From Candidatus Nanoarchaeia archaeon (GTDB lineage: Archaea > Nanobdellota > Nanobdellia > Woesearchaeales > UBA583): a stretch of 64,000 nucleotides of DNA. The stretch lies in assembly GCA_050292425.1 (NCBI GenBank), contig JBNKLP010000002.1:561-64560 (forward strand). The letters run 5' to 3'. The first letter of the stretch is position 1. Each line of letters starts with the position of its first letter. Shown here one piece after another: positions 1 through 64,000 of the stretch. The notes beneath the pieces were generated by a model. The model saw only the letters and a list, made by a program, of their open reading frames with translations, was not told the origin of the DNA and did no database searches. The translations under genes were made by a program, and so were the position numbers.

Positions 1-239
1 TCAAGCCTCTCCAAAATCCCTTTTGGATTTGTAACAGAATAAACTTTAACTCCATTCTCAACAATATAAGAAACAAAACCTTTCTCTGACAAACGAGACA
101 AACAATCATAAACATTTCTCCTATGAATTCCAGACTTCTTTGAAATTTCTCCTACTGCACCATTCCCTAAATCTAATAAAACACTATATATCTTAATCTC
201 CGAATCAGTCAATCCTAAGTCTTCCAAAACTTCTCTCAT
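1..239 (-). CDS. TrmB-family winged-helix transcriptional regulator, 5' part only (runs off the left window edge)
   Basis: My own minus-strand translation from the ATG at 239 gives MREVLEDLGLTDSEIKIYSVLLDLGNGAVGEISKKSGIHRRNVYDCLSRLSEKGFVSYIVENGVKVYSVTNPKGILERL. This matches the N-terminal HTH pattern of TrmB-type archaeal regulators. It is absent from the ORF track because the window edge truncates it. Confidence 0.65.
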   Translation of the reverse strand, partial: MREVLEDLGLTDSEIKIYSVLLDLGNGAVGEISKKSGIHRRNVYDCLSRLSEKGFVSYIVENGVKVYSVTNPKGILERL

Positions 240-326
240 AAAATAACTAATAAATAAAAATATATAAATATTGTGGTGATAAACATCACCAAATTAGAAT
301 AAATAAAACAAAGCACATATAATTTC

Positions 327-1523
327 ATGGCACAAAAAAAATCAATTCAAACTTCACAAATAATTCCAAGAGACTATGGACTAACATACAAGTTAGGAGA
401 AGAAAAATACTTCTTCTCACCTTCCAAACTTGCACTTGCAACAATCGGTCTTGAAACTCCAGCTAAAATAAGGCAAAGACTAAAAGTTAAGGCGCAAAAA
501 GAAGGAATGCCTCTAAAAGAATTAGAAGAGATTCTAACTACAGCTGTTCAAAAAAAAGATACTACAAAAACTCTGCTGAATGAAAATCCAATATTAGAAG
601 CAAAAAAATACTCAAATCATACCCATGGAAAGATTCAGTCAAAATCAAGAGTTGAACCCTATGATGTATTAATTGGAAGACAGCAATCAACAAAATCTTC
701 ATCTCAGATACTCTACTCATCACATAGCTGTTCCTGTCCAGACGCATTCTGGGCTGAGGCAAAAAACAGAAATGTAATGTGTATTCATGAAGCGCAAATG
801 ATGCTTGCTATATACAAAGACACACATCCTATAATTTCAACTGCAAATTCCTTAACAGGACTATTTCCTAGGGATAGACAAGTAATTAGCTTGCCATTCA
901 ACTTTCAAAACAAAAGACTCCCTCAACTTGACGAACTTGTAACTGATGTTTTATTTTATTACTATGTTGAAGGTAAAAAACACTATGAAATAAATAGAAA
1001 ACTACTTGAGAATCCTCAGATTTACTCATTTTTCCTGACTAATGCAATTCAGTCTGGAGATGATGTTCAATTTGAAGTATTAAGACAAAAAGAAAAACAA
1101 ATTACCTCTGACTCCAAACACACTCAGGAATACTTCGCAGCTGCAAATGCTCTGCAAAAAAGAGCAGCTTCAATGCTAAAACAAAGAGGCTTCAATTCTA
1201 CAGGCTACTCCATTGAATTCAAAGACTCAGAAAATGAAACAGTAACAAAAAGATTTCAAAATAAAAATGAAGTGATCTCACTTACAACCACACATCTTAC
1301 ACCTCCTATGCTAATAAGAAAATATCTTGGAGCAAAATCACAAAATATATTTGGAGATCAAAACTCTCCTCAAACTCTAGTTCCAAACACACAATATGTT
1401 TCAATTGATGATAACACAAGAAGAGAATCTCTAACTCAAATATTGCTACCAACTGACCCAGAATTTAATTTGTTTGTTCCTCAGATAATCAAAAACAGAT
1501 ACTCTGCAATAAACTCACAATAA
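327..1523 (+). CDS. SWIM zinc-finger domain protein, function unknown
   Basis: 398-aa ORF with a CxCxnCxH SWIM signature in HSCSCPDAFWAEAKNRNVMCIHEAQ. The rest has no motif I recognise. Confidence 0.6.
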   Translation: MAQKKSIQTSQIIPRDYGLTYKLGEEKYFFSPSKLALATIGLETPAKIRQRLKVKAQKEGMPLKELEEILTTAVQKKDTTKTLLNENPILEAKKYSNHTHGKIQSKSRVEPYDVLIGRQQSTKSSSQILYSSHSCSCPDAFWAEAKNRNVMCIHEAQMMLAIYKDTHPIISTANSLTGLFPRDRQVISLPFNFQNKRLPQLDELVTDVLFYYYVEGKKHYEINRKLLENPQIYSFFLTNAIQSGDDVQFEVLRQKEKQITSDSKHTQEYFAAANALQKRAASMLKQRGFNSTGYSIEFKDSENETVTKRFQNKNEVISLTTTHLTPPMLIRKYLGAKSQNIFGDQNSPQTLVPNTQYVSIDDNTRRESLTQILLPTDPEFNLFVPQIIKNRYSAINSQ

Positions 1524-1566
1524 ATAATACAAAAAAATAAAAACTTCTCTTTTTCTAATAATAATT

Positions 1567-2169
1567 ATGAGTTCAAAAACATACACAATTAATGGCAAAA
1601 CAATCAAAATAAAACCTCATCAATTTGAAGGCCATCAATCACTTGAACATTATGAAAATCAAATATATTCTGCCTTAAGCAAAATTGGAATATCAAAAGA
1701 TTATATCTCAATCAATTATAATGAAGAACTAGCTCAAGTAAACTGGAAAATAAACTCCAAAAACTTCTCATTCCAATGTGAATCACAGCAAACAAAAACT
1801 CAAAACCTAGGAGCAATAGCTCAAGCCATCCAAGAAGATATTCGTCAAATCACAAGAGGGATCAAAGACTTATTTTTAATAATGACACAATACGAAACAA
1901 AAATCAAACAAACTAAAAAATCAACACTCTTTGACTACCATAATGAAAACTCCTCAGAAGAAACATTTCAAACATCCAAAATCAAAATTGACTCTCCAAT
2001 AGATGAAATCTTGGACAAAAAATATTTTTATCTCGAAAAATACGACAATCAAAAACTTGACTCAGTTTATCACAAACTAAAAGAGCAATGCATTCAAAAA
2101 AACTATCCAGATCATCCAATGCTAAAAGCTCTTAAAATAATAAGACAAAAAAAAGGGTTGAAATTATAA
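1567..2169 (+). CDS. hypothetical protein
   Basis: 200-aa ORF 44 nt downstream of the SWIM gene on the same strand. No recognisable motif. Confidence 0.5.
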   Translation: MSSKTYTINGKTIKIKPHQFEGHQSLEHYENQIYSALSKIGISKDYISINYNEELAQVNWKINSKNFSFQCESQQTKTQNLGAIAQAIQEDIRQITRGIKDLFLIMTQYETKIKQTKKSTLFDYHNENSSEETFQTSKIKIDSPIDEILDKKYFYLEKYDNQKLDSVYHKLKEQCIQKNYPDHPMLKALKIIRQKKGLKL

Positions 2170-2709
2170 TTTCTCATACTCTTCTTTAAACTTCTGTATT
2201 GCCTTTAATCTGGCAGAAATTTCATTCTTCTTCTGCAATCCAAGCTCAGAAAAAGTTTTATCATAACCTTGTGGAATAAAGCAAAAATCAAACCCAAAAC
2301 CTTCTCCTTCTTTAAGTTTAGTAGTCACTTCTCCTGTCATCTCTCCTTTTACAACAATCATATCATCTCCATCAAAATAAGCAACACAGCAGACTTGCTT
2401 TGCAACTCTATTATCAGAAGTCCCAAGCAATTTTATAGCAGCACTATTTCCTAACTTTTCTTCAAAAAATTTGATGAAAGGTCCTGGCAAACCATTAAAT
2501 TCATCAAGAAAAAAACCAGTATCCTCAACCAACACAGGTTTTCTTAAAATTCCATAAGCCTGCTTTACTTTATGCTCACAAATTTCTATCAAGTTCATTG
2601 ATTGTATCTCATCCAAATCAATCTTCTCATTAATTAGACCTTCTCCCAATATACTTCTAAATTCTCTCAACTTATTTTCATTTCCTGTAACTAAAACTAT
2701 TTCTCGCAT
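2164..2709 (-). CDS. non-canonical purine NTP pyrophosphatase (HAM1/RdgB/ITPase family)
   Basis: N-terminus MREIVLVTGNENKLREFRSILG, then GFGFDFCFIP and ISARLKA near the C-terminus, all typical of the RdgB/HAM1 family. I prefer the ATG at 2709. The track start at 2733 is a TTG extension. Confidence 0.8.
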   Translation of the reverse strand: MREIVLVTGNENKLREFRSILGEGLINEKIDLDEIQSMNLIEICEHKVKQAYGILRKPVLVEDTGFFLDEFNGLPGPFIKFFEEKLGNSAAIKLLGTSDNRVAKQVCCVAYFDGDDMIVVKGEMTGEVTTKLKEGEGFGFDFCFIPQGYDKTFSELGLQKKNEISARLKAIQKFKEEYEKL

Positions 2710-3872
2710 TTTGTTCCTCTCTCTCCCTTCCAATTTACAATTGGAATTAATCTTTTAACAATCCTAACTGAATCCTTCTGTTTTTCCATCACATCAAAAA
2801 TATTCTTATATGCAGCAGGGGCCTCATCAAGTGTTCCCTCACGAACAGTTCCAACAATTCCTTTCATGCTATCTTCAAACTCCTTCATAGAAACTCTTTT
2901 TTTAGTTTCATTTCTGGACATCCTACGTCCTGCACCATGAGATGAACTCTCCAAAAAATCTTTATTTCCAAGACCTTCAACCAAAAAACATCCATCTCTC
3001 ATATTAGCAGGGATCACTCCTCTCTCATTCTTCTTTGCTGGAGTTGCTCCCTTCCTGTGAATGTAAAACCCATTTTCTTCAATTGCATGATTATGATTTC
3101 TATTGCACCAAAGCTCAAAATCTATTTTCTCATTCTTCAAAACATCTCTTAAACAATCCCTAACCTTGTATGCCATCTCAAGCCTATTAAGAAGAGCAAA
3201 CTCAAGTCCAAAATTAAGAATGTTTAGATATTCTTTTCCCTTAATAGAATTCACATCAATTTCAGAAGTCACCTCAAATTTTTTAGAATCACCACTAGCC
3301 TCCTTCATATAAAACTCAGCAACCTTATAACCAACACCTCTTGAACCACTATGAATTACAAACCAAAGCTCCTCATTATCCTCACTTCTAGAAAGCTCAA
3401 TAAAATGATTCCCATCTCCAAGTGTTCCCAAATGAGACAAAGCCTTGTTCCTCAAAAACTTATAAACTTCTTCTCTATATTCTCCTCCCTTAAAATCTAA
3501 AAGCAATCTCTTAAAACTCTCTCTAGTATGAGAACTAACTTCTTTAATATGATTTAACTTCCCCATTCCCATAGGAACTCTCTTTTGTAAATCCTCAAAA
3601 ATTTCTTTTGCTTTTCCCTCAACTTCACCAACATCTCTAATTCCTTTAACCTTGCAAGCAATCATTCCACACCCAATATCATATCCAACCCAAGATGGAA
3701 CTACTCTATCTTTAGTTACAAACACACTTCCAATTGGAGCTACATAACCACTATGAGCATCAGGCATGAGAGCAGCTTTCACAACAAAATCCTCACTACA
3801 GCAACTATCAAACTGGCTCTTCGTATTCTCATCCAAATCAAGCGCAAAATTAGAAATCTGCTTATTATTCAT
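2697..3872 (-). CDS. rtcB: RNA 3'-phosphate ligase RtcB
   Basis: RtcB metal- and GMP-site motifs are present: MPDAHSGYVAPIGS, GDGNHFIEL, HSGSRGVGY, NRNHNHA and SSSHGAGR. Confidence 0.9.
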   Translation of the reverse strand: MNNKQISNFALDLDENTKSQFDSCCSEDFVVKAALMPDAHSGYVAPIGSVFVTKDRVVPSWVGYDIGCGMIACKVKGIRDVGEVEGKAKEIFEDLQKRVPMGMGKLNHIKEVSSHTRESFKRLLLDFKGGEYREEVYKFLRNKALSHLGTLGDGNHFIELSRSEDNEELWFVIHSGSRGVGYKVAEFYMKEASGDSKKFEVTSEIDVNSIKGKEYLNILNFGLEFALLNRLEMAYKVRDCLRDVLKNEKIDFELWCNRNHNHAIEENGFYIHRKGATPAKKNERGVIPANMRDGCFLVEGLGNKDFLESSSHGAGRRMSRNETKKRVSMKEFEDSMKGIVGTVREGTLDEAPAAYKNIFDVMEKQKDSVRIVKRLIPIVNWKGERGTKCEK

Positions 3873-3924
3873 AAAAAATCAAATATTAGAAACTTAATAA
3901 AACTTTAGTAAAGAACAAATATTA

Positions 3925-4058
3925 CAGGGGTGGTTCCGCAAGGCAAATCAAACTCTGAAACTTTATTTAGACACAGAAAATATTCCTCAAAAGGGACATA
4001 TTCACTAACTAATCGATCATATAGCCTCGGGATTGCGGCTTAGCCTACCTCCCCTACA
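3925..4058. ncRNA. candidate structured small RNA (unclassified)
   Basis: GC-enriched island in a 218-bp AT-rich spacer. The ends are complementary (AGGGGTGGT at 3926-3934 against ACCTCCCCT at 4047-4055, one mismatch). Internal hairpins are CC-GCAA-GG (about 3936-3943) and GGC-TTA-GCC (about 4037-4045). Neither strand has an ORF. Strand and RNA class are undetermined. Confidence 0.3.
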
Positions 4059-4090
4059 ATTAAAAAACGAATTATCTTTAAAAACTTATC

Positions 4091-4792
4091 TCAACTGCAA
4101 ACTTCTCCCTTATAACTGCCTTCACATATATTCTCAAAAATTTGATCATTAATCATATATCCATAGACATTCTCATCAATAACAATCACTGGAAGTTCTC
4201 TATCATAAACTCCATACTTTTGGGCAAGAAGTTGAATCGTTCCTTCTTTTTGAGCATCAAGTGAAAAGACCAAAACATCATCTCCCATTTTTGCTTTTAC
4301 ATAACTAAGATGGGTTCCCTGATCCTCACAAGCAGGGCATGTCTTCTCCTCAGCATAAAAATACAAAATTGGATTCATATTTCCTTCACAAAAATTATTA
4401 ATTTTATTTGCCAAAATCCAGTAATTTATTTGCAAATTTGCATAATGATCCTTAAGCCTTGCAAATTCTTCTTCTTTTACACTTCCTGTATTAATGTAAT
4501 TCTCAAGTTTTAATCTTGAATCATCCAGATTAGAAATACTTGTATAATAAGCTCCTTTGATCAACTCACATGAAACATTATCTCCTCCCTCCTTAAGTCC
4601 TACCAAGTAATCAACATAATTACTCTCAGTAACCACACTCTGATAATCTAAATCCTGCTGCTGAAGTTGTGTATAAAGACTCTGAACTCTTAACTGTTCA
4701 ACATCTCCTCCAATCAAAACTCCTACAGTAAAAATAATAACAGTCAAAAACAAAACTCCTACATGCCTAAGCCAATTTACTTTCTTTCTCAT
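4091..4792 (-). CDS. membrane-anchored thioredoxin-fold protein (CPAC redox motif)
   Basis: N-terminal TM helix (VGVLFLTVIIFTVGVLIGG). The C-terminal part has ILYFYAEEKTCPACEDQG followed by LPVIVI (cis-Pro-like), a thioredoxin/DsbA-like layout. Confidence 0.5.
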   Translation of the reverse strand: MRKKVNWLRHVGVLFLTVIIFTVGVLIGGDVEQLRVQSLYTQLQQQDLDYQSVVTESNYVDYLVGLKEGGDNVSCELIKGAYYTSISNLDDSRLKLENYINTGSVKEEEFARLKDHYANLQINYWILANKINNFCEGNMNPILYFYAEEKTCPACEDQGTHLSYVKAKMGDDVLVFSLDAQKEGTIQLLAQKYGVYDRELPVIVIDENVYGYMINDQIFENICEGSYKGEVCS

Positions 4793-4827
4793 AATCTAAT
4801 ATAAAAATAACTTCTTTATAAAAGTTA

Positions 4828-6108
4828 TCAATTTACCTTCTCCCAACTGTTGGCCTTGTTTGCAATTAATCTAAAAACAACCTTTGCCCAGATATATCCC
4901 ATTACAAATTTGTAAATAAAAAAATAATACAAAAACATCAAAAAATATTTAAAATTTCTAAGCATTGAAACTCTCTCCTTCGTACCTACAAAAGATAAAT
5001 AAATGATGATAAAAATCAAAAAAAACAAAACAAAAGAAGAAAAAATCACTTGCCAGTCCAAATCAAGAAAAGTTGTATTCCACCTATAATTAGTAATATA
5101 AGTCCAGAAATCAAAATGGGTCATATACATCCTTTTAACAGTATGAAAACTATCTTTAATAAACAAATACAAAACAGTCAAAACTCCAATCAAAGCAAGA
5201 ATACCTGTGATTGCAACAAGTGGCATATGATACATCCCAAACTCTCCATATTTTCTATTAAAAAGAAAATGCTTGTAATCCTTCACATTAAGCAAAGTTC
5301 CTTGATACCACCGAGTTCTTTGAGAAATAAATGCCTTTGTAGTCTTTGGGGATGCTGTATGAACAATCGCTCTTAAAGACTGCTTCAATGTATAATGATT
5401 ATCCTGTAACCTCAAAGCCATCTCCAAATCCTCAGTCATATGTCCTTTTCTAAAGCCACCAAGTTTCTTCACAACATCTGTTCTGTAAATTGAAAAAGGC
5501 CCAGGAGTTACATGAATACAGTCAAGTTTCCCCATAATGTACTTGTAAAAAATGTTCATTGTATATTCAAGCCATTGAACTTTCTGCAAAATATTCTCTG
5601 GTTTATGAACTTTCATAATAGGCATAACTGATGCAACCTCCTTTGAATCAAACTCTTCAATCATATTCTTCAATGCATCACTCTCAACATAGCAATCAAC
5701 ATCAAGACATGCAAAAAAAGGTGTCTTTGTTTTCTTTAAAGCCTCATTAAGAGCTGTATGCTTACCACCATTTTTCTTGTCAATAATTTCATACCCATAC
5801 TTTTTCTTCAATTTCTTCAAAATCTTCAAAGTACTATCAGTAGACCCGTCATTAACACAAATCACATTAAGTCTATTCTTTGGATAATCAAGCTCGTAAA
5901 CTGAATCTAATGTCCACTCAACATGCTTCTCTTCATTAAACATAGGTAAAATAACAGTAACTTTTGGCCAAACTGCCCTTTTCTTTTTTGTATTATCATT
6001 AGGATTAAAAATTAAAACAGAAAGCCAGAACAAGGAAAAATATACTCCAACAAAATAAAGTGTCCAAATCACATACTTTGCTATCTGTTCATCAATTGCA
6101 ACTGCCAT
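4828..6108 (-). CDS. family 2 glycosyltransferase, processive type (multi-TM)
   Basis: VTVILPMFNEEKHV and VNDGSTDST form the GT-A DxD region. ISQRTRWYQG is the Q(R/Q)xRW motif of processive GT2 synthases. TM helices flank the catalytic part. Confidence 0.8.
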   Translation of the reverse strand: MAVAIDEQIAKYVIWTLYFVGVYFSLFWLSVLIFNPNDNTKKKRAVWPKVTVILPMFNEEKHVEWTLDSVYELDYPKNRLNVICVNDGSTDSTLKILKKLKKKYGYEIIDKKNGGKHTALNEALKKTKTPFFACLDVDCYVESDALKNMIEEFDSKEVASVMPIMKVHKPENILQKVQWLEYTMNIFYKYIMGKLDCIHVTPGPFSIYRTDVVKKLGGFRKGHMTEDLEMALRLQDNHYTLKQSLRAIVHTASPKTTKAFISQRTRWYQGTLLNVKDYKHFLFNRKYGEFGMYHMPLVAITGILALIGVLTVLYLFIKDSFHTVKRMYMTHFDFWTYITNYRWNTTFLDLDWQVIFSSFVLFFLIFIIIYLSFVGTKERVSMLRNFKYFLMFLYYFFIYKFVMGYIWAKVVFRLIANKANSWEKVN

Positions 6109-6165
6109 ATAACAAATAAAACTTCCCTTAAGTATTTAAATATTACTCGTCTAAAAATTAGTAAC

Positions 6166-7332
6166 TCATTTCCTATAATAGTAAAATAAATATTGAATCA
6201 ATAACAAAACAAATAACAATACTCCAATTCCTAAAGCAAATACTTTTGCTGAAAAAACATCCATCAAATAACCAATATAATAAGCAACTATAACATAAGG
6301 TAAATTCTTTATAAAATTAAAAGTTGAAATTGTTGTTGCCCTATATTTTGAAATAGTATTTTCATTAATTAAAATTGAAGTAAAATTATCAAACAATGTT
6401 TGAGACATAAACCTGATAATAATTGTAACTCCTCCTAAAATTAATCCTACGAAAGGAGAAATAATTAAAGTAATTGCAATAACAATTCCAAAAACAAAAA
6501 ACAAATTATGTAAATTAAACTTATTACTTAAAAATGTAGTAAATTGTGAAGTTATTGCAACTATTAACGATAATACTCCCATAAATATTCCTAATTGTGA
6601 TGCTGTAAATCCAAACTCTACCGCCAAAACATCATTCAACAACTCCAAACAAACCACAGAAAAAAAAGCTATAGACAATAAAAAAATTGTTTGATACTTT
6701 ATTTGAGACGTTTTAGTTAATTCTCTTAATCCATATTTATTTTGTACAATAAAAGACTTCCAAAAACTATCTTGTTTTTCATAAAATGGTTCTTTTAATA
6801 TCAATACAAAAATCAACCCAAAAAATGCAAACAAACCTGTAACATAAAATGGTAAAGCTGCAAATTTTGTAAACAAAAATCCTCCAAAAATACTCGCTAA
6901 AGCAATAGCAATCATTTGAATTGTTGTAAAATTGGAAACAACTCTTGAATAATATTTCTCTTGATTCTTTTCTTTAAGAGAATCATAAGCCAAAGCCTCA
7001 ACTGTTCCAGAATAAAAAGAACCTGCAACACTAAGCAAAAACACAGACAATAATAAATGACTATAATCAAAAGCCATTGCCATAATAATATTTCCTATTG
7101 CTAAAAACAAAAAAGATACAAACAAAGTCTTTTTTCTTCCAATCAAATCAGCTATAGCTCCACTAGGAATTTCAAAAAGAATAGCCGAAAAAATCATAAC
7201 AGACTCAATAAGACCAATACCTGCATAATCTGTAAAAAGCAAATAATAAAAAATCCAAATACCATACCAAAAAAAAGAATTATTCAAAAATGTTAATACG
7301 TATAAAATATTAACATTACGATTCACAATCAT
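6166..7332 (-). CDS. MFS-type transporter
   Basis: 388 aa with about 12 predicted hydrophobic helices and a GAIADLIGRKK loop between TM2 and TM3, which is the MFS signature. Confidence 0.7.
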   Translation of the reverse strand: MIVNRNVNILYVLTFLNNSFFWYGIWIFYYLLFTDYAGIGLIESVMIFSAILFEIPSGAIADLIGRKKTLFVSFLFLAIGNIIMAMAFDYSHLLLSVFLLSVAGSFYSGTVEALAYDSLKEKNQEKYYSRVVSNFTTIQMIAIALASIFGGFLFTKFAALPFYVTGLFAFFGLIFVLILKEPFYEKQDSFWKSFIVQNKYGLRELTKTSQIKYQTIFLLSIAFFSVVCLELLNDVLAVEFGFTASQLGIFMGVLSLIVAITSQFTTFLSNKFNLHNLFFVFGIVIAITLIISPFVGLILGGVTIIIRFMSQTLFDNFTSILINENTISKYRATTISTFNFIKNLPYVIVAYYIGYLMDVFSAKVFALGIGVLLFVLLLIQYLFYYYRK

Positions 7333-7401
7333 CTAAACAATTACAAACAATAAAAACTTATAAATTTAAGTAATCAAAAAAATAGAAAAAATTAGCAAAT
7401 T

Positions 7402-8565
7402 TTAATTAAATGAAGAACCAATCATATCATATTCTTTTTCTTCAACTTTGACTTTCTCTATTGCATCAAGCATATCTTTTTGACAAACTTTTTTCCTTTT
7501 ATCCCTAATTGCCTGATAACCTGCCTCAGTAGTTAATGCCTTAAGTTCAGCTCCACTAAATCCTTCGGTTTTTGCTGCAATAATTTTCAAATCAACATCC
7601 TTTTCAACCTTCATATTCTTCGTATGAATTTTCAAAATCTCTTCTCTTCCTTGCTCATCTGCAAGTCCAACCTCTATATGTCTCTCCAATCTTCCTGGTC
7701 TTATAATTGCCTCATCAAGTATATCTAATCTATTTGTTGCTGCAATAATTTTCACATCAGCTAAAGCATCAAATCCATCAATTTCTCCCAAAAGCTGCAT
7801 AAAAGTCCTCTGAACTTCTCTCTCTCCGCTAGTTCCTGTCTCAATTCTTCTTGCAGCAATAGCATCAAGCTCATCAATAAAAATGATAGTTGGTGCTTTC
7901 TTTCTTGCAAGCTCAAACAAATCCTTAACAAGCTTTGCTCCCTCACCAATAAATTTCTGAACAAGCTCAGAACCAACCAACTCAATAAAAGTTGATTTAG
8001 TCTCTGATGCTAAAGCTTTTGCAATCATAGTCTTACCTGTACCTGGAGGTCCATAAAGCAAAACTCCTTTAGGTGGCGTAATTCCTATATCTCTAAACAT
8101 CTGTGGCTTCATCAATGGAAGCTCTAAAACTTCTTTAACTTTCTCAACTTCTTTATTAAGTCCTCCAATATTCTCCCATGAGACTCCTGTCTTATTATCA
8201 ACTATTAAATAATTTTCTACAGCAAAATTCTTTGTCAAATCTACTTTATCAACAATAACCAATGATTTTTGCTCATTCAAAACCATATCTCCTGGTTTTA
8301 CATTAACAGGACAATTTTGAGACACTTCAACTAAAAAATTACTCTGGTTTGGAAGCTTTACAACTGCTCTTCCTTCATCTGTCATGGAAATAACCTCTGA
8401 AACAACAAAAGGTGGTGTTCTGAACTTCTCAAGCTCTGTCTGATAAAACTGAACAGTCCTTCTTAAATTTTTATTCTCTTCCTCTAATCTTGCATTCTCA
8501 AAAGAAATACTATAAAGTGGGTCATCTCCTACAGCAGATTCCCTTCTAACATCATCGTAGTCCAT
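7402..8565 (-). CDS. pan: proteasome-activating nucleotidase (AAA+ ATPase PAN)
   Basis: N-terminal coiled coil (LEEENKNLRRTVQFYQTELEKFRTPP), OB region, Walker A GPPGTGKT, Walker B IIFIDELD, and the second region of homology. I prefer the ATG at 8565, because the track start at 8613 is TTG. The C-terminus ends ..GSSFN, not a textbook Hb-Tyr-X. Confidence 0.85.
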   Translation of the reverse strand: MDYDDVRRESAVGDDPLYSISFENARLEEENKNLRRTVQFYQTELEKFRTPPFVVSEVISMTDEGRAVVKLPNQSNFLVEVSQNCPVNVKPGDMVLNEQKSLVIVDKVDLTKNFAVENYLIVDNKTGVSWENIGGLNKEVEKVKEVLELPLMKPQMFRDIGITPPKGVLLYGPPGTGKTMIAKALASETKSTFIELVGSELVQKFIGEGAKLVKDLFELARKKAPTIIFIDELDAIAARRIETGTSGEREVQRTFMQLLGEIDGFDALADVKIIAATNRLDILDEAIIRPGRLERHIEVGLADEQGREEILKIHTKNMKVEKDVDLKIIAAKTEGFSGAELKALTTEAGYQAIRDKRKKVCQKDMLDAIEKVKVEEKEYDMIGSSFN

Positions 8566-8609
8566 CTTAGTATGTATTAAGGCATGTTTATATATAAAGG
8601 TTATGAATT

Positions 8610-10268
8610 TCAAAACCAGTCATCAAGACCCTTTTGCCTTTCTTCCTTTTCCTTCTCAAACATCTGCGCTGTCATAACAAGCTCTTCTACTTCCTCATCA
8701 CTAACTTCTCTTACTTTTATTTCTCTAGGCTTTGAATCAACCAAACTTTGTCCACTAAACTCAACTTCATCAGTAATTTGTTTTTTAATCTTAATTGCAA
8801 GACTCTCTCCAACTGCTCTTGCCAAAGTTTCAAACTCAGCTCTTTTCAGATCAATAATTTTCTTCAAACCAGCATTATATAACTTTCTTGCACGAACTCT
8901 TCCAACTCCTTTAAGGAAAATTAAAGACAACAATTCTTCCTTAATTCCACTCTTAAACCTTTGTCTTAATTTATTTAAATAATTCTTGAAAAAAAAATTC
9001 TTTCTCATTAAAACGAGCTCTTCTACACAATAAAGCAACCAATCCATAATCTCAAGCTTGTAATTAAGCTCACCTGGAGTCACTCTGTACTTATCACTTA
9101 TGTAATCTTCATGTGCTTCACTAATCCAATCATTAAGCAAATCAGACATTTTCAAAAGCTTCAAAAAATTATCATAATCCATCTCATAAGGGTCATAACC
9201 CACAATAAGTGAATCCCCAACATCTTCAATCTTTTTTACATATATCTCTTCTTCAGCTTTGCCAACATTAAACAAAGGCTTCATCTCCACAGTATTTACA
9301 ACAAAATAAATCAAAGAATAAACATCATACCTTGATATATTTCCATCTGAAAATCTTTTTATGAACTTGTCAATATGCTCCAAAAAATAATGTGCAGTAT
9401 CTGGATTCAAATAAAGTTCTGAAATTTTCTTTCCAATTTGGGTTGCCATAAAATAATCATCTTCTTGACTGACAAATCCGTAATCCTTCAAAATTCTTAA
9501 AACTCTAAATAAATTAAAATTAAGTGCCTCAAGATCCTGATATTGATGAGCATAAAGGGTATTTGCAAAAAATTCTTTAATCTCCTCTTTAGAATTAATC
9601 ATATTCATAGAAATCAGTGAAAGCATGTACATCTTCAATGTAGGTTCAACTGCAAGTTTGGAAATAATTTCTTCAGGTTTTCCAAAAACATATTTAGGTA
9701 CTACCCTCTCCAATTCATCTTCACTCTTTACATGAAGTACAGCTTTTCCAATTGTCTCTTTTCCTGGTCTTCCTGCACGTCCACTCATCTGATGAAATTC
9801 AAGAATTGGAATATCATTAAACCCACGAGAAGAATATCTTTTGTAATCCTTGATAATCACTTTATATGCAGGTAAATTTAATCCTGCAGCCAAAGTTGGA
9901 GTTGATGAAATAACTTTAATCAAGCCATCCTTAAATGCTTTTTCAATAATTCCTCTTTGCTTTCCAACAAGTCCACTATGATGAAAAGCAACTCCTTTCT
10001 CAACAATTTTTGCTAATCGTCGACACTGTTTTGTCGGAGTTCCTAAGCATTTCAAAATTTTATCAGAAAGTTCCCTTAACTCCTTCCGATTCTCAGGATT
10101 TTTAATAGCATTTGCAATATTCTCTGCAGTCTTCTCAGAACTGCTTTTGGAATTATTAAAAACTAATACTTGCTTAGCATCATCAAGAGTATGCAAAACT
10201 ACATTAACAATTCCATCTTTTGTATGAGTTTTAATCTTGCTACTCTCAATAACACAAATGTCCTCCAT
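8610..10268 (-). CDS. hel308: Hel308/Ski2-like helicase, C-terminal half only (RecA2 + winged helix + ratchet + HhH domains)
   Basis: Helicase motifs IV-VI are present: VLVFNNSKSS, AFHHSGL, SSTPTLAAGLNLPA and QMSGRAGRPG. A C-terminal HhH follows (LKGVGRVRARKLYNAGL). Motifs I/II (GKT, DEAH) are absent. Upstream is a 114-bp spacer and then a divergent gene. Confidence 0.8.
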   Translation of the reverse strand: MEDICVIESSKIKTHTKDGIVNVVLHTLDDAKQVLVFNNSKSSSEKTAENIANAIKNPENRKELRELSDKILKCLGTPTKQCRRLAKIVEKGVAFHHSGLVGKQRGIIEKAFKDGLIKVISSTPTLAAGLNLPAYKVIIKDYKRYSSRGFNDIPILEFHQMSGRAGRPGKETIGKAVLHVKSEDELERVVPKYVFGKPEEIISKLAVEPTLKMYMLSLISMNMINSKEEIKEFFANTLYAHQYQDLEALNFNLFRVLRILKDYGFVSQEDDYFMATQIGKKISELYLNPDTAHYFLEHIDKFIKRFSDGNISRYDVYSLIYFVVNTVEMKPLFNVGKAEEEIYVKKIEDVGDSLIVGYDPYEMDYDNFLKLLKMSDLLNDWISEAHEDYISDKYRVTPGELNYKLEIMDWLLYCVEELVLMRKNFFFKNYLNKLRQRFKSGIKEELLSLIFLKGVGRVRARKLYNAGLKKIIDLKRAEFETLARAVGESLAIKIKKQITDEVEFSGQSLVDSKPREIKVREVSDEEVEELVMTAQMFEKEKEERQKGLDDWF

Positions 10269-10382
10269 AAAAACACTTATTCTACCATTAATATAAACTT
10301 ATTGTTTTAAAACAAACAAATAGAGCATCTTTCAAATGACAAAAAACATTTTTAAAAACAAAAAAGAAAAAAATAATAGAAA

Positions 10383-11051
10383 ATGCACCTTGACCACGAT
10401 AAGGAAACCGGAATAATCTCATATACAATTCTTGATGGAGGAAGAAAGGATGTATATAAAGGTGGTATGGACCTAAGATCTTTCTATATGGACCTAAACA
10501 ACATTTTTCATGATAATCCCTATGTTACATTTAGCGATAGACTTGGAACTCAAGATGAAACAAAAGTTGGTCATTTTTTTGAATATGAAGTAAAAGAAGG
10601 AGAACAAGTAGATAATGGAGCCAATGAAAACAGGGCATCAGGACTCTACGAAAAAAAATTCACGTGGAAAAAAAAACAAGGATTCATTGAATTTGAAATG
10701 GAATGGGAAGCAAGAGCTCCTGCTCCGCACTCTAAATATGGATGGTTTGAAATTAGCATCAATATTGTGAACAGAATGATGAAAGACAAGGAAATTCTTG
10801 TTGGCAACCAAAAAAAAGTTGTCCAAGATGGAATGTGGGAATTAAGAAATGCAATAAAATACAAAAACAATGTAGTCCCTGAATATCTCAAAAAAATTCC
10901 ATTTATAAAAAATTCACACAATTTGCAACATCTTTATCTTGAATTTTTCTATGAACATACACTTGAAGATGACATCATAAAATTTGGTGAGAAAAAAATT
11001 CTTACTCTTCTAAAAGAAACTATGCAGAAACATTTCGTAACTAATTATTAA
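10383..11051 (+). CDS. hypothetical protein
   Basis: 222-aa ORF with no recognisable motif. The antisense ORFs inside it are shadows. Confidence 0.5.
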   Translation: MHLDHDKETGIISYTILDGGRKDVYKGGMDLRSFYMDLNNIFHDNPYVTFSDRLGTQDETKVGHFFEYEVKEGEQVDNGANENRASGLYEKKFTWKKKQGFIEFEMEWEARAPAPHSKYGWFEISINIVNRMMKDKEILVGNQKKVVQDGMWELRNAIKYKNNVVPEYLKKIPFIKNSHNLQHLYLEFFYEHTLEDDIIKFGEKKILTLLKETMQKHFVTNY

Positions 11052-12397
11052 TATAGAAGAAAAGCACTAATAAAACCCACTAATATTATTAGACTAAAAA
11101 TTAAAATTATTCCTCTTGAAAACTTCCTTGACCCCAAATAATATGCTATACTTCCCTTGAAAATCGTATTTGCGAAAGCTGCAATCAAAATCCCAAACTG
11201 AGCTCCAAAAACTGAAATATCACCTGATTTTGCAAGATTTGACAATGTAATTGTGACTGCATCAACATCTGCAAAACCACTAAAGAATGCAACCAGATAA
11301 ACTCCTCCTTCTCCAAAAACAATAGTAAAAAGCTTTGAAACAAAAATTATTACAACAAAGAAAAAAGCAAATTTCATTGCAGGTCCTAATGTGAATGGAG
11401 ATTCCATTTCCACCTTTTTTACATGAGATAATCTGGTTTTGTAAAACAAATATCCCGCAGCTCCATAACCAACAAATCCCATAATTGAAAGCATTAATGT
11501 AATACCCAAAAGCAATGAAGGATTAATAACAGCTACTTCAAAAATAATCCTAAAAAACATCGTTGAACATGCAATCACTGTTCCTATTATCAAAGGATTA
11601 GACAAATAATTTAGTTTTCTGCTCTCAATTGCAAACGAAGAAGTAAGTGCTGTTGATGACATCAGGCCTCCCAAAAAACCTGTAATCTCAATTCCTTTTT
11701 CAGCACCAACAGTCTTCATCAAAATATAACCTACATATGCAATGCCTGAAATAAATACAACCATAAGCCAGATATGGTAAAAATTAAATATGTCAAGTTG
11801 CACAAGCAACTCTTGGTTAATAAAATTCTGATGCCTTAAAAAATCTCCAATAACCCAAAAATCAAGCAAAGTATAATCCTTATTAGGCAGTATTGGTAAA
11901 ATAACAATAGAAATCAAAGCAAACTTCAATGTAGCAAAAGCTTCAGATTGCTTAAGATTTTTTGCAAATTTATGCAATGCATTACCCAAAAACAAAATAG
12001 AGGCAATAATAATTGCTATTGAAATTGAAAGATGATAATACCCCAAACTCACTAAAGTTCCCAAAATAAATGTCAATAAAGCACTCACTTCAGAAGTAAC
12101 AGAAATTTGAGAAGGGTACATTTTAGTAACTGCCCTATATGCAAAAATAACCATAAAAAACATTGCAAAAACACTAAATAAAATAAAATATCTGCTATCC
12201 AATATTTCACTTCCCAAAAATCCCATTAAATAACCCAAAACTGCAACCAAAGTGAAAGTTCTAAATCCTGCAAAATCATTTAATTTTCTCTTTTGCAACC
12301 TTATCTCTCTTTGAGCTCCTATCAAAGCTCCCAAAAGCAAAGAAAGCAAAAGACCACTAAAAACCTCTTCAATCATTTTAAAACCTAATGAACTCAT
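11048..12397 (-). CDS. MgtC/SapB-family membrane protein with DUF4010-like C-terminal half
   Basis: N-terminal LLLGALIGAQREIRLQ...AGFRTFTLVAVLG matches the MgtC signature (GxxxGxERE...aGlRT). A long polytopic C-terminal region follows. Confidence 0.6.
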   Translation of the reverse strand: MSSLGFKMIEEVFSGLLLSLLLGALIGAQREIRLQKRKLNDFAGFRTFTLVAVLGYLMGFLGSEILDSRYFILFSVFAMFFMVIFAYRAVTKMYPSQISVTSEVSALLTFILGTLVSLGYYHLSISIAIIIASILFLGNALHKFAKNLKQSEAFATLKFALISIVILPILPNKDYTLLDFWVIGDFLRHQNFINQELLVQLDIFNFYHIWLMVVFISGIAYVGYILMKTVGAEKGIEITGFLGGLMSSTALTSSFAIESRKLNYLSNPLIIGTVIACSTMFFRIIFEVAVINPSLLLGITLMLSIMGFVGYGAAGYLFYKTRLSHVKKVEMESPFTLGPAMKFAFFFVVIIFVSKLFTIVFGEGGVYLVAFFSGFADVDAVTITLSNLAKSGDISVFGAQFGILIAAFANTIFKGSIAYYLGSRKFSRGIILIFSLIILVGFISAFLLY

Positions 12398-12460
12398 TCA
12401 AATAAGATATAAAAGATTTCTTCCTCTTAACAAAGTGACAAACCATTAAAAATCACAAAC

Positions 12461-13762
12461 ATGAAAATTTCATATATGAAGATCATATTTCATGGTGCTG
12501 CAAAAGAAGTTGGAAAGAGCTGTATTGAAATTCAAACAGATGGACAAAGATACATTATGGATGCTGGAATTAAATTTATCCATAAAGGAATCGAATATCC
12601 TCAATATTTGGACAAGATATACGAACTTGATGGAGTGTTCCTCTCACATGCTCATCTTGATCACTCTGGAGCTTTGCCAATGCTTGAACACAAAAATCTA
12701 AACTGTCCAATATACATAACTCCTCTTACTTGGAAAATAACAAACCTTCTTCTTCAGGACTCGTATCATCTCGAAAAATTAAAACATATTCATCCAGCAT
12801 ATGTTGAAAGAGACATAAGAAAAGTAAAAAAAGATTTAAGGTTTATTAAATACGACCAGGAATACTCAACAAAGGATGAAAAAATAAAATTTCAATATCT
12901 AAACTCCGGACATATTCCTGGAGGAGCATCTATATTAATGAAAATTGAAGGAAAGACAGTTCTCTACACTGCAGATTTAAACACAGAAAACACAAACTTA
13001 ATGATTCCTTCAGAACTTGAAAACCTGCAAAATGAAATTGATGTTTTAATAACAGAAAACACCTATGGAGATAGAATGCATCCAGACAAAAAAGAATCTC
13101 AGCAAGGATTAATAAACTCAATTATGCAAGCTCTTCAAGGAGGAGGCTCAGCACTCGTTCCAGTATTCGGAGTAGGAAGATCTCAAGAAATTTTAATCAT
13201 CCTTTCTCAACTTCCAGATCACATCCCAATTTATCTTGATGGAATGGCGAGAAAACTAACTGAAATGATAATAAATAGTGACGACCCTTATTTAGACAAC
13301 AAACAAACACTCCAGCATATGTTCAATAGAGTTATTCTTGTAGATCCAAGAGATAGAAAAAACATTGCAAAAAAGAAAGGAGTGGTTATAGTTTCAACTT
13401 CAGGAATGATCCAAGGTGGGCCTGTTGTAACATACACTGAAAACTTCATTAATGAAGAAAATAATTACATCATTCTGACAGGATATCAGGCAAAAGGAAC
13501 AAATGGAAGATCATTATTTGAGGACCATCTGTTTTACCAACACCATCAAAGATTTCCTGTTAAATGTCATATAAGAAAATTTGATTTTTCAGCTCATTAT
13601 GGACAAGATTCAATTCACAAACTAATTACCAAAATCAATCCAAAAAACTTAATTTTGCAACATGGAGATGTCGGTGCCCTTGAAGCAGTTCAAGCATGGG
13701 CAAAAGAAAATTACAAGGGAAAAATTTATCTGCCAGATATTGGCCAGGAAATGGAATTTTAG
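12461..13762 (+). CDS. beta-CASP family metallo-beta-lactamase ribonuclease (aCPSF2-like, no KH domains)
   Basis: HAHLDHSGALP (MBL motif 2). beta-CASP-type motifs are ENTYGDR, FSAHYGQD and LQHGD. The 433-aa size fits. Confidence 0.75.
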   Translation: MKISYMKIIFHGAAKEVGKSCIEIQTDGQRYIMDAGIKFIHKGIEYPQYLDKIYELDGVFLSHAHLDHSGALPMLEHKNLNCPIYITPLTWKITNLLLQDSYHLEKLKHIHPAYVERDIRKVKKDLRFIKYDQEYSTKDEKIKFQYLNSGHIPGGASILMKIEGKTVLYTADLNTENTNLMIPSELENLQNEIDVLITENTYGDRMHPDKKESQQGLINSIMQALQGGGSALVPVFGVGRSQEILIILSQLPDHIPIYLDGMARKLTEMIINSDDPYLDNKQTLQHMFNRVILVDPRDRKNIAKKKGVVIVSTSGMIQGGPVVTYTENFINEENNYIILTGYQAKGTNGRSLFEDHLFYQHHQRFPVKCHIRKFDFSAHYGQDSIHKLITKINPKNLILQHGDVGALEAVQAWAKENYKGKIYLPDIGQEMEF

Positions 13763-13989
13763 TTATTTAATAATTTTCTTTTAACTTCAATTTTTGCAAT
13801 AACAATTTTTATTTTTTTATTCAAAATCATCTTTTGAACATTTCTCTTCAATAACTTTTTTAGCTCAAGCAATTCGAGATATTCGATAATATCATCAAAA
13901 AAATCATTTTTAAGCTTAAACAACATATTTTCATCCAAATTATTTTTAATAAAATTTATTGCTTCTTTTTCTTCCATGAAAACAACCAT
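13759..13989 (-). CDS. hypothetical small protein
   Basis: 76-aa ORF filling the gap between convergent and divergent neighbours. Lys/Leu-rich helical sequence with no motif. Confidence 0.3.
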   Translation of the reverse strand: MVVFMEEKEAINFIKNNLDENMLFKLKNDFFDDIIEYLELLELKKLLKRNVQKMILNKKIKIVIAKIEVKRKLLNN

Positions 13990-14076
13990 ATTAATAAATT
14001 TATAAACTTTACTAATTAAAACTAAACTTTAAGAATAAAAATTAAAGTATATAAGAACAAAACTTTATATTAATTT

Positions 14077-14400
14077 ATGAAAACAAAAATTGAAAATGGA
14101 TTTTTTGATCTTATCCTATCAAAAAGTAATTTAGAAATAATAAAAGAATTGCAAAAATCAAAAACTCCTCTTCAATTTAAAGATCTTAAAACTTTAACAA
14201 ATCCTAAAACTACTAAAAAATATTCAACAAGAACAATTTCTGAAAGCCTCAAAGAACTCGAAGAAAACTTTTTAATAACAAATGAAATAGTAACAAAAAA
14301 CAAAAGAAAAACTCTGGGTTATGCCATCACTCAAAAAGGTGAAAAAACATTAGAAATTTTAAAAGAAGCTCAAAGTAAATATGAAAAAATAGAAAAATAA
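14077..14400 (+). CDS. small winged-helix DNA-binding protein
   Basis: 107 aa. LEIIKELQKSKTPLQFKDLKTL...TRTISESLKELEENFLI followed by a beta-hairpin-like KNKRKTLGYAITQKG resembles HxlR/MarR-type wHTH. Confidence 0.5.
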   Translation: MKTKIENGFFDLILSKSNLEIIKELQKSKTPLQFKDLKTLTNPKTTKKYSTRTISESLKELEENFLITNEIVTKNKRKTLGYAITQKGEKTLEILKEAQSKYEKIEK

Positions 14401-14402
14401 CA

Positions 14403-15851
14403 TTACAAACTTTTTGCTATCAATGCATAATACTTAGCCTTATTATTACAAAAAGCACAATTTCCAGATGCTTTTTTTGGTTGGTCGTAAGGAATATTAT
14501 TTGATTTTGCTCCATATTTCTCCTTGATTTTTTCTTCACAATCAATTCCTCCACACCATTTTACTAGAGGCCAATTTCCTTTTGAAAGATTTTTCTCAAA
14601 ATCTTCTTTAGTTTCACAAACCTTAATTCTTTCTTCAGTAAATTTTTTAGCTTTTTCAAACATATCATTATGCATCATCTCAAGCATTTCTTCTATTTTT
14701 TGTTCAACCTCATCAAGACCAATTTCCCATTTTTCTAGAATATCTCTTCTAACAAGTAAAATTTTTCCATTCTCCAAATCTCTTGGACCAATTTCAATTC
14801 TAATTGGAATTCCCTGAATTTCCCATTTATTAAATTTAAAACCTGCACTCTCTTTCCTATCATCATCTAAAATTGGATTAAATTTAGAAAGTTTATTTTT
14901 AATCTCTTCTGTTACTTTCAAAACTCCTTCTTCTTTTCCTTTGAATAAAAGAGGGACTATAACTACTTTGTTTTCAGCAAGTCTTGGAGGTAAAACAAAT
15001 CCTTTGTTATCTGAATGAGTCATAATCATAACTCCAAGCATTCTAGTTGTAATTGCAAAAGTGTTCTGGTATGCGTACTGTTTCTTTTGATTTTTATCCA
15101 AAAATTCAATTTCAAAAGCTTTTGCAAAATTCTGTCCATCATGATGAAAATCTGGACCCTGAATAGCTTTTCCTGTTGGTAAAAAACACTCAAGAGAATA
15201 AGTACCTTCTGCTCCTGCAAATTTTTCATTTTCGGATTTTTGTCCTCTAATTGGATAAAGTGCCATTAATTCTTTCAAAGTTTCCTCATAAATATCTAAA
15301 ATTTGTTCTCTTTCAGCATTAGCCTCCTCTTTTGTTGCAAAAACAGTATGTCCTTCATTCCATAAAAATTCTCTTGACCTTAAAAATGGAGTAGAATGTT
15401 TAAATTCCCATCTAACTACATTATTCCATTGATTTAATCTTAAAGGTAAATCTCTATGACTCTTAATCCACTTAGAGTATGAATCATACATAATAGTCTC
15501 GGAAGTTGGCCTGACTGCAAGTCTCTCTGAAAGTTCTGAACTTCCAGTATGAGTAACCCATGCAACCTCTGGAGTAAACCCCTCAACATGTTCTTCTTCT
15601 TTTGCAAGAAGGGACTCCGGGATAAAAAGTGGAAAATAAGCATTTTTAATTCCAATTTTTTTGAATTTCCCATCAACAAAATCCTTTATTTTCTCCCAAA
15701 TCTGATAAGAATTAGGTTTATACACAACACATCCTGAAACTTTGGTATAATCTATCAAATCAGCTTTTGTAATAACTTGAGTATACCACTCAGACAAATC
15801 ATCTTCCTTTTTAACAGTAATTGAAAGTTCTTGGGTTTTATCTTTGGCCAT
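14403..15851 (-). CDS. proS: prolyl-tRNA synthetase, archaeal/eukaryotic type
   Basis: The N-terminus LSEWYTQVITKADLIDY..VSGCVVYKPNSYQIWE is typical of archaeal-type ProRS. Class II core, anticodon-binding domain and a Cys-rich C-terminal domain (WCGGIDCE...CAFC) are present. Confidence 0.9.
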   Translation of the reverse strand: MAKDKTQELSITVKKEDDLSEWYTQVITKADLIDYTKVSGCVVYKPNSYQIWEKIKDFVDGKFKKIGIKNAYFPLFIPESLLAKEEEHVEGFTPEVAWVTHTGSSELSERLAVRPTSETIMYDSYSKWIKSHRDLPLRLNQWNNVVRWEFKHSTPFLRSREFLWNEGHTVFATKEEANAEREQILDIYEETLKELMALYPIRGQKSENEKFAGAEGTYSLECFLPTGKAIQGPDFHHDGQNFAKAFEIEFLDKNQKKQYAYQNTFAITTRMLGVMIMTHSDNKGFVLPPRLAENKVVIVPLLFKGKEEGVLKVTEEIKNKLSKFNPILDDDRKESAGFKFNKWEIQGIPIRIEIGPRDLENGKILLVRRDILEKWEIGLDEVEQKIEEMLEMMHNDMFEKAKKFTEERIKVCETKEDFEKNLSKGNWPLVKWCGGIDCEEKIKEKYGAKSNNIPYDQPKKASGNCAFCNNKAKYYALIAKSL

Positions 15852-16092
15852 TTTTTATTAATTCTATATTAAACATCTCATATCTTTTTTTTAAATCTTC
15901 TCCTACTCTTGAAAAGGAAAAATACAATCTATTTCTATTATAAAATCTATGAACATCAATAGAAAATTTACCTACAATATAACTTTCAATTGCATTTTCC
16001 ATCCCAAAATTGGATAATCTGCCAAACTCCTTATCTCCTTTCTCCTCAACAATTAATTCCAAAACTTGCCAAACTTCAAGGCCGGCAACCAC
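15838..16092 (-). CDS. hypothetical small protein (GTG start, overlaps the proS start)
   Basis: 84-aa ORF beginning at a GTG directly after an in-frame TGA. An 18-codon ATG ORF (MTIENRINVKERLSGCRP) ends a few nt downstream in another frame, so this may be a frameshifted or decayed gene. Confidence 0.3.
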   Translation of the reverse strand: MVAGLEVWQVLELIVEEKGDKEFGRLSNFGMENAIESYIVGKFSIDVHRFYNRNRLYFSFSRVGEDLKKRYEMFNIELIKNGQR

Positions 16093-16407
16093 TCAATCTC
16101 TCCTTAACATTTATCCTATTTTCAATTGTCATTTTTATTTAAATTAAATCAAATAAAGTAAACCTCTATTACTTAAAACTAGAACATTTCTAAAACTCAA
16201 ACCAATTAATTAAAAATCAAGAATCGGGTAATGAAACATCAGATTTTGCAGCATAAAATAAACTAAAACAATTGCCAAGGAAAGTAACCACTTTTTTCAT
16301 TCCTGCTCTTGCAAAATCTTTTCATAAAAATTATAAGACTTACATATTTAAAAACCTATCTCAAAGTAACACCCAAATTTTATATAATCAAAAAATTAAA
16401 ACTTACT

Positions 16408-17289
16408 ATGGTAATAGTAACAACTCTAAACAATTCAGAAAAACTTGCAAAAAAAATAGCATCAAAAATAGGAGCAAAATACTCAAAAACATTCGTTCAA
16501 AGATTCCCAGACGGTGAAATTTATTTAAGATTTAAAACTGAAGTTAAAAATGAAAAAATAATTATAGTTGAATCATTTCAACCAAACTCAACTAGAACTT
16601 TGGTAAACATTATCTTTGCATCTCAAACAGCAAAATCTCTTGGAGCTAAAAAAGTAGTATTATTCTGTCCTTACCTTGCATTTATGAGGCAAGATAAAAG
16701 ATTCAAATCAGGAGAAGCTGTAAGCGCGCAGATAATGTCCAAACTTCTAAATGAAAATGTTGACAAAGTTCTTACTATAGATCCTCACTTACATCGAATT
16801 CATGCAATGAAAGAAATATTTACAATTCCTGCAAAAAACTTAACAGCAAACCACGTTATAGCTCAGTTCATCAAAAAACATTTTAAAAATGAAGTAGTAA
16901 TGGGACCGGATTGGGAATCATTTCAATGGGCAGATGACATTTCCAATGAAATTGGAGTTGAAGATACGGTACTTGAAAAAGATAGACACTCATTCAGAAA
17001 TGTTGATGTAAAAGTTACAAAAGAAATTTCCATAAAAGAAAAAAATGTAGTAATTGTAGATGACATAATCTCAACAGGAAATACAATGATAAAAGCCGCA
17101 ATTGAGGCTAAAAAAAGAGGAGCAAAAACAATAACTGCAATTGGAGTTCATGGATTATTTGTCGAGAATGCTTATCAAAAAATGAAACCATATTTTGATA
17201 ACATTTATACTGTAAACACTATTGAACATGAAACAAATGTAATAGATATAACATCAACAATCGTTGAAGAACTAGAAAAAAGAATTTAA
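16408..17289 (+). CDS. prs: ribose-phosphate pyrophosphokinase (PRPP synthetase)
   Basis: The N-terminus is MVIVTTLNNSEKLAKKIASKIG...FPDGEIYLRF. The PRPP-binding loop is VVIVDDIISTGNTM. I prefer the ATG at 16408, because the 33 extra N-terminal codons in the track have no homology. Confidence 0.9.
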   Translation: MVIVTTLNNSEKLAKKIASKIGAKYSKTFVQRFPDGEIYLRFKTEVKNEKIIIVESFQPNSTRTLVNIIFASQTAKSLGAKKVVLFCPYLAFMRQDKRFKSGEAVSAQIMSKLLNENVDKVLTIDPHLHRIHAMKEIFTIPAKNLTANHVIAQFIKKHFKNEVVMGPDWESFQWADDISNEIGVEDTVLEKDRHSFRNVDVKVTKEISIKEKNVVIVDDIISTGNTMIKAAIEAKKRGAKTITAIGVHGLFVENAYQKMKPYFDNIYTVNTIEHETNVIDITSTIVEELEKRI

Positions 17290-17292
17290 GAT

Positions 17293-17877
17293 TCACAATC
17301 CATTATATCTTCTTGCATGAGTATTAAAATGAAGTGCAACAACCCTTAAATTATATTCTTTATATCTTGAATTGAGCTGAGCCTGCATAGCTGGAATTAC
17401 TATCAAAACAAAAAAGAAAAAAGGAATTCCATAATAAATTTCAAATACTAAAAAAGTAAAAGCCAGAAACCCTGGAAACATTGAATAATACCAAACTTTC
17501 TCATTTGTAACAGTAATTTTAGCATAAAACTCACAAAATCTATACAAATACTCAAGAATAAGTATAATTATAAATATCCATCCTAACTTCTCAAATAATG
17601 TAAAAAACATCCCTCCTTCATAAAAAAGTAAATTATACATAAAAAAGAAAAACCCCCAAAAAGCTGGCAAAATAAACAAAACAAAAATTCCACTAAGAGA
17701 ATTAGGACTATTATTTTCATCAATTCTCTCAAAATCCTTAGTTGTTGAATAAACCCAATGAATCAAATATAATCCTAAAGTAAAAACCATAACAAGCAAA
17801 ACTCTATCAGGGCTTTTGAAATGAAAATTTTCATAAAAATTTGCCAAACTTGAGTTCACAAACTTCTGCGTAATCAT
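17293..17877 (-). CDS. polytopic membrane protein (DUF4234-like)
   Basis: TLGLYLIHWVYSTTKDF resembles the DUF4234 signature, and there are several aromatic-rich TM helices. I prefer the ATG at 17877. Confidence 0.45.
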   Translation of the reverse strand: MITQKFVNSSLANFYENFHFKSPDRVLLVMVFTLGLYLIHWVYSTTKDFERIDENNSPNSLSGIFVLFILPAFWGFFFFMYNLLFYEGGMFFTLFEKLGWIFIIILILEYLYRFCEFYAKITVTNEKVWYYSMFPGFLAFTFLVFEIYYGIPFFFFVLIVIPAMQAQLNSRYKEYNLRVVALHFNTHARRYNGL

Positions 17878-17938
17878 AACTAGAAACAAAAATCAAAATA
17901 TATAAATTTAATTCACCAATCTACAGTCAAAGCACAAA

Positions 17939-18460
17939 CTACTCTTTAAGCTTTAATTTGATTTTTTCAATCAAATCATCTATTCTATTTGAATTATCAA
18001 TAGCAAAAACTTTTCCTTTTGAACTCTTTGATTTTTCTTCTTCACTTAAAATTTCATAGCCTTCTTCTTCAGCTTCATAAAAACACAAATTAAAACTTTC
18101 CACCTCCAAATTATCCTTTATTTTTTGTTCATTATAATTTCTCTTCAAATATTCTTTTTTTAATTCCTTTAAATCTCTATTAATAACAAAAAGAAAATCA
18201 ATTAAATCTGGATTCAGAAAATGAGCAAAATGTCCTTCAAAAATCGTATTTTTATATTTTCCATCTGCAATATCTCTATTTACTTTTGCAACAAGTTTGT
18301 CAATGTCAAAATCAAAAGTCTGCAACTCAGGCACCTCTTTGATTTTAAATTCTTTGGCAAGTTCATTAAGTTGAATAACACTATAATTCAACTCTTTGGC
18401 AAGATCTTTTGCGATAGTTGTCTTCCCACTTCCTACACTGCCACTAATAGCTATAATCAT
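17939..18460 (-). CDS. Fap7/AK6-like nucleoside-monophosphate kinase (P-loop)
   Basis: 173 aa starting MIIAISGSVGSGKTTIAKDLAKEL. The size and N-terminal P-loop fit archaeal Fap7/adenylate kinase isoenzyme 6. Confidence 0.65.
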   Translation of the reverse strand: MIIAISGSVGSGKTTIAKDLAKELNYSVIQLNELAKEFKIKEVPELQTFDFDIDKLVAKVNRDIADGKYKNTIFEGHFAHFLNPDLIDFLFVINRDLKELKKEYLKRNYNEQKIKDNLEVESFNLCFYEAEEEGYEILSEEEKSKSSKGKVFAIDNSNRIDDLIEKIKLKLKE

Positions 18461-19290
18461 GCTGCAAATCTAAACTTTAAACCTCCTTCAAAATTATCAT
18501 CATTTGCTGCCATTTTATTAATTCTAACAGTTTCAATAAGTTCTCTAACTCCAATTTTTCCACTAAGAAAATCAGTTTGAAAATATAAATTTATTTGACC
18601 TTGAGAAATCTCATATAATTTTTTAATAATATTTATATCATCTACTCTTTCACATACAATCCCAATATCTTTTTTAGATTTTACAACAGTTCTTACAATT
18701 CCTCTAAAAGTATCAAATAATTCATCAACTCTTCCTTCTTTATATTCAATTTTTATTTTATTTAAAGGATGGGAAAACTTAATATTATGTACCAACTCAG
18801 CAAAGTTTGGATGTTTGCCTCCAATACTACAATAATCATCCAAATATATTCTTATTTTTGTAGATCTTCTCAATTCCCCAAGTTTTTCAAATAATTTCAT
18901 TACCATTACACTATCGGTTGGAAAATCTCTTTCAGTAACTTCTAAAGCAATATTATACTTAATCATTTCCGAAATAATACTGTCTTTTTTTATAAATTCA
19001 ATAAAATTATCATCAAAAAATAACAAAGCTGGAACATTTACACTGAATTTTAAATCATTTTCTAAAATATATTCTGAATCTTTTAAATTTGAAATCAATT
19101 TAATCAATAATTTTCTAGTAAACTTTAACATTTTATTAGGATTTTTTTCTAAATTCCTAAAATAATTTTCATTATCTTTTCCATCAAATAAAATTTCAGC
19201 ACCAAATATCTCAAAAAAAAAAAAATTTCCTTTAGGAACTATTTTGTACATTGGTTGAAACTTTATTCCTCCTTGTCTTCCAAACAACAT
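18457..19290 (-). CDS. divergent EAL-domain protein (c-di-GMP phosphodiesterase-like)
   Basis: The ordered EAL-family motifs are FQPMYKI (yQPi), FEIFGAEIL (EAL position), FSVNVP (vN), ALEVTERDF (EitE), IYLDDYCSIGG (DDFGtG), NKIKIE (KiD), IVCERVDD (AEGVE) and YFQTD (QG). I prefer the ATG at 19290, which has a TATA-like TTTTTATAAA about 30 nt upstream. Confidence 0.55.
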   Translation of the reverse strand: MLFGRQGGIKFQPMYKIVPKGNFFFFEIFGAEILFDGKDNENYFRNLEKNPNKMLKFTRKLLIKLISNLKDSEYILENDLKFSVNVPALLFFDDNFIEFIKKDSIISEMIKYNIALEVTERDFPTDSVMVMKLFEKLGELRRSTKIRIYLDDYCSIGGKHPNFAELVHNIKFSHPLNKIKIEYKEGRVDELFDTFRGIVRTVVKSKKDIGIVCERVDDINIIKKLYEISQGQINLYFQTDFLSGKIGVRELIETVRINKMAANDDNFEGGLKFRFAA

Positions 19291-19326
19291 AATAATTCTA
19301 AACTTCAAAAGTTTATAAAAATATCT

Positions 19327-20094
19327 CTACTCTACCCAGTCAGTAGATTCTCCTTGAAAACTCACTAAAAGTTCAGGAAACTTCTCTACAGCCAAGAGTG
19401 CCTCTTTTATTTGTCTATAAACATTTTCATAAAAATTAGTATTTTCTGATATATGTGAAAGCACAATTCTTTGAGAATTATTTACAACTTCCTGCAACAC
19501 TTCTAAACTTTGATGAACTCCTAAATGTCCACTACTTGACATTAATCTATTTAAATAATTCCAATTCATATCCTTACAATTTTTATTTACATAATCTTTG
19601 CAATAATTGGCTTCAAAATAAATAATATCCAAATCTTTCAAAATATGTTTAATCTCATTGCTAACTTCACCTAAATCAGTAAATACTCCTAACTTTTTCC
19701 CCTTATTTTCAAATACAAAACTAAGAGCTTCTTTTGCATCATGACTTTTCTCAACTGCAAACACTCTTAAATCTCCTAAAGAAAAATTGTCATGATGTTT
19801 TACTATTTTGATATCAACTCCTTTCAAATCTTTCTTAATCATTTCATATGTTCCTTGTGACATAAAAAATTGACACCTCACATTTTTTGCAAACACTTTA
19901 AGCCCAGCAACATGATCTGCGTGCTCATGAGTAATAAAAACACCTCTAATTTCATTCACATCAACTCCTTTTTCATCCAAAATACTCTTAGTTCTAGAAA
20001 AAGTTAGACCTAAATCAACTAAAATTTTATTGTCTTCAGTTTCTACATAAAAACAATTTCCACTTGACCCCGAAGCTAACGCAAAACTACGCAT
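19327..20094 (-). CDS. metallo-beta-lactamase-fold hydrolase (YycJ/PhnP-like)
   Basis: SGSSGNCFYVE...ILVDLG and ITHEHADHVAGL (HxHxDH) are present. The 255-aa size fits. Confidence 0.75.
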   Translation of the reverse strand: MRSFALASGSSGNCFYVETEDNKILVDLGLTFSRTKSILDEKGVDVNEIRGVFITHEHADHVAGLKVFAKNVRCQFFMSQGTYEMIKKDLKGVDIKIVKHHDNFSLGDLRVFAVEKSHDAKEALSFVFENKGKKLGVFTDLGEVSNEIKHILKDLDIIYFEANYCKDYVNKNCKDMNWNYLNRLMSSSGHLGVHQSLEVLQEVVNNSQRIVLSHISENTNFYENVYRQIKEALLAVEKFPELLVSFQGESTDWVE

Positions 20095-20098
20095 AATT

Positions 20099-20743
20099 TC
20101 ACCTCAATATGATACTCTTCATTAGATCTTGACTAACTTTATCAATATCATTATCTCCATTAATTTGAATCAAATCTCCTTTATATACATCTAATATCAC
20201 ATCTCTAACTTCATCAAAAATCTTAATTCTTTCTTCAAAAACTTTCTTTGTATCATCTTCTCTTTGAACAAGTTTTTCTCCTTCTACATCACAAACTCCT
20301 GTTTTAAGAGGTTTCTTTCCATCAATAATTGTATTATAAAGTCTATGGCATTTAGGACAATAGTACCTTGAAGTGATTCTTTTCAAAAGATGCTTTTCAT
20401 TAACTTTTAGATAAACTAGTTCAATTTCATAATTATGTCTCATCAAAAATCCGTAAAGCCAATAAGCTTGATTTAAAGTTCTTGGAAGACCATCAATAAT
20501 AACCTGCCTTTCTGACTTGAAATTTTTCATAAAAAGATTAAATATATCACCATCATCAAGTAAAATTCCTCTCTTTACTTTCTCATAAATCTCACTCCCT
20601 TTTTTCATCTCTTTCTTAATCATATCAGACATAACATATCTCTTAAAACCGGTATTCCTTTCTAATACCTCTCCTTGTGTTCCTTTTCCTGAACCTGGTG
20701 CTCCAACCATAATAACCCCAAGCTTTACCTTATCCTGTACCAT
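20099..20743 (-). CDS. adk: adenylate kinase (bacterial-type, zinc-lid)
   Basis: The P-loop is GAPGSGKGTQG. The LID region CPKCHRLYN...CDVEG carries Cys ligands. The 214-aa size fits. Confidence 0.85.
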   Translation of the reverse strand: MVQDKVKLGVIMVGAPGSGKGTQGEVLERNTGFKRYVMSDMIKKEMKKGSEIYEKVKRGILLDDGDIFNLFMKNFKSERQVIIDGLPRTLNQAYWLYGFLMRHNYEIELVYLKVNEKHLLKRITSRYYCPKCHRLYNTIIDGKKPLKTGVCDVEGEKLVQREDDTKKVFEERIKIFDEVRDVILDVYKGDLIQINGDNDIDKVSQDLMKSIILR

Positions 20744-20747
20744 TTTA

Positions 20748-20840
20748 TTACTTCAGACTCAAATATAAAAACAACACACATGCAAACCAAATCAAAAAAG
20801 AAATAGTTGCAATAATTGTATAACTGTTTTTTTTAGTCAT
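20748..20840 (-). CDS. possible 30-aa hydrophobic peptide
   Basis: My own translation gives MTKKNSYTIIATISFLIWFACVLFLYLSLK-stop. It has a single TM-like helix and lies between the pilin-like operon and adk. It is too short to support strongly. Confidence 0.2.
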   Translation of the reverse strand: MTKKNSYTIIATISFLIWFACVLFLYLSLK

Positions 20841-20901
20841 CTTTTACAAATAATTTCAAATAACTTTCTTTAAAAACATTTGTTACTCACAAATTCCTAA
20901 C

Positions 20902-22413
20902 TTATGCAAAAATACCACTTTTTTCAAATGATTTAGGTTCAGTTCCACATAATCTGTAATATTGTTCTTTTGTTAAAATATCAACATACTGTACTGTATT
21001 AGAACTATAATCAACGGTATCTGCAACAAGATAGGTGCCTAGAACTGCTGCTGATGTTTTTTCAAAAATTCTTATCTTTTTCCAGTCAGTATCAGTTAAT
21101 TGTTTTCCAGAATCTAAAATTGCAGAAATCTCTTCTCCTTCTTTTTTTAACGTTTGAAGAGCTTTCAAATCATTACCAGTTTTTACTTTAGTCAAATCAC
21201 TAATAATAACAAACGTATCATCAAGTAGTTTTTTTGATTCTTCTGTATTTTTTATTAAACTATCCAAATCATCAATTTTTGTCACACCTCTTGTCTCTAA
21301 TTTTTGGGCATAGATTAAAACTTTTTTAGATAAATCATTATTAGTTTTACTTAATGCTTCTCCCGTTTTTCTTAGACTTTCAACAGTTCCATCAAAAATT
21401 CTTGCTGCTTTCTTTGCTTTTCCTGTAAACTCCACACCTTTACTAATTGATTTCCCTATCTTTATTACTGCTTCTATTTTCTTAGATTTTGAACTAACTG
21501 AAACTGCTCTAAAAACAGCTTTTATTGTAGTTCCGATTATACCTGCTACACTTCCAATTCCCCCAGTTAAAAGACCAACAGTTGCAACAGTAACCGTTTC
21601 AACTGCCCACTCAGCTCCAACTGTTACCATAAGAGAACCCACAGAAACACCAAGAGTTTCCCAATACGATGGAGGAAGACCATCATATCTATAAACAACA
21701 TAAAGATCCTCATCAGTATTGATTTCCTTTGAAAGCAAATCAAAATAACTCTCTCTTTCTTTATCAAGCATAAGCAAAAATGGTTTCATTGTAGAATCAG
21801 AATCTTTAACTGCTTCATCAATTTCATTCATTGCCTCTGCTAAATCTTTATAAATTTGTTCTCCATCTTCTTGAACAGCAAATTTCATACTCAAATATTC
21901 ATCATAAGTATATGTTTCACCTTTTGAATCAATTCCTTTCTTTTGAGAAAGCCACTCAATAAAACTATTTTCTCCTCTTGAATAATCATAAACATTACTA
22001 TCTTTTTTAAATTCAATCTTGCCACAAGTAAAACAAAAATTTCCTTCAGAACCAAAAGCACTCATAAAATCATATCCTCCTTCACCATATCTATACCAAC
22101 ATCTAAGTGCCTCTGTTGCAATTTCTTCAAAAACTTCTTCTTTTCCCTCAGCTTTACTTTTGACATAATCAGTCTTACATTTCATATTAAGTCCTTTTAC
22201 TAATGAATCAGCTTCTGTTAATTTTGCAACTTCTTCTGTAATCTGAACAAAACCTTCACTTTTTACAGATATAAAACTTCTACACGTTAAATCATCACCT
22301 TCACTAACAACAATTGAGGAAGCTGTTCCAAGAAACTTTGCAACTAAAAGAAAAGTTAAAAATGTCATAATAAAAGAAATTATAAACCATGTTGTATTAG
22401 CTTTCTTATTCAT
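20902..22413 (-). CDS. membrane/surface protein of unknown function (N-terminal TM, internal Gly-rich hydrophobic segment)
   Basis: 503 aa. The N-terminal anchor is WFIISFIMTFLTFLLVAKFLG. The central segment is GVSVGSLMVTVGAEWAVETVTVATVGLLTGGIGSVAGIIGTTI. Its start overlaps the upstream gene's stop by 4 nt (22410-22413). Confidence 0.6.
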   Translation of the reverse strand: MNKKANTTWFIISFIMTFLTFLLVAKFLGTASSIVVSEGDDLTCRSFISVKSEGFVQITEEVAKLTEADSLVKGLNMKCKTDYVKSKAEGKEEVFEEIATEALRCWYRYGEGGYDFMSAFGSEGNFCFTCGKIEFKKDSNVYDYSRGENSFIEWLSQKKGIDSKGETYTYDEYLSMKFAVQEDGEQIYKDLAEAMNEIDEAVKDSDSTMKPFLLMLDKERESYFDLLSKEINTDEDLYVVYRYDGLPPSYWETLGVSVGSLMVTVGAEWAVETVTVATVGLLTGGIGSVAGIIGTTIKAVFRAVSVSSKSKKIEAVIKIGKSISKGVEFTGKAKKAARIFDGTVESLRKTGEALSKTNNDLSKKVLIYAQKLETRGVTKIDDLDSLIKNTEESKKLLDDTFVIISDLTKVKTGNDLKALQTLKKEGEEISAILDSGKQLTDTDWKKIRIFEKTSAAVLGTYLVADTVDYSSNTVQYVDILTKEQYYRLCGTEPKSFEKSGIFA

Positions 22414-24002
22414 TTTGCAACCTCCAAATAAGGTATTCTACTAAATTGAACTCCAGAAATTATAATATCAAAATTTCTAAATCCATCATTATATTGGTAA
22501 TTTTCATCATAAATACCCAATCCTTTTAATAGATAAACATTTTTATCATCACTATCAAAATAACCATTCCATTTAAATTTATCTGCACTTACAATTTCCA
22601 AATTTCCTATTTTTTCTGAAAATTCCTCTCCATTAAAATAAATTTTAACATCTTGAGAATTTTCTTTTGTTAAAAAATTATCTCTAAAAGAATAAAATTC
22701 TAATGGTCCTGAAGTTACTAATGTATTACTTCGACTATTTGGATTTGATTTTGCCCCATTCACATAAAAATAAACTTCTGCATTTTCATATTTTATGTTA
22801 TTACAATCTTTTTTAGAACAACCATTTATGTTTTTATTAAATATCCAACCTGAAATATCATAAACATTATTATCTTTCTTTTCAGTATCTGTCAGTTTTG
22901 AAAAATCTACTGAACTTTTAATAAAAATATCTCCAAAATAAATTTTTTGTTTTTTGTTTTTTATATCGTCTATACTATTTTTTTCCCATTTAATTCTCAT
23001 CTCAGCATTATCAAAATTTGTATTCATAATCCCTAAAAAATAAGTTTCAACATATTCATAAAAATATTCATAGCTCAATTTATTTACAGAATTATGAGTC
23101 ATTCCTTCAAATAAATTATCACAAGCAACTTGAACATCCTTATCTAAACATTTAGGTCCAAAATCCCAAATAAAACTAATATCATATTTTTCCCCCTCAT
23201 TATTATAGTATTCTAAATAAATTTTATTATTCGTGTAACTAATTTCATTGGGATTCTCTGAATAATAATTATTCCAAAGATTCTTTATGAGTTTTTGATA
23301 AGAGCACATTGCATTTTTAACTAATATATCTGAGATTTCTCCTCCTGATAAAAATAATTGATTTGTTTCAGGTTTGTAGACTAAATAATTTCCATTTTCA
23401 TTCTCATCTACTTTTTCTAACTTATTAAATTTGACATAAAAAATGTCATAAATTTTTTTATTTTTTGCAACTCCATTTTTTGGTAATAAAACCAAACTAA
23501 AAGCTCCTGCAGTTAAATCAAGAGATTGGTCAAATCCTCCTGAACCATAAATGTTGAAAAAACTTCCTTGTTCTGTTTCATCTATTCTATAATCAACATT
23601 TTCAAATTTATAATTTGGATTTCCATTAAGAAATAAACTTGGATTTTCCTGAAATTCTTCAAAAAATTCCATAGAAAATATTTTAATACCAAATACATTT
23701 ATAACATAAAAAAAATTTTTCGACCCACCATCTTCTAAATATTGAAAGTTTTCTAAGTTAGAAATTTTCAATAATGTGAAACAATTTGTAAAATCTCCAT
23801 AATTTTCTTCAGAAAACTCAATAAAGTTAAGAATTTCTTTTGCATTTCTCTCAGCAATATCCTTATTAGAATCACTAGGTAAAAATTGAACAAATACTTG
23901 TAATATTACAAAAAGTGCCATAACAGAAATAATAATACTAATTAAACTCTCTAAAGCTAAAAATCCTTTTTTTTGACTATTAACCCTAGAATTCTTTCCC
24001 AT
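22410..24002 (-). CDS. large type-IV-pilin-like protein (class III signal peptide)
   Basis: The N-terminus is MGKNSRVNSQKKG/FLALESLISIIISVMALFVILQVF. It has a basic region, Gly, then a hydrophobic helix with Glu at +5, which is the prepilin-peptidase substrate pattern. The rest (about 490 aa) is Asn/Tyr-rich and unmatched. Confidence 0.6.
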   Translation of the reverse strand: MGKNSRVNSQKKGFLALESLISIIISVMALFVILQVFVQFLPSDSNKDIAERNAKEILNFIEFSEENYGDFTNCFTLLKISNLENFQYLEDGGSKNFFYVINVFGIKIFSMEFFEEFQENPSLFLNGNPNYKFENVDYRIDETEQGSFFNIYGSGGFDQSLDLTAGAFSLVLLPKNGVAKNKKIYDIFYVKFNKLEKVDENENGNYLVYKPETNQLFLSGGEISDILVKNAMCSYQKLIKNLWNNYYSENPNEISYTNNKIYLEYYNNEGEKYDISFIWDFGPKCLDKDVQVACDNLFEGMTHNSVNKLSYEYFYEYVETYFLGIMNTNFDNAEMRIKWEKNSIDDIKNKKQKIYFGDIFIKSSVDFSKLTDTEKKDNNVYDISGWIFNKNINGCSKKDCNNIKYENAEVYFYVNGAKSNPNSRSNTLVTSGPLEFYSFRDNFLTKENSQDVKIYFNGEEFSEKIGNLEIVSADKFKWNGYFDSDDKNVYLLKGLGIYDENYQYNDGFRNFDIIISGVQFSRIPYLEVAK

Positions 24003-24145
24003 AATATGATTTCAAAACCTTTCTACTATTAAAACTTCATTATTCTAACAAAATAGTAAAAAGAAAATATTTTAAAAAAATCAAAAGAAAAAACCCACAC
24101 CCCTTTATTTCCACTGCAAACTAAAAAATATTAAAAATGTTTAAA

Positions 24146-24673
24146 TTAAAGTTTTTTTAAGTAATCCTTAACAATGGAATAAGTTTCCTGTCTCTTAGCC
24201 CCTGTTTTAGCATCATTAAGAATTAAAACACTATTTGCATTAATAGCCTTAACAAAATATTCCTCTCCTTTAATAAGCAATTTGTCTCCTTTTTGAATAT
24301 TAATTAAACTCAAACTCATAAAATACCTATATTTATCTTTAGAAACAAGTTGATCTCTTCCTATTAATTTTTTTGATCTCTTTTCATCACACATATATTT
24401 TTTTGAAAATATTGAAGAAATTTTATTCATAATTCCATGTGTCCTAAAATAAATATCAAATCCATTGTCTACTTCCTCAAGTTTATTAATACAATTTAAA
24501 TTTCCTAAATGTTTTTCAATTAAATTAAATATTTCTTCTTTAATTTCATCCTCATTCTTAAAATATTTAGTTCTTAATTGTATTAATAACTCATAATATT
24601 CACTAGAACTCTTTTTACAGTTACTACACATCATTTGTTCCATATCTACTTCTATTTTAAATTTATCAAACAT
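24146..24673 (-). CDS. NMD3-like protein (short archaeal form)
   Basis: CSNC...ELLIQLR, then VDNGFDIYFRTHGIMNKISSIF...RSKKLIGRDQLVSKDKYRYFMSLSL, parallels the NMD3 core (GiDfyf...S.kLig.D..s....y.tfsv). Confidence 0.5.
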   Translation of the reverse strand: MFDKFKIEVDMEQMMCSNCKKSSSEYYELLIQLRTKYFKNEDEIKEEIFNLIEKHLGNLNCINKLEEVDNGFDIYFRTHGIMNKISSIFSKKYMCDEKRSKKLIGRDQLVSKDKYRYFMSLSLINIQKGDKLLIKGEEYFVKAINANSVLILNDAKTGAKRQETYSIVKDYLKKL

Positions 24674-24916
24674 TTTTATTTATAAATGACACTACTTATA
24701 GTAATAAATAATAATCTAATTAATATTAATTCAACTATATTTATTAATCTTATCAAAAAAACTCTAATTTAATAAAGATTAGATTACTATTAAGAATTTC
24801 CAATAGAAATTTAAACAATATTATTATTTATTAATTTTCATAAATTCAAAATAAATATTTATCCAAAATTTCAAGGAAATTACTAACTTTAATTAAATTT
24901 AATTAATCTTTGATTT

Positions 24917-25123
24917 GTCTAAAATTATTATTGTATAATCTAAATTATGTCTAATGTTTGTCTAATTATTAGGTATATTTTCTTTTTTAAGTTCTAATTC
25001 TTCTAGAAAATTATTTATTTTTGTCTATTTATGGTCTAAATTATATTTAGAAATTGTAAAAATATTATTTATTTTTGTCTAAAAAACGTCTATTTTTACT
25101 CCATTTAGACAAAAAATGTCTAA
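24917..25123. repeat. iteron-like cluster: 9 copies of GTCTA(A/T)
   Basis: GTCTAA occurs at 24917, 24949, 24960, 25034, 25077 and 25118. GTCTAT occurs at 25023 and 25088. An inverted TTAGAC lies at 25105. An exact 18-nt direct repeat ATTATTTATTTTTGTCTA lies at 25010-25027 and 25064-25081. Looser TCTAA(T/A) copies extend back to about 24712. Confidence 0.7.
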
Positions 25124-25226
25124 TCATCTTCAATTAAAAAATAAAAACTGAATCTTTCTTCTTTTCAGTTTCCACACGAAATAAAGGTCTCATACTTAAT
25201 TATAAATTATTTTTTAGAATTAAAAA

Positions 25227-25308
25227 TGCCAAGACAGGGATTTGAACCCTGAATTCCAAAGGAACCTGATTTCGAGTCAGGCGCAATACCGGATTATACG
25301 ATCTTGGC
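25227..25308 (-). tRNA. tRNA-Ser (anticodon CGA)
   Basis: Hand fold of the minus strand. The acceptor stem is GCCAAGA/TCTTGGC (7 bp). The D-loop contains GG. The anticodon stem is CCTGA/TCAGG with loop CTCGAAA (anticodon CGA). The long variable arm is TTCC-TTT-GGAA (class II). The T-arm is CAGGG-TTCAAAT-CCCTG. CCA is not encoded. Confidence 0.9.
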
Positions 25309-25363
25309 TTCAATAAGAATATTATATATTAATTTATTTTAACTTATAAAACTTAAGAAAATA

Positions 25364-25450
25364 TGATGCCCATATACACTAACCCAGACAATCATAGCAA
25401 GACTACCACTGTCAGAATCTCATGAAAGGATCCTCTGTGATGGGCTGAGC
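25364..25450. ncRNA. candidate small structured RNA (unclassified)
   Basis: GC-enriched patch in the spacer upstream of the tRNA. GCCCAT (about 25369-25374) pairs with ATGGGC (about 25440-25445). It is flanked by ATGATG and CTGA, which are only loosely C/D-box-like. No ORF is present. Confidence 0.2.
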
Positions 25451-25520
25451 CTTCAACAATTGATAATATAAAATTGAAAAAGGTATAATAATATAATAAT
25501 TATTAATATATAAACCTATG

Positions 25521-25901
25521 TCAACCCCAAACTCCTACCCACACACCCAAATAATGTACAACTACATATAAAAAGAAAATGTATCCTAAAATAGCAAAAA
25601 TCAACACTATTAATATAGTATTAATAATTTCATTCTTTCTTCTTTTAGCTTGATTTAATGTACAAACACCTTTCTTCTTAAAATATAAAATCAAAAACAC
25701 TCCAAGTAAGATTAATCCAATACTCCTAAAAACCCATTTGTAAGTTCCATAAAGAGTATCTGATAAACTAACAGCAAAACTTAAACTTGCAAGTCCAAAT
25801 ACAAACAAAACTAAAGGAGACAAGCAGCAAAGTGATGCAAAAGCTATAGGTATGCTAACAAGTTTTAAATATTCTCTAATTTTTCCCCCAAAATTATCCA
25901 T
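25521..25901 (-). CDS. small integral membrane protein with a CC motif in TM1
   Basis: 126 aa with 4 hydrophobic helices. FASLCCLSPLVLF is reminiscent of MerT-type vicinal-Cys helices. Function is not established. Confidence 0.45.
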   Translation of the reverse strand: MDNFGGKIREYLKLVSIPIAFASLCCLSPLVLFVFGLASLSFAVSLSDTLYGTYKWVFRSIGLILLGVFLILYFKKKGVCTLNQAKRRKNEIINTILIVLIFAILGYIFFLYVVVHYLGVWVGVWG

Positions 25902-25982
25902 ATGTAATACTAAAAATTTTTCTTTATTAATCTAATCTTTAATTAAACTACTTTTATAAATTGATATAACTTAATAAATTCT

Positions 25983-26711
25983 ATGTATACTTTAGTAGAA
26001 CCTCACACTAATTATCAAGAAACTCTAAAAGAATTAGAAAAATATTCCTACACACCAATCATTCTATTCAAAATTTCTTTATCAAACAAAAACCAAACAA
26101 AAGAAAATATTCAAAAAGCATTAGATTTGAAAAAAAAAATCAAACCAAAATACTCAGCAGTTCAAATTACCTTAAACAAAATCGAAAATTCAACAATTGG
26201 AACTATTAATTCTTTAAAATCAAATTTTGATATTGTAATTGGATTAGGAGGACTTAATAAAATAAACAGATATTTTCTAGAACAAACTCAAGTTGACTTT
26301 CTACAAGATCCTCAAAATTCCATATTTCAAAGAAAAATTGATTACATACATCATTTGAACTCAGGTCTTAATCATGTACTATGCAACTTTGCAAAAGAAA
26401 AAGAAATAGAATTTATTTTTTCTTTAAATTTTACTGAATTAGACAAAAAGATAGTTGCAAAAGAACTAGGAAGAATCAACCAAAACCTCAAATTTGCAAA
26501 TAAATTAAGTATTCCTTCGAACATTAATTTCATAATTTCCTCAACAAATCAAGTAAAATCTCTACAAGAAATAAAAGGAATATTATCTTTATTTGATTTA
26601 TCAACTCAGCAACAAAAACAATCAATAAATATACTAGAACAAAAAATAACTAAAAACAAAAAAGAAAAATCTCCAAATTATGTATCTGAAGATATTGAGA
26701 TTATTGAATAA
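25983..26711 (+). CDS. rnp3: RNase P protein component 3 (Rpp30-like, PHP/TIM-barrel)
   Basis: VDFLQDP...IDYIHHLNSGLNHVLCNFAKEKEIEFIFSLNF and later NINFIISSTNQVKSLQEIKGILSLFDLS parallel the Rpp30 pattern (vDil.hP...d.v.a..A.e..v..Ei ... SSgA.....r.P.dl..l). The size fits. Confidence 0.5.
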   Translation: MYTLVEPHTNYQETLKELEKYSYTPIILFKISLSNKNQTKENIQKALDLKKKIKPKYSAVQITLNKIENSTIGTINSLKSNFDIVIGLGGLNKINRYFLEQTQVDFLQDPQNSIFQRKIDYIHHLNSGLNHVLCNFAKEKEIEFIFSLNFTELDKKIVAKELGRINQNLKFANKLSIPSNINFIISSTNQVKSLQEIKGILSLFDLSTQQQKQSINILEQKITKNKKEKSPNYVSEDIEIIE

Positions 26712-26750
26712 CTCGCAAACCTTTTTAAAATTCAGCATATTTATACTACT

Positions 26751-27524
26751 ATGTTATACACTAAAGACGGATATCCAGAAGTAAATGAAATTGTTCTATG
26801 TAAAGTAACAAAAATTTATGGAAACACTACATTTGTACATTTACCAGAATATGAAAAAGAAGGAGTTTTAACAATTGCAGAAATTGCTCCAGGAAGAATC
26901 AGAAACTTAAGAGATCATGTAACAGAAGACAAAGTAATCATTTGTAAAGTTATAAGGGTAGATGATAAGCAAGATAGAATTGATGTTTCACTTAGAAGAG
27001 TTCCAATTCATGCAATGAAAAAAAAACAAGAAGAAATAAAAAAAGAGGAATTTTCAGAAAAAGTATACCTTGATATTGCAAAAGAACTAGGAACAGATAA
27101 AGATGACTTATTTGAAAGAACATATGAACCTATTTTTGAATATCACGAAAATGTATTTGAAGCTCTTTATGAAATAATGCTTGATAATAAGAAAATTGAT
27201 ATGTTTACTCAACTTAAACCTGATGAAAAAGAAGTATTTGTAAAAACAATCAATGATAAAATTAAACCTGAAGAAGTTGTTCTAAAAAAGAAATTTCACC
27301 TTGCATGTCTTTCTTCAGATGGATTGCAAAAGATAAAAAATACTATTGCAGATTCTCTAAAACCTCTTTCATATGATAAAATAAATGTTGTTTACCTTGC
27401 AGCTGGAGAATTTGAAATTAAAATAACTCATGATGATATGAAATCAGCTGATAAACTATTTCATAAATTTCAAGAAAACTTAGAACAATTATCAAAATCC
27501 AATAAATTGGAATTAAAAATCTAA
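26751..27524 (+). CDS. eif2a: translation initiation factor aIF2 alpha subunit
   Basis: The N-terminal S1 domain is PEVNEIVLCKVTKIYGNTTFVHLPEYEKEGVLTIAEIAPGRIRNLRDHV. The 257-aa size and domain order fit. Confidence 0.85.
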   Translation: MLYTKDGYPEVNEIVLCKVTKIYGNTTFVHLPEYEKEGVLTIAEIAPGRIRNLRDHVTEDKVIICKVIRVDDKQDRIDVSLRRVPIHAMKKKQEEIKKEEFSEKVYLDIAKELGTDKDDLFERTYEPIFEYHENVFEALYEIMLDNKKIDMFTQLKPDEKEVFVKTINDKIKPEEVVLKKKFHLACLSSDGLQKIKNTIADSLKPLSYDKINVVYLAAGEFEIKITHDDMKSADKLFHKFQENLEQLSKSNKLELKI

Positions 27525-27528
27525 CAAT

Positions 27529-27696
27529 TTACTTTTCACAATATTCTTTTAGACAATTTGAACATAAGCACCCATCATAATTCTTCTTTAAGACTTCTAA
27601 ATTATTATTATTTACTTTAAATTTTTCACACCAACAATTGTTCTTTGAACAACATTCAAACTCTTTTCCACATTTTGGACACTTGTTTACCTTCAC
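27529..27696 (-). CDS. cysteine-rich small protein (CWC-type)
   Basis: My own translation from a GTG that immediately follows the TAG stop of the E1-like gene gives VKVNKCPKCGKEFECCSKNNCWCEKFKVNNNNLEVLKKNYDGCLCSNCLKEYCEK. It has 11 Cys in 55 aa and is not in the ORF track (<60 aa). Confidence 0.5.
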   Translation of the reverse strand: MKVNKCPKCGKEFECCSKNNCWCEKFKVNNNNLEVLKKNYDGCLCSNCLKEYCEK

Positions 27697-28365
27697 CTAA
27701 ATCTTCACCTCGAAAATTTTGTTATTCCACAAATTAATTTTAACTAATTTATCAATATTCTCACCTATAAAATATTTAAGTATTTGATTGTATGCCAAAG
27801 AAGCAGAAGAAAATGTCGTTGAAGCTAAAACACCTATATCACAGCAACTAACATTAGCAACATTTGATGGAAACACTTTATCAAACTTTTTTTCAACTCC
27901 TTTAAACAAACAGCTCATGGTTTCAGTTTTCACAGCACCATTGTACAACCAATCTTTTTCTTTGTTTTCACAATAAGTATTAATCAACCTTCTTGTTTCA
28001 AAATTATCTGTTGCATCAATAATCAACGAAGAATTTCTGCAAATACTCTCAATATTATCTTCATTCAATATTGTATTGAAAACTTTTAATTTAGTATTTC
28101 TATTAATTTTAATTAAATATTCTTTCAAAGCTTCAGATTTGGATTCTCCAATATTTTCCTCAAAATAAATTTGTCTTTGTAAATTAGTCTCATCAATAAT
28201 ATCATTATCAACCAAAACAAGATTAAGAAAACCACCACGTACTAAAAGTTCTCCCAAAACACTTCCAACTCCTCCACAACCAATAAGTATTATTTTTTTA
28301 TCTTTTATTTTAGTTTGAAAATCTTTTGGAATTACTTCAAGTTTCTCTTGCCGTGAATATCTCAT
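27697..28365 (-). CDS. ThiF/MoeB/HesA-family E1-like adenylyltransferase
   Basis: MRYSRQ start, Rossmann GCGGVGSVLGELL, and VDNDIIDETNLQRQ. I prefer the ATG at 28365. The track's 38-codon extension overlaps the divergent neighbour. Confidence 0.8.
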   Translation of the reverse strand: MRYSRQEKLEVIPKDFQTKIKDKKIILIGCGGVGSVLGELLVRGGFLNLVLVDNDIIDETNLQRQIYFEENIGESKSEALKEYLIKINRNTKLKVFNTILNEDNIESICRNSSLIIDATDNFETRRLINTYCENKEKDWLYNGAVKTETMSCLFKGVEKKFDKVFPSNVANVSCCDIGVLASTTFSSASLAYNQILKYFIGENIDKLVKINLWNNKIFEVKI

Positions 28366-28415
28366 AAATTTGAGAAGTAAAAAATATTTATAAATACTCC
28401 CTAATTCAATGAAGT

Positions 28416-28907
28416 ATGAATGAAACAATAAATCAAACAGCAGTTCAGGCAGTAACAATTCTTGGACACTCAGCTCCATTCACCAATTCTGCTGTTTTGG
28501 ACATTTACCTTGTAACTCTTGTGGTTGCTTTATTTATCACTTTAATAAACAAGTATATGACAGATCAGGTTGCAATTAAAGCATTAAGAGCAGATATGAA
28601 AAACTTACAAAAGAAAATGAGGGAAACTATGAAAACAGATCCAAAAAAAGCTCAAATCATGCAACAAGAAATTATGAAAAAAAATCTTGAAAATATGAGA
28701 CACACAATGAATCCAAAAATCATGCTCATCACGATGCTTCCAATTTTAGTTGTTTTTTCGTTTATAAGAACTCTTTATGGTCCTCTTGGAAACATCATGG
28801 ACCCAGGAATTAATTTTTTATGGCTTCCTTGGGGTTGGCTTGGAACATATATCTTTTTTTCCTTAATCAATTCCATATTAATAAAGAAGATACTCAAAGT
28901 AGCTTAA
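28416..28907 (+). CDS. DUF106/EMC3-TMCO1-like membrane protein (archaeal YidC/Oxa1-like insertase)
   Basis: TM1, then the amphipathic basic coiled region KALRADMKNLQKKMRETMKTDPKKAQIMQQEIMKKNLENM, then two more TMs. This is the typical DUF106 layout. Confidence 0.65.
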   Translation: MNETINQTAVQAVTILGHSAPFTNSAVLDIYLVTLVVALFITLINKYMTDQVAIKALRADMKNLQKKMRETMKTDPKKAQIMQQEIMKKNLENMRHTMNPKIMLITMLPILVVFSFIRTLYGPLGNIMDPGINFLWLPWGWLGTYIFFSLINSILIKKILKVA

Positions 28908-28937
28908 GTCAACAATTTTAATTATTTTTCTTAATTT

Positions 28938-28956
28938 TTGTTTCAGGGGGGTAAAA
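28938..28956 (+). repeat. relic copy of the 3' end of the SAMP-like gene (..VSGG-stop)
   Basis: TTGTTTCAGGGGGGTAAAA here is the reverse complement of the sequence at about 44925-44943, which encodes the C-terminal VVSGG-stop of the 66-aa Ubl gene. Here the frame is open for only 9 codons. Confidence 0.6.
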
Positions 28957-28985
28957 TTTATAAAAAATAGAAATCAAATAACTTT

Positions 28986-29633
28986 ATGTTCTGGATAAAA
29001 AAACTTAGACCTGAAGATGAAACAGGTTATCTTTATCTAAGAGAAACCATTTATGTAAGAGATAAAAGATCTCATAAAAGAACACCAAAAATTATTGGAA
29101 ATAGACAAAAAACAAATGAACGAGGCAAATATTCAAAGAAAAAAGATACATATTGTGGTAAAATAATAGAACTAAATCCTACTAAATTTATAACTTTCAA
29201 AACTTATATTGAAGAAAATCTCAAAAAAGACTTTACAGAATATAAAATAAACTCAGCTTTTGACCAAATGCATGAAGATTTTGTTGATTATTTGTTATTA
29301 GTTCATGAAATAGATAAAGAAGAATTCTCCAAAAATTCTCCAAAAACTGTTTATCAAATAGCAAATGGATATTTTTGTCCACCAACAATAAAATATCTTA
29401 AAGATTTTAATCCTAAACCAAATGCATCATCGCACTCAGAAATTGAAAGATTTGCGAACAGATGTCAGGATTCCTGTATTTATGATGAAGAAATAATTAT
29501 GTCACTCTATTCAAAGCTTCTACCAGATAAGTACAAAGATATTGAAGAAGAAATAGAACAGCTTAGTGGACATAAGCTAAAGACTCAGCAAACTTCCTTT
29601 GAGGAGTATATGAGGAAACAGCATAAGAAATAA
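28986..29633 (+). CDS. hypothetical protein (basic N-terminus)
   Basis: 215-aa ORF with no recognisable motif. Confidence 0.5.
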   Translation: MFWIKKLRPEDETGYLYLRETIYVRDKRSHKRTPKIIGNRQKTNERGKYSKKKDTYCGKIIELNPTKFITFKTYIEENLKKDFTEYKINSAFDQMHEDFVDYLLLVHEIDKEEFSKNSPKTVYQIANGYFCPPTIKYLKDFNPKPNASSHSEIERFANRCQDSCIYDEEIIMSLYSKLLPDKYKDIEEEIEQLSGHKLKTQQTSFEEYMRKQHKK

Positions 29634-29634
29634 T

Positions 29635-29925
29635 TTAAGGTCTATCATTCAACCTTAAAGAAACAAAATATTTTGAATTTCCTAATTCAATATATTTTCC
29701 TTTAAAATCTTCTATTTCAGAGTAAATTTTTGAATCACTTCTAGTAATTATATTATCATTATTATCAATAAATGCATATGTAGTAGGAGATTCCCCCCCT
29801 ATTAAAGGACAATGTCCAACCAATTCATCTGGATCTATATCCCAAAAATTTCTTCCACTATTCCCATTTTCTTCAAAGCAAGCTCCCCAAAAACCATTAA
29901 ATTTCTTTTCCAAATTTTCTACCAT
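29635..29925 (-). CDS. hypothetical protein, last gene of the parA string
   Basis: 96-aa ORF 31 nt downstream of the 136-aa gene on the same strand. No motif. Confidence 0.45.
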   Translation of the reverse strand: MVENLEKKFNGFWGACFEENGNSGRNFWDIDPDELVGHCPLIGGESPTTYAFIDNNDNIITRSDSKIYSEIEDFKGKYIELGNSKYFVSLRLNDRP

Positions 29926-29956
29926 ATGTTACTAAAAAAAGGTTTTTATTTAAACT

Positions 29957-30367
29957 TTACTTTAATTTCTCAGCAAATGCTTTCAATTTCTTCTTATCCA
30001 CTTCAAAATTCCCCTCAGAATCAATTTGTGTATAAAGGTCATACAGGCCATACTTTTCAGCAAAAACCATCAAAAACATAATGTATTTTCCAGAATCTAC
30101 ATAATCCTTTTCAAAATCAAGCTCATCAAATTTAACCTGAAGTCTGTTTACTCTTTTGTCAAAACTTCTGGATATATTCCCAGGATAAATCTTGAAAGAT
30201 TTTGGAATTCTTTTAACCTTATTGCTAGAAGTTTTAATTGCTTTCTTTTGCGGTTTTACAGCTTCATTTTTAGGCTCTTTTTCTCTCTCTTTAAGTTTGT
30301 CTTGAGCTTTTTTAGCCCAATCCACTTTCTTTACATGTTTAAATGGATTAACAATTTCATCTGCCAT
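29957..30367 (-). CDS. small Lys-rich protein, candidate ParA partner / centromere-binding protein
   Basis: 136 aa, with 17 Lys in the first 60 residues by my count. A possible strand-helix-helix follows (RIPKSFKIYPGNISRSFDKRVNRLQVKF ... SGKYIMFLMVFAEKYGL). It lies directly downstream of parA, with a palindromic site and a TATA-like box in the 59-bp spacer. Confidence 0.4.
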   Translation of the reverse strand: MADEIVNPFKHVKKVDWAKKAQDKLKEREKEPKNEAVKPQKKAIKTSSNKVKRIPKSFKIYPGNISRSFDKRVNRLQVKFDELDFEKDYVDSGKYIMFLMVFAEKYGLYDLYTQIDSEGNFEVDKKKLKAFAEKLK

Positions 30368-30407
30368 AAAAAAACTATTTCATTCTAATTTAAAAATAAT
30401 TGTTGTT

Positions 30408-30430
30408 GTTTACTAGTAAACTAAGTTTAC
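30408..30430. promoter_or_regulatory. palindromic operator/centromere-like site GTTTA-CTAG-TAAAC plus a third half-site
   Basis: GTTTACTAGTAAAC lies at 30408-30421, then TAA, then GTTTAC at 30425-30430, which overlaps the parA stop codon. The site is immediately upstream of a TATA-like ATTTTTAAATTA that precedes the 136-aa gene ATG (30367). Confidence 0.5.
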
Positions 30431-31215
30431 TCTAACAATTTTTCAACCTTCTGCGCAAGTTTCTCAAAATCTTCAGTTGCTCTTTTATGTTCATACTTTC
30501 TTATTGGAGCACTTTCATATTCAATAGCACTCACACAATACATTCTGGCTTTTTTAATGTGAGAATTCTCTCGGATAGGCTCAGCAATAAACTCTGCATC
30601 CAAATTCTCATAAACCATATCAATAATTGCCTTGTTGTCTTTCTCAAACCTTTTATCCCATCGATTTGGAACAACCAAATATTTCAAATCTTTCTCAAGT
30701 AAAGATGCCTCAGATAACCGAGAAATATCGTTAATGGTCAAAACAAGCCCAGATAAAGAATCGGTATCAAAATGCATTGGTGCAACCAACAAATCAGATG
30801 CAATCAAAGCAATCTCAGTCAAAGTGTCAGCAACTCCTGGACTTAAATCCAAAACAACATAATCATAATCTAGATTTTTAATCCTTTTGGCCAAAGCTCT
30901 ATAATAATTTCCAACACTTTCAAGATACTTTGCAACCTCGTGCAAACCAATATCCGCAGAAATCAAATCCAAATTCTCAGAAATATTGTAAATAGAAGTA
31001 TAAAAATCAAACTCATCATCTCCAAGCAAATTAGAACTGGTTAACTTGTCCTCATCAATATTTTTCAGAAATGCTTTTGTGAGATTAGCTTGAGAATCCA
31101 TATCAATAAGAAGAACTTTCTTTTCTTTTTGTGCTAAAACATATCCCAAATTAGAAGAAATAGTTGTCTTCCCAACCCCTCCCTTTGAAACCTTAACACA
31201 AATAACTTTTGTCAT
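30427..31215 (-). CDS. parA: ParA/Soj-family partition ATPase
   Basis: The deviant Walker A is VSKGGVGKTTISSNLG. It is followed by LLIDMDSQANLT and the Walker B-like VVLDLSPG. The 262-aa size fits. Confidence 0.85.
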   Translation of the reverse strand: MTKVICVKVSKGGVGKTTISSNLGYVLAQKEKKVLLIDMDSQANLTKAFLKNIDEDKLTSSNLLGDDEFDFYTSIYNISENLDLISADIGLHEVAKYLESVGNYYRALAKRIKNLDYDYVVLDLSPGVADTLTEIALIASDLLVAPMHFDTDSLSGLVLTINDISRLSEASLLEKDLKYLVVPNRWDKRFEKDNKAIIDMVYENLDAEFIAEPIRENSHIKKARMYCVSAIEYESAPIRKYEHKRATEDFEKLAQKVEKLLE

Positions 31216-31270
31216 AGAAAAAAAACTTTAAAATTCTTTTTAAATATTGGTAGTAGTTTTCCAGTTACTT

Positions 31271-31288
31271 AGGTTTAGAGGTAAACCT
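31271..31288. promoter_or_regulatory. palindromic operator/centromere-like site AGGTTTA-GAGG-TAAACCT
   Basis: The 7-bp arms are the same half-site family as 30408-30421. The site lies between the polB stop (31291) and a TATA-like ATATTTAAAAAG upstream of the parA ATG (31215). Confidence 0.5.
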
Positions 31289-31290
31289 AT

Positions 31291-33597
31291 TCAACCAAAA
31301 AATCCACTAAGTGACTTTTGCTTAGTACTTCCAACAATTTCTTCAAAATTCACTCCAAAACACTCTAAAATATCATCACTAACTCCTTTAAGTTGCTTTT
31401 CTATATAATGTTCATAATCATAATTTGGGTTTACTAGCAAACTTATATGCTTAGGTCCATCTTTCAACTGAACGTACTTTACAATTCTTCCTTCAAAATT
31501 CTGTACCTCACGAGCAGCTTTCACATGTGGAGGAGTAGTTTTAGTATAATGTGATAGTGGTTTTGTTATTTTCTTAGTGTAAACTAACTTAGAATTAAAC
31601 TCTCCTTTTCTAAGCCTTGCAACTCTATCTTTGATAAAATTCTCAATTTTCTCTTTCTTTGTTTCCTTAAAAATCAACTCAATCAAATCTATCTGAAAAT
31701 CTTTTGCCAGTTCTGTCCAATCTCCACGAATGGCTTCCATACCAACAAACTTTGTCTTAGAAGAAATTTCATCGAAACCTACGTACCTTTTCTTGGAAGC
31801 AATAAAGAATTTTGAAAATATTTTCTCCATTTCAATTGTCAAAAATGACTTTTGTCCGAATTCCTTCTCAACCCACGATTCAAAATAATCATTAAACTGT
31901 TTTTCAAGTGAAATTCCAACACTTTTCTTCTCATTTAAGGATTTACCTTCCAAACCTGCAATTTTCACGAAAACACTATCCGTGTCTCCATAAACAACTT
32001 TGTGGCCTAGAGACTCAGCAAATTCTTTTGACATTTGAATAATTTTCCGTCCAAAAGCTGTAATAGCTCCTCCAACATCCCTGTTATGAAATCTGGATTT
32101 TGGAGATGCCATTGCCCCATAAAAAGAATTCATTGTAATTTTAAGAGCATATGATTTAAATTCATCTTTTATTTTCTTTGCAGAATCTCTTTCTTTATAT
32201 AATTTTAAAATTAATTCAGGAAGAATTCCAGGTTTACTAGTAAACTTAGCCCCATTAGGCGCTTTAATTTCTTCTCCCAAATCAACTGTAAATGGATCTA
32301 TGTTAAAAGTCATAATTATTGAAGGATAAAGAGATTTAAAGTCAAACACAAACACATCTTCATAAAATCCTTTCTCAGGATCAATTACATATGCCCCTTC
32401 AATGGGAGCAGTTGCATCATAATTAAAATTGGAAGATGCAACATATCCCCTTTCATGAAGCTTTTTCAAATACATGATATCAAGTGCAGCAATAGGGGAT
32501 TTCACTTTCATCAAGGGAGTTCCTGTAATAATGGATCTTTCATTCATTAAATCTAATAAACCTAATTTTTCAGCAATTTGAGCTGTCAAGAGAGAATCTT
32601 TAAAATTATAGTTTACCAGTTTACTCGGATTACTTACAAACATATCCTCAATCGCTTGGCATTTGTTTTGGATACTATCTGCATCACTTTCATCTTCTGT
32701 AAGATCTATTTTTTCATCTCCTAAAACTTCTTTTGCAACAGTATTTAGCTTATAATCTTCAAAAGAAATAAAATTTGTTTTAAGCAATTGTATCAAATCA
32801 TATACGATAAGGCCAGGACAATTCATTGTACTATCTCTGAAAAAATCATTTACAATACGAAGTTTACAATCTCCATTATAATTGGAGAACTTGAATTCAA
32901 TTCCATGTATGGTCATTCTATCTTTAATAACCTTAAAATCAAAATCAATCACATTCCAACCAAAAATTATTTGAGGGGAAAACCCAATAATATCTGATTT
33001 GAATTTTTCTAATAATTCTTTTTCATTTTCAAGTATTTCACATTCAAATCCTTCATATTTTCCTTTCTTTACTTCTTTTAGCTTGTTTACTGGTAGTTTG
33101 TCTTTGCTGAAGTAAACTTTATTGAATTTACTCTCAAACGGATTATATGAGCTTATCATTATTATTTCTTGTTCTTTGATATCTGGGCCTATTGATTCTA
33201 TATCAATTGAAACATATTTTAATTTAGGTTTACCAGTAAACTCAGATAGCTTTATATTATTGTCAATTATGTATTTATGTTCAGAAATCAAGTCTGCCTC
33301 ATATATTTCACATTTTGCATCTCTAAAAAGTCCTAGAATATATTCGTGTAGTTCTTTACTTGAAATTTGTATTTCAACAACTTTTTCTTCATTTTTGTTT
33401 TTAAAATTCTTCTTTGACAAAACTATTTTATCCGTTTTTACTTTCAAACTATCAAAATCCTTTTTCTTTGCTAGAATTGTATATGGTATCTGTTTTTTTT
33501 CAATAATTGTTTCTTGTTTGTTATCTACGTAGAATAGGCTTAATTCAATATGATCTTCTTTTTCCTCTTTTTCTATTTTATATAGAAATTTGCCCAT
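31291..33597 (-). CDS. polB: family B DNA polymerase
   Basis: Exo I is YVSIDIESIG, Exo II is GWNVIDFDF and Exo III is YNFKDSLL. Polymerase motif A is DFKSLYPSII, motif B is KITMNSFYGAM and motif C is YGDTDSVF. 768 aa with no intein. Confidence 0.9.
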   Translation of the reverse strand: MGKFLYKIEKEEKEDHIELSLFYVDNKQETIIEKKQIPYTILAKKKDFDSLKVKTDKIVLSKKNFKNKNEEKVVEIQISSKELHEYILGLFRDAKCEIYEADLISEHKYIIDNNIKLSEFTGKPKLKYVSIDIESIGPDIKEQEIIMISSYNPFESKFNKVYFSKDKLPVNKLKEVKKGKYEGFECEILENEKELLEKFKSDIIGFSPQIIFGWNVIDFDFKVIKDRMTIHGIEFKFSNYNGDCKLRIVNDFFRDSTMNCPGLIVYDLIQLLKTNFISFEDYKLNTVAKEVLGDEKIDLTEDESDADSIQNKCQAIEDMFVSNPSKLVNYNFKDSLLTAQIAEKLGLLDLMNERSIITGTPLMKVKSPIAALDIMYLKKLHERGYVASSNFNYDATAPIEGAYVIDPEKGFYEDVFVFDFKSLYPSIIMTFNIDPFTVDLGEEIKAPNGAKFTSKPGILPELILKLYKERDSAKKIKDEFKSYALKITMNSFYGAMASPKSRFHNRDVGGAITAFGRKIIQMSKEFAESLGHKVVYGDTDSVFVKIAGLEGKSLNEKKSVGISLEKQFNDYFESWVEKEFGQKSFLTIEMEKIFSKFFIASKKRYVGFDEISSKTKFVGMEAIRGDWTELAKDFQIDLIELIFKETKKEKIENFIKDRVARLRKGEFNSKLVYTKKITKPLSHYTKTTPPHVKAAREVQNFEGRIVKYVQLKDGPKHISLLVNPNYDYEHYIEKQLKGVSDDILECFGVNFEEIVGSTKQKSLSGFFG

Positions 33598-33654
33598 TTT
33601 CTTTATTTTTGCAAGTTCTTTTGTATTTATATAATCTCCTTTTCAATTAATCTT

Positions 33655-33901
33655 TTTTCTTTAAATTTAATTTAAATTTGTTTATTTATAAATTATTTTC
33701 TCATTTTGGTCCTTATTTTTACTTCTTTTCTTAAATTTAAGTTAAATTTAAGATATATTCCTGTTTTAGTTCTTATTTCTTGTTTTTTGTGCATTTTTGG
33801 GTCTTTTTCTTTAAATTTGGCTCAAATTTAAGTTAAATCCAAGTTAAATCTAAGAATTATCTCTCAATTTAATAAAAATAAGGATTATTTTTACTTCTTT
33901 T
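33655..33901. repeat. modular direct repeats in the polB-gatA intergenic region
   Basis: TTTTCTTTAAATTT occurs at 33655-33668 and 33805-33818, with a 1-nt-shorter copy at 33726-33739. AAATTTAAGTTAAAT occurs at 33733-33747 and 33824-33838, continuing as tandem AAGTTAAATYY units to about 33855. TTATTTTTACTTCTTTT occurs at 33713-33729 and 33885-33901, with a partial copy at 33971-33986. Confidence 0.7.
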
Positions 33902-34085
33902 TAGAAAAAATAAGATAACTTTACATATTTAATTAAATTAGTTTATATTTATTCATTTTTAATTTTGAAACCTTATTTTTCTTTTCAAAATGGCCTAATT
34001 TGACTATATGTTGCTTTTTGAATACTTTTTCTAATTTTTTTGAAAAATACATAAAGTTTATATATTATATAAAACTGCCTCATTT

Positions 34086-35468
34086 ATGACAAATAACGAC
34101 AATTTGGTGGTTAAAGTAAAGAAATTAGCTTCTGGAGAGCTTTCATGTGTAAAAAATGTTAAAACCTTTTTGTCAAATATAGAAAAAAACAACAAAAAAT
34201 ACAACATTTTTCTTGAAATAAACACGGATGCTGAGCAAATTGCAGCAAAATTGGATAAAAAAAGAGAAAATAAAGAAAAATTAGGCTCTCTTTTTGGTTT
34301 GGTTATTGCTTTGAAATCTAATATATCAATAAAAGACATGACTATTTCCTGTGCTTCTAAGACTCTAGATAATTATAAGGGAACTTTTAATGCTGATATT
34401 GTTGAAAAACTTTTAAAAGAGGATGCTATAATTATTGGGATTGTAAATAATGATGAATTTGCCTCTGGAGGTTCTGGAGAGAATTCTGCCTTTCAAAATA
34501 CAATCAATCCATTTTCTTCAAAAAGAATACCTGGTGGATCTTCATCTGGTTCTGCAGCAGCTGTAGCTGCAGATATGTGCGATATAGCACTAGGTTCAGA
34601 TACTGGAGGAAGTATTAGAAATCCTGCATCTCATTGTGGAATTGTAGGAATAAAACCATCGTATGGTAGAGTCTCAAGATATGGTCTTGTTGATCTTTCA
34701 ATGAGCCTTGACCAAATAGGACCATTATCTAAAGATGTATATGGTTCAGCTCTTATAATGAAAGTTCTTGCTGGTTCAAGTCCAAACGATGCAATAACTA
34801 TTGACAAACCTGTTTCTGACTACACAAAATTTGAAGATAAAAAACTTACAATAGGAGTAATAAAGACATTTGATAAACTTATTGATGATGATAGAATAAG
34901 AAAAATTCTAAACTTTAGAATTGATCAATTAAAGAAACTAGGTCATAAAATTGTTGAAATCGACATTAAGAACATTGATCTTGCAATTCAAGCATACTAT
35001 CCAATCGTCTATACTGAATTCTTTTCAGGAACAAGAAAATTTGATGGAGTAAAATATGCTCATAAAATTGAAGATACTGCTGGGACTGAGGCTTTAAGAA
35101 GACTTCTTGGAGGCAATGAAATTTCAAGGTCTGAATTCGATGGTGCATATTACAAAAAAGCTCTAAAAGTAAAAGAAATCATTGCAAAGGAATTTGATAG
35201 AGTATTCAAACAGGTAGATATAATCCTGACTCCAGTAACACCAATGCTGCCTCATAAATTTGGAACTCAATTAACTACTGAGCAAATGTATGCCTACGAT
35301 GCATTCACAATTCCTGCAAACCTAGGAGGAATATGTGCAGGAGTTGTTTCAATTGATACAATAAAAGAGGATGATGGCCCTGTTAGTGTTGGATTACAAA
35401 TTTATGCAAATAAATTTGAAGAAAAGAAGCTTTTTGATTCTATGAAGATTATTGAAGATATTAAATGA
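34086..35468 (+). CDS. gatA: aspartyl/glutamyl-tRNA amidotransferase subunit A (amidase signature family)
   Basis: The amidase signature is GGSSSGSAAAVAA...GSDTGGSIRNPAS, and SRYGLV is also present. The 460-aa size fits. Confidence 0.85.
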   Translation: MTNNDNLVVKVKKLASGELSCVKNVKTFLSNIEKNNKKYNIFLEINTDAEQIAAKLDKKRENKEKLGSLFGLVIALKSNISIKDMTISCASKTLDNYKGTFNADIVEKLLKEDAIIIGIVNNDEFASGGSGENSAFQNTINPFSSKRIPGGSSSGSAAAVAADMCDIALGSDTGGSIRNPASHCGIVGIKPSYGRVSRYGLVDLSMSLDQIGPLSKDVYGSALIMKVLAGSSPNDAITIDKPVSDYTKFEDKKLTIGVIKTFDKLIDDDRIRKILNFRIDQLKKLGHKIVEIDIKNIDLAIQAYYPIVYTEFFSGTRKFDGVKYAHKIEDTAGTEALRRLLGGNEISRSEFDGAYYKKALKVKEIIAKEFDRVFKQVDIILTPVTPMLPHKFGTQLTTEQMYAYDAFTIPANLGGICAGVVSIDTIKEDDGPVSVGLQIYANKFEEKKLFDSMKIIEDIK

Positions 35469-35626
35469 GTAAACTGGGTTTACCAATAATCTTTCGAAAA
35501 ATTCTTGCCTTTTTTTCAAAACTTTAAACCTTTTTTTCAACAAAAAAATATTATTTATCCCAAAAGAAAATTTTCGGATAAACTTTGAAATAAACTTATT
35601 TAAAAAGAAAAGAGTTAATCGATTAT

Positions 35627-37369
35627 ATGAAGAAAAATATTTTATTTTTAATTCTTTTATTTTATATTCAAATAGCTTCTTCTGCCTACATTTCAGAAAT
35701 AGACTTTATAGATAATGAATTTGTTGAAATATATTCAAATGAAAATTTAAACTTAAATGATGCAATTTTTTATGATGATGAGGGAGAAGATAAGGCAAAT
35801 TCCTTAACTTTGGTTCAGAATAAAAACTCACCATACTATCTAATTGTTGGACAGAACTTTCTTGATGCATATAATTATGAGAATTTTGATTGTACAATCT
35901 ACAAAACAGGAAAAACCAATCCAGGTTATTATGGTCTAAAAAGTGGAGGCGAAGATATAACTCTAAAAATAGACAACTCAACCTCTCTATCCTGGACAAA
36001 AGACAAAGATTATTCATTTAATGAAAATGAAACATTAAATTATAATCTCAATAATTCTTCATACTACATTCATCTAAAATCTCCATGTTCAAACACTCCT
36101 CAAACAATTTCAGAGCAAACTCAAGAACCTAAACTTGAGCAAAAGCAAATACAAACTTCTTCAGAAGACACTTCTTGTAATTATCAATTTTCCATCTTAC
36201 CAGAAAAACAACTTTTTACTGACAAAATTCAGTACAAATTCCAAACTAATGCAACAGATTTTGAAATAGAATACTGGATTGAAGACTATGATGGAAACAT
36301 TGCAAAAGATAAAACAACAACTAAAAATAAAAACACAAAATCTTATACACCTCCAGAATTTACTCAGATTTATATTCTTAAAGCAAAACTTAATGTAGAA
36401 GATTGCATCATTTTAGCTTCAAATCAGACGACTTTTTACTCAAAACACATAGAATGTTCTCAAACTTCAGATTCATCTTCGGAATCCTCTTCAGACTCAA
36501 ACATTAAATCTTCAATTTCCTACATTTCAATCATCAACAAGGGTGAACTTTTATCTGGTTCATCAAATACACTTTTATATGAAATTTACAAAGGAGATAC
36601 TGCAAAAAGAGCAATTTATATTTATCAAAACAACCAGAAAATTCATACTTTTGAGCTTGAGAAATATACAAGAATAAAAGGAAGACTCCCAATTTCAGAA
36701 GAAACCAATGAAATAAAATTTGAAGGATTCAATTTATCTGAATCAATCACACTAAGTAAAAGTAATCCTAGTTTACCAGAAAACTCCATAAACTCAAATC
36801 AATTCTTTTCTATATACAACATAACTCAGAATTCAAATAAAATTAATTTCTTCATATACTCAAATTTTGAAAATTTAACTGCAACCTGTTACATTTACCT
36901 AAACAAAACCAAGATTTCAGAGGAAATAAACTTAAACAAATCTTCTCAATATTCTTTGCAAGTTGATTTAGAAAAACTTCTAAAGAAAACTTCTGCAGTT
37001 AAATTCAACTTAAAATTAATTTGTAAATATAAAAAATCACATTTAAAATCCTATAATTATGAAAATTCTTACTTCAATTTCACAATGCCTGAAAAATCCT
37101 ATGCGCAGGATTTAATTGATGATTATGATTTTGGATATTTAGAAACAAATTCAAATCATTATGAAACTAAATATAGCTCAAACTTCCTATCAACTCTTTC
37201 TTCAAATGTAAAAACTCAATCATTGTTTTCAGACACCCAATTAGTAGAAATTCCTACCAAATACACACAAGAATACCAAAGTGAAGGAAAAACACTCAAA
37301 GACAAATCATTCTACTTTATTTTTGTAGGAGTTGTAATTGTTCTAATTCTAATGTTGTTGAAATGGTAA
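35627..37369 (+). CDS. secreted, C-terminally membrane-anchored protein with an N-terminal lamin-tail-like domain
   Basis: The signal peptide is MKKNILFLILLFYIQIASSA. YISEIDFIDNEFVEIYSNENLNLNDAIFYDDEG matches the LTD pattern (i.EI..n...EFVELyN...vdL.g..l.D). The C-terminal TM is FYFIFVGVVIVLILMLL. Confidence 0.55.
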   Translation: MKKNILFLILLFYIQIASSAYISEIDFIDNEFVEIYSNENLNLNDAIFYDDEGEDKANSLTLVQNKNSPYYLIVGQNFLDAYNYENFDCTIYKTGKTNPGYYGLKSGGEDITLKIDNSTSLSWTKDKDYSFNENETLNYNLNNSSYYIHLKSPCSNTPQTISEQTQEPKLEQKQIQTSSEDTSCNYQFSILPEKQLFTDKIQYKFQTNATDFEIEYWIEDYDGNIAKDKTTTKNKNTKSYTPPEFTQIYILKAKLNVEDCIILASNQTTFYSKHIECSQTSDSSSESSSDSNIKSSISYISIINKGELLSGSSNTLLYEIYKGDTAKRAIYIYQNNQKIHTFELEKYTRIKGRLPISEETNEIKFEGFNLSESITLSKSNPSLPENSINSNQFFSIYNITQNSNKINFFIYSNFENLTATCYIYLNKTKISEEINLNKSSQYSLQVDLEKLLKKTSAVKFNLKLICKYKKSHLKSYNYENSYFNFTMPEKSYAQDLIDDYDFGYLETNSNHYETKYSSNFLSTLSSNVKTQSLFSDTQLVEIPTKYTQEYQSEGKTLKDKSFYFIFVGVVIVLILMLLKW

Positions 37370-39445
37370 TTAAATTATCAGTTTAACATCAACTAAATAA
37401 ACTCCCTTTTCATTGCAGATAATTGGATTCAGATCAACTTCCTTTATCATAGGGAAAATCTCCTGAAGAAAACTCATTCGAACAAGAACTTCATACAGAT
37501 GCTCGAAATGAATAGGTTTTGATCCTCTGAATCCTTTAAGTAAAGTGTAAACTTTAGAACTCTCAACCAATTTCTCAGCTCTCTTTCTAGACAAAGGACA
37601 AGTTGCAAAATTAACATCCTTAAAAACACTTACATAAGTGCCTCCCATTCCAAACATGATGAAATTACCAAGACTCTCATCACTCTTCAAACCTAAAATT
37701 ACTTCGGTTCCTTTAACTTCTTCTTCAACAGTTACCACAAACTCACCTCCTACCTTCTCCAAATCATCAAACATATTCAAAGCAACTTCTTTGAAATTTT
37801 CAGCAATAATTCCAACAGCAACTCCTCCAACATCTTTCTTGTGCACAAGCTTCTCTCCATCACCTTTCAAAACATATTTCTTATTTGAATCAAGCTTAAC
37901 CAAATCAATATCTTTACGTGATTTCAAAATTTTTTTATGAGGAATATGAATTGCAAATACATCCATGATCTTCTTTGTCATAGCAAAATCCAGCAATCCA
38001 CTTTTTCCTTCAAGTTCCTCCTTCAAATGCTCAATCTTTTCTCTATCAAACTTGTATCTTCGAACATCATCATCATAATTAAAAGTATTGTACTCATGCA
38101 AATAATTCATTGCAACCAAAGCTTCATAAGGTGTTACAAAATTTGCAAAATGGCTTTCATCAAAAAAATCAACTGCTCCTTTAATCTCCTTGTCTCCCAA
38201 AAAACAGGAAAAAATGCACTTATCAGACTTTTTGGCAACTGAAACAGCGCTTTGTGCAATATTCATACAATCAGTCATAATTTGTGGGGTAAGCAAAACC
38301 ATGATGTTTCCAATCTCATCAATCTTTGCAAACTCTTCTATTGCTCCCTTGTACCTGTCAGATTTCGCATCTCCCAAAATATCAATTGGATTATTCAAAC
38401 TTCCTTCCTTTGGCAAAAACTCAAATTTCTTCTTCTGTTCATCAGATAATCGAAATAGTTCAAAATCAGTTTGAGCAGCAACATCAGTTGCAATAACTCC
38501 GGGACCTCCTGCATTAGTCACAATTACAAGTTTATTGTTCTTAGGAAGTTTTGCTTTAAGTGCTATCATCACATTGTAAAGTTCATCAAGTGTCTTAACC
38601 AAAATTCCATTATTTGTTCTAATCAAAGTATCAACTAAAATATTATCCTGTGCAAGAGATCCTGTGTGTGAACCTATTGCCTTTTTGGCATTATCAGAAG
38701 TTCCAGGTTTTATTATCACAACAGGTTTTACTTTTGAAACTTCTCTTAAAACCTTTCCAAATTCCTCTCCTCTCTCAAGAGTTTCCATATAAAACACAAT
38801 TGACTTTGTTTTCTTGTCTTCCTTTAAATACTCAAGCATTGAGAGAGTATCAACTCCTGCCATATTTCCCATGCTCACAATTTTTGAAAATCCTATATTG
38901 TTCTTAAAACTCCAATCAATAATAGCATCAATTACAGCTCCACTCTGAGAAATAAGTGCTGTGCCACCACTAATTGGAATGTCTTTTGCAAATGAGCAGT
39001 TAAGCTCAATTTCTGCATTCAAAAATCCAAGACAATTAGGACCTATAACATTCAATTCTCTTTCTCTGATAAGTTTTTTTAATTCTTCTTCTCTGGTACG
39101 ACCCTCTTCTCCAACTTCTTTGAAACCAGCAGAAATGATTACTATGTTTTTAATAAAATTATTTGCACATTCCCTAACAGCATCTAGAACAAACATTGAA
39201 GGGATTGCAATAATTGCCAAATCTACTTTTCTTGCGATCTCAGAAATGCTCTTAAAAGATTGAACTCCTTGAACCATTCCACCTTTCACATTAACAGCAT
39301 AAGCAAGAATTTCTTTTTTTTTCAAAATTTGCGAAAAAATATAGCCACCAATTTTTGAAACATCATCAGATGCTCCAACAACAGCAATGGATTTTGGATA
39401 AAAAAGATTTTCAAGTCCTGATTTCTTCGAAAATTTGTCAAACAT
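37370..39445 (-). CDS. acd: acetyl-CoA synthetase (ADP-forming), fused alpha-beta
   Basis: The CoA-binding N-terminus is YPKSIAVVGASDDVSKIGG. ISQSGA and the phosphohistidine loop GSHTGSLA are present, followed by a C-terminal ATP-grasp half. I prefer the ATG at 39445. The many + strand ORFs inside are shadows. Confidence 0.85.
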   Translation of the reverse strand: MFDKFSKKSGLENLFYPKSIAVVGASDDVSKIGGYIFSQILKKKEILAYAVNVKGGMVQGVQSFKSISEIARKVDLAIIAIPSMFVLDAVRECANNFIKNIVIISAGFKEVGEEGRTREEELKKLIRERELNVIGPNCLGFLNAEIELNCSFAKDIPISGGTALISQSGAVIDAIIDWSFKNNIGFSKIVSMGNMAGVDTLSMLEYLKEDKKTKSIVFYMETLERGEEFGKVLREVSKVKPVVIIKPGTSDNAKKAIGSHTGSLAQDNILVDTLIRTNNGILVKTLDELYNVMIALKAKLPKNNKLVIVTNAGGPGVIATDVAAQTDFELFRLSDEQKKKFEFLPKEGSLNNPIDILGDAKSDRYKGAIEEFAKIDEIGNIMVLLTPQIMTDCMNIAQSAVSVAKKSDKCIFSCFLGDKEIKGAVDFFDESHFANFVTPYEALVAMNYLHEYNTFNYDDDVRRYKFDREKIEHLKEELEGKSGLLDFAMTKKIMDVFAIHIPHKKILKSRKDIDLVKLDSNKKYVLKGDGEKLVHKKDVGGVAVGIIAENFKEVALNMFDDLEKVGGEFVVTVEEEVKGTEVILGLKSDESLGNFIMFGMGGTYVSVFKDVNFATCPLSRKRAEKLVESSKVYTLLKGFRGSKPIHFEHLYEVLVRMSFLQEIFPMIKEVDLNPIICNEKGVYLVDVKLII

Positions 39446-39525
39446 ACTGAAATCACGAATATTAATTATAAAAAGTTCTATAATTACTATCAAATTAGAA
39501 AGTACTCCACAATAATCTTTATACT

Positions 39526-39544
39526 CTGTGAATCTTATTCACAG
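39526..39544. promoter_or_regulatory. perfect palindrome CTGTGAAT-CTT-ATTCACAG between divergent acd and rpl15 promoters
   Basis: The 8-bp arms have a 3-nt spacer. A second dyad ACAATT-N10-AATTGT (39551-39572) abuts a TTTATAAA TATA box (39572-39579). An SD-like AAGGTGAT (39607-39614) precedes the rpl15 ATG. Confidence 0.4.
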
Positions 39545-39620
39545 TGTCTAACAATTTGGGAAACCGAATTGTTTATAAACGCATTCTCATTACTTTTTAG
39601 TATAATAAGGTGATTATATC

Positions 39621-40151
39621 ATGTTAGCAAAGAAAAAATCAAAAGTCTCAAGAATGAGAGGAACTTCTTCTCATGGTTGGGGCCACAAGAAAAAGCATAG
39701 AGGAGCAGGACACAGAGGAGGAGTTGGTCTTTCTGGTACTGGAGCTATGGGAGATGCACAAAAACCAGGTATTCTGGCAAACTCAAAAGGAATTTTAAAA
39801 AAGATTTCAGCTGCAAAAGGAATTAAGATGTCCAAAATTAAACTTGGAAACACTTACAACACAAAAAGAGGATTCGCATCAATTCACAAAAAGAAACAGA
39901 ATGTGCTTTCTTTAAATTACCTTGAGCACAACTACGACAAACTAGTTGAATCAGGAGTTATTGTTGAAGAAAAAAAAGAGATGATTTTCGATTCAACTGC
40001 TTTCAATTACAATAAAGTTCTTGGAAGAGGGAAATTCACAAAGAAAATGACTATTGTTTGCTTTGATATCTCTGAAAATGCTAAGCAGGCTGTTGAAGCT
40101 GCTGGTGGAAAAGTTGTAATTCTTGGTGCTGATGAAGCATCCGAAGAATAA
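39621..40151 (+). CDS. rpl15: 50S ribosomal protein uL15
   Basis: RMRGTSSHGWGHKKKHRGAGHRGGVGLSGTG is the uL15 Gly/basic N-terminal signature. The gene lies upstream of secY, as in conserved archaeal ribosomal clusters. Confidence 0.9.
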   Translation: MLAKKKSKVSRMRGTSSHGWGHKKKHRGAGHRGGVGLSGTGAMGDAQKPGILANSKGILKKISAAKGIKMSKIKLGNTYNTKRGFASIHKKKQNVLSLNYLEHNYDKLVESGVIVEEKKEMIFDSTAFNYNKVLGRGKFTKKMTIVCFDISENAKQAVEAAGGKVVILGADEASEE

Positions 40152-40214
40152 AACTAATTTTTATTTCTAAAATTTATCAGAAATGTTTTTAAACTCTTAC
40201 TATTTTGTAAATTT

Positions 40215-41591
40215 ATGTCATTCTATAGAAATTTATTGACAACGCTGCCAGAGGTGGCAAGTCCAGCACAAAAGCAGACTCTGAAAAAAAGAATGCTTTG
40301 GACTTTAGGAATGCTAATCTTATTCTTATTTTTGGCTTCCATACCTCTGTACGGAGTTAGTGCCTCTCAGGCAGAATACTTTAAAACACTAGAACTTCTG
40401 CTTGGTGCAAAAATAGGAATGCTTCTAACACTGGGAATTGGTCCTATTGTTACAGCATCAATTGTTTTGCAACTTCTTAAAGGTTCAGGATTACTGAAAT
40501 TTGATCTTTCAACAGAAGATGGTAAATTTTTGTATTCAGGAACTCACAAACTTATGACTTTTATCTTCATAGTTCTTGAAGCTATTGTTTATGTATCTTT
40601 TGGAGCAGTTCAGGCAAACACTCCTGATGTTGCATGGTTGGTAATGGTTCAAATGGCCTTAGGAGGATTCATTGTATTTTATATGGACGAAGTCGTGAAA
40701 AAATGGGGATTTGGATCAGGTGTTTCCCTATTTATTGCAGCAGGAATTGGGCAGGCAGTATTCTTACAACTGTTATCTCCATTCACTCAAGCAGGAGGTT
40801 TTGGTTGGGCATTTGGAGGAGATGAACCTGCTGTTGGAAAAATTTGGGCAGGACTTTATTACCTATCTGGAGGAGACCCTTCAACATTTATGACAGCAGT
40901 TTTAGGACCTATCCTTATCACAGTTGGTTTGTTTTTCTTAATTGTATTCTTTCAGTCAGTAAATGTGGAAATTCCACTTTCTTTTGGAAGAGTTAGGGGA
41001 CAGTCAATGAGGTGGCCTTTAAACTTTTTTTACTCAGGTGTAATTCCAGTAATTTTAATTTCGGCTCTTGGAGCAAACTTTAGATTATGGTCAACACTTT
41101 GGTCTAATTTAAGAGGACTTGAACCAGGAGAAGGATTCTTTGCAACTGCAATTACTTTTATTCAACCTTTATCAGGTTCAATATGGCAAAATCTTGGAAA
41201 CTTTTTTACTCTCCAAGTATGGCCTCATATCCTTTCATACACTCTTTATTTAGTTATAGGTTCATCATTATTTGCATACTTTTGGGTTCAGACTTCAGGA
41301 CTTGATTCAAAATCACAAGCAAGACAAATTATCAACTCAGGACTTCAGATTCCCGGATTCAGAAAAGATGAAAGAATTATTGAAAAGATTCTTGATAGGT
41401 ACATTGTTCCTCTTACTCTTATGGGAGGTATTGGTATTGGTCTGTTAGCTGCAACTGCAGACATTATGGGTGCACTTACATCAGGAACTGGAATCCTTCT
41501 TATGATTATGATCATATATCAATTCTATCAGCAGCTTGCAAGAGAGTCAATGGAAGACTTTAGTTTATTAAGAAAATTCATGCGTAAATAA
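40215..41591 (+). CDS. secY: preprotein translocase subunit SecY
   Basis: 458 aa, 10-TM profile, conserved position after uL15, and SecY-like segments (GIGPIVTASIVLQLL, YSGVIPVIL). Confidence 0.9.
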   Translation: MSFYRNLLTTLPEVASPAQKQTLKKRMLWTLGMLILFLFLASIPLYGVSASQAEYFKTLELLLGAKIGMLLTLGIGPIVTASIVLQLLKGSGLLKFDLSTEDGKFLYSGTHKLMTFIFIVLEAIVYVSFGAVQANTPDVAWLVMVQMALGGFIVFYMDEVVKKWGFGSGVSLFIAAGIGQAVFLQLLSPFTQAGGFGWAFGGDEPAVGKIWAGLYYLSGGDPSTFMTAVLGPILITVGLFFLIVFFQSVNVEIPLSFGRVRGQSMRWPLNFFYSGVIPVILISALGANFRLWSTLWSNLRGLEPGEGFFATAITFIQPLSGSIWQNLGNFFTLQVWPHILSYTLYLVIGSSLFAYFWVQTSGLDSKSQARQIINSGLQIPGFRKDERIIEKILDRYIVPLTLMGGIGIGLLAATADIMGALTSGTGILLMIMIIYQFYQQLARESMEDFSLLRKFMRK

Positions 41592-41658
41592 AATTTTAAT
41601 AATTTTCAATTTTATTTTTAGTCAATAGATATATATACTTATTCAAAATATTCTAATT

Positions 41659-42009
41659 ATGGAGAAAGACATTTCTTTTAAAGATTCAATAAAAATTACT
41701 CATAATATAATAGAGAGATTTGAGAAAATAGAAGGCAAACCCTGGGGAGTTGAGGGATCTATGATTGAGCTTGCCAAACAAGTTGGAGAACTTTCCAAAT
41801 ATGTAATGGTAAATGAAAAGTATTATTTTCAAAACAGAGATAAAACAGATTCACAATATGTAACAACAAAAGAGAAGATTGGAGATGAGCTCGCTGATGT
41901 TTTATTTGCCATAATAAGAATTGCAAAACATTACAATATAGATTTGCTCCAATCGCATTTAAAGGCAAGAAAGCAAGAAGATGAATTTCTCAAATCAAAA
42001 AACGTATGA
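41659..42009 (+). CDS. MazG-like nucleotide pyrophosphohydrolase
   Basis: IELAKQVGELSK and GDELADVLFAIIRIAKHYNIDL form the EExxE/D metal-binding helices of the all-alpha NTP-PPase fold. Confidence 0.7.
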   Translation: MEKDISFKDSIKITHNIIERFEKIEGKPWGVEGSMIELAKQVGELSKYVMVNEKYYFQNRDKTDSQYVTTKEKIGDELADVLFAIIRIAKHYNIDLLQSHLKARKQEDEFLKSKNV

Positions 42010-42010
42010 A

Positions 42011-43222
42011 TTAAATCAGACTAAAAATTACCGGAACTAATAATATTCCCATTAAATGCACTCTCCTAACATTAAGTGTAACACAAAGCAATCCTAAAAA
42101 AGCTGCTCCTATGCAGATTAGAATTCCAATTATTCCTTCAATAAGTCCTACAACTAAAAACAAGAATATCAAAATACATATATTAACTATATTAAAATTA
42201 ATTTTAGAAACTATTTTAATTATTTTCTTTCCCAGAAAACATGTGAGAAAAAACCCAATAATTGAAATACCTAAAATAACTCCAAAATAAACAAGTAAAT
42301 CCTCAAAACCAATACTTTCTACTAAAAGAGATATTACATAAACACTGCCATTTCTTGCTCTCTCAATCAGGTAAAATGTTAAAAAACTCAAAATAAATCC
42401 AATGGTATTAATACTACTTAAAACAACAATAAAAATTTCACTAGTTATTTTCTTAAAAAAAAGAGAAGCAATAGTTGCAGCTTGAGCATTTCCAACTCCC
42501 GGACTAATTGAACAAACAGTTGAACACAGACCTCCAACACAAATTGATTTTAAAAATCCTTTTCCTAATCCAAATTTAAAATCAAATTTTTGTTTAGGAA
42601 TGGAAGAACTCTCATCAATTAGACTATAAACAATGGAACTTACTCCAAAAAGTCCTGAAAATAAGACCAAAAGTGGATTATCAACTAAATGAGTATTCAA
42701 TATCAAACTTCCGTATCCTGCAGAAAACAAAACAATAATTATTGCCCAGAATTTCTTGTTCCATCCTTTTTCAAGTAAAATTAAACTTCCAAGTGTAAAC
42801 ATTAAAATAAATGGAATGTATTCTTTTACAAATTCATAAGAACTCTCAAGTCCAAAAAATACTATTGGTGCAATTAAAAATGAAAAAAATGTTCCAAACA
42901 AACTTCCAAGACTGCTTAAAAATATTGCTTCATAGCCTCTTCCTTCCAAAACTAGCCTATGTCCTGGAAGAACACTAAGAGCAGTATCTGCAGATGGAAC
43001 TCCAAAAAGAACAGAAGGTATGAAATCAACAAAACTATGAACAACTCCCATAACAATAATAAATATCACAAGCAAATTTAAATCAAAAATTTCAATCAAA
43101 AAAGCAGCATTAACAAAAACAATCATACTAACCATATTAATATGAACTCCAGGCAACATTCCTGTAAATATCCCTGCAAGAATTCCCAAAAAACAAACAA
43201 AAAGAAAAGAAAAAATTTCCAT
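42011..43222 (-). CDS. TctA/DUF112-family membrane protein
   Basis: GILAGIFTGMLPGVHINMV and later SISPGVGNAQAATIA resemble the duplicated TctA motif (G.lPGig). The protein is polytopic. I prefer the ATG at 43222. Confidence 0.5.
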   Translation of the reverse strand: MEIFSFLFVCFLGILAGIFTGMLPGVHINMVSMIVFVNAAFLIEIFDLNLLVIFIIVMGVVHSFVDFIPSVLFGVPSADTALSVLPGHRLVLEGRGYEAIFLSSLGSLFGTFFSFLIAPIVFFGLESSYEFVKEYIPFILMFTLGSLILLEKGWNKKFWAIIIVLFSAGYGSLILNTHLVDNPLLVLFSGLFGVSSIVYSLIDESSSIPKQKFDFKFGLGKGFLKSICVGGLCSTVCSISPGVGNAQAATIASLFFKKITSEIFIVVLSSINTIGFILSFLTFYLIERARNGSVYVISLLVESIGFEDLLVYFGVILGISIIGFFLTCFLGKKIIKIVSKINFNIVNICILIFLFLVVGLIEGIIGILICIGAAFLGLLCVTLNVRRVHLMGILLVPVIFSLI

Positions 43223-43388
43223 TAAAATCAAAAGACTATTTTCAGTTTAAAAACAATTTCATCTATATTTATCCCAAAATTTTATTTTTTATCCAAAAAA
43301 TATTTTATTTTCAATTTTTATGGCTATTTTTTTAAAATTAAAACAAGTATATTTTTAAATAAAAAAGAATCCAGTTTAAATAACAAAA

Positions 43389-44066
43389 ATGCTCAAGCTT
43401 GGTAATTTTATTGATAATTTAATAGGGCCTCTTCAAAAAGATACAATAACTACATTCTATGGTCCTCCAGGATCTGGCAAATCAACTCTTTGTTTTGAGT
43501 ATGCTTCTCGATGTACTCAAAATAATAAAAAAGTAATCTATATTGACACAGAAGGTGGTTTCTCTGCAGAAAGACTAAAACAGATAAATCCGCAAATCAA
43601 CTTATCTGAGATTATAGTAATTTCTCCAAAAACATTTGAAGATCAACACAAGGCAATTCAAAACTTGAACAAACAAATAAAAGACTCTAAACACATTGGA
43701 CTGATTATAGTTGATTCATTAGTAATGCTTTACAGATTAAAACTAGGTGATGCACCAAAAAAAATAAACTCTGAATTAGCACAACAACTCTCACTTTTAA
43801 CTGAAATTTCAAGAACTTTTCATATTCCTATAATTGTAACAAATCAGATGTACACAAATTTTGATACAAAAGAAAAAAAAATGGCAGGAGGAAGTTTGGT
43901 TGAATACTGGTCAAAAATAATTGTTGAATTTGACAAGCATCAGGATATAAAATTTGCAACCTTGATTAAGCATAAACACAAAAAAGAAGGAAATGAAATA
44001 AAATTTGAAATTTGTAATGATGGTTTAAAAGAAGCAAAATTCAGATCATTCAACATATTTAGATGA
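43389..44066 (+). CDS. radB: DNA repair and recombination protein RadB
   Basis: 225 aa with a RecA core only: Walker A GPPGSGKST and Walker B LIIVDS. It lacks the N-terminal HhH domain. Confidence 0.8.
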   Translation: MLKLGNFIDNLIGPLQKDTITTFYGPPGSGKSTLCFEYASRCTQNNKKVIYIDTEGGFSAERLKQINPQINLSEIIVISPKTFEDQHKAIQNLNKQIKDSKHIGLIIVDSLVMLYRLKLGDAPKKINSELAQQLSLLTEISRTFHIPIIVTNQMYTNFDTKEKKMAGGSLVEYWSKIIVEFDKHQDIKFATLIKHKHKKEGNEIKFEICNDGLKEAKFRSFNIFR

Positions 44067-44843
44067 AATTTCGTCTTTTTTATCAACTCCTCTAAGTCCT
44101 TCTGTGATTTTTGAAAGTTCATTTACATTATTAATTAATGTTGGAGTAATCTTTTGGAAAACTTTTTCTAAAGCCTTTATTTCAGAGTTTACATCTAGTA
44201 TATTGCTATCATACGAACTAATCTTGTTAAGTACTTTTTTTTCCATACTTTCCATACTCTCTCTTAGATGAACAATATCTTCTTTTACCAAATTAAGTTG
44301 AGCTTCTTGTTTTTCCTTCCATTTAACAACTTTTTCAACACTTTCAACAAGTCTTGACCATCTCTCATCAATGATTTTTTCAACAGTCTCATCAATCATT
44401 TCTTGAATTTCATCTTTATCAACTTGTTTTGGAACACCATTATCCATCATCTGATTCAGATTGTCCAAAGACATTGTCTGTTGCTGAGCAACACCATTAG
44501 TTTGAGAAACTTCAGGATTTGTATTCATAGGGTTCATATTTGCAGATTCAGGAGAATTCATATTCAAAGTTTTAGAATTAATTTCGCCATTAGAATCTAA
44601 CAGAGGATCACTCATTGACATCATAGTATCTGTTTGAGGCGATGCAGGCATAGAAGGTACGCTCATTTGTTGTGCAAAGGGATTTGTGAATTCAGAACTC
44701 ATTCCCGTAGAAGGAGGTTTATTTGTATTTAACTCATTTGGAGGACTTGGTGGAGCACTTGAAGATGTTGAAGTTGCAGCATTTTTAACTTCATTTGTCT
44801 GCTGGCTATCCTCTTTCTCCTTTTTTTTCCCAAAAAAACTCAT
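44046..44843 (-). CDS. low-complexity (Pro/Ser/Asn/Met-rich) N-terminus plus C-terminal coiled-coil protein
   Basis: 265 aa from the ATG at 44843. The C-terminal 120 aa have heptad-like repeats. The gene overlaps the radB 3' end convergently by 21 nt. Confidence 0.5.
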   Translation of the reverse strand: MSFFGKKKEKEDSQQTNEVKNAATSTSSSAPPSPPNELNTNKPPSTGMSSEFTNPFAQQMSVPSMPASPQTDTMMSMSDPLLDSNGEINSKTLNMNSPESANMNPMNTNPEVSQTNGVAQQQTMSLDNLNQMMDNGVPKQVDKDEIQEMIDETVEKIIDERWSRLVESVEKVVKWKEKQEAQLNLVKEDIVHLRESMESMEKKVLNKISSYDSNILDVNSEIKALEKVFQKITPTLINNVNELSKITEGLRGVDKKDEISSKYVE

Positions 44844-44927
44844 AACAATTTTTGTAATCTGCAATTTAAAATAAATAGTATTAACTATTTGATTAAGAAA
44901 CTGTATTTTGTAATAAAATCATTCTTT

Positions 44928-45128
44928 TTACCCCCCTGAAACAACAGAAAGAATTTTAATCTCATCAGAGTCTGTAACCTTTGAATCTTCTAGGCAAACC
45001 TCTCCATTCTTTACAAGTATTATAGAACTAATGTTAATATTGAGTCTGTCTAAAATATTAACTAACTTGTCTCCTTCTTTTAATTTAACATCTATAGTTT
45101 CATTTGTTTTTTCAATAAAAACCTTCAT
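44928..45128 (-). CDS. ThiS/MoaD-family ubiquitin-like small protein (SAMP-like), C-terminal Gly-Gly
   Basis: 66 aa of beta-grasp size, ending ...ILSVVSGG-stop. Confidence 0.75.
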   Translation of the reverse strand: MKVFIEKTNETIDVKLKEGDKLVNILDRLNINISSIILVKNGEVCLEDSKVTDSDEIKILSVVSGG

Positions 45129-45232
45129 ATTATATCATAATATTTAATAATTTAAAAAATTACTTGAACAAACTGTGGTAATAATTACAACACAAAGTGC
45201 TCATTTAAATACTTCTTCAATTAAATCCTTTT

Positions 45233-46237
45233 ATGAAAGTAATTGTTCCTATGGCAGGATTGGGTTCTAGATTAAAACCTCACACACATACAGTTCCCAA
45301 GCCATTAATGGAAGTTGCAGGGAAACCCATTCTTGAATATGTAATTAAAGATCTTGAAAAAATAGGAGCTGATGAAGTAATATTTGTTGTTGGATACAAA
45401 AGAAAATCAATAAAAGATTACATTGCAAAATTTCATCCAAAACTAAATTGTAAATTTGTAGTTCAAAAAATAAGAGATGGAGATGGAAGTGCAGTAAGAT
45501 TAGGTCTTGATGAAATTAATGAAGAAGATGAGTTGTTTGTTATTTTTGGAGCTGATACACTTGTTGATTTTGATATAAAAAAAGCAATTTTACAAAACAA
45601 GAGAACTGATGCTCTGGTATTTGGAATGGAAGTTGATAAACCAGAAAATTATGGAGTTATGAATATAAATCAAAATAATGAAATATATGAAGTAGAAGAA
45701 AAACCAATTGAACCAAAATCAAATCTTGCAATAATTGGTGCATATTATTTTAAATCTGCTTTAACAGTAAAGAAATATTTAAATGAATTTTATCAAAACA
45801 ATGAAACAGAAAAAGGTGAATACAGAATTGTTCAGGTAATAAAAAAATATATCGAACTAGTAGACTTATCTATAAAAGCTCAACCTGTAAACAAATGGTT
45901 TGACTGTGGAAGAGTTGACATAATATTAGAGGCGTCCAAGTATTTTTTAAAAAAAAACTCAAAAGGTCAAATAATTCAAACTGGAACTTCAGTAATAATT
46001 CCTCCTTCATATGTTGCATCAACAGCTCAGCTCGAAAATTGTGTAATTGGACCTTTTGCATCAATTGGAGATGATACAATTTTGAAAAATGTTATAGTTG
46101 AAAACTCAATTGTATCATATAAATCTAAAATAGAAAATCTTATTTTGAAAAATTCCTTAGTTGGGAAAGAGGTAACACTTCATGGTAAACCTTCCAAAAT
46201 CAACATAGGAGAAAAATCAGAAATTTATTTAGAATAA
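45233..46237 (+). CDS. sugar-1-phosphate nucleotidylyltransferase with C-terminal left-handed beta-helix
   Basis: The N-terminal NTP-transferase motif is MKVIVPMAGLGSRLKPHTHTVPKPLMEVAGKPILEY. The C-terminus has hexapeptide-like repeats. Confidence 0.8.
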   Translation: MKVIVPMAGLGSRLKPHTHTVPKPLMEVAGKPILEYVIKDLEKIGADEVIFVVGYKRKSIKDYIAKFHPKLNCKFVVQKIRDGDGSAVRLGLDEINEEDELFVIFGADTLVDFDIKKAILQNKRTDALVFGMEVDKPENYGVMNINQNNEIYEVEEKPIEPKSNLAIIGAYYFKSALTVKKYLNEFYQNNETEKGEYRIVQVIKKYIELVDLSIKAQPVNKWFDCGRVDIILEASKYFLKKNSKGQIIQTGTSVIIPPSYVASTAQLENCVIGPFASIGDDTILKNVIVENSIVSYKSKIENLILKNSLVGKEVTLHGKPSKINIGEKSEIYLE

Positions 46238-46240
46238 ATT

Positions 46241-46987
46241 TCATTTTTCAAAGAACTCTTTCAAATATTTCTGAGATAAACTAAAATCTCCATTAACAGA
46301 TAAATCGTGTCCAGCATCTTCAATAGTTTTCAATTCACCTCTTTTTAGGTTTTTAGCAATTTCCACACTACTTGAGTGTGGAATGACTTTATCTTCATTT
46401 CCATGAACTATGCAAATAGGAAAATCAAATTTATTTACTTTATCAGATAATGGATAATAATTTTTCAAATCTTCAACACATTCAAATCCGACTTTTATTT
46501 TTTTACCATCAGATTTTTCTTTTAATTCATATCCTATTTTTTTTACTTCTTCGTAAGCTTCTTCATTTCCTTTTTTTAAATATCTAAAATATGCACCTGC
46601 TCCTGGACATCTAAGAAACATTCTTTTAACATTATGTTTCATGGCATATCCTATTGCAACAGGTCCTCCAAAACTTGAACCAATCAAACTGATATTTTCA
46701 TAACCTAAATCCAATACAAATTTTGTTGCTGCCTCAATTTGCTTAATGTAATTTGATACAGAAGCATTGTAAATTTCAAATTCACTTTCTCCCATATTGT
46801 CCAAATCTATTCTTAAAGAAGAAATTTCTAACTTTTGCAAAATTTTGGCACTAATTTTAGCTGAAGTATTTTTATGAGATGAAAATCCATGAATTATGAT
46901 GACTATCTCATCTTTGTTTTCACTTTCATTTAAAATTCCACAAACTTTGCCTAGTTCGCCTTCAAAAAATACTTTTTTCTCTGACAT
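46241..46987 (-). CDS. alpha/beta-fold hydrolase
   Basis: HGFSSHK, the nucleophile elbow GSSFGG, and the late HGNEDKVIP/GHD are consistent with a Ser-Asp-His triad. Confidence 0.7.
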   Translation of the reverse strand: MSEKKVFFEGELGKVCGILNESENKDEIVIIIHGFSSHKNTSAKISAKILQKLEISSLRIDLDNMGESEFEIYNASVSNYIKQIEAATKFVLDLGYENISLIGSSFGGPVAIGYAMKHNVKRMFLRCPGAGAYFRYLKKGNEEAYEEVKKIGYELKEKSDGKKIKVGFECVEDLKNYYPLSDKVNKFDFPICIVHGNEDKVIPHSSSVEIAKNLKRGELKTIEDAGHDLSVNGDFSLSQKYLKEFFEK

Positions 46988-46988
46988 T

Positions 46989-47453
46989 CTACTTCATCTC
47001 ATCACGTCTTATCTCCAGCAGTTTTGGAACATGAGAATTGAACTCATCCAAAATAGCAAAAACTTTTTTAGTCTCATCAAAACTCTCAACAACTTTCAAA
47101 CTCTCAAAAGTTTTGTCAATTTCACTTAGAACTTTTTTGAAATTCTTTGGAAAATTTTGATTATTTAAAATTTCTTCATTAATTTTAACTTCATTTTCTA
47201 CTAGACTTTTCAAATCCTTTTCAAAGTCTTCTCCTAATTCGTATTTTCTGTTCTCCAAAAACATAAGAAGAAGAGCTTTAATTTCTCTATAAGTTCTTTT
47301 TATATTACTCAAAGTAAATTCATTAAATTTACCTAAAAAGTTATTAAAATTTTTTTCATTAAAAGTCAAAATCTGCATTTCAATAAGTCCGTCTTCAAAC
47401 TCAAGCATAGTCTCATAAATCTTACGTCTAGGGATATTTGTCATAAATGTCAT
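46989..47453 (-). CDS. hypothetical helical protein
   Basis: 154-aa ORF between the secretion ATPase and the hydrolase. Its stop abuts the hydrolase start. Confidence 0.45.
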   Translation of the reverse strand: MTFMTNIPRRKIYETMLEFEDGLIEMQILTFNEKNFNNFLGKFNEFTLSNIKRTYREIKALLLMFLENRKYELGEDFEKDLKSLVENEVKINEEILNNQNFPKNFKKVLSEIDKTFESLKVVESFDETKKVFAILDEFNSHVPKLLEIRRDEMK

Positions 47454-47493
47454 AATAATACAAAGAAATTGTTATTTATTAAATTAATTAACT

Positions 47494-50400
47494 TTAAACT
47501 TCTGTAAGGATTTTCCTTTCATTCAAAAAATGCTTTACAAAATCCTTGTACCATTCCTTGAATTCAAAGAAAATCTTCTTTGAATCCAAATATCCATATT
47601 CATTACTAACTTTCTCAGAAATTTTATGGAACATATCATTTGCAGCAATCACTGGCTCAGCTTCAAGTATTTCATCATTTTCTATTTTTACACTAACATC
47701 AACCATGTGTTTCTTAATATTGGCACGCAAAGTAATATTGTCCCAAATTGCATCCCAGTTTCCTGCCCATTGCTTAACATTACCTCCAATTGCTTTTAAA
47801 ACATCACTCTCTCCATTAATCAAATCATCAGTAATTTCAAGCCTATCTGTTTTGGAATCATATTTGAACAAATCCTGAAATCCTCCTTCAAGTGAGGGAT
47901 CTTTCTCCCATTTCTTACGAACCTCAGTAATCTGAGTAATACGCCTCATTCTATGTAATCCATCAGATGACTTAACTGGATTTGCAACAATAATGATGTC
48001 AGTTGCCTTAAAAGATGTATTAGGAACACCAAGATCATTAACTAATCTGTCATAAACTCCATAAGGACTATCTCCATGAATCGTTCCAGCAACAACATTG
48101 GCAAGTGCTCCAACTCTCATTGCCTCATAAAGTGCAAGTGCCTCAGTACTTCTAACCTCTCCAACAATCAAACAAGAATCTCCAAGACGCAAAGTTGACC
48201 TAATTCCCATATCTGCACTAAGTCCTTCTTTAGAAATAGACAAAGCACTTCTAACACTCATAGGTTGTATATTATAACCAAGATCCGCAAGTTGCAAAGT
48301 AGGAATTTCAAGAGTATTATGTGCTAAAATATTATTAGTTACAAAATTCTCATTTTCAGGAACAGAAATATCATAAACATACTCTTCAGATTCAACTACT
48401 TTAACTTTAATAACTCTATCCCAAAATATGTCTGATTCTGAGAGTTCCTTCAAATAAGTAAGATATTGAAAATTTTTATAATTTTTCTCTAAATATTTCA
48501 CAATTTTCTTTAATTTTTTAATTCCAATATTATTTTTTCTTATAATATAATCATTCGAGTTAAAAATTTTATTATTTTTTATTGTGTTATGGATTTCTTT
48601 TCTAATATTCAAAGGCAGGGGAACAATTTCTGAATTTTCATGAGAAACTTTTCTTTGAGTCAACATACTTAAATTTTTATTTTTATAATCTTGTAAAAAT
48701 CCAATATGTTTCTCGAATAATTTGCAATTTCTAATTCCTGAAATTCTTCCATCATCAGTTCTATCTGGATAAATAGTTCCTTTTTTCGCAATTTTCTTCA
48801 CTCTAAAGATAATTCCTAAATTTAACATTAATGTTTGAATGTCTTTTAATAATTGTTCTGAAGCTAATGAAGTAATAACTTCATATTTACCTACACAACC
48901 ATCTCCACTAAAAAATCCTCTTAAAACACTATTTATTTGTTTTTGAGATAAATTAAAAATCCAATTAGGTATTTTTTTAGTATATGCATTTCCATTAAGT
49001 TCCATTAATTCTTGCATTACAAATTTCAATGTTTTTGAATTAATCATTAATGAAAATTTATCAGAATGAACTTTAACATTAACTTTAAACTTTTTTGCAA
49101 TTAACTTAACTAAATCTTGTTCTTCTTTTGAACTAACTGACATAATTATTGACTTTTCATCATAACAACCATCAGCTATCCATAAACCAACAAACTCTAA
49201 AAATTTAGAATCTAGTTCAATATTAAAAGGAATTTCTTGATAAGAATTTTTTGATAACTTAAATGATTCAATTTTTTCATTCTTAATTATCTCAATTGGA
49301 AAAGAATTTTTTTGAAACCAAGCATTATATGTACTCTTAGGGATTTTAGCTTTCTTTGCTCTTATTTTTATTTCTTCTCTGTTAAATTTCTCTAATTTAA
49401 CAAATATATTTTCTTTTTCCAAAATTTTTTTATCAATTTTAAAGAAGCTCTTACTCAAATTTTTATTAATGGTTTTGTTTGGTGTAACAATAAACGATCC
49501 TTCTTTCAAATCTTTTGTTTTAATCTCTTTGAATGGAATCTTTTCTCCAATTGTAAACAATGAATGATCTCCTGTGATTTTAATTTCTCTTCCTGTTGCG
49601 GTAACTAATTTGAAAATTGGTTTATTTACTTTATGCCTTATTAGTGAAGTTGATTTAGAATAATGTATTTTTCCAGATTTATTAATAGTTTGAACTTCAA
49701 AGTTAGGGTTTTCAACAATCTCTCTTCCATTTCTAATTTTAATCTCATTATCATTATATTCTTTAAATAGTTCTTCAAAATTAATTTTTCTTAGTTTTTT
49801 ATTTTGTTTAATTAATAATTCACAATTTCCAGTTACACTATCCTCCACAGTAATCATTCTGTACTTTCTCATGATCTCTACCATAAGTGCAGTCAAGAAA
49901 GAGGACTTACCACTACCCCTAGTTCCCGCAATAAGTATTGTTCTAGCCCCATCAATAATAAAGGAGAGTAAACCTGCAGCCTCATATGAAATCATATTAT
50001 TTTTAATAAAAAGTGGTAATGTCCATGGCTTGTCTCTGTGACGTCTGAATGAAAATCCCAAACCGTAAGGGTTAAGTGGTTTTCCAACAACTGAAACTCT
50101 GGCTCTTGCATGAGGAGTTTCAATTTCAGCATCCAAAATGGGATTTGATGCATCAAGAGGTTTTCCTGAAATCATTCTAAGACGTGATGCCCATCCTTCA
50201 ACTTCATCTTGTTCAGGAATTATATTTGTTTTGCAATCTTCAAAATCTGAATGTGTCAAAAATATTGGTGTTTTGTTTGCAGGAGCATTTATTGAAATGT
50301 CTTGTACTCTCTCATCTTCAAGTAAAGTTTCAACCAAACCAAAACCAACAGTGTATCGAATAAGAACATTCGCCAGATCTTCAACTTCTTCTTGTTTCAA

Positions 50401-51315
50401 TTTTACATTTTTAAATTCAGCAATCTCCTCAATCAAATCCATTGCAATATTATGAAAAACTTCCCTTAATCTTTGCGGATCAATAAAATCATTGGATTCT
50501 GGCTTATGTTCAGAAATAACCTCTTTTGCCAAATTCAATATTGCATACTTATCTTCACTCAAAGTAAATTCAAGAGGAGTCAGATGATACAAATTATTAG
50601 CTTCGTTGTCAAGTTCAAAAATGGTTACTTTTGCATCCTCAAGATTATATGAATCAAGTTCTCTGGCTTCAATAGGGATTCTTTTCTGGAGAGATGTGTA
50701 GATAAAATTTGGTTTTATATTTGCTTCAAAAAATTTTTTATAGATTTTCCTATCTCCGACTTTAAAACCTTCAATTTCACTTTTCACTGCTTTTATAATA
50801 CTTAATTCTTCAAGTTTTGTCAAAATATACTTAAGTGCATTTTCATATTTTGAGTCAACTTCAACGCATTCATTGTTTCTATAATTTTTCTCAAATTTAT
50901 AATCTCTATGTTTTCTTTTAATTTTAACATAAGCACCAATAGGATCAGCAGGTAAATCTTTCACAATTGTATTTTGTAAAAAAGTGTATCTGTTAAAAAA
51001 AAGTTTCATGCATTCTTCATTTTTATTCAAAATTTGTCCTGTTGTAAAAAGTTCCTTTTGTTTTGAAAGTAGATTAAAAACCTCTCCAATTTCCTTTAAT
51101 AATCTAACTTGATCAAATTCGTATTCATAGTTTTTGTTATGTACAAAAATAATTTTTGTGATTGATGGATTCTGGACAATTCTTTTCACGGTATCTCTCA
51201 TAACGATTCCATCATCTTCAATTGAGGGAAAATTTCCTTTGCCTAAATAATTGATTTTTAAAATTGATTCCACTCCATGTTTCACAACTTCAAAATCTTT
51301 ATTATCAGCAAACAT
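47494..51315 (-). CDS. type II/IV secretion-system ATPase (VirB11/GspE/FlaI/KlbA family) interrupted by an intein
   Basis: The Walker A is GTRGSGKSS and the Asp box is split as ITVED | TLEIP. The Walker B region is LRLGDSCLIVGEVRSTEA and the His box is AGTIHGDS. The extein is 765 aa, with a long N-terminal region of about 460 aa. Confidence 0.85.
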   Translation of the reverse strand: MFADNKDFEVVKHGVESILKINYLGKGNFPSIEDDGIVMRDTVKRIVQNPSITKIIFVHNKNYEYEFDQVRLLKEIGEVFNLLSKQKELFTTGQILNKNEECMKLFFNRYTFLQNTIVKDLPADPIGAYVKIKRKHRDYKFEKNYRNNECVEVDSKYENALKYILTKLEELSIIKAVKSEIEGFKVGDRKIYKKFFEANIKPNFIYTSLQKRIPIEARELDSYNLEDAKVTIFELDNEANNLYHLTPLEFTLSEDKYAILNLAKEVISEHKPESNDFIDPQRLREVFHNIAMDLIEEIAEFKNVKLKQEEVEDLANVLIRYTVGFGLVETLLEDERVQDISINAPANKTPIFLTHSDFEDCKTNIIPEQDEVEGWASRLRMISGKPLDASNPILDAEIETPHARARVSVVGKPLNPYGLGFSFRRHRDKPWTLPLFIKNNMISYEAAGLLSFIIDGARTILIAGTRGSGKSSFLTALMVEIMRKYRMITVEDSVTGNCELLIKQNKKLRKINFEELFKEYNDNEIKIRNGREIVENPNFEVQTINKSGKIHYSKSTSLIRHKVNKPIFKLVTATGREIKITGDHSLFTIGEKIPFKEIKTKDLKEGSFIVTPNKTINKNLSKSFFKIDKKILEKENIFVKLEKFNREEIKIRAKKAKIPKSTYNAWFQKNSFPIEIIKNEKIESFKLSKNSYQEIPFNIELDSKFLEFVGLWIADGCYDEKSIIMSVSSKEEQDLVKLIAKKFKVNVKVHSDKFSLMINSKTLKFVMQELMELNGNAYTKKIPNWIFNLSQKQINSVLRGFFSGDGCVGKYEVITSLASEQLLKDIQTLMLNLGIIFRVKKIAKKGTIYPDRTDDGRISGIRNCKLFEKHIGFLQDYKNKNLSMLTQRKVSHENSEIVPLPLNIRKEIHNTIKNNKIFNSNDYIIRKNNIGIKKLKKIVKYLEKNYKNFQYLTYLKELSESDIFWDRVIKVKVVESEEYVYDISVPENENFVTNNILAHNTLEIPTLQLADLGYNIQPMSVRSALSISKEGLSADMGIRSTLRLGDSCLIVGEVRSTEALALYEAMRVGALANVVAGTIHGDSPYGVYDRLVNDLGVPNTSFKATDIIIVANPVKSSDGLHRMRRITQITEVRKKWEKDPSLEGGFQDLFKYDSKTDRLEITDDLINGESDVLKAIGGNVKQWAGNWDAIWDNITLRANIKKHMVDVSVKIENDEILEAEPVIAANDMFHKISEKVSNEYGYLDSKKIFFEFKEWYKDFVKHFLNERKILTEV
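48316..49839 (-). mobile_element. intein with LAGLIDADG homing endonuclease (residues 493-1000 of the ATPase ORF)
   Basis: It starts SVTGNCELLI directly after ..ITVED and ends ..NNILAHN, followed by Thr (+1) of TLEIP. The two dodecapeptide motifs are FLEFVGLWIADGCYD and VLRGFFSGDGCV. I checked the codon boundaries against the nucleotide sequence. Confidence 0.85.
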
Positions 51316-51686
51316 AAAATCTTCAGTTTCTAATCTTTTTTATAATGATTTCTTTACTTATTCGTGGTAAAGTGCTGTTTCCTTGAATTTACCTTTGTTA
51401 AGGCTTGTTTCTTCTTTTTTTTAGAAAAGTTTATAAATGGTTTCCTCCATTGAATATTTACTCAATGACATAGATGTATATATTTATACTATGTCGATTG
51501 GGCCAAGCAACTTACAACTTACATCAATGGTAGTTTGGTAAAACTCTATCATTGATTTCAAATTATTTTTAATATTAAAAAGTTAATTAACCAACTTTTT
51601 TGTAAGACTTTTATTATGTTCTCTAAAACTACTACTGATTGCAAATAAAAATCTTTATATAACAAATAAATTGCAATGAATTATCC

Positions 51687-53492
51687 ATGAAAAAAATTAA
51701 ATCAATTTTAGCAATATTAATGTTAATGGGTATGTTGATGCCTATTGCATTTTCTGCTGATAATGAAACATCTGTTGATGATATTAATGTTTCAGTTGAA
51801 ATGGAAGATGGTAATACATTAATGATGGAAGAATTAGAAGAAAAGGAACTTACGTGTGAGAACCTTGAAGCAATCAGAAAAAGACTCTCAGATTTGGATA
51901 AAAAGATAAGAGAACATTCAAAGTCTGCAAATTCTGACGAAATTGAGATTTATAAATTAAATAGACAAAACATAAAAGAAAGTCTTGATGCACTTGAAGA
52001 TAGGTGTATTGCATCTCAGATAAAAAAAGACATTAAAGAAAAAAGAGATGACTTTCAACAGTTAAAAGAAGAAAGACCTGTTTTGGCAGCAAACCTTCTA
52101 TGTGAAAATCTTGATCAGGTTCGTGAAGAACTAAAAACAATAGATGAGGAAATAAAAAATTTAAATTCCAGTAGTTTTACTGATGAAGAAAAGGAAATTT
52201 ACAAGCAAAGAAGAGAAGAAGCTAAAGAAAAACTTGATTCTCTTGAAGAAAGATGTGCAGAGATGAAAGAAGACTTTGATGAAAATGAATCAGAAATTCC
52301 TAAATTAAGAACTGAAATAAAGGAAAAAGTTGAAATTCAAAAAGAATTGGCTAAAGTAAGAAAAAAAGTAATTGATGATTTAAAAAAAGAAAGAGAAAAT
52401 TTTGAGAATAAAAAAGAAGATCTCAAAGAAAAACATAAAAAAGGAAATCTTAACATTGAAGAACTTAGGGATTTTATGTTAAATGCTATCGAGTCTCAGC
52501 TTGAAAAAGTTGAAATGTACAAGCAAAGAGTTGAAGATTCCAACTTTTCAAGAAAAGATATTGCAATTGCAGAACTGGAAAATGTTGAAAATAAATTAAA
52601 TGAGTATAAAACAAAAGTTGAAGAAGCACAAACAAAAGAAGAGCTTCTAAAAATAGGAAAAGAAATCAAAAAAGACTTCGAGACTGAAATGAAAAAATTT
52701 GCATACTTTAACTCTATTGTTATGTCAAATGGTTATGAAAAAGTAATAACAAAAATTGAGAGTATTTTAAATATAGTTGAAGAAAAATATCCAGGAGAAT
52801 ACGATTCAGAAATTGAAACAATAAATCAGATGCTTGATGAAGTTAAATTAAAAATTGAGGAATTATTTGATTCAATAGAAAATTTTGATTCAAAAAATTA
52901 TGGTCAGGCAGTTTCAGAATACAAACACAAGAATAATGAAATAAGAAAAGACTTTAAAGAAATACACAAAAAACTTAAAGATTTGAAAAAGAAAATCTTA
53001 GGTCAGTATGATGAAGAAGATTCACAGGAAGACTCAGAAGAATCAAATGAAGATGACGAACCTACAGATGAATCAGGAGATGATGAATCTCAAAATGATC
53101 AGGGAAATACCGATGAAAGTACAACTCCTAGTAATAATGAAACAACAACTGATCAGCCAAAAAATACAAATACTACAAATGAAGAGACAAATACGACTGT
53201 TGTAACAGTAGATGAAGCGCAGCAAGCATTGACAAATGCTCAAACACAAATTAATCTAGCACAAGAAACATTAGATCAAGCTCAAACAGATGGTTATAAT
53301 GTGGATTTATATGTATCATATTTAGAAGATGCTATTCAGGATTTGGCTTTAGCTCAAGAACAGTACGATTTAGGCAATTATGAAACTTCTGCACAATATT
53401 CATTATCTGCAGAAAATTTGGCTATGCAAGCTATGAACATTGATTATACAACACTTGAAACTCAAACTAATACAACTGGAGGTGTTCAATGA
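51687..53492 (+). CDS. secreted coiled-coil protein with an acidic, Thr/Asn-rich low-complexity region
   Basis: The signal peptide is MKKIKSILAILMLMGMLMPIAFSA. About 400 aa of Glu/Lys heptads contain repeated LxxLExRC units, followed by an acidic tract. Confidence 0.6.
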   Translation: MKKIKSILAILMLMGMLMPIAFSADNETSVDDINVSVEMEDGNTLMMEELEEKELTCENLEAIRKRLSDLDKKIREHSKSANSDEIEIYKLNRQNIKESLDALEDRCIASQIKKDIKEKRDDFQQLKEERPVLAANLLCENLDQVREELKTIDEEIKNLNSSSFTDEEKEIYKQRREEAKEKLDSLEERCAEMKEDFDENESEIPKLRTEIKEKVEIQKELAKVRKKVIDDLKKERENFENKKEDLKEKHKKGNLNIEELRDFMLNAIESQLEKVEMYKQRVEDSNFSRKDIAIAELENVENKLNEYKTKVEEAQTKEELLKIGKEIKKDFETEMKKFAYFNSIVMSNGYEKVITKIESILNIVEEKYPGEYDSEIETINQMLDEVKLKIEELFDSIENFDSKNYGQAVSEYKHKNNEIRKDFKEIHKKLKDLKKKILGQYDEEDSQEDSEESNEDDEPTDESGDDESQNDQGNTDESTTPSNNETTTDQPKNTNTTNEETNTTVVTVDEAQQALTNAQTQINLAQETLDQAQTDGYNVDLYVSYLEDAIQDLALAQEQYDLGNYETSAQYSLSAENLAMQAMNIDYTTLETQTNTTGGVQ

Positions 53493-53743
53493 TGAATAAG
53501 ATATTAACTTTATTTTTATCTTTGTTTTTGGTATTTGCAATAACTGGATGTAGTCAATCATCACAAGATGATATGGGAACATCTGATTTAAATGCTCAAA
53601 ATGATGTAGTTCAACAACCTCAAACAACAACTCAGCAAGATACTCAGATTGATGAAGATCTGCAGGAAATTGAAACTGCTCTAGATGAACTTGATTCTCT
53701 TGAAGAATTGGGTTCTGAAGATTTGGATGTTTCATTAGAATAA
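53489..53743 (+). CDS. small acidic lipoprotein
   Basis: The lipobox-like signal is LFLVFAITGC. The start overlaps the upstream stop (ATGA). Confidence 0.5.
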   Translation: MMNKILTLFLSLFLVFAITGCSQSSQDDMGTSDLNAQNDVVQQPQTTTQQDTQIDEDLQEIETALDELDSLEELGSEDLDVSLE

Positions 53744-53807
53744 TTTTATTTTATTTTTCTTAATATTAAAGATTTAATTTATAAATATAAAAATCCATTT
53801 AATATAT

Positions 53808-54488
53808 ATGGAAAATATTCTAATAGCAATAATTGGTGAGGATTCAGATGCATCTGAAATGCTTTTCAAGGGGTTTAAAAAATTCACTCCAAGTAAAGTT
53901 GTTCTTCTTGTTAAAAAAAAATATGAAAAAAAGATAAATTCAATTGAAAAAGAACTAAGTAAGTTTGGAATCTCTTCTGAACATTATTTGGTTTCTGACT
54001 TTTTACATATGGAAGAAGTGTTTATGAAGATAAAAGATATGTCAAATCTATATTCTAAAGACAACATAGTTATAAACGTTGATACTGATTATATGTCATC
54101 ATGTCTTGCATTATCTTCTGCATTTGTGAATGGAATAGCAGCAATTGGTGTTTTAAAAGATGAAATAATAGCATATCCAATTATGAAATTCTCATATTAC
54201 AATGCAATTAATGAAAAGAAGAGATTCATACTTGAAACTATAAGCAAATATCAGGAAATAGAATCTATGGAGAAACTCTCAAAACTCACAAAAATGTCTT
54301 TGCCATTAATAGCATATCATCTAAAAGGTAATAGGGATTCAAAAGGTCTAATTGAGATGAACTTGGTTGAGGCCCAAAGAAAAGAAGGATCAATTTCTTT
54401 AAAATTGACAGAACTTGGTAGACTAATTGTTGGTGGATATATTGATTTTAATTGTAATGTTAAGAATAACAAAAAGAAAAAAATCTAA
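53808..54488 (+). CDS. Csa3-like regulator (CARF-type Rossmann-like N-domain + C-terminal winged helix)
   Basis: Collinear with the Csa3 architecture: ILIAIIGEDSD.., KVVLLV, VINVDTDYMSSCLALSSAF (position of the ..dlTGG.r... loop), then EKKRFILETISKYQEIESMEKLSKLTKMSLPLIAYHLKGN...GLI (wHTH). Confidence 0.5.
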   Translation: MENILIAIIGEDSDASEMLFKGFKKFTPSKVVLLVKKKYEKKINSIEKELSKFGISSEHYLVSDFLHMEEVFMKIKDMSNLYSKDNIVINVDTDYMSSCLALSSAFVNGIAAIGVLKDEIIAYPIMKFSYYNAINEKKRFILETISKYQEIESMEKLSKLTKMSLPLIAYHLKGNRDSKGLIEMNLVEAQRKEGSISLKLTELGRLIVGGYIDFNCNVKNNKKKKI

Positions 54489-55045
54489 ATTTTTTTTTCA
54501 ATTTTTTCTAAAAATCTATCTAATTTATGTTTATCAAAACTTTTCATATTAACTTCATACAAATCAAATTTGTTTCTTATTTTAAGTCCGCAAAATTTGA
54601 ATGTACCTTTCTTCATAGCTTTCCAAGATCCAAATCCTTTTATTAAAGCATACAACTTAGGCCCACCAAAAGTTCTTACAACACTAACTTTTCTGCCTTT
54701 CAAAAGACCAATTGGCAATCCAAGTTCACTGTATCTATATGCAAACTTGGGGGTAAACACCAGATCAAAAAACCCTTTTAGAATTGCAGGATATGATTGC
54801 CACCATATTGGAAAAATAAAAATAATCTCTTCAGACCATCTAATTAGTTCTTGATAATGTTTAACTTTTTCATTAAGATCTTTTTCTTTATTTAAAAAAC
54901 ATTTGCATTCAAAATTATCACGATACAAATCGATGTCTTTTACTTCTGCTCTTTTATCTTTTAACATTTCTTTAATTCTTTGACATATCTCTTTATTTAA
55001 GGATTCTTTTTTAGGATGAGAAACTATAATTAAGTATCTTTTCAT
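54485..55045 (-). CDS. flavodoxin-like fold NAD(P)H-dependent oxidoreductase (NQO1/MdaB-like)
   Basis: MKRYLIIVSHPKKESLN and FIFPIWWQSYPAILKGFFDLVF are typical of the Flavodoxin_2 family. Confidence 0.7.
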   Translation of the reverse strand: MKRYLIIVSHPKKESLNKEICQRIKEMLKDKRAEVKDIDLYRDNFECKCFLNKEKDLNEKVKHYQELIRWSEEIIFIFPIWWQSYPAILKGFFDLVFTPKFAYRYSELGLPIGLLKGRKVSVVRTFGGPKLYALIKGFGSWKAMKKGTFKFCGLKIRNKFDLYEVNMKSFDKHKLDRFLEKIEKKI

Positions 55046-55134
55046 AATTTTTTTATATTTTCTACTTATTTAAATATTTTCTTTAAGTGTAAAAGAAGAT
55101 TTATAAATATTAAAAACAATATATATAGATTACT

Positions 55135-55536
55135 ATGGTTAAATGTTATTTACCAAAAAATCCAGATCTTGGTTCCTTTTTACTAAGATTGACATTAGGA
55201 CTGCTTTTCATTTATGGAGGAGCGGGTAAACTTTTTGGAATTCTTGGAGGTCCAGGAATCGAAATGTTTTCAGGAATGGTTTGGGGTTCAGTTGCAATTG
55301 CATATTTAGTAGGAATTGTTGAACTTCTTGCTGGTATTGGCTTAATAATTGGTTTTATGCCAAGACATTCTGCACTTCTACTTATTATTGTAATGGTATT
55401 TGCAATATTCATGGTGCACAATCCATTTTCAAATATTGGAAATCTTATGGATGCTCTAATTAGATTGACAATTATTGGAGGACTTGCTCAAATCTTATTA
55501 TCTGGTCCTGGAGACATGTTAAATTTGGAAAAATAA
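55135..55536 (+). CDS. DoxX-family membrane protein
   Basis: LLRLTLGLLFIYGGAGKLF is the DoxX signature. 133 aa with 4 TM helices. Confidence 0.7.
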   Translation: MVKCYLPKNPDLGSFLLRLTLGLLFIYGGAGKLFGILGGPGIEMFSGMVWGSVAIAYLVGIVELLAGIGLIIGFMPRHSALLLIIVMVFAIFMVHNPFSNIGNLMDALIRLTIIGGLAQILLSGPGDMLNLEK

Positions 55537-55650
55537 TTTCAAATTTTTAATACGAATTTTTAAAATTATTTTATTTTTTATCCAAAAAGAAATTTAATTT
55601 CAAAATTGGAAACTAAAACCTTATAAAGAATTAAGTTACAACTATTTCTA

Positions 55651-55750
55651 TCTAAGAAAATTCCTTAGATCAGGTTTTTCCAGTTTTGCTCAAATGAACA
55701 TGAGCCTTGGAACATTTTGTTTTCTTGCCGAAAAACTGGCTAAACTAAGG
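55651..55750 (+). promoter_or_regulatory. structured 5' leader of radA with alternative pairings over the SD-like AAGGT
   Basis: A TATA-like TTATAAAG lies at 55621-55628. CTTAG (55664-55668) can pair either with TCTAAG (55651-55656) or with CTAAGG (55745-55750, overlapping AAGGT 7 nt before the ATG). The nested helices are CCAGTTTT (55680-55687)/AAAACTGG (55732-55739) and GCTCA (55688-55692)/TGAGC (55701-55705). Confidence 0.35.
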
Positions 55751-55758
55751 TATGTAAA

Positions 55759-56715
55759 ATGACAAAAGATAAAGAACTTACTATCTCTGACCTACCTGGA
55801 GTAGGGCCAAGTACAGCTGAGAAATTAGCTGCTGCAGGAATTGACACACTTCTTGCAATTGCTGTATCCTCAATAGGAGTTTTAACTGAGGAAGCTGGCG
55901 TTTCTGATGCTGTGGCAAGAAAAATGATTCAGGCAGCAAGAGATATGATGGATATGGGATTTGAGACTGCTGATACAATTTTAGAAAAAAGACAACAAAT
56001 AAATAAAATTAAAACAGGTTCAGAGAGTTTTGATGAAGTTATGGGAGGAGGATTTGAAACAGGTGCAATAACTGAATGTTTTGGTGAATTCGGTTCAGGA
56101 AAAACTCAGGTTGCACATCAATTGGCAGTAAATGTTCAGATTCCAAAAGAACAAGGAGGTAATGAAGGAAAAGTAATTTACATTGATACTGAAAATACTT
56201 TCAGGCCTGAAAGAATTGAACAAATGGCTCAAAAAGCAGGACTTGATTTTGAGACTTGTTTGAAGAATATTAAGATCGCAAGAGCATATAACTCAGATCA
56301 TCAAATGCTTCTGGCAGAAAAGGCAGAAGACCTTTTGAAAACTGGAGAATACAAACTTTTAATTGTGGATTCCCTGACAGCTCATTTTAGAGCAGAATTT
56401 ATTGGAAGAGGAACATTGTCTGAAAGACAGCAAAAACTAAACAAACATATGCATCAGCTTCTTAAAATTGCTGATATGTACAACTGTTGTGTTGTTGTAA
56501 CAAATCAGGTTATGGCAAAACCAAATGTGATGTTTGGAGATCCTACTCAAGCAATTGGAGGTCATGTTGTTGGTCACTCATCAACATTTAGAATCTATTT
56601 GAGAAAAGGTAAAAAAGGGTCAAGAGTTGCAAAACTTGTTGATAGTCCAAACCTGCCTGAAAATGAATGTATGTTTTTTGTGAATACATCTGGACTTTCA
56701 GATAAGGAAGAGTAA
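55759..56715 (+). CDS. radA: DNA repair and recombination protein RadA
   Basis: The N-terminal HhH is [20 protein letters not shown]. The Walker A is GEFGSGKTQ and the Walker B is LLIVDSL. The 318-aa size fits. Confidence 0.9.
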
Positions 56716-56752
56716 AAACTCTTATAAATATTAATTTTTTAATTATTTATGT

Positions 56753-57070
56753 ATGACTACAAATAATGACAAAACAATGGGTGTTCTTAGCCACGTGCTA
56801 GGAATCTTTACGGGTTTTATAGGACCTTTAGTAATTTATTTGGTTGCTAAAGATGAGTTTAACAAATCTCAAGCAAAAGAAGCATTAAACTGGCAAATTT
56901 CTTTGTTAATATATATGATCATTTCTGGAATTTTAATAATAATCTTAGTTGGTATCTTGCTAATAGGAATTCTTTCTCTATTAAACTTGGTATTTTGTAT
57001 CATTGCTGCAGTAAGAGCATCAAATGGAACACCTTGGAAATATCCAATGACTATTAGATTTATTAAATAA
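56753..57070 (+). CDS. DUF4870-like small membrane protein
   Basis: LSHVLGIFTGFIGPLVIYLV.KDEF...AKEALNWQIS... and the C-terminal AAVRASNGTPWKYPMTIRFI match the DUF4870 pattern. Confidence 0.6.
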   Translation: MTTNNDKTMGVLSHVLGIFTGFIGPLVIYLVAKDEFNKSQAKEALNWQISLLIYMIISGILIIILVGILLIGILSLLNLVFCIIAAVRASNGTPWKYPMTIRFIK

Positions 57071-57153
57071 TCTTTTTCACATCTTCTTTACTCTTGCTTT
57101 CAACAACAAATTTATTTAAACAAGATTTATTCCCCTATAATTGAAAATAAAAA

Positions 57154-57387
57154 ATGGACTTTATTGACAAAAAAGAAAAACTTGCTGACCTTTTAGAAGA
57201 ATTTATTGAAAACAATCAAAAAGAAGCTGAACTAACATCATACATTCAGGAACTCTCAAAAGATATAGAATTTAAGGGGAAAGAATTATTTGGAAATTTA
57301 TTTCAAGAACTAATTCAGTATTTGCCTGAGCTTTCAAGAAAAGAACTAAAACAAAGAGTATTGATAATAAGAAGTTTCATAGAATAA
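57154..57387 (+). CDS. hypothetical small helical protein
   Basis: 77-aa Glu/Leu/Lys-rich ORF with no motif. Confidence 0.35.
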   Translation: MDFIDKKEKLADLLEEFIENNQKEAELTSYIQELSKDIEFKGKELFGNLFQELIQYLPELSRKELKQRVLIIRSFIE

Positions 57388-57392
57388 TTTTT

Positions 57393-58829
57393 TTACTTCA
57401 ACCAATCAACAAGCAATCTTACTCCTCTTCCAGTTCCAAATTCAGGCATGTATTTCTCAGGAACATAAGCTCTTGCAGCACCTGCAATATCTAAATGAAC
57501 CCATTTAACATCATTATCAATAAACTTTTCCAAGAAAGCCCCAGCAGTAATTGTTCCACCAAATTTCCCTCCAATGTTCTTTATATCAGCCATCTTTCCT
57601 TTTATTGCTTCCCTGTGTTCTTCATAAATTGGCAACTCCCAAACTCTATCATAAGTTTTCTCTCCACTCTCAAAAATTTCTTTCTTCATCTTATCATCAT
57701 TACCCATCATTCCAATAAGTTTAGGTCCTAAAGCTACAAGACAAGCTCCTGTAAGTGTTGCCATATCAACTATTTTGCTTGGTTTGAAATTCTTCTGAAC
57801 ATAAGCAAGTGAATCTGCTAAAACCAAACGACCTTCTGCATCTGTATTTCCTATCTCAACTGAGGTTCCATTATATCCAATAAAAATGTCTCCTGGTTTG
57901 TAAGCTTTTGATCCAATTGCATTCTCAACAAGTCCCATAACCAAAACAATATTCTTCTTCAAACCTAATTCAACAATAGCTTTGAAAGCTCCAAAAACAG
58001 TTGCAGCTCCTCCCATATCAGTTTTCATATCTTCAATGTATCCAGTCGGTTTTAGATTAATTCCTCCTGCATCAAAAGTAACGCCTTTACCTACTAAAGC
58101 AATCTTCTCTTTTGACTTTGAGTTTCCATTATATTCAACTATAACAAGTCTTGGAGGATTTGCAGCTCCTTTCCCCACAGCATACATCAAATTCAATTTT
58201 TCTTTCACCAAAGCTTTCTCATCTAAAACTTTAATTTTTAATTTATTCTTCTTTGCAAATTCCTTTGCAAGTGATTCCATTTTTGCGGGAGTAATTATAT
58301 CAGCATTTTCATTAACAAGATTTCTTGTAAACTTCACATGTGAGCAAACAAGCATTTTCTCCTTTACAGTTTTTGAAAATTTAGCATTAACATTCAAACT
58401 AACATTCATTTCTTTTTTCTTTTTCTTTTCCTCAACAGATTTTGATAAATATTTGTCAAATTTGTAATCTGTAAGTTCAATACCATCTACAATTGCTCCT
58501 ATTTCATCAGTATCTTCTTTAGGAATATTAATTAAAATATCAAATTCTTTTTTTGCCTTAAGTATATTAAAAATATTTGAGTAACCTTTTCTCAAATCTT
58601 CCAATTCATATTTCTTATCAAATCCATAAAGTAAGTATTTTTTCTCTTCAATATTAAAAAAAAGAGCTTCATCTTTTTTTCCTTCATAAGAAAAAATCTT
58701 CATAACTTTATCAAATTCCAATTTTAATTTTTTATCAATTGAATTAAAAAAATTAATCTTTTTTTTATCAGAGAATACACAGAAGATTCTACAGTTTTTC
58801 TCTTTTGAACCAATACTTATTTTTACCAT
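57393..58829 (-). CDS. pepA: leucyl aminopeptidase (M17 family)
   Basis: VGKGVTFDAGGINLKP and the M17 signature NTDAEGRLVLAD are present. Confidence 0.9.
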   Translation of the reverse strand: MVKISIGSKEKNCRIFCVFSDKKKINFFNSIDKKLKLEFDKVMKIFSYEGKKDEALFFNIEEKKYLLYGFDKKYELEDLRKGYSNIFNILKAKKEFDILINIPKEDTDEIGAIVDGIELTDYKFDKYLSKSVEEKKKKKEMNVSLNVNAKFSKTVKEKMLVCSHVKFTRNLVNENADIITPAKMESLAKEFAKKNKLKIKVLDEKALVKEKLNLMYAVGKGAANPPRLVIVEYNGNSKSKEKIALVGKGVTFDAGGINLKPTGYIEDMKTDMGGAATVFGAFKAIVELGLKKNIVLVMGLVENAIGSKAYKPGDIFIGYNGTSVEIGNTDAEGRLVLADSLAYVQKNFKPSKIVDMATLTGACLVALGPKLIGMMGNDDKMKKEIFESGEKTYDRVWELPIYEEHREAIKGKMADIKNIGGKFGGTITAGAFLEKFIDNDVKWVHLDIAGAARAYVPEKYMPEFGTGRGVRLLVDWLK

Positions 58830-58859
58830 AAATAAAATTAAGAAAAGAACTTTATAAAA

Positions 58860-61349
58860 CTATTTAAAATCAATATCATCATCAAAAAACATCTCATCAT
58901 CATACTGCTGTTGATTGTTTCCCTCTTCTGCTTGTCTATTCATTCTTATAAATCTTATTACAACAATAAGAATGGCAAGAACAGTCACTATAATAACTAT
59001 TGCCCATATCCAAGTATTTGATGTTCCACTCATTTGACCAGAATTATCAACATATACAGGTATTTTTTTAACATACCCTCCATCTGATGTAATAATAAGA
59101 TTTCCTGTTGAATTAGCTCCAAGCATTTTAAATAATGTTGGATTTTTAATTGAAAAGAAAATATCTCTTGTATCATTTGCAGCAATAATTTTTTCAACTT
59201 CCACTGGTTCAATAATTCCTACAAGGTCTCCATCAACACTTACAGAAACAACTTGCTTGTCTTTAACTGCACTGCTAAGTTCGACAGAAAAATCTGCAGT
59301 TGAATCCAAACTAACAAAAGCATCTTTGATATCAAATGAAACTTCTGCAATTGCAACATCCAAATTAATAGGAATAACAAAGTCAACTCCATTAAACTCA
59401 CAATTAATCTCCATTGAATTCTCTCCTTCAATCATTTCAAGATTCTTGATATAAATATTTGGAGTTCTCTCATTTATTATGACATTTTCCTGATTATTGT
59501 TAAATGGATTCTTGTAAGTACATGTTGCCTCAAATGTAGGGATATTATTATCTACTCTCAAAACAACATTTAAATCATCCAAAGAAATATCATCTTTTTC
59601 TACCAAAATTGAAAATGGGACAGGTCCTTCAAGATTGATAGGCATCTTTATTAAATCAATTTTTGCATTTTTCCCATCAACTCCTTCAATGCTAAGTTCA
59701 CCAGTAGTTCTTCCATAAAATCCATTTGACAATGTTACATTAAAACTTGTTTTCTCCTCTCCTTCCAAATTTCCTAAATCAATGGAATATGAAACATAAT
59801 CATTTATGTTATCACTAAAACTCATCTTCAAATCTCTTAACTTGTAAATTGTTGGATTTTCAATTTCAAAAGTAGTTGTTCCTTTAATTTCATTAACTGC
59901 TGAAATAATAATGTAAGGTTTTATCTGCTCCTTTATTGCAAGATATGCAAGAGCATTTTTTTCAATAGAACCCCAACCTGAAATTGGTTCAGAATAATAA
60001 ATCCATTTTTTTCCATCAATTACATATTCAGAATCTGTTGTAAGTGTATTTTGCAAACCCATAACTGCCCATGCTGTTTGTATTATTCTATCAAACTTTG
60101 AATTTTCTCCCCAAGACCCATCATTATTCTGCCTGAATTTTAAGTAATCTCCAATCTCTTCATCCTCAACATAATAAATGTACTTTCCACTATCCATAAT
60201 TTTGTCATCAGAATCTATATATTCTTCAGTATTAAATTCAATTATCAAAGAATTCAGATAATTGTCAAGATTTGCAGAATCCTCTATTGAATCACCATAA
60301 GTTATAAGAGCATTTACAGTATCTTCAAAACTACAATCATCTTCTCCAAAGCAGGCAAAACTTTCAATATTGAAAGTAAATCCTGAAACATCCTCATAAT
60401 TCTCAAACTCTTGAATATTGTCATTTGTATTATACAACTTAAAATCAAATTCAGTAAGTGTTTCATTACACTCAAAAACTATTTTCTCTGAAGCATCCTT
60501 GTCAATTAGATAATAATCCACGTCCATAGTATATGTTTTTGTACTCTCATCATCAATTGTCAAATCACATTCAATTTCTGAACTATTGTCAAAATCACTA
60601 TCTGAAACATCAATAACAAATCTAAGAGGATTATTATCATTATTAATCATATTCTTTTCCAGATAATTTCTTCCATCTTCTATTAATCTTGATTCCAAAT
60701 CATAACCTGCAATTTGCAGATTTCTTAGAATTTTTGTGGTGTCAGTCAAATCACAATTGTTTGATGGCCAACACTTGTTCTCATTGTCTCTAAGATTTTT
60801 AAGGTGTTCATAAACTTCAGCTGATAATACACTGTTTTGTGTCTCCAAATCATTAAGCACAACTAAAAAATAACTAATTTCTTCACTGTTTAAACTTTCA
60901 TAATCATTTCCTATAACATGATTGATAAGTTTTGATTGTTTTTGTTCAGTGAACTCTCTAGTTATTTTTCTTTCCTTGTTATCAATGTCATAATTAATTT
61001 CCAATGTAAAATCACTACATTCTAGATTTTCCAACTCATAATTTGAGAAATAACATCCATCTTCTCCTGTATCCTTGAACATTTTGAGTTCATTTCTGTT
61101 TGAACCACATACTATTTCCGTCTTTATATTCTGAGGATCATCATTTGAGCAAAAGGAAAACGACAGATATTCATTCTCAATATAGTGAATAAGATCATAT
61201 ACATTTTCTTCCTCACCAAAATAATTAGGGGAATAAATTGTAAGTCCGTCCGGTGTTGGTTTTGAGGTCTGTGTCGTCTTTGCAGAAACCCCCATGCTAA
61301 GTACTAAGAAAATTATTATTATACTAGAAAACCTCAAAAATCTTTTCAT
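58860..61349 (-). CDS. large surface protein: signal peptide, prenyltransferase/terpene-cyclase-like repeat region, Ig-like-rich C-half, C-terminal TM anchor and acidic tail
   Basis: The signal peptide is MKRFLRFSSIIIIFLVLSMGVSA. RQNNDGSWGENSKFDRIIQTAWAVMGL is the characteristic alpha/alpha-toroid repeat motif. The TM is WIWAIVIIVTVLAILIVVI, followed by an acidic tail. Confidence 0.5.
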   Translation of the reverse strand: MKRFLRFSSIIIIFLVLSMGVSAKTTQTSKPTPDGLTIYSPNYFGEEENVYDLIHYIENEYLSFSFCSNDDPQNIKTEIVCGSNRNELKMFKDTGEDGCYFSNYELENLECSDFTLEINYDIDNKERKITREFTEQKQSKLINHVIGNDYESLNSEEISYFLVVLNDLETQNSVLSAEVYEHLKNLRDNENKCWPSNNCDLTDTTKILRNLQIAGYDLESRLIEDGRNYLEKNMINNDNNPLRFVIDVSDSDFDNSSEIECDLTIDDESTKTYTMDVDYYLIDKDASEKIVFECNETLTEFDFKLYNTNDNIQEFENYEDVSGFTFNIESFACFGEDDCSFEDTVNALITYGDSIEDSANLDNYLNSLIIEFNTEEYIDSDDKIMDSGKYIYYVEDEEIGDYLKFRQNNDGSWGENSKFDRIIQTAWAVMGLQNTLTTDSEYVIDGKKWIYYSEPISGWGSIEKNALAYLAIKEQIKPYIIISAVNEIKGTTTFEIENPTIYKLRDLKMSFSDNINDYVSYSIDLGNLEGEEKTSFNVTLSNGFYGRTTGELSIEGVDGKNAKIDLIKMPINLEGPVPFSILVEKDDISLDDLNVVLRVDNNIPTFEATCTYKNPFNNNQENVIINERTPNIYIKNLEMIEGENSMEINCEFNGVDFVIPINLDVAIAEVSFDIKDAFVSLDSTADFSVELSSAVKDKQVVSVSVDGDLVGIIEPVEVEKIIAANDTRDIFFSIKNPTLFKMLGANSTGNLIITSDGGYVKKIPVYVDNSGQMSGTSNTWIWAIVIIVTVLAILIVVIRFIRMNRQAEEGNNQQQYDDEMFFDDDIDFK

Positions 61350-61457
61350 CTGTAAAATTCTACTTCTTATCTTTTATCAGATTTTATCATTACTTTCATT
61401 TGGTGAAAACTAAAAGCAATAAAAAACCTTTTAAACACCGCAAAATATTACTTAATT

Positions 61458-62354
61458 ATGAAGAAAAAAACACAAGAAAAAACAAAGTACTCTTTCTATC
61501 AAAAAAATTACAAAAACTTGATGATTTTTCCAATTGTTTTATTTGTTCTTGCGCTAATTTCAATATTCAATACGGTTGGGGTTGATGGCACTCCCATTCA
61601 TAGAGATATTTCTCTTAAGGGAGGTCTTAGTGCAATAATTGTCGTTCCAACAGAGATATCTGTTGATGAGTTCTCAACAGTTCTTGAAAACAATTTCCCC
61701 TCAAATACTTTTGCAATTTCAGAAACATTTGAACAAGGAATAAGAGAAGGATTTATTGTAGATACTGATCTTGACGAGGATTCATTTAAGCAGTTTATTG
61801 AGAACTATTTTCAAACCGCTTTTGAATTTGGAGACAATTACTCTTCAAACTTTATATCACCAACTCTCTCATCAGCATTTTTCAAACAAGCAGTATTCAT
61901 ACTTTTAATCTCTTTTGTGTTAATGTCCTCTGTAATCTTTTTGTACTTTAGAGAATTTGTTCCCTCTGGTGCTGTTGTTCTTTCAGCTCTATTTGACATA
62001 ATTGTAACAATAGGAGTTCTTGATTTTTTTGGTTTTAAAATTTCAATTGCAGGAATAGGAGCACTTTTAATGTTAATAGGTTACTCAATTGATACAGATG
62101 TTCTTCTAACAAACAGGTTAATCAAAGAATTTGGAGATAATTACTTTGAAAAAACATTTGATGCCTTCAAGACTGGAACTCTTATGTCATTTACGACCTT
62201 GATAGCAGGAGTTGCAGCTATCTTTCTGACAAACTCAGATATCATTGCAGAAATTGCAACAATTTTGGTAGTTGGACTTCTTGTAGATTATGTTTCAACA
62301 TGGCTCCAGAACACAGGGATTCTTCTTTGGTGGCTTGAGAAAAAACAAAGATAA
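61458..62354 (+). CDS. secF: protein-export membrane protein SecF
   Basis: N-terminal TM, extracytoplasmic domain, then 5 TM helices with LSALFDIIVTIGVLDFFGFKISIAGIGALLMLIGYSIDTDVLL, which is typical of SecD/F. The 298-aa size fits SecF. Confidence 0.75.
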   Translation: MKKKTQEKTKYSFYQKNYKNLMIFPIVLFVLALISIFNTVGVDGTPIHRDISLKGGLSAIIVVPTEISVDEFSTVLENNFPSNTFAISETFEQGIREGFIVDTDLDEDSFKQFIENYFQTAFEFGDNYSSNFISPTLSSAFFKQAVFILLISFVLMSSVIFLYFREFVPSGAVVLSALFDIIVTIGVLDFFGFKISIAGIGALLMLIGYSIDTDVLLTNRLIKEFGDNYFEKTFDAFKTGTLMSFTTLIAGVAAIFLTNSDIIAEIATILVVGLLVDYVSTWLQNTGILLWWLEKKQR

Positions 62355-62408
62355 ATTTTTATTCTATTTACTTAAATTTCAATAAATATAAACAATTATA
62401 AGTATTAT

Positions 62409-63104
62409 TTATCTGAAAACTTCATGGTAAATTGACTTTTCATCCATTCCCATTTCAATTAACTTGTCTTTAGCTCCATCAAACATAGCAGGAAGACCAC
62501 ATGCATAAACTTCGCAGTTCATAGGATCAATCATATCAAAATTATCTTGAACATGCCCTGCTCTTCCCTGCCAGTTTTCTCCTCTTGAAACTACAGGGAC
62601 GTATTTGAAATTAGGATGTTCTTTCTCAAATCTTTCAAACTCTTCCTTAAACAAAACTTCATTCTCCTTTCTGCATCCAAAAATAAGAACAACCTCTTTC
62701 TCAGTTTTTTTTTCATAAAGCAAATCCTGAATCATTCCTCTAAGTGGAGCAACACCAGTTCCAGTTCCAACAAATACTAATTTGTCCTTTTCTCCTCTTA
62801 CTGTAAACATTCCCAAAGGTCCTCTGATTTTAACAGAATCTCCTTCTTTCTTATTCCATAAATGAGGTGTTGCTCTGCCATCTGGAACCAACTTAATACA
62901 TAGTTGAAGAGAATTAATATGTGCAGGAGAGGATGCAATAGAATAAGGTTTTTTAAAATCTTCTCCTCCATCTTCAAACTCCAGATTAACAAACTGTCCT
63001 GCTTTGAACTTCATCTCTCCTTCCAAATCAATTGTAAACAATCTAACTGAAGGGGACATGTCCTCAATCTTTCTTAATTTAGCATCATAAACTTGCATTG
63101 CCAT
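62409..63104 (-). CDS. ferredoxin-NADP reductase-type FAD/NAD(P)-binding oxidoreductase
   Basis: FKAGQFVNLEF, the RxYS-type FAD motif KPYSIASSP, and the NAD(P) motif FVGTGTGVAPLRGM are present. Confidence 0.75.
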   Translation of the reverse strand: MAMQVYDAKLRKIEDMSPSVRLFTIDLEGEMKFKAGQFVNLEFEDGGEDFKKPYSIASSPAHINSLQLCIKLVPDGRATPHLWNKKEGDSVKIRGPLGMFTVRGEKDKLVFVGTGTGVAPLRGMIQDLLYEKKTEKEVVLIFGCRKENEVLFKEEFERFEKEHPNFKYVPVVSRGENWQGRAGHVQDNFDMIDPMNCEVYACGLPAMFDGAKDKLIEMGMDEKSIYHEVFR

Positions 63105-63171
63105 ACCTTAAACTAAGAACAATCTTTTATTAATATTTGTTGTACTAAATAAGAAATAAATAGGTTATAAT

Positions 63172-64000
63172 TTAAACATCTAAATCTTTCACAAACTGTG
63201 CGTTTTCAACAATGAAATTCTTACGAGGCTCAACCTTATCTCCCATAAGCATTGAAAAAGCCATATCAGCCTCAATGGCATCATCAATTGTAACCTTCTT
63301 CAAATATCTATGCTCAGGGTCAAGTGTTGTTTCCCAAAGCTGGTCAGGATTCATCTCTCCAAGACCTTTGTATCTTTGCATCTCAAACTTCTCTTCAGGA
63401 TTTTCCTTCTTGTAGTTTTCAAGTTCCATATCATTATACAAATAAATCCCATTCTTTCCTTTCTTAATTTTATACAAAGGAGGCATTGCAATGTATATAT
63501 GTCCCATTAAAATCAACTCTTTGAAATGTCTGAAAAACAAAGTCAAAAGCAGAGTTGCAATATGCGCACCATCAACATCAGCATCTGTCATAATAACTAC
63601 TTTGTGATATCTTAACTTTTCTGGCTCAAAACTATCTCCAAAACCTGTTCCAAGTGCAGTAATCAAAGTCTTGATTTCATCATTTTCCAAAATCTTAACT
63701 AAACGAGCTTTTTCAACATTCAAAATCTTTCCTTTAAGAGGCAAGATTGCTTGTGTTTCTCTAACTCTTCCTTGCTTTGCACTACCACCAGCTGAGTCTC
63801 CCTCCACAATGAACAATTCACTAACAGCAGGATCTTTTGAAGAACAATCCGCAAGCTTTCCAGGTAATGATGAAAACTCTAAAACGTTCTTTCTTCTAAC
63901 CAAATCTCTTGCTTTCTTTGCGGCTTCTCTTGCTTTTTGAGCTTGAGCTGCCTTATCAATAATTGATTGAGCTGCCTTGGGGTTTTCATCCAAATAACCA
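63172..64000 (-). CDS. gyrB: DNA gyrase subunit B, C-terminal part (continues beyond the right window edge)
   Basis: The Toprim motif is [51 protein letters not shown] and [18 protein letters not shown] are also present. The frame stays open to position 64000. Confidence 0.9.

Follow-up and report, generated by a model that had tools for sequence, protein, structure and literature searches.

A highly divergent stand-alone EAL-domain protein encoded in a Woesearchaeota (DPANN) genome

We describe a gene whose product, P0001, is a stand-alone protein and a new and rare archaeal member of the known EAL family. The gene lies in a 64-kb stretch of a Woesearchaeota (DPANN) genome, the whole of which was analysed and is called here the window. 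Although highly divergent, P0001 is established by the data presented below as a genuine member of the EAL superfamily. A sequence-only reading of this DNA had proposed a divergent EAL-domain protein with conserved catalytic residues in an archaeon, and homology, fold and residue map agree with this proposal. The signalling domains of the c-di-GMP pathway are regarded as a hallmark of bacteria, and an archaeal EAL protein is unusual against that view. P0001 provides a concrete and clonable test case for the question of whether any archaeon metabolises cyclic dinucleotides of the c-di-GMP type, within the limits set by a rare, orphan-like gene, an uncultivated organism and a window containing neither a cyclase nor an effector.

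Homology and predicted fold

A check of the sequence confirmed the open reading frame and its eight EAL-type motifs, all present and in the correct order (Table 1). The motif assignments made earlier were essentially right, including that of KIKIE as the lysine strand. A longer form of the protein, starting from a TTG codon at 19308, is possible. We favour the ATG at 19290, as it is preceded at exactly 29 nt by a perfect TTTATAAA box, and promoters of this genome most often lie at that distance.

Table 1. Features of the P0001 gene, its product and its neighbours (nucleotide positions in the window; aa, residues of P0001).
Feature	Position	Strand	Remarks
adk	20099-20743	(-)	Same-strand neighbour
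MBL-fold hydrolase	19327-20094	(-)	Neighbour; SD sequence behind adk
TATA box TTTATAAA	19312..19319	(-)	-29 to -22 from ATG 19290; predicted own promoter
EAL-domain gene (P0001)	18457..19290	(-)	Stand-alone, divergent; 277 aa, ATG start
E32 codon	19195..19197	(-)	Glu of E-x-L (E-I-L here), metal ligand position; same column as PdeH E48 and PdeL E141
N85 codon (SVNVP)	19036..19038	(-)	Metal ligand position; invariant; aligned by Pfam, hhalign and HMMER
E117-V-T-E120 codons	18931..18942	(-)	E-x-x-E; aligned to ELTE of PdeL and PdeK
D151-D152 codons	18835..18840	(-)	DD of DDFGTG, metal ligand positions; invariant columns
K178-I-K180-I-E182 codons	18745..18759	(-)	K-x-D strand; K180 probable catalytic Lys
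E214-R-V-D217 codons	18640..18651	(-)	EGVE motif; E214 at general-base / second-metal position; invariant column
Q238 codon	18577..18579	(-)	Q of QG (Q-T here); invariant column
Fap7/AK6-like P-loop kinase	17939..18460	(-)	173 aa; start overlaps EAL stop by 4 nt (ATGA)
Membrane protein	17293-17889	(-)	Own -29 TATA box
Motif FQPMYKI	aa 11-17
Motif FEIFGAEIL	aa 26-34
Motif SVNVP	aa 83-87
Motif LEVTE	aa 116-120
Motif LDDYCSIGG	aa 150-158
Motif KIKIE	aa 178-182
Motif VCERVDD	aa 212-218
Motif FQTD	aa 237-240

Taken alone, P0001 fails to reach the Pfam EAL (PF00563) gathering score of 31.3 bits, scoring only 19 bits (E = 9.5e-4) in a match that covers positions 48-156 of the 236-position profile. 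An exhaustive phmmer search of 1.84 billion representative proteins yielded only two true relatives, P0004 (E = 1e-7) and P0005 (E = 1.4e-6, both values library-wide). Their scores on Pfam EAL, 66.1 and 43.5 bits respectively, are above the gathering cutoff. Since both pass this threshold and match P0001, the membership of P0001 in the Pfam EAL family is reached transitively. Word-indexed homology searches with P0001 or with the three-sequence profile returned nothing beyond P0001 and P0004, and no relatives were found in the genome and metagenome contig collections scanned with the subfamily profile. Two other phmmer matches, P0002 (E = 9e-15) and P0003 (E = 6e-10), were rejected as relatives. 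They are tandem-repeat proteins of about 1,400 aa, and their scores are inflated by summation because each repeat contributes only ~30 bits against residues 205-263 of P0001. It can be mentioned that standard Pfam thresholds miss archaeal EAL members as divergent as P0001.

When the PDB was searched with the profile of the three sequences, only EAL chains were retrieved, the best being Bd1971 (E = 2.7e-6). Comparison by hhalign with PdeH, PdeL and PdeK of E. coli gave a probability of 93.7% (E = 1.8e-7) over 216 columns, and a hidden Markov model built from three E. coli EAL domains had P0001 as its sole match among the 295 six-frame ORFs of the window (E = 3.3e-6). The AlphaFold (AF2) model of P0001, of moderate confidence (pLDDT 70.5, pTM 0.69), predicts the modified TIM barrel of EAL domains for about residues 10-263, followed by a low-confidence C-terminal tail (residues 264-277). 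With this model as query, all of the top 50 Foldseek matches in the PDB were EAL domains, with E-values down to 7e-9 and TM scores of 0.55-0.73 (query maximum 0.64, target maximum 0.73) over about 260-280 aligned columns. Thus, the EAL match suspected from the motifs, sub-threshold in Pfam for the protein alone, was found by hhalign and Foldseek. A chance resemblance of the motif series is excluded by these two methods together with phmmer, the Pfam scores of the relatives, the PDB profile search and the E. coli model. Another AF2 model, obtained from the single sequence (pLDDT 55.7), was left unused. Among its Foldseek matches, EAL domains stood side by side with generic TIM barrels, for example KDO8PS (TM about 0.3).

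Active-site residues, relatives and known EAL proteins

The subfamily comprises three known members, P0001, P0004 and P0005, which are about 30% identical; two of them are encoded on archaeal contigs. The identity of P0001 with the other two detected by BLAST, about 28-31%, is confined to the N-terminal 150 residues. In a MAFFT alignment of the three proteins with PdeH, PdeL and PdeK, the residues E32, N85, D151, D152, E214 and Q238 occupy invariant columns. Both glutamates of E-x-x-E, E117 (metal ligand position) and E120 (loop-6 anchor position), are conserved in the three subfamily members, and E117 of P0001 was aligned by Pfam, hhalign and HMMER. Judging from these alignments, P0001 appears to retain all the positions of the E-x-L glutamate, the asparagine, the first glutamate of E-x-x-E, the aspartate pair, the lysine and the EGVE glutamate. 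The earlier claim that E, N, E, D, K, E and Q are kept is borne out by alignment and spacing.

The register of the lysine is ambiguous, HMMER favouring K180 (HPLNKIKI placed on lPvDfiKi) and MAFFT favouring K178. A third candidate, K171 (in NIKFS), has a canonical spacing of 20 from the DD motif. It was rejected in favour of K180 because PLNKIKIE fits P-x-D-x-I-K-I-D position by position, because HMMER supports this register, because residues 174-182, which span KIKIE, form a strand in the AF2 model, and because the distance between K180 and E214, 34 residues, compares with 33-36 in canonical EAL enzymes. We take the catalytic lysine of K-x-D and the glutamate of EGVE to correspond to K316 and E352 of RocR.

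Three motifs are altered in P0001: K-x-D to K-x-E, EGVE to ERVD and QG to QT. Loop 6 is degenerate, with the sequence DDYCSIGGK followed by an insertion of 8-9 residues ahead of the lysine strand, so that 29 residues separate the DD motif from the lysine versus 21-24 in the E. coli EAL domains. Around this loop, at residues 154-158, the pLDDT of the AF2 model is below 50. The arginine of ExLxR is also absent, being replaced by D36 in P0001, Q in P0005 and G in P0004. PdeH of E. coli is an active phosphodiesterase with a valine at this position, and the missing arginine alone is therefore not disqualifying. As the loop 6 motif DFG(T/A)GYSS is absent, P0001 is not filed as a class-I EAL phosphodiesterase. 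This motif is needed for activity, dimerisation, and cofactor and substrate binding (PMC12943098).

Like P0001, P0004 and P0005 (230-272 aa) have a degenerate loop 6, no ExLxR arginine and the sequence TER-x-(F/W)-P. The latter, together with E41/F44/L47/N50, is conserved within the subfamily and does not belong to the canonical EAL consensus. P0005, the closest relative, further resembles P0001 in its K-x-E, FER(I/V) and QT motifs and in having an identical TATA box at the same distance (-29) from its gene, whereas P0004 has kept canonical K-F-D, EG and QGY. Unlike P0001, neither has the insertion before the lysine strand, and the surroundings of their genes are entirely different from those of P0001. 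The P0005 gene is found on an archaeal contig (L084, 23% GC), where it adjoins Rpo7 and 5S rRNA, and the P0004 gene on a bacterial-looking contig (L001, 53% GC).

Among characterised proteins, E. coli PdeH (YhjH) and Listeria Lmo0131 (PDB 4Q6J) are, like P0001, single-domain proteins of about 250-280 aa. Lmo0131 has the same fold as that predicted for P0001 (Foldseek E about 8e-9), and stand-alone EALs of this type show the same constellation E, N, E, D, D, K, E, Q. P0001 differs from these bacterial proteins by an identity of only about 20%, by its loop 6 with insertion in place of DDFGTG(Y/M)A, by its three altered motifs and by its archaeal host, with no c-di-GMP cyclase or effector encoded in the window. 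YkuI of B. subtilis (PDB 2BAS/2W27), one of the Foldseek matches, resembles P0001 in keeping the catalytic and metal-binding residues but not the loop-6 motif. Conserved catalytic residues with a degenerate loop 6 reportedly define EAL class-2 of Rao et al. 2009. YkuI differs in its additional C-terminal PAS-like domain, its loop 6 without a comparable insertion and its bacterial origin. In Bdellovibrio Bd1971 (PDB 6HQ4/6HQ5/6HQ7), the profile match covers the N, ExxE, DD and EGVE regions. This protein, also a Foldseek match of P0001, differs in having an N-terminal cNMP-binding regulatory domain and a canonical loop 6.

Proposed activity

P0001 is most likely a metal-dependent cyclic-dinucleotide phosphodiesterase, a reading to which we give slightly better than even credence; its precise substrate is purely inferred. 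From the retained active-site constellation we can predict a divalent-metal-dependent (Mg2+/Mn2+) enzyme that would open a 3'-5' cyclic dinucleotide to linear 5'-pNpN, the most plausible substrate being c-di-GMP or a related 3'3' cyclic dinucleotide. The first metal would be held by E32, N85, E117 and D151, and the second by D151/D152 and E214, where E214 might also be the general base. The attacking water would be placed by K180, with E120 and Q238 supporting the site. The roles given to individual residues (metal ligands, general base, substrate contact) follow the general picture of EAL enzymes together with PMC12943098. The substrate might come from outside the cell, or a cyclase gene in another part of the genome might supply it. 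Given its degenerate, insertion-bearing loop 6 and the absence of the ExLxR arginine, P0001 probably departs from classical class-I EALs in substrate preference, dimerisation and regulation, and its basal activity may be low. Selection on catalysis is argued for by the conservation of the active-site positions across members that are only about 30% identical. Against a hydrolase, EALs such as YkuI, whose catalytic residues are intact while loop 6 is degenerate, were inactive in vitro. Further observations speak in the same direction, namely the sub-threshold score of P0001 alone, the degenerate loop 6, the three altered motifs, the ambiguous lysine register, the low confidence of the AF2 model around loop 6, the lack of GGDEF, PilZ and HD-GYP domains in the window, and the fact that, according to reviews, c-di-GMP has never been detected in any archaeon (PMC10249747).

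Alternatively, P0001 could be a catalytically silent EAL domain, serving as a cyclic-dinucleotide receptor or protein-interaction module of the FimX, LapD, YdiV or YkuI type. This could explain the degenerate loop 6 with its insertion, in a region reported to be essential for activity (PMC12943098), as well as the missing arginine and the low Pfam score. The receptor-type FimX and LapD, and YkuI, are indeed among the structural matches of P0001. However, the receptor and interaction EALs FimX, LapD and YdiV have lost metal or catalytic residues, whereas P0001 keeps all of them. Moreover, the invariance of these residues over three members of ~30% identity is hard to account for without catalysis or metal-dependent ligand binding, and the window contains no partner domain or c-di-GMP machinery. 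A silent EAL domain appears possible but unlikely, and the phosphodiesterase is preferred.

Promoter, gene neighbourhood and archaeal host

In this genome the TTTATAAA octamer has its positional peak exactly at -29 (13 genes), and 22 of 55 lie within -34 to -24. The P0001 mRNA is predicted to be leaderless or near-leaderless, and the gene's own TATA promoter would give rise to a leaderless transcript carrying both the EAL gene and the downstream kinase gene. The product of the latter scores 63 bits on Pfam AAA_18 and 92 bits on NCBIfam PRK03839, and in the PDB its best matches are Fap7 of P. abyssi (4CVN, E = 2.6e-14) and human AK6/hCINAP. The kinase gene lacks a separate TATA box at the modal position. 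For this reason, and because of the 4-nt overlap, its transcription together with the EAL gene and its translational coupling to that gene are probable. This EAL-Fap7 coupling is probably incidental. A TATA box is apparently located near -27 of adk. Promoters and SD sequences divide the string into no fewer than three units, i.e. adk-MBL, EAL-kinase and the membrane protein.

The neighbours and their coordinates had been given correctly in the sequence-only reading, but its suggestion of a co-functional kinase/hydrolase module for the degradation and recycling of dinucleotides finds no support. The genes belong to separate units, and the only one coupled to the EAL gene is Fap7, homologous to a ribosome-maturation factor. 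None of 80 related Woesearchaeota loci around ProRS contains the adk-MBL-EAL-Fap7 string, nor do the two distant loci found with MBL as anchor, and the gene of the closest relative, P0005, has unrelated neighbours. A conserved nucleotide module is thus supported neither by co-transcription nor by conservation.

The same data weigh on another possibility, in which the EAL fold would have been repurposed to act on a phosphodiester other than a signalling cyclic dinucleotide, serving nucleotide salvage in a metabolically reduced DPANN cell, as in the module idea of the sequence-only reading. Such a role would suit the nearby genes of nucleotide metabolism (PRPP synthetase, adk, the Fap7/AK6-type kinase and the MBL hydrolase, with Ham1 further off) and the TER-x-(F/W)-P and E41/F44/L47/N50 features absent from the canonical consensus. 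However, the string consists of separate units and lacks conservation among the related loci that were compared, the closest relative is located elsewhere, and Fap7 and adk are housekeeping genes. To our knowledge, no EAL domain acts on anything but cyclic dinucleotides. We consider a repurposed fold very unlikely.

The P0001 gene is native to its Woesearchaeota (DPANN) genome. It is flanked by archaeal markers (ProRS, RtcB, PAN, PolB, NMD3, RNase P p30, aIF2a, RadA and SecY), some of them within a few kb on both sides in one contiguous sequence, and the best matches of the ProRS used as anchor are mostly from Woesearchaeota/Nanoarchaeia MAGs. The archaeal host proposed earlier is confirmed by these markers and matches as a member of the Woesearchaeota. 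The composition of the gene is not unusual for the genome (GC z = -1.7, codon usage z = -0.6), and a recent horizontal transfer or contamination was rejected on composition and context. An artefact, either bacterial contamination or chimeric assembly in an archaeal bin or a chance resemblance to EAL motifs, might be evoked from the 19-bit Pfam score, from the bacterial-looking contig of P0004 and from the view of Galperin & Chou that matches for c-di-GMP domains in archaeal MAGs are probable contamination (10.1101/2021.11.05.467447), but it is effectively refuted because the gene lies inside an archaeal contig, overlaps an archaeal-type Fap7 gene, has the promoter and codon usage of its host, encodes a full catalytic constellation with sequence, profile and fold matches, and has a relative located beside archaeal-specific genes. 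PADLOC and PHROG gave no matches for P0001, and a defence or phage origin was rejected. A defence reading of the neighbours was also rejected, as the MBL protein resembles Apyc1 only over the generic HxHxDH and the kinase matches are those of a generic P-loop.

In our view it is quite doubtful that the three proteins form a lineage of active cyclic-dinucleotide phosphodiesterases that is genuinely archaeal (DPANN). If they did, some episymbiotic archaea would have c-di-GMP or cyclic-dinucleotide signalling of their own, or would destroy signals of their host or neighbours, related either to lifestyle (such as c-di-GMP) or to immunity (such as CBASS-type cyclic dinucleotides), and the altered loop 6 would then correspond to a new specificity for the substrate or a novel way of regulating the enzyme. 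A scan of all ORFs of 100 aa or more in the window turned up no GGDEF, PilZ or HD-GYP domain, in line with the earlier remark on GGDEF. The accompanying statement that archaea have c-di-GMP signalling rarely or not at all matches the textbook view but overlooks GGDEF matches that have already been reported from archaeal MAGs. Such matches in DPANN and Asgard MAGs are on record (PMC8646023), and Braun et al. 2021 listed more than 300 GGDEF BLAST matches in archaeal MAGs, DPANN included.

Homology and fold of the EAL protein

The 18457-19290(-) reading frame is a genuine ORF with an ATG start, and all eight motifs by which the sequence-only reading had recognised an EAL-domain protein are present in its 277-aa translation, in the claimed order (see table). 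The protein (P0001) matches the Pfam EAL profile with 19 bits (E = 9.5e-4) over profile positions 48-156 of 236, and is by itself below the gathering score of 31.3. As a single sequence it has no significant match among PDB EAL chains, and a word-indexed search of 5.8 billion proteins returned only the query itself. Four proteins (P0002-P0005) were matched in an exhaustive HMMER search of 1.84 billion representatives. P0004 (272 aa, E = 1e-7 to the query) and P0005 (230 aa, E = 1.4e-6) reach 66.1 and 43.5 bits on Pfam EAL, both above threshold. P0002 and P0003 were rejected as relatives. They are ~1,400-aa tandem-repeat proteins (repeat NLSTV...GKIGVGTNIP...) whose scores against query aa 200-263 (phmmer E 9e-15 and 6e-10) are the sum of many ~30-bit matches; such repeat-inflated E-values are a warning for automated homology calls.

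A profile of P0001, P0004 and P0005 matched nine distinct PDB sequences, all EAL phosphodiesterases, among them Bd1971 (E = 2.7e-6), TBD1265, BifA, MucR, Lmo0131 and PdeL/YahA. With hhalign, this profile aligned along the full length of the domain (216 columns) to the E. coli EAL enzymes PdeH, PdeL and PdeK, at 93.7% probability and E = 1.8e-7. In the reverse direction, as a control, an HMM built solely from the domains of these three enzymes matched a single one of the 295 six-frame ORFs of the window, namely the EAL gene (E = 3.3e-6). The AlphaFold2 model obtained with the three-sequence alignment (pLDDT 70.5, pTM 0.69) shows beta/alpha alternation as in a TIM barrel, and in a Foldseek comparison with the PDB all of the top 50 places go to EAL domains (E down to 7e-9, TM 0.55-0.73, about 260-280 aligned columns). 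Sub-threshold with Pfam alone, the EAL assignment is therefore established, for homology and for fold, by the agreement of the relatives' Pfam scores, the subfamily profile, hhalign, the reverse HMM and Foldseek. The query extends a known family by a new, divergent member and does not represent a new kind of system. Each of the three proteins forms a singleton cluster. Scans of the genome and metagenome contig collections turned up no others, and the surroundings of ProRS contain none in 80 related loci from Woesearchaeota. The subfamily, though real, is extremely rare.

Features of the window, the P0005 contig (L084) and the EAL protein (aa positions)
Feature	Position	Strand	Remarks
EAL gene	18457-19290	-	
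EAL gene TATA box TTTATAAA	19312-19319	-	perfect match, -29 from ATG 19290
MBL-fold hydrolase	19327-20094	-	Lactamase_B_2 78 bits
adk	20099-20743	-	TIGR01351 141 bits, ADK_lid 42 bits
P-loop kinase			best solved relatives Pyrococcus Fap7 (4CVN, E = 2.6e-14) and human AK6/hCINAP
Membrane protein box TTTATATA	17899-17906	-	-29 from ATG 17877
Rpo7 (RpoE') N-terminus	L084 1-225	-	SHS2_Rpb7-N 39.4 bits vs GA 24.8
5S rRNA	L084 348-461	-	57 bits; between Rpo7 and EAL-like gene
EAL-like gene (P0005)	L084 558-1250	+	
Eight EAL motifs	aa 11-17, 26-34, 83-87, 116-120, 150-158, 178-182, 212-218, 237-240		
Glu of E-x-L	E32 (E-I-L)		invariant in six sequences
Asn	N85		invariant in six sequences
E-x-x-E	E117, E120		subfamily-conserved; aligned by Pfam, hhalign, HMMER
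Asp-Asp	D151, D152		invariant in six sequences
Lys of K-x-D	K180 (or K178)		HMMER (or MAFFT) register
Glu of EGVE	E214		invariant in six sequences
Gln of QG	Q238		invariant in six sequences

Active-site residues and predicted activity

The six sequences in which invariance was judged are P0001, P0004, P0005, PdeH, PdeL and PdeK. In the protein sequence the catalytic positions (E32, N85, E117, D151, D152, the Lys, E214 and Q238) are all retained; the sequence-only reading had proposed this for most of them. For the Lys, K171 (NIKFS) has the canonical spacing to the DD pair, yet K180 is preferred on alignment, strand and Lys-to-Glu spacing. PLNKIKIE corresponds residue for residue to the canonical P-V-D-F-I-K-I-D, an alignment also given by HMMER, aa 174-182 form a strand in the model, and K180 is 34 residues from E214 versus 33-36 in the E. 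coli enzymes. The MAFFT register places the Lys two residues off, at K178; KIKIE stands as the Lys strand in both registers.

Several motifs are changed: K-x-D to K-x-E, EGVE to ERVD and QG to QT. The arginine position of ExLxR is occupied by D36, a loss that is not disqualifying since PdeH also lacks this arginine. Loop 6 reads DDYCSIGGK versus the canonical DDFGTGYSS and is followed by an insertion of 8-9 residues. The query resembles the class of EAL proteins, exemplified by YkuI, in which loop 6 is degenerate while the catalytic core is intact. Because loop 6 is reported to be indispensable for activity, for dimerisation and for the binding of cofactor and substrate (PMC12943098), we do not assign the query to the class-I EAL phosphodiesterases. 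All catalytic positions are kept across the three subfamily proteins at ~30% identity. This conservation is the main argument and argues for selection on catalysis, or at least on metal-dependent ligand binding.

The EAL protein would most likely be a phosphodiesterase that depends on Mg2+/Mn2+ and opens a 3'-5' cyclic dinucleotide to its linear form. E32, N85, E117, D151 and D152 would be the metal ligands, with K180 placing the attacking water and E214 serving as base or second-metal ligand, roles that we presume to carry over from RocR, TBD1265 and BlrP1. On the residues kept, we lean slightly towards an active hydrolase. A non-catalytic binding module is clearly less probable, and action on a different phosphodiester substrate is rather unlikely.

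Archaeal origin and promoter of the EAL gene

GGDEF, EAL and HD-GYP domains are treated as essentially bacterial and c-di-GMP is undetected in archaea (PMC10249747), and where such domains turn up in archaeal MAGs, contamination is suspected (Galperin & Chou preprint, 10.1101/2021.11.05.467447). The sequence-only reading, in calling this signalling rare or absent in archaea, followed the prevailing view; against it stand the >300 archaeal GGDEF BLAST hits of Braun et al., DPANN and Asgard included (PMC8646023). The window is archaeal. Its markers, which flank the EAL gene on both sides, are RtcB, a PAN-type AAA ATPase, family B DNA polymerase, a beta-CASP nuclease, a Hel308-type helicase with the archaeal domain 4, NMD3, RNase P p30, aIF2-alpha, RadA/RadB, SecY and L15. 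ProRS, 2.6 kb from the EAL gene, has 55-78% identity to its best genome-collection matches, mostly Woesearchaeota/Nanoarchaeia MAGs. The EAL gene is compositionally native, with a GC content of 24.0% (z = -1.7), equal to that of a neighbouring lineage-specific ORF, and a codon-usage distance of z = -0.6.

The genome has a sharp promoter signature: with at most one mismatch, TTTATAAA begins at precisely -29 from the start codon in 13 genes, and somewhere from -34 to -24 in 22 of 55, which fits archaeal TATA boxes and leaderless mRNAs. The perfect -29 box of the EAL gene supports its ATG start and shows that the gene is integrated into host transcription, so that contamination or chimeric assembly is very unlikely. 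That the whole finding is an artefact is highly improbable in view of the flanking markers, the native composition and this box. The P0005 gene (contig of 1,292 bp, 23% GC) also has a TTTATAAA box at -29, and the two genes have in common a TTTTTATAAACTTT element at -31 to -18; with its Rpo7 and 5S rRNA neighbours, P0005 is therefore archaeal too. The P0004 contig (53% GC; aldehyde dehydrogenase, TadA-like deaminase and S4-pseudouridine synthase as neighbours) looks bacterial. The query adds an archaeal EAL protein that withstands the suspicion of contamination and whose catalytic core is intact, from a subfamily overlooked by curated thresholds. Through its gene, the question of whether any archaeon deals with molecules of the c-di-GMP type becomes directly accessible to experiment. 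This is to be weighed against its being a rare orphan, from an uncultivated organism, in a window that shows neither a cyclase nor an effector.

The TTTATAAA signature can also be used for correcting start codons: for the membrane protein it points to ATG 17877 as the probable start, in place of TTG 17889. The PRPP synthetase ORF 16309-17289(+) is listed from a TTG; its homologues align from about aa 28-37, and the true start is probably an internal ATG (MVIVTT..., about nt 16408). Two genes have an apparent N-terminal truncation: the Hel308-like helicase (8610-10268(-)), with Helicase_C from aa 90 and the first RecA/DEAD domain unmatched, and the NMD3 homologue (24146-24673(-)), covering profile positions 122-243 of 243 alone. 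Each may be a split gene, a gene with a misassigned start codon or a case of true reduction.

Neighbouring genes

The identities first given to the neighbours agree with profile and PDB matches. The proposal that they form, with the EAL gene, a module for dinucleotide degradation and recycling remains an unsupported guess. The tight string splits into separate units: adk and MBL (a TATA-like element near -27 of adk; MBL starting 4 nt after adk, with a GAGGTGA Shine-Dalgarno sequence), EAL and kinase (the kinase start codon overlapping the EAL stop codon as ATGA), and the membrane protein. The only coupled partner of the EAL gene is Fap7, a housekeeping ribosome-maturation kinase. The string was not found in any related locus fetched (80 ProRS loci; MBL-anchored loci), and the P0004 and P0005 genes have unrelated contexts. 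Among window ORFs of at least 100 aa there is no GGDEF, as had been stated, and no PilZ or HD-GYP domain; neither PADLOC nor PHROG gave a match to the EAL protein.

The adk product is of the bacterial long type with a zinc-lid. In archaeal genomes, adk is often placed beside secY; here it does not adjoin secY (40215-41591(+)), which is followed by a 116-aa ORF instead. The MBL-fold hydrolase strongly matches phrog_392 ('metal-dependent hydrolase'; 152 bits, E = 4e-44), and among PDB sequences its sole notable match, confined to the N-terminal HxHxDH region, is to the anti-Pycsar nuclease Apyc1 (E = 2.6e-6). Directly upstream of adk are two orphan ORFs overlapping by 4 nt, 20902-22413(-) (503 aa) and 22410-24002(-) (530 aa), neither of which is matched significantly in Pfam, PADLOC or PHROG. 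The longer protein starts with ...QKKG-FLALESLISIII..., which resembles the class III signal peptide of type IV prepilins (G-F-x-L-x-E), and both may be large pilin-like or surface proteins. Finally, 47494-51315(-) encodes a 1,273-aa type II/IV secretion ATPase (FlaI/VirB11-like, T2SSE) split by an intein that carries a LAGLIDADG homing-endonuclease domain (Intein_splicing 97 bits, LAGLIDADG_3 50 bits).

Follow-up and report, generated by a model that had tools for sequence, protein, structure and literature searches.

A ParA gene, an unannotated adaptor gene and clustered hexamer sites as a candidate chromosomal partition cassette in Woesearchaeota-type archaea

In the 64-kb stretch of DNA analysed here (the window), genes for a ParA-type ATPase and for a small Lys-rich protein, which we call the adaptor, reside within a local cluster of palindromes. 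This arrangement raises the question of whether the locus encodes a DNA-partition system together with its centromere, as a preliminary description proposed. The observations behind that proposal are confirmed: polB, parA with its KGGVGKTT motif and a 136-aa open reading frame (ORF) carrying 17 Lys among its first 60 residues are as described, and every site was verified in the sequence at its given coordinates (Table 1). The interpretation as a whole is partly supported. We assign a probability of roughly 0.7 to the reading that the locus is a SegAB-like or type Ib-like cassette for chromosomal partition and autoregulation, with a new family of centromere-binding proteins. It is best explained as a chromosomal, vertically inherited, two-gene cassette of Woesearchaeota-type DPANN archaea. 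If correct, this would add a new version, in a tiny-genome DPANN archaeon, to the DNA-segregation machines of the plasmid and SegAB type.

Table 1. Genes and hexamer-based sites at the parA–adaptor locus (window coordinates)
Feature	Position	Strand	Remarks
Adaptor gene, 136-aa ParA partner, candidate centromere-binding protein	29957..30367	-	ORF plus 26 homologues
Adaptor-gene upstream site GTTTAC-TA-GTAAAC-TAA-GTTTAC	30408..30430	.	Palindrome GTTTACTAGTAAAC, exact, at 30408-30421; third hexamer at 30425
parA, 262-aa deviant-Walker-A ATPase	30427..31215	-	ORF; VSKGGVGKTT from residue 9
parA upstream site AGGTTTA-GAGG-TAAACCT	31271..31288	.	18-bp palindrome containing exact GTTTAGAGGTAAAC at 31273-31286
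polB, family B DNA polymerase, 768 aa	31291..33597	-	Hosts the in-gene sites
In-polB site GTTTACTAGCAAAC	31429..31442	.	One mismatch
In-polB site GTTTACTAGTAAAC	32232..32245	.	Exact match
In-polB direct-repeat site GTTTAC-CA-GTTTAC	32611..32624	.	Hexamer scan
In-polB site GTTTACCAGTAAAC	33228..33241	.	Exact; PolB region variable and rich in indels
Intergenic site GTAAAC-TGG-GTTTAC-CA-ATAATC	35469..35491	.	Directly after gatA stop
Outlying site GTTTACCAGAAAAC	36771..36784	.	One mismatch; within gene for 580-aa secreted protein

The motif clusters in the window far more strongly than chance allows. Fewer than one exact copy of GTTTA-N4-TAAAC had been predicted per 64 kb; the expectation is 0.21, and four are seen, all in 30408–33241, a number that none of 100 dinucleotide shuffles reached. 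Allowing up to one mismatch, the window contains 15 copies against 5.6 expected. The earlier count of about 16 half-sites in 30146–33241 proved exact, in that this 3.1-kb interval, which makes up 4.8% of the window, holds 16 of the 43 GTTTAC/GTAAAC hexamers (binomial P = 7e-11); across 20,000 random placements, the highest count in any window of equal size was 12. Sites with no more than two mismatches to GTTTACNNGTAAAC number 11, of which 8 lie in 30408–36784, and the other three, each with two mismatches, agree with a chance expectation of 3.1. These motif scans covered 64 kb of the source genome and 3–16 kb of each relative.

Two sites have promoter-proximal positions. The edge of the adaptor-gene upstream site is 40 nt 5′ of the ATG and some 8 nt ahead of a TATA-like box (30388–30400), and the 18-bp palindrome precedes the TATA-like box of parA (31238–31248) by about 20 nt. 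This placement is conserved at both promoters: in relatives with roughly 50% protein identity, hexamers likewise precede the TATA-like box of each gene. A hexamer or palindrome occurs at a fixed distance, 37–45 nt 5′ of the adaptor ATG, in seven loci (among the relatives, L008, L009, L010, L012, L013 and L014). Most loci also carry hexamers or palindromes upstream of parA, including an identical GTTTACTAGTAAAC 32 nt before parA in L005, GTTTACTTATAAAC in L008, and GTAAAC half-sites in L002, L003, L004, L009, L011 and L015. The intergenic site after gatA (stop at 35468), an everted pair (35469–35483) with a degenerate third hexamer, has counterparts in L003, where GTTTACTAATAATC and GTTTACTAGAAATC are found close downstream of the gatA stop. 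Whether the outlying site belongs to the cluster is uncertain. Enrichment extends to every relative's locus: of 50 copies departing from the motif at no more than two positions, 35 lie no further than 2 kb from the start of parA, in 31% of the DNA (P = 1.3e-8), and a flanking base that formed no part of the search is A in 27 of the 35.

The expectation that in-polB sites would be kept at synonymous positions was borne out for a different site than those of the window. The window's four in-polB sites are absent at aligned positions in the available relatives (53–65% PolB identity); L013 keeps a one-mismatch version of the 32232–32245 site, whose codons are AAG TTT ACT AGT AAA CCT, at the aligned position, and the peptide LLVNP at 31429–31442 differs from that of relatives. 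Because of this low identity, the synonymous-site test was applied only to another in-polB site, GTTTTCAAGTAAAC-YTA-GTAAAC, which seven relatives share 409 bp before the polB stop, a position that precedes parA by some 0.5 kb or more. Here AAC accounts for 13 of 14 Asn codons (background 0.32, P = 4e-6) and GTA for all 13 Val codons (background 0.45, P = 3e-5), values that assume the seven relatives to be independent. This synonymous codon choice supports a constraint acting at the DNA level.

The genes themselves are tightly linked. In all 15 related loci with readable upstream DNA, a ParA gene precedes the adaptor gene on the same strand, which agrees with the proposed partnership and supports, from gene order, a role for the adaptor as a dedicated ParA partner. 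The two genes are adjacent or overlap by 4–8 nt in most related loci (overlaps in L004, L005, L011 and L015), and one or two genes are inserted between them in L008, L012, L013 and L014. The order gatA, polB, parA, adaptor is common to the window and L003, L004, L005, L009, L011, L012, L013, L014 and L015. We regard polB as a neighbour that is conserved upstream of the cassette but is not one of its components.

Alignment of 26 homologues reveals a three-part adaptor. A conserved N-terminal peptide (residues ~5–21; pattern I/V-NPF-x-Q-x-KK-x-D/N-W-AKKA; invariant N7, P8, F9 and W17) is joined by a Lys-rich linker of variable length (~22–52) to a conserved C-terminal domain (53–136) with invariant R53, K56, S57, F58, K59, F69, K71, R72, G93, K94, Y95, M97, F98, L99, M100 and E104. 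The order of secondary structure elements is helix, extended segment, three helices. Homologues are restricted to Nanoarchaeota/Woesearchaeota metagenome genomes, and a set of 1.84 billion proteins yields just 16 representatives at the 50% identity level. The family is unannotated, matching no family in Pfam, NCBIfam or PHROGs, and neither phmmer nor the 26-sequence profile found a match among PDB sequences, SegB (7DUV, 7DV2) being unmatched at E values up to 10. An AF2 monomer model of residues 50–136 is confident (pLDDT 93.3), and a Foldseek search with it for a ribbon-helix-helix or SegB-like fold retrieved nothing from PDB, including SegB and ribbon-helix-helix proteins, or from BFVD. The suggestion of a ribbon-helix-helix-like segment gained no support from these searches or from hhalign against six such proteins (probability <1%), and no sequence link to SegB, ParG, omega, Arc, CopG or MetJ was found. 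A DNA-binding fold could not be assigned to the adaptor. Judged by these comparisons, the adaptor represents a narrow, previously unnamed protein family. It is a putative centromere-binding protein, its hexamer binding being read from co-occurrence.

The ATPase has no N-terminal DNA-binding extension and matches Pfam AAA_31 (6.7e-33) and CbiA. Its best PDB relatives are of the ParA/Soj type (1e-15 to 1e-13; Helicobacter pylori Soj 6IUB, 4.5e-14), and SegA (7DUT) scores 8e-8. The nearest NCBIfam models are PrgP, the best, and ParA_partition, both under the cut-off, and PHROG 164, ‘ParA-like partition protein’, matches at 7e-48.

Distant family members extend the association to a different context. 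P0030 and P0039 are ParA-adjacent and flanked by arrays of 2–7 GTTAAC/GTAAAC hexamers with a 9-bp period, which resemble in kind the arrays of plasmid centromeres. The arrays occupy both sides of the operon, including, in L017, the DNA after the adaptor stop codon; an integrase-like gene and BREX genes are further present in L016. The genes common to the distant-member and chromosomal loci are limited to ParA and the adaptor.

These features suggest a model in which C-terminal domain dimers of the adaptor would each recognize one GTWAAC hexamer, and adjacent dimers would bind cooperatively to hexamers spaced by 8–9 bp, whether inverted, direct or everted. Pairs just 5′ of the TATA-like box of each gene, parA and adaptor, would mediate autoregulation, and extra pairs within polB and beyond gatA would create a 3–7 kb multi-site ‘centromere’ around the operon. 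The N-terminal peptide, on its flexible Lys-rich linker, may contact nucleoid-bound ParA–ATP and stimulate hydrolysis, thereby driving sister chromosomes apart in the ratchet-like manner suggested for ParF/ParG, delta/omega and SegA/SegB. The earlier identification of the palindromes as the adaptor's centromere and operator sites stands in that they are locus-specific, conserved before both promoters and concentrated at the operon; DNA binding by the adaptor, its stimulation of the ParA ATPase and a role in segregation are inferences.

Bacterial parS sites are palindromic, partly within genes and clustered near the par operon, and the sites described here share these properties, as ParA shares its likeness to Soj with ParABS (Soj/Spo0J) systems. 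However, neither the adaptor nor its neighbours contain an HTH/CTPase ParB domain, in keeping with the earlier view that this is not a canonical ParABS system. Type Ib systems (ParF/ParG of TP228, delta/omega of pSM19035, pB171 par2 and PrgP/PrgO) likewise use a short ParA without an N-terminal DNA-binding domain. Their partner is small and dimeric with a flexible basic N-tail, and their centromere consists of short iterated units, direct and inverted, that lie beside the operon and double as operator. L016 and L017 carry exactly such arrays, and PrgP provides the closest NCBIfam model. In contrast, the adaptor is not recognizably a ribbon-helix-helix protein, the cassette is chromosomal and syntenic across the lineage rather than plasmid-borne, and its sites are scattered over several kilobases of coding DNA instead of forming one compact array.

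SegAB of Sulfolobales is also archaeal and chromosomal, with a ParA gene followed by a small, sometimes overlapping partner gene. In SegB, the N-terminal end, which contacts the ATPase, and the C-terminal end, which binds DNA, are conserved, and the part between them is variable (PMC12139799); the same N-peptide, linker and C-domain layout is described for ParG (PMC8682754), a source from which type Ib properties were also drawn. Sulfolobus SegB sites mapped by ChIP-seq are 13-bp palindromes that are concentrated around segAB and fall within genes in about 83% of cases (PMC12284271), a pattern matched here by a short palindrome before the operon start and mostly intragenic sites around the operon. 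One could view the adaptor as a highly diverged true SegB and the ATPase as SegA, placing SegAB in a new phylum, given the shared gene order with 4–8 nt overlaps, the conserved ends separated by variable insertions (compare PMC12139799), the shared order of secondary structure elements (compare PMC8682754) and the site pattern. We consider this improbable, since neither sequence nor Foldseek searches connect the adaptor to SegB, ParA resembles bacterial ParA/Soj-type proteins (1e-15) more closely than it does SegA (8e-8), and the motifs are unrelated (GTTTAC-N2-GTAAAC versus TCTAGA-S-TCTAGA). Furthermore, the sites here derive from a 6-bp unit that also forms direct and everted pairs and, in relatives, long arrays, and the cassette is found in DPANN archaea, whereas SegAB belongs to Thermoproteota or Euryarchaeota; a survey places SegB only in Sulfolobaceae and a few Euryarchaeota (PMC12139799).

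Other explanations dispense with partition of the chromosome. The idea that base composition or the amino-acid sequence of PolB generated the cluster incidentally, without any function at the DNA level, has been effectively refuted: conserved peptides can yield half-sites (ISLL, AGT TTA CTN; KFT, AAG TTT ACT), but shuffles and permutations exclude composition, the window's in-gene sites occupy variable PolB segments whose residues differ from relatives, two window sites are intergenic, the relatives' in-polB site exhibits codon bias, and hexamers recur in non-coding arrays. It is highly unlikely that the repeats are replication-origin elements, either ORB-like boxes or initiator-bound plasmid-type iterons, with polB marking an origin. 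The sites do adjoin a replicative polymerase gene, the 9-bp arrays of L016 and L017 are iteron-like, and plasmid iterons often serve Rep proteins. However, most window sites fall within coding sequence, and the DNA separating them lacks an AT-rich unwinding element; the hexamer is not known to resemble ORB or mini-ORB consensus sequences, and Orc1/Cdc6 is not encoded by any of 10 large ORFs examined in other parts of the window. Moreover, GC skew keeps one sign over most of the 64 kb without a lasting switch at the locus, and only parA and the adaptor gene accompany the hexamers in all contexts. Also unlikely is the possibility that the hexamer pairs are solely transcriptional operators, through which the adaptor or another regulator controls parA, the adaptor gene and perhaps polB and gatA, while ParA positions cargo other than the chromosome and no centromere exists. 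The two best-conserved sites do sit at fixed positions just 5′ of TATA-like boxes, and this view is favoured by the fact that ParA/MinD-family ATPases with small basic partners also position non-DNA cargo, as in McdA/McdB. Against it, most window sites lie deep within coding sequence, remote from promoters, synonymous codons preserve the in-polB site of seven relatives at a distance from parA, and ParA is nearest to DNA-partition ParAs (NCBIfam, PHROG). Arrays of 3–7 hexamers on both operon sides in distant members, including past the adaptor stop in L017, are centromere-like rather than operator-like.

The gene for a ParA-type ATPase and the gene for a 136-aa Lys-rich protein, here called the adaptor because it is the putative ParA partner and candidate centromere-binding protein, form a cassette that lies next to polB. 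The 262-aa ParA has no N-terminal extension or HTH, and matches the Pfam families AAA_31 and CbiA. Its top relatives in the PDB are ParA/Soj-type proteins (1e-15 to 1e-13), whereas Sulfolobus SegA (7DUT) gives a weaker match than these bacterial proteins (8e-8 over residues 5–148). The nearest NCBIfam models, PrgP and ParA_partition, both score under cut-off, and PHROG 164, 'ParA-like partition protein', is matched at 7e-48. The window is ordinary chromosome, with genes for RtcB, SecY, a PAN-type AAA ATPase, a beta-CASP nuclease and eIF2-alpha and one tRNA-Ser. An ORF of 96 aa between the adaptor gene and the neighbouring gene for a 215-aa protein has no family match, and its sole relative is found in one related locus (L014, 38% identity); it may thus be a lineage-specific insertion or a non-gene.

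Features of the cassette locus in the window and of related loci
Feature	Location	Strand	Description
215-aa protein gene	28986-29633	+	no family match; weak BsuBI/PstI HTH, E = 0.011
96-aa ORF	29635-29925	-	no family match
adaptor gene	29957-30367	-	136-aa ORF
parA	30427-31215	-	262-aa deviant-Walker-A ATPase, VSKGGVGKTT from residue 9
polB	31291-33597	-	ORF
gatA	end at 35468		ORF
pre-adaptor site	L008, L009, L012		CTAGTAAAC
pre-adaptor site	L010		TTACTAGTAA
pre-adaptor site	L013		GTTTACTCGAAAAC
pre-adaptor site	L014		GTTTACTCATAAAC
pre-parA repeats	L004 7057-7105		two direct GTAATCTGAGA copies around GGTAAACTGTAAC
HD-domain (YfbR-like) gene	L008 6353-6937		between parA and adaptor gene
HD-domain (YfbR-like) gene	L012 6333-6962		between parA and adaptor gene
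ParE-toxin gene pair	L014 3548-4068		between parA and adaptor gene
polB with intein	L010 1-2532		Intein_splicing, LAGLIDADG
cassette and BREX genes	L016 2774-10014		brxA, brxB, brxC
cassette and BREX genes	L018 1-4820		brxA, brxB, brxC

Related loci from other genomes (L002 to L018), each carrying an adaptor homologue, reveal that the two genes travel together. In all 15 of these loci with readable upstream DNA, as in the window, a ParA gene lies upstream of the adaptor gene on the same strand, which bears out the earlier proposal that the adaptor gene is the partner gene of ParA. The two genes are adjacent or overlap by 4–8 nt in L002, L003, L004, L005, L009, L010, L011, L015, L016, L017 and L018, with an overlap of this size in four loci. 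Elsewhere they are separated by an HD-domain gene (L008 and L012), a ParE-toxin gene pair (L014) or a gene of unknown kind (L013). Most loci, among them that of the complete genome CP060218.1 (L004), preserve the wider order gatA, polB, parA, adaptor, 215-aa protein, EMC3-like, ThiF and eIF2-alpha, and thus the cassette is chromosomal and vertically inherited. Identity among the relatives is only about 50% for the adaptor and 53–65% for PolB, the closest PolB fetched being 65% identical to that of the window.

The gene for the 215-aa protein neighbours the cassette in 13 chromosomal loci, where it is usually convergent with the adaptor gene. We rejected this protein as an obligate third component, because the distant loci L016–L018 lack its gene and, in L003 and L005, the gene is several kilobases distant; its presence beside the cassette probably reflects synteny, not membership of the system. 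Two further features of the loci were noted. The PolB of L010 carries an intein, and L003 (CAXPJQ010000046.1), which is labelled a Bdellovibrionales bacterium metagenome-assembled genome, nevertheless has a gatA, polB, parA and adaptor order like that of Nanoarchaeota and Woesearchaeota, so that the contig is probably mis-binned.

Searches of Pfam, NCBIfam and PHROGs place the adaptor in no family, and the PDB contains no sequence match to it. Its 26 homologues (118–172 aa) are all unnamed or annotated as 'hypothetical', and those with a label belong to metagenome genomes of Nanoarchaeota or Woesearchaeota. When 1.84 billion representative proteins were searched exhaustively with the family profile, only 16 family clusters at 50% identity were recovered, indicating that the family is narrow, and a search of IMG/VR returned no member. 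The homologues align in three parts. The conserved N-terminal peptide has the consensus IINPFKQxKKTDWAKKA, in which N7, P8, F9 and W17 are invariant and K20 is nearly so. A Lys/Pro-rich linker follows, differing in length by tens of residues across the alignment, and leads to a conserved C-terminal domain (RVAKSFKIYPGxISRxFDKRVNKLQVxFDDLDYEKxYVDSGKYIMFLMAFAEKYxLYELY, then a loop and a last helix). In SegB, likewise, the N-terminus, which contacts SegA, and the C-terminus, which binds DNA, are both conserved and the insertions are lineage-specific (PMC12139799); the same three-part layout is reported for ParG (PMC8682754).

The palindrome GTTTA-N4-TAAAC is strongly concentrated around the cassette. 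Exact copies start at 30408, 31273, 32232 and 33228, giving four in 64 kb, whereas dinucleotide shuffles contain 0.21 on average and no shuffle reaches four. With up to one mismatch the window holds 15 copies against 5.6 expected, now including those at 31429 and 36771, and with up to two mismatches to GTTTACNNGTAAAC there are 11 sites, eight of them within 30408–36784. The other three have two mismatches each, in line with the 3.1 that chance would give. The constituent hexamers GTTTAC and GTAAAC follow the same pattern, as 16 of the 43 in the window fall inside 30146–33241 (binomial P = 7e-11), and the densest equal-sized interval in 20,000 random placements held 12. The local clustering claimed in the preliminary description is therefore upheld across the 64-kb window by shuffles, binomial test and permutation, and a check of the window sequence found every element that it had listed, at the same coordinates.

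A separate strand polarity of the hexamer is seen outside the locus (1–27000 and 37500–64000), where the + strand carries GTAAAC 20 times and GTTTAC once, whatever the strand of the host gene; 4–8 copies of GTTTAC are expected under Markov orders 1–4. Among 1035 hexamer pairs, this one is the 4th most asymmetric (P = 7e-5 uncorrected, about 0.07 corrected). From 27 to 37 kb, single hexamers mostly point the opposite way. The polarity could be a polar architectural signal or a k-mer skew.

Hexamer pairs precede the TATA-like boxes of both parA and the adaptor gene in the window, and palindromes or half-sites do so in relatives. In gene orientation, the window site before the adaptor gene reads GTAAAC-TTA-GTTTAC-TA-GTAAAC. 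Adaptor genes that have their own promoter carry a palindrome or half-site directly ahead of the TATA-like box, at 37–45 nt from the ATG. Before parA, L005 has GTTTACTAGTAAAC, identical to the site in the window, and L008 has GTTTACTTATAAAC, with GTAAAC half-sites at this position in L002, L003, L004, L009, L011 and L015. The repeats before parA in L004 belong to a higher-GC genome. In L011 and L015, GATTAC/GTAATC likewise stands in place of one half-site before parA (GATTACAGGTAAAC), and together these cases suggest a tolerated variant of the hexamer. In every locus, matches with two or fewer mismatches outnumber those in shuffles (in L003, for example, 8 against 0.65, and in L014 5 against 0.2). 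Furthermore, 35 of 50 matches fall no more than 2 kb from the parA start, in 31% of the DNA scanned (P = 1.3e-8), and in 27 of 35 an A stands just beyond the searched pattern, lengthening the palindrome as in the window.

Sites within polB provide a test of whether DNA or protein is conserved. In seven relatives, AGT TTT CAA GTA AAC YTA GTA AAC, an imperfect palindrome plus a third hexamer that encodes SFQVNLVN, lies exactly 409 bp before the polB stop. When relatives are treated as independent, Asn is encoded there by AAC in 13 of 14 codons compared with 32% in these polB genes (P = 4e-6), and Val by GTA in 13 of 13 compared with a background of 45% (P = 3e-5). This codon choice indicates that the constraint at the site acts on DNA rather than on protein. 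Here the PolB of the window reads QIDLIE and the site is missing, and its gene has four other sites instead. These lie where PolB is variable, and the residues that they encode depart from those of the relatives (for example LLVNP and KLVNY, and the indel-rich SEFTGKPK stretch).

Two distant members of the adaptor family, P0030 (locus L016) and P0039 (L017), also follow a ParA gene, and hexamer arrays with a period of 9 bp flank both cassettes. With the chromosomal loci, L016 and L017 share no genes other than those for ParA and the adaptor. In L017, two sets of three GTTAAC units precede parA and a further set of three directly follows the adaptor stop, and L016 has arrays of 4, 7 and 2+2 units. 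Its seven-unit array (GTAAAC-tta-GTAAAC-gca-GTTAAC-gaa-GTTAAC...) brings the hexamer of the window and the GTTAAC variant together. Residue K59 of the adaptor, within a conserved extended segment, is replaced by R in both distant proteins; its co-occurrence with GTTAAC-type arrays would be a case of protein–DNA covariation, although two cases are only a hint. In L016 and in a third distant-member locus, L018, the cassette is immediately upstream of the BREX genes, and L016 has a methyltransferase gene after these, with an integrase-like gene as well as hexamer arrays beside the cassette. This arrangement suggests a partition cassette on a BREX-bearing mobile or integrated element of DPANN archaea. 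The array GTTAAC-N3-GTTAAC-N3-GTTAAC was also sought in IMG/VR; it occurs there in 116 contigs, none of which encodes the ParA or adaptor of the cassette, and those arrays are thus unrelated.

The hexamer pairs at adaptor loci are inverted, direct and everted, at 8–9 bp. A similar mixture of inverted, direct and everted unit pairs is known for omega-type RHH proteins (Weihofen et al. 2006, as cited in PMC8682754). GTTAAC is a two-fold symmetric 6-mer, which fits a model in which one symmetric adaptor dimer would occupy each hexamer.

What do the sites do? Chance, or constraint on the encoded proteins, is excluded as the source of the cluster by the clustering statistics and the codon test. Their position before TATA-like boxes could indicate a purely regulatory role, but such a role does not explain all sites, leaving those constrained deep in coding DNA and the arrays after the operon unaccounted for. 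Archaeal replication origins are built from an intergenic AT-rich unwinding region flanked by ORB repeats, beside orc1/cdc6. An origin at this locus is unlikely, as most window sites lie in coding DNA, none of 10 large window ORFs tested is Orc1/Cdc6 and GC skew does not switch at the locus.

A partition complex would have parallels in known systems. SegB, as mapped by ChIP-seq, binds a 13-bp palindrome at sites that are about 83% intragenic and concentrated near segAB (PMC12284271). The pattern at the cassette is alike, with palindromes before the operon and further, mostly intragenic sites nearby, but the motif sequence differs. Membership in SegAB proper fails homology tests: SegB (7DUV/7DV2) matches neither the single adaptor sequence nor the family profile at E up to 10, and gives no Foldseek match. 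For this reason we do not file the cassette as SegAB, to which it may nonetheless be very distantly related. Type Ib plasmid systems share a ParA with a deviant Walker A motif (KGGxGK[ST]) and no N-terminal HTH extension, a small partner gene that is downstream, co-oriented and co-inherited with parA, and short iterated units that adjoin the operon and overlap its promoter. The predicted sites of the cassette are alike, and the L016 and L017 arrays flank the operon. The N-terminal tail of type Ib partners stimulates ATP hydrolysis by ParA; the adaptor has a conserved N-terminal peptide and a Lys-rich linker that may correspond to it. Assignment to canonical type Ib is withheld because the adaptor has a pattern compatible with an RHH fold but no match to a known RHH protein. 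ParABS systems use a ParB with HTH and a CTPase N-domain and a 16-bp parS, whereas the cassette lacks ParB; as the preliminary description had noted, no ParB-type domain is present in the adaptor or neighbouring ORFs. In function, the cassette thus appears to resemble SegAB and type Ib plasmid systems.

In the most likely mechanism, the adaptor would bind GTWAAC units. Hexamer pairs before both promoters would mediate autoregulation of the cassette, and the wider set of sites, spanning 3–7 kb and mostly inside polB, would form a partition complex. Tethered by the Lys-rich linker, the N-terminal peptide would activate nucleoid-bound ParA, and chromosome segregation would be the predicted outcome.

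The mechanism class is known, whereas the adaptor family, the motif and the lineage are new. No partition system of DPANN, Woesearchaeota or Nanobdellota turned up in our full-text literature search. A survey of SegB placed it only in Sulfolobaceae and a few Euryarchaeota (PMC12139799), and in the literature searched Sulfolobales SegAB is the only archaeal chromosome segregation system understood at the molecular level. At this locus a ParA, a dedicated partner and probable DNA sites are all defined from sequence alone. The narrowness of the adaptor family limits generality and the mechanism class is familiar, yet the system is well defined. Although the organisms are uncultured, the short motif and the plasmid-style arrays in relatives open it to a direct test with synthetic DNA and two small recombinant proteins.

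The fold of the adaptor was examined by structure prediction. The full-length AF2 monomer model is poor (pLDDT 66), and a Foldseek comparison of it with the PDB was meaningless. Residues 50–136, modelled from a 35-sequence alignment, reach pLDDT 93.3 and pTM 0.76, and comprise the conserved extended segment KVKRIPKSFKIYPG followed by helices 64–82, 92–106, 108–111 and 125–135 (full-length numbering). The pattern of extended KSFKIY, helix, loop and helix is compatible with the ribbon-helix-helix fold proposed in the preliminary description, but the inter-helix loop is unusually long (9–14 residues). Foldseek with this monomer model against the PDB, which includes SegB 7DUV/7DV2, ParG and omega, and against BFVD gave nothing below E = 2, and a search of PDB sequences with the family profile, at E up to 10, recovered no RHH protein. 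The strands of RHH proteins form only in the dimer. Alignment by hhalign with Arc, Mnt, CopG, MetJ, ParG and omega gave less than 1% probability, whereas control RHH–RHH pairs aligned in correct register; these values are only indicative. The RHH proposal is therefore unsupported, yet the adaptor may still adopt an RHH fold in the dimer. A bolder idea, possible but on balance doubtful, is that the C-terminal domain is a DNA-binding fold unlike HTH ParB-like and RHH proteins, whose dimer reads the 6-bp GTWAAC, and that the family, common to DPANN chromosomes and mobile elements, is a third class of Walker-type adaptor. If true, such a fold would widen the repertoire of centromere-binding proteins, and the class would for the first time bring chromosome segregation in ultrasmall DPANN archaea within reach of experiment.

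When PDB sequences were searched with the family profile, the sole hit was a sub-threshold EF-hand-like match (1JFJ, E = 0.5) to the final helix-loop-helix of the adaptor (residues 92–136), and Pfam EF-hand_7 weakly matches three family members. We regard this as a resemblance that does not assign the fold, and Foldseek gives no support. EH domains are pairs of EF-hands that bind NPF peptides, and an invariant NPF tripeptide occurs at adaptor residues 7–9. An intramolecular or intermolecular contact between the N-terminal peptide and the C-terminal domain is conceivable.
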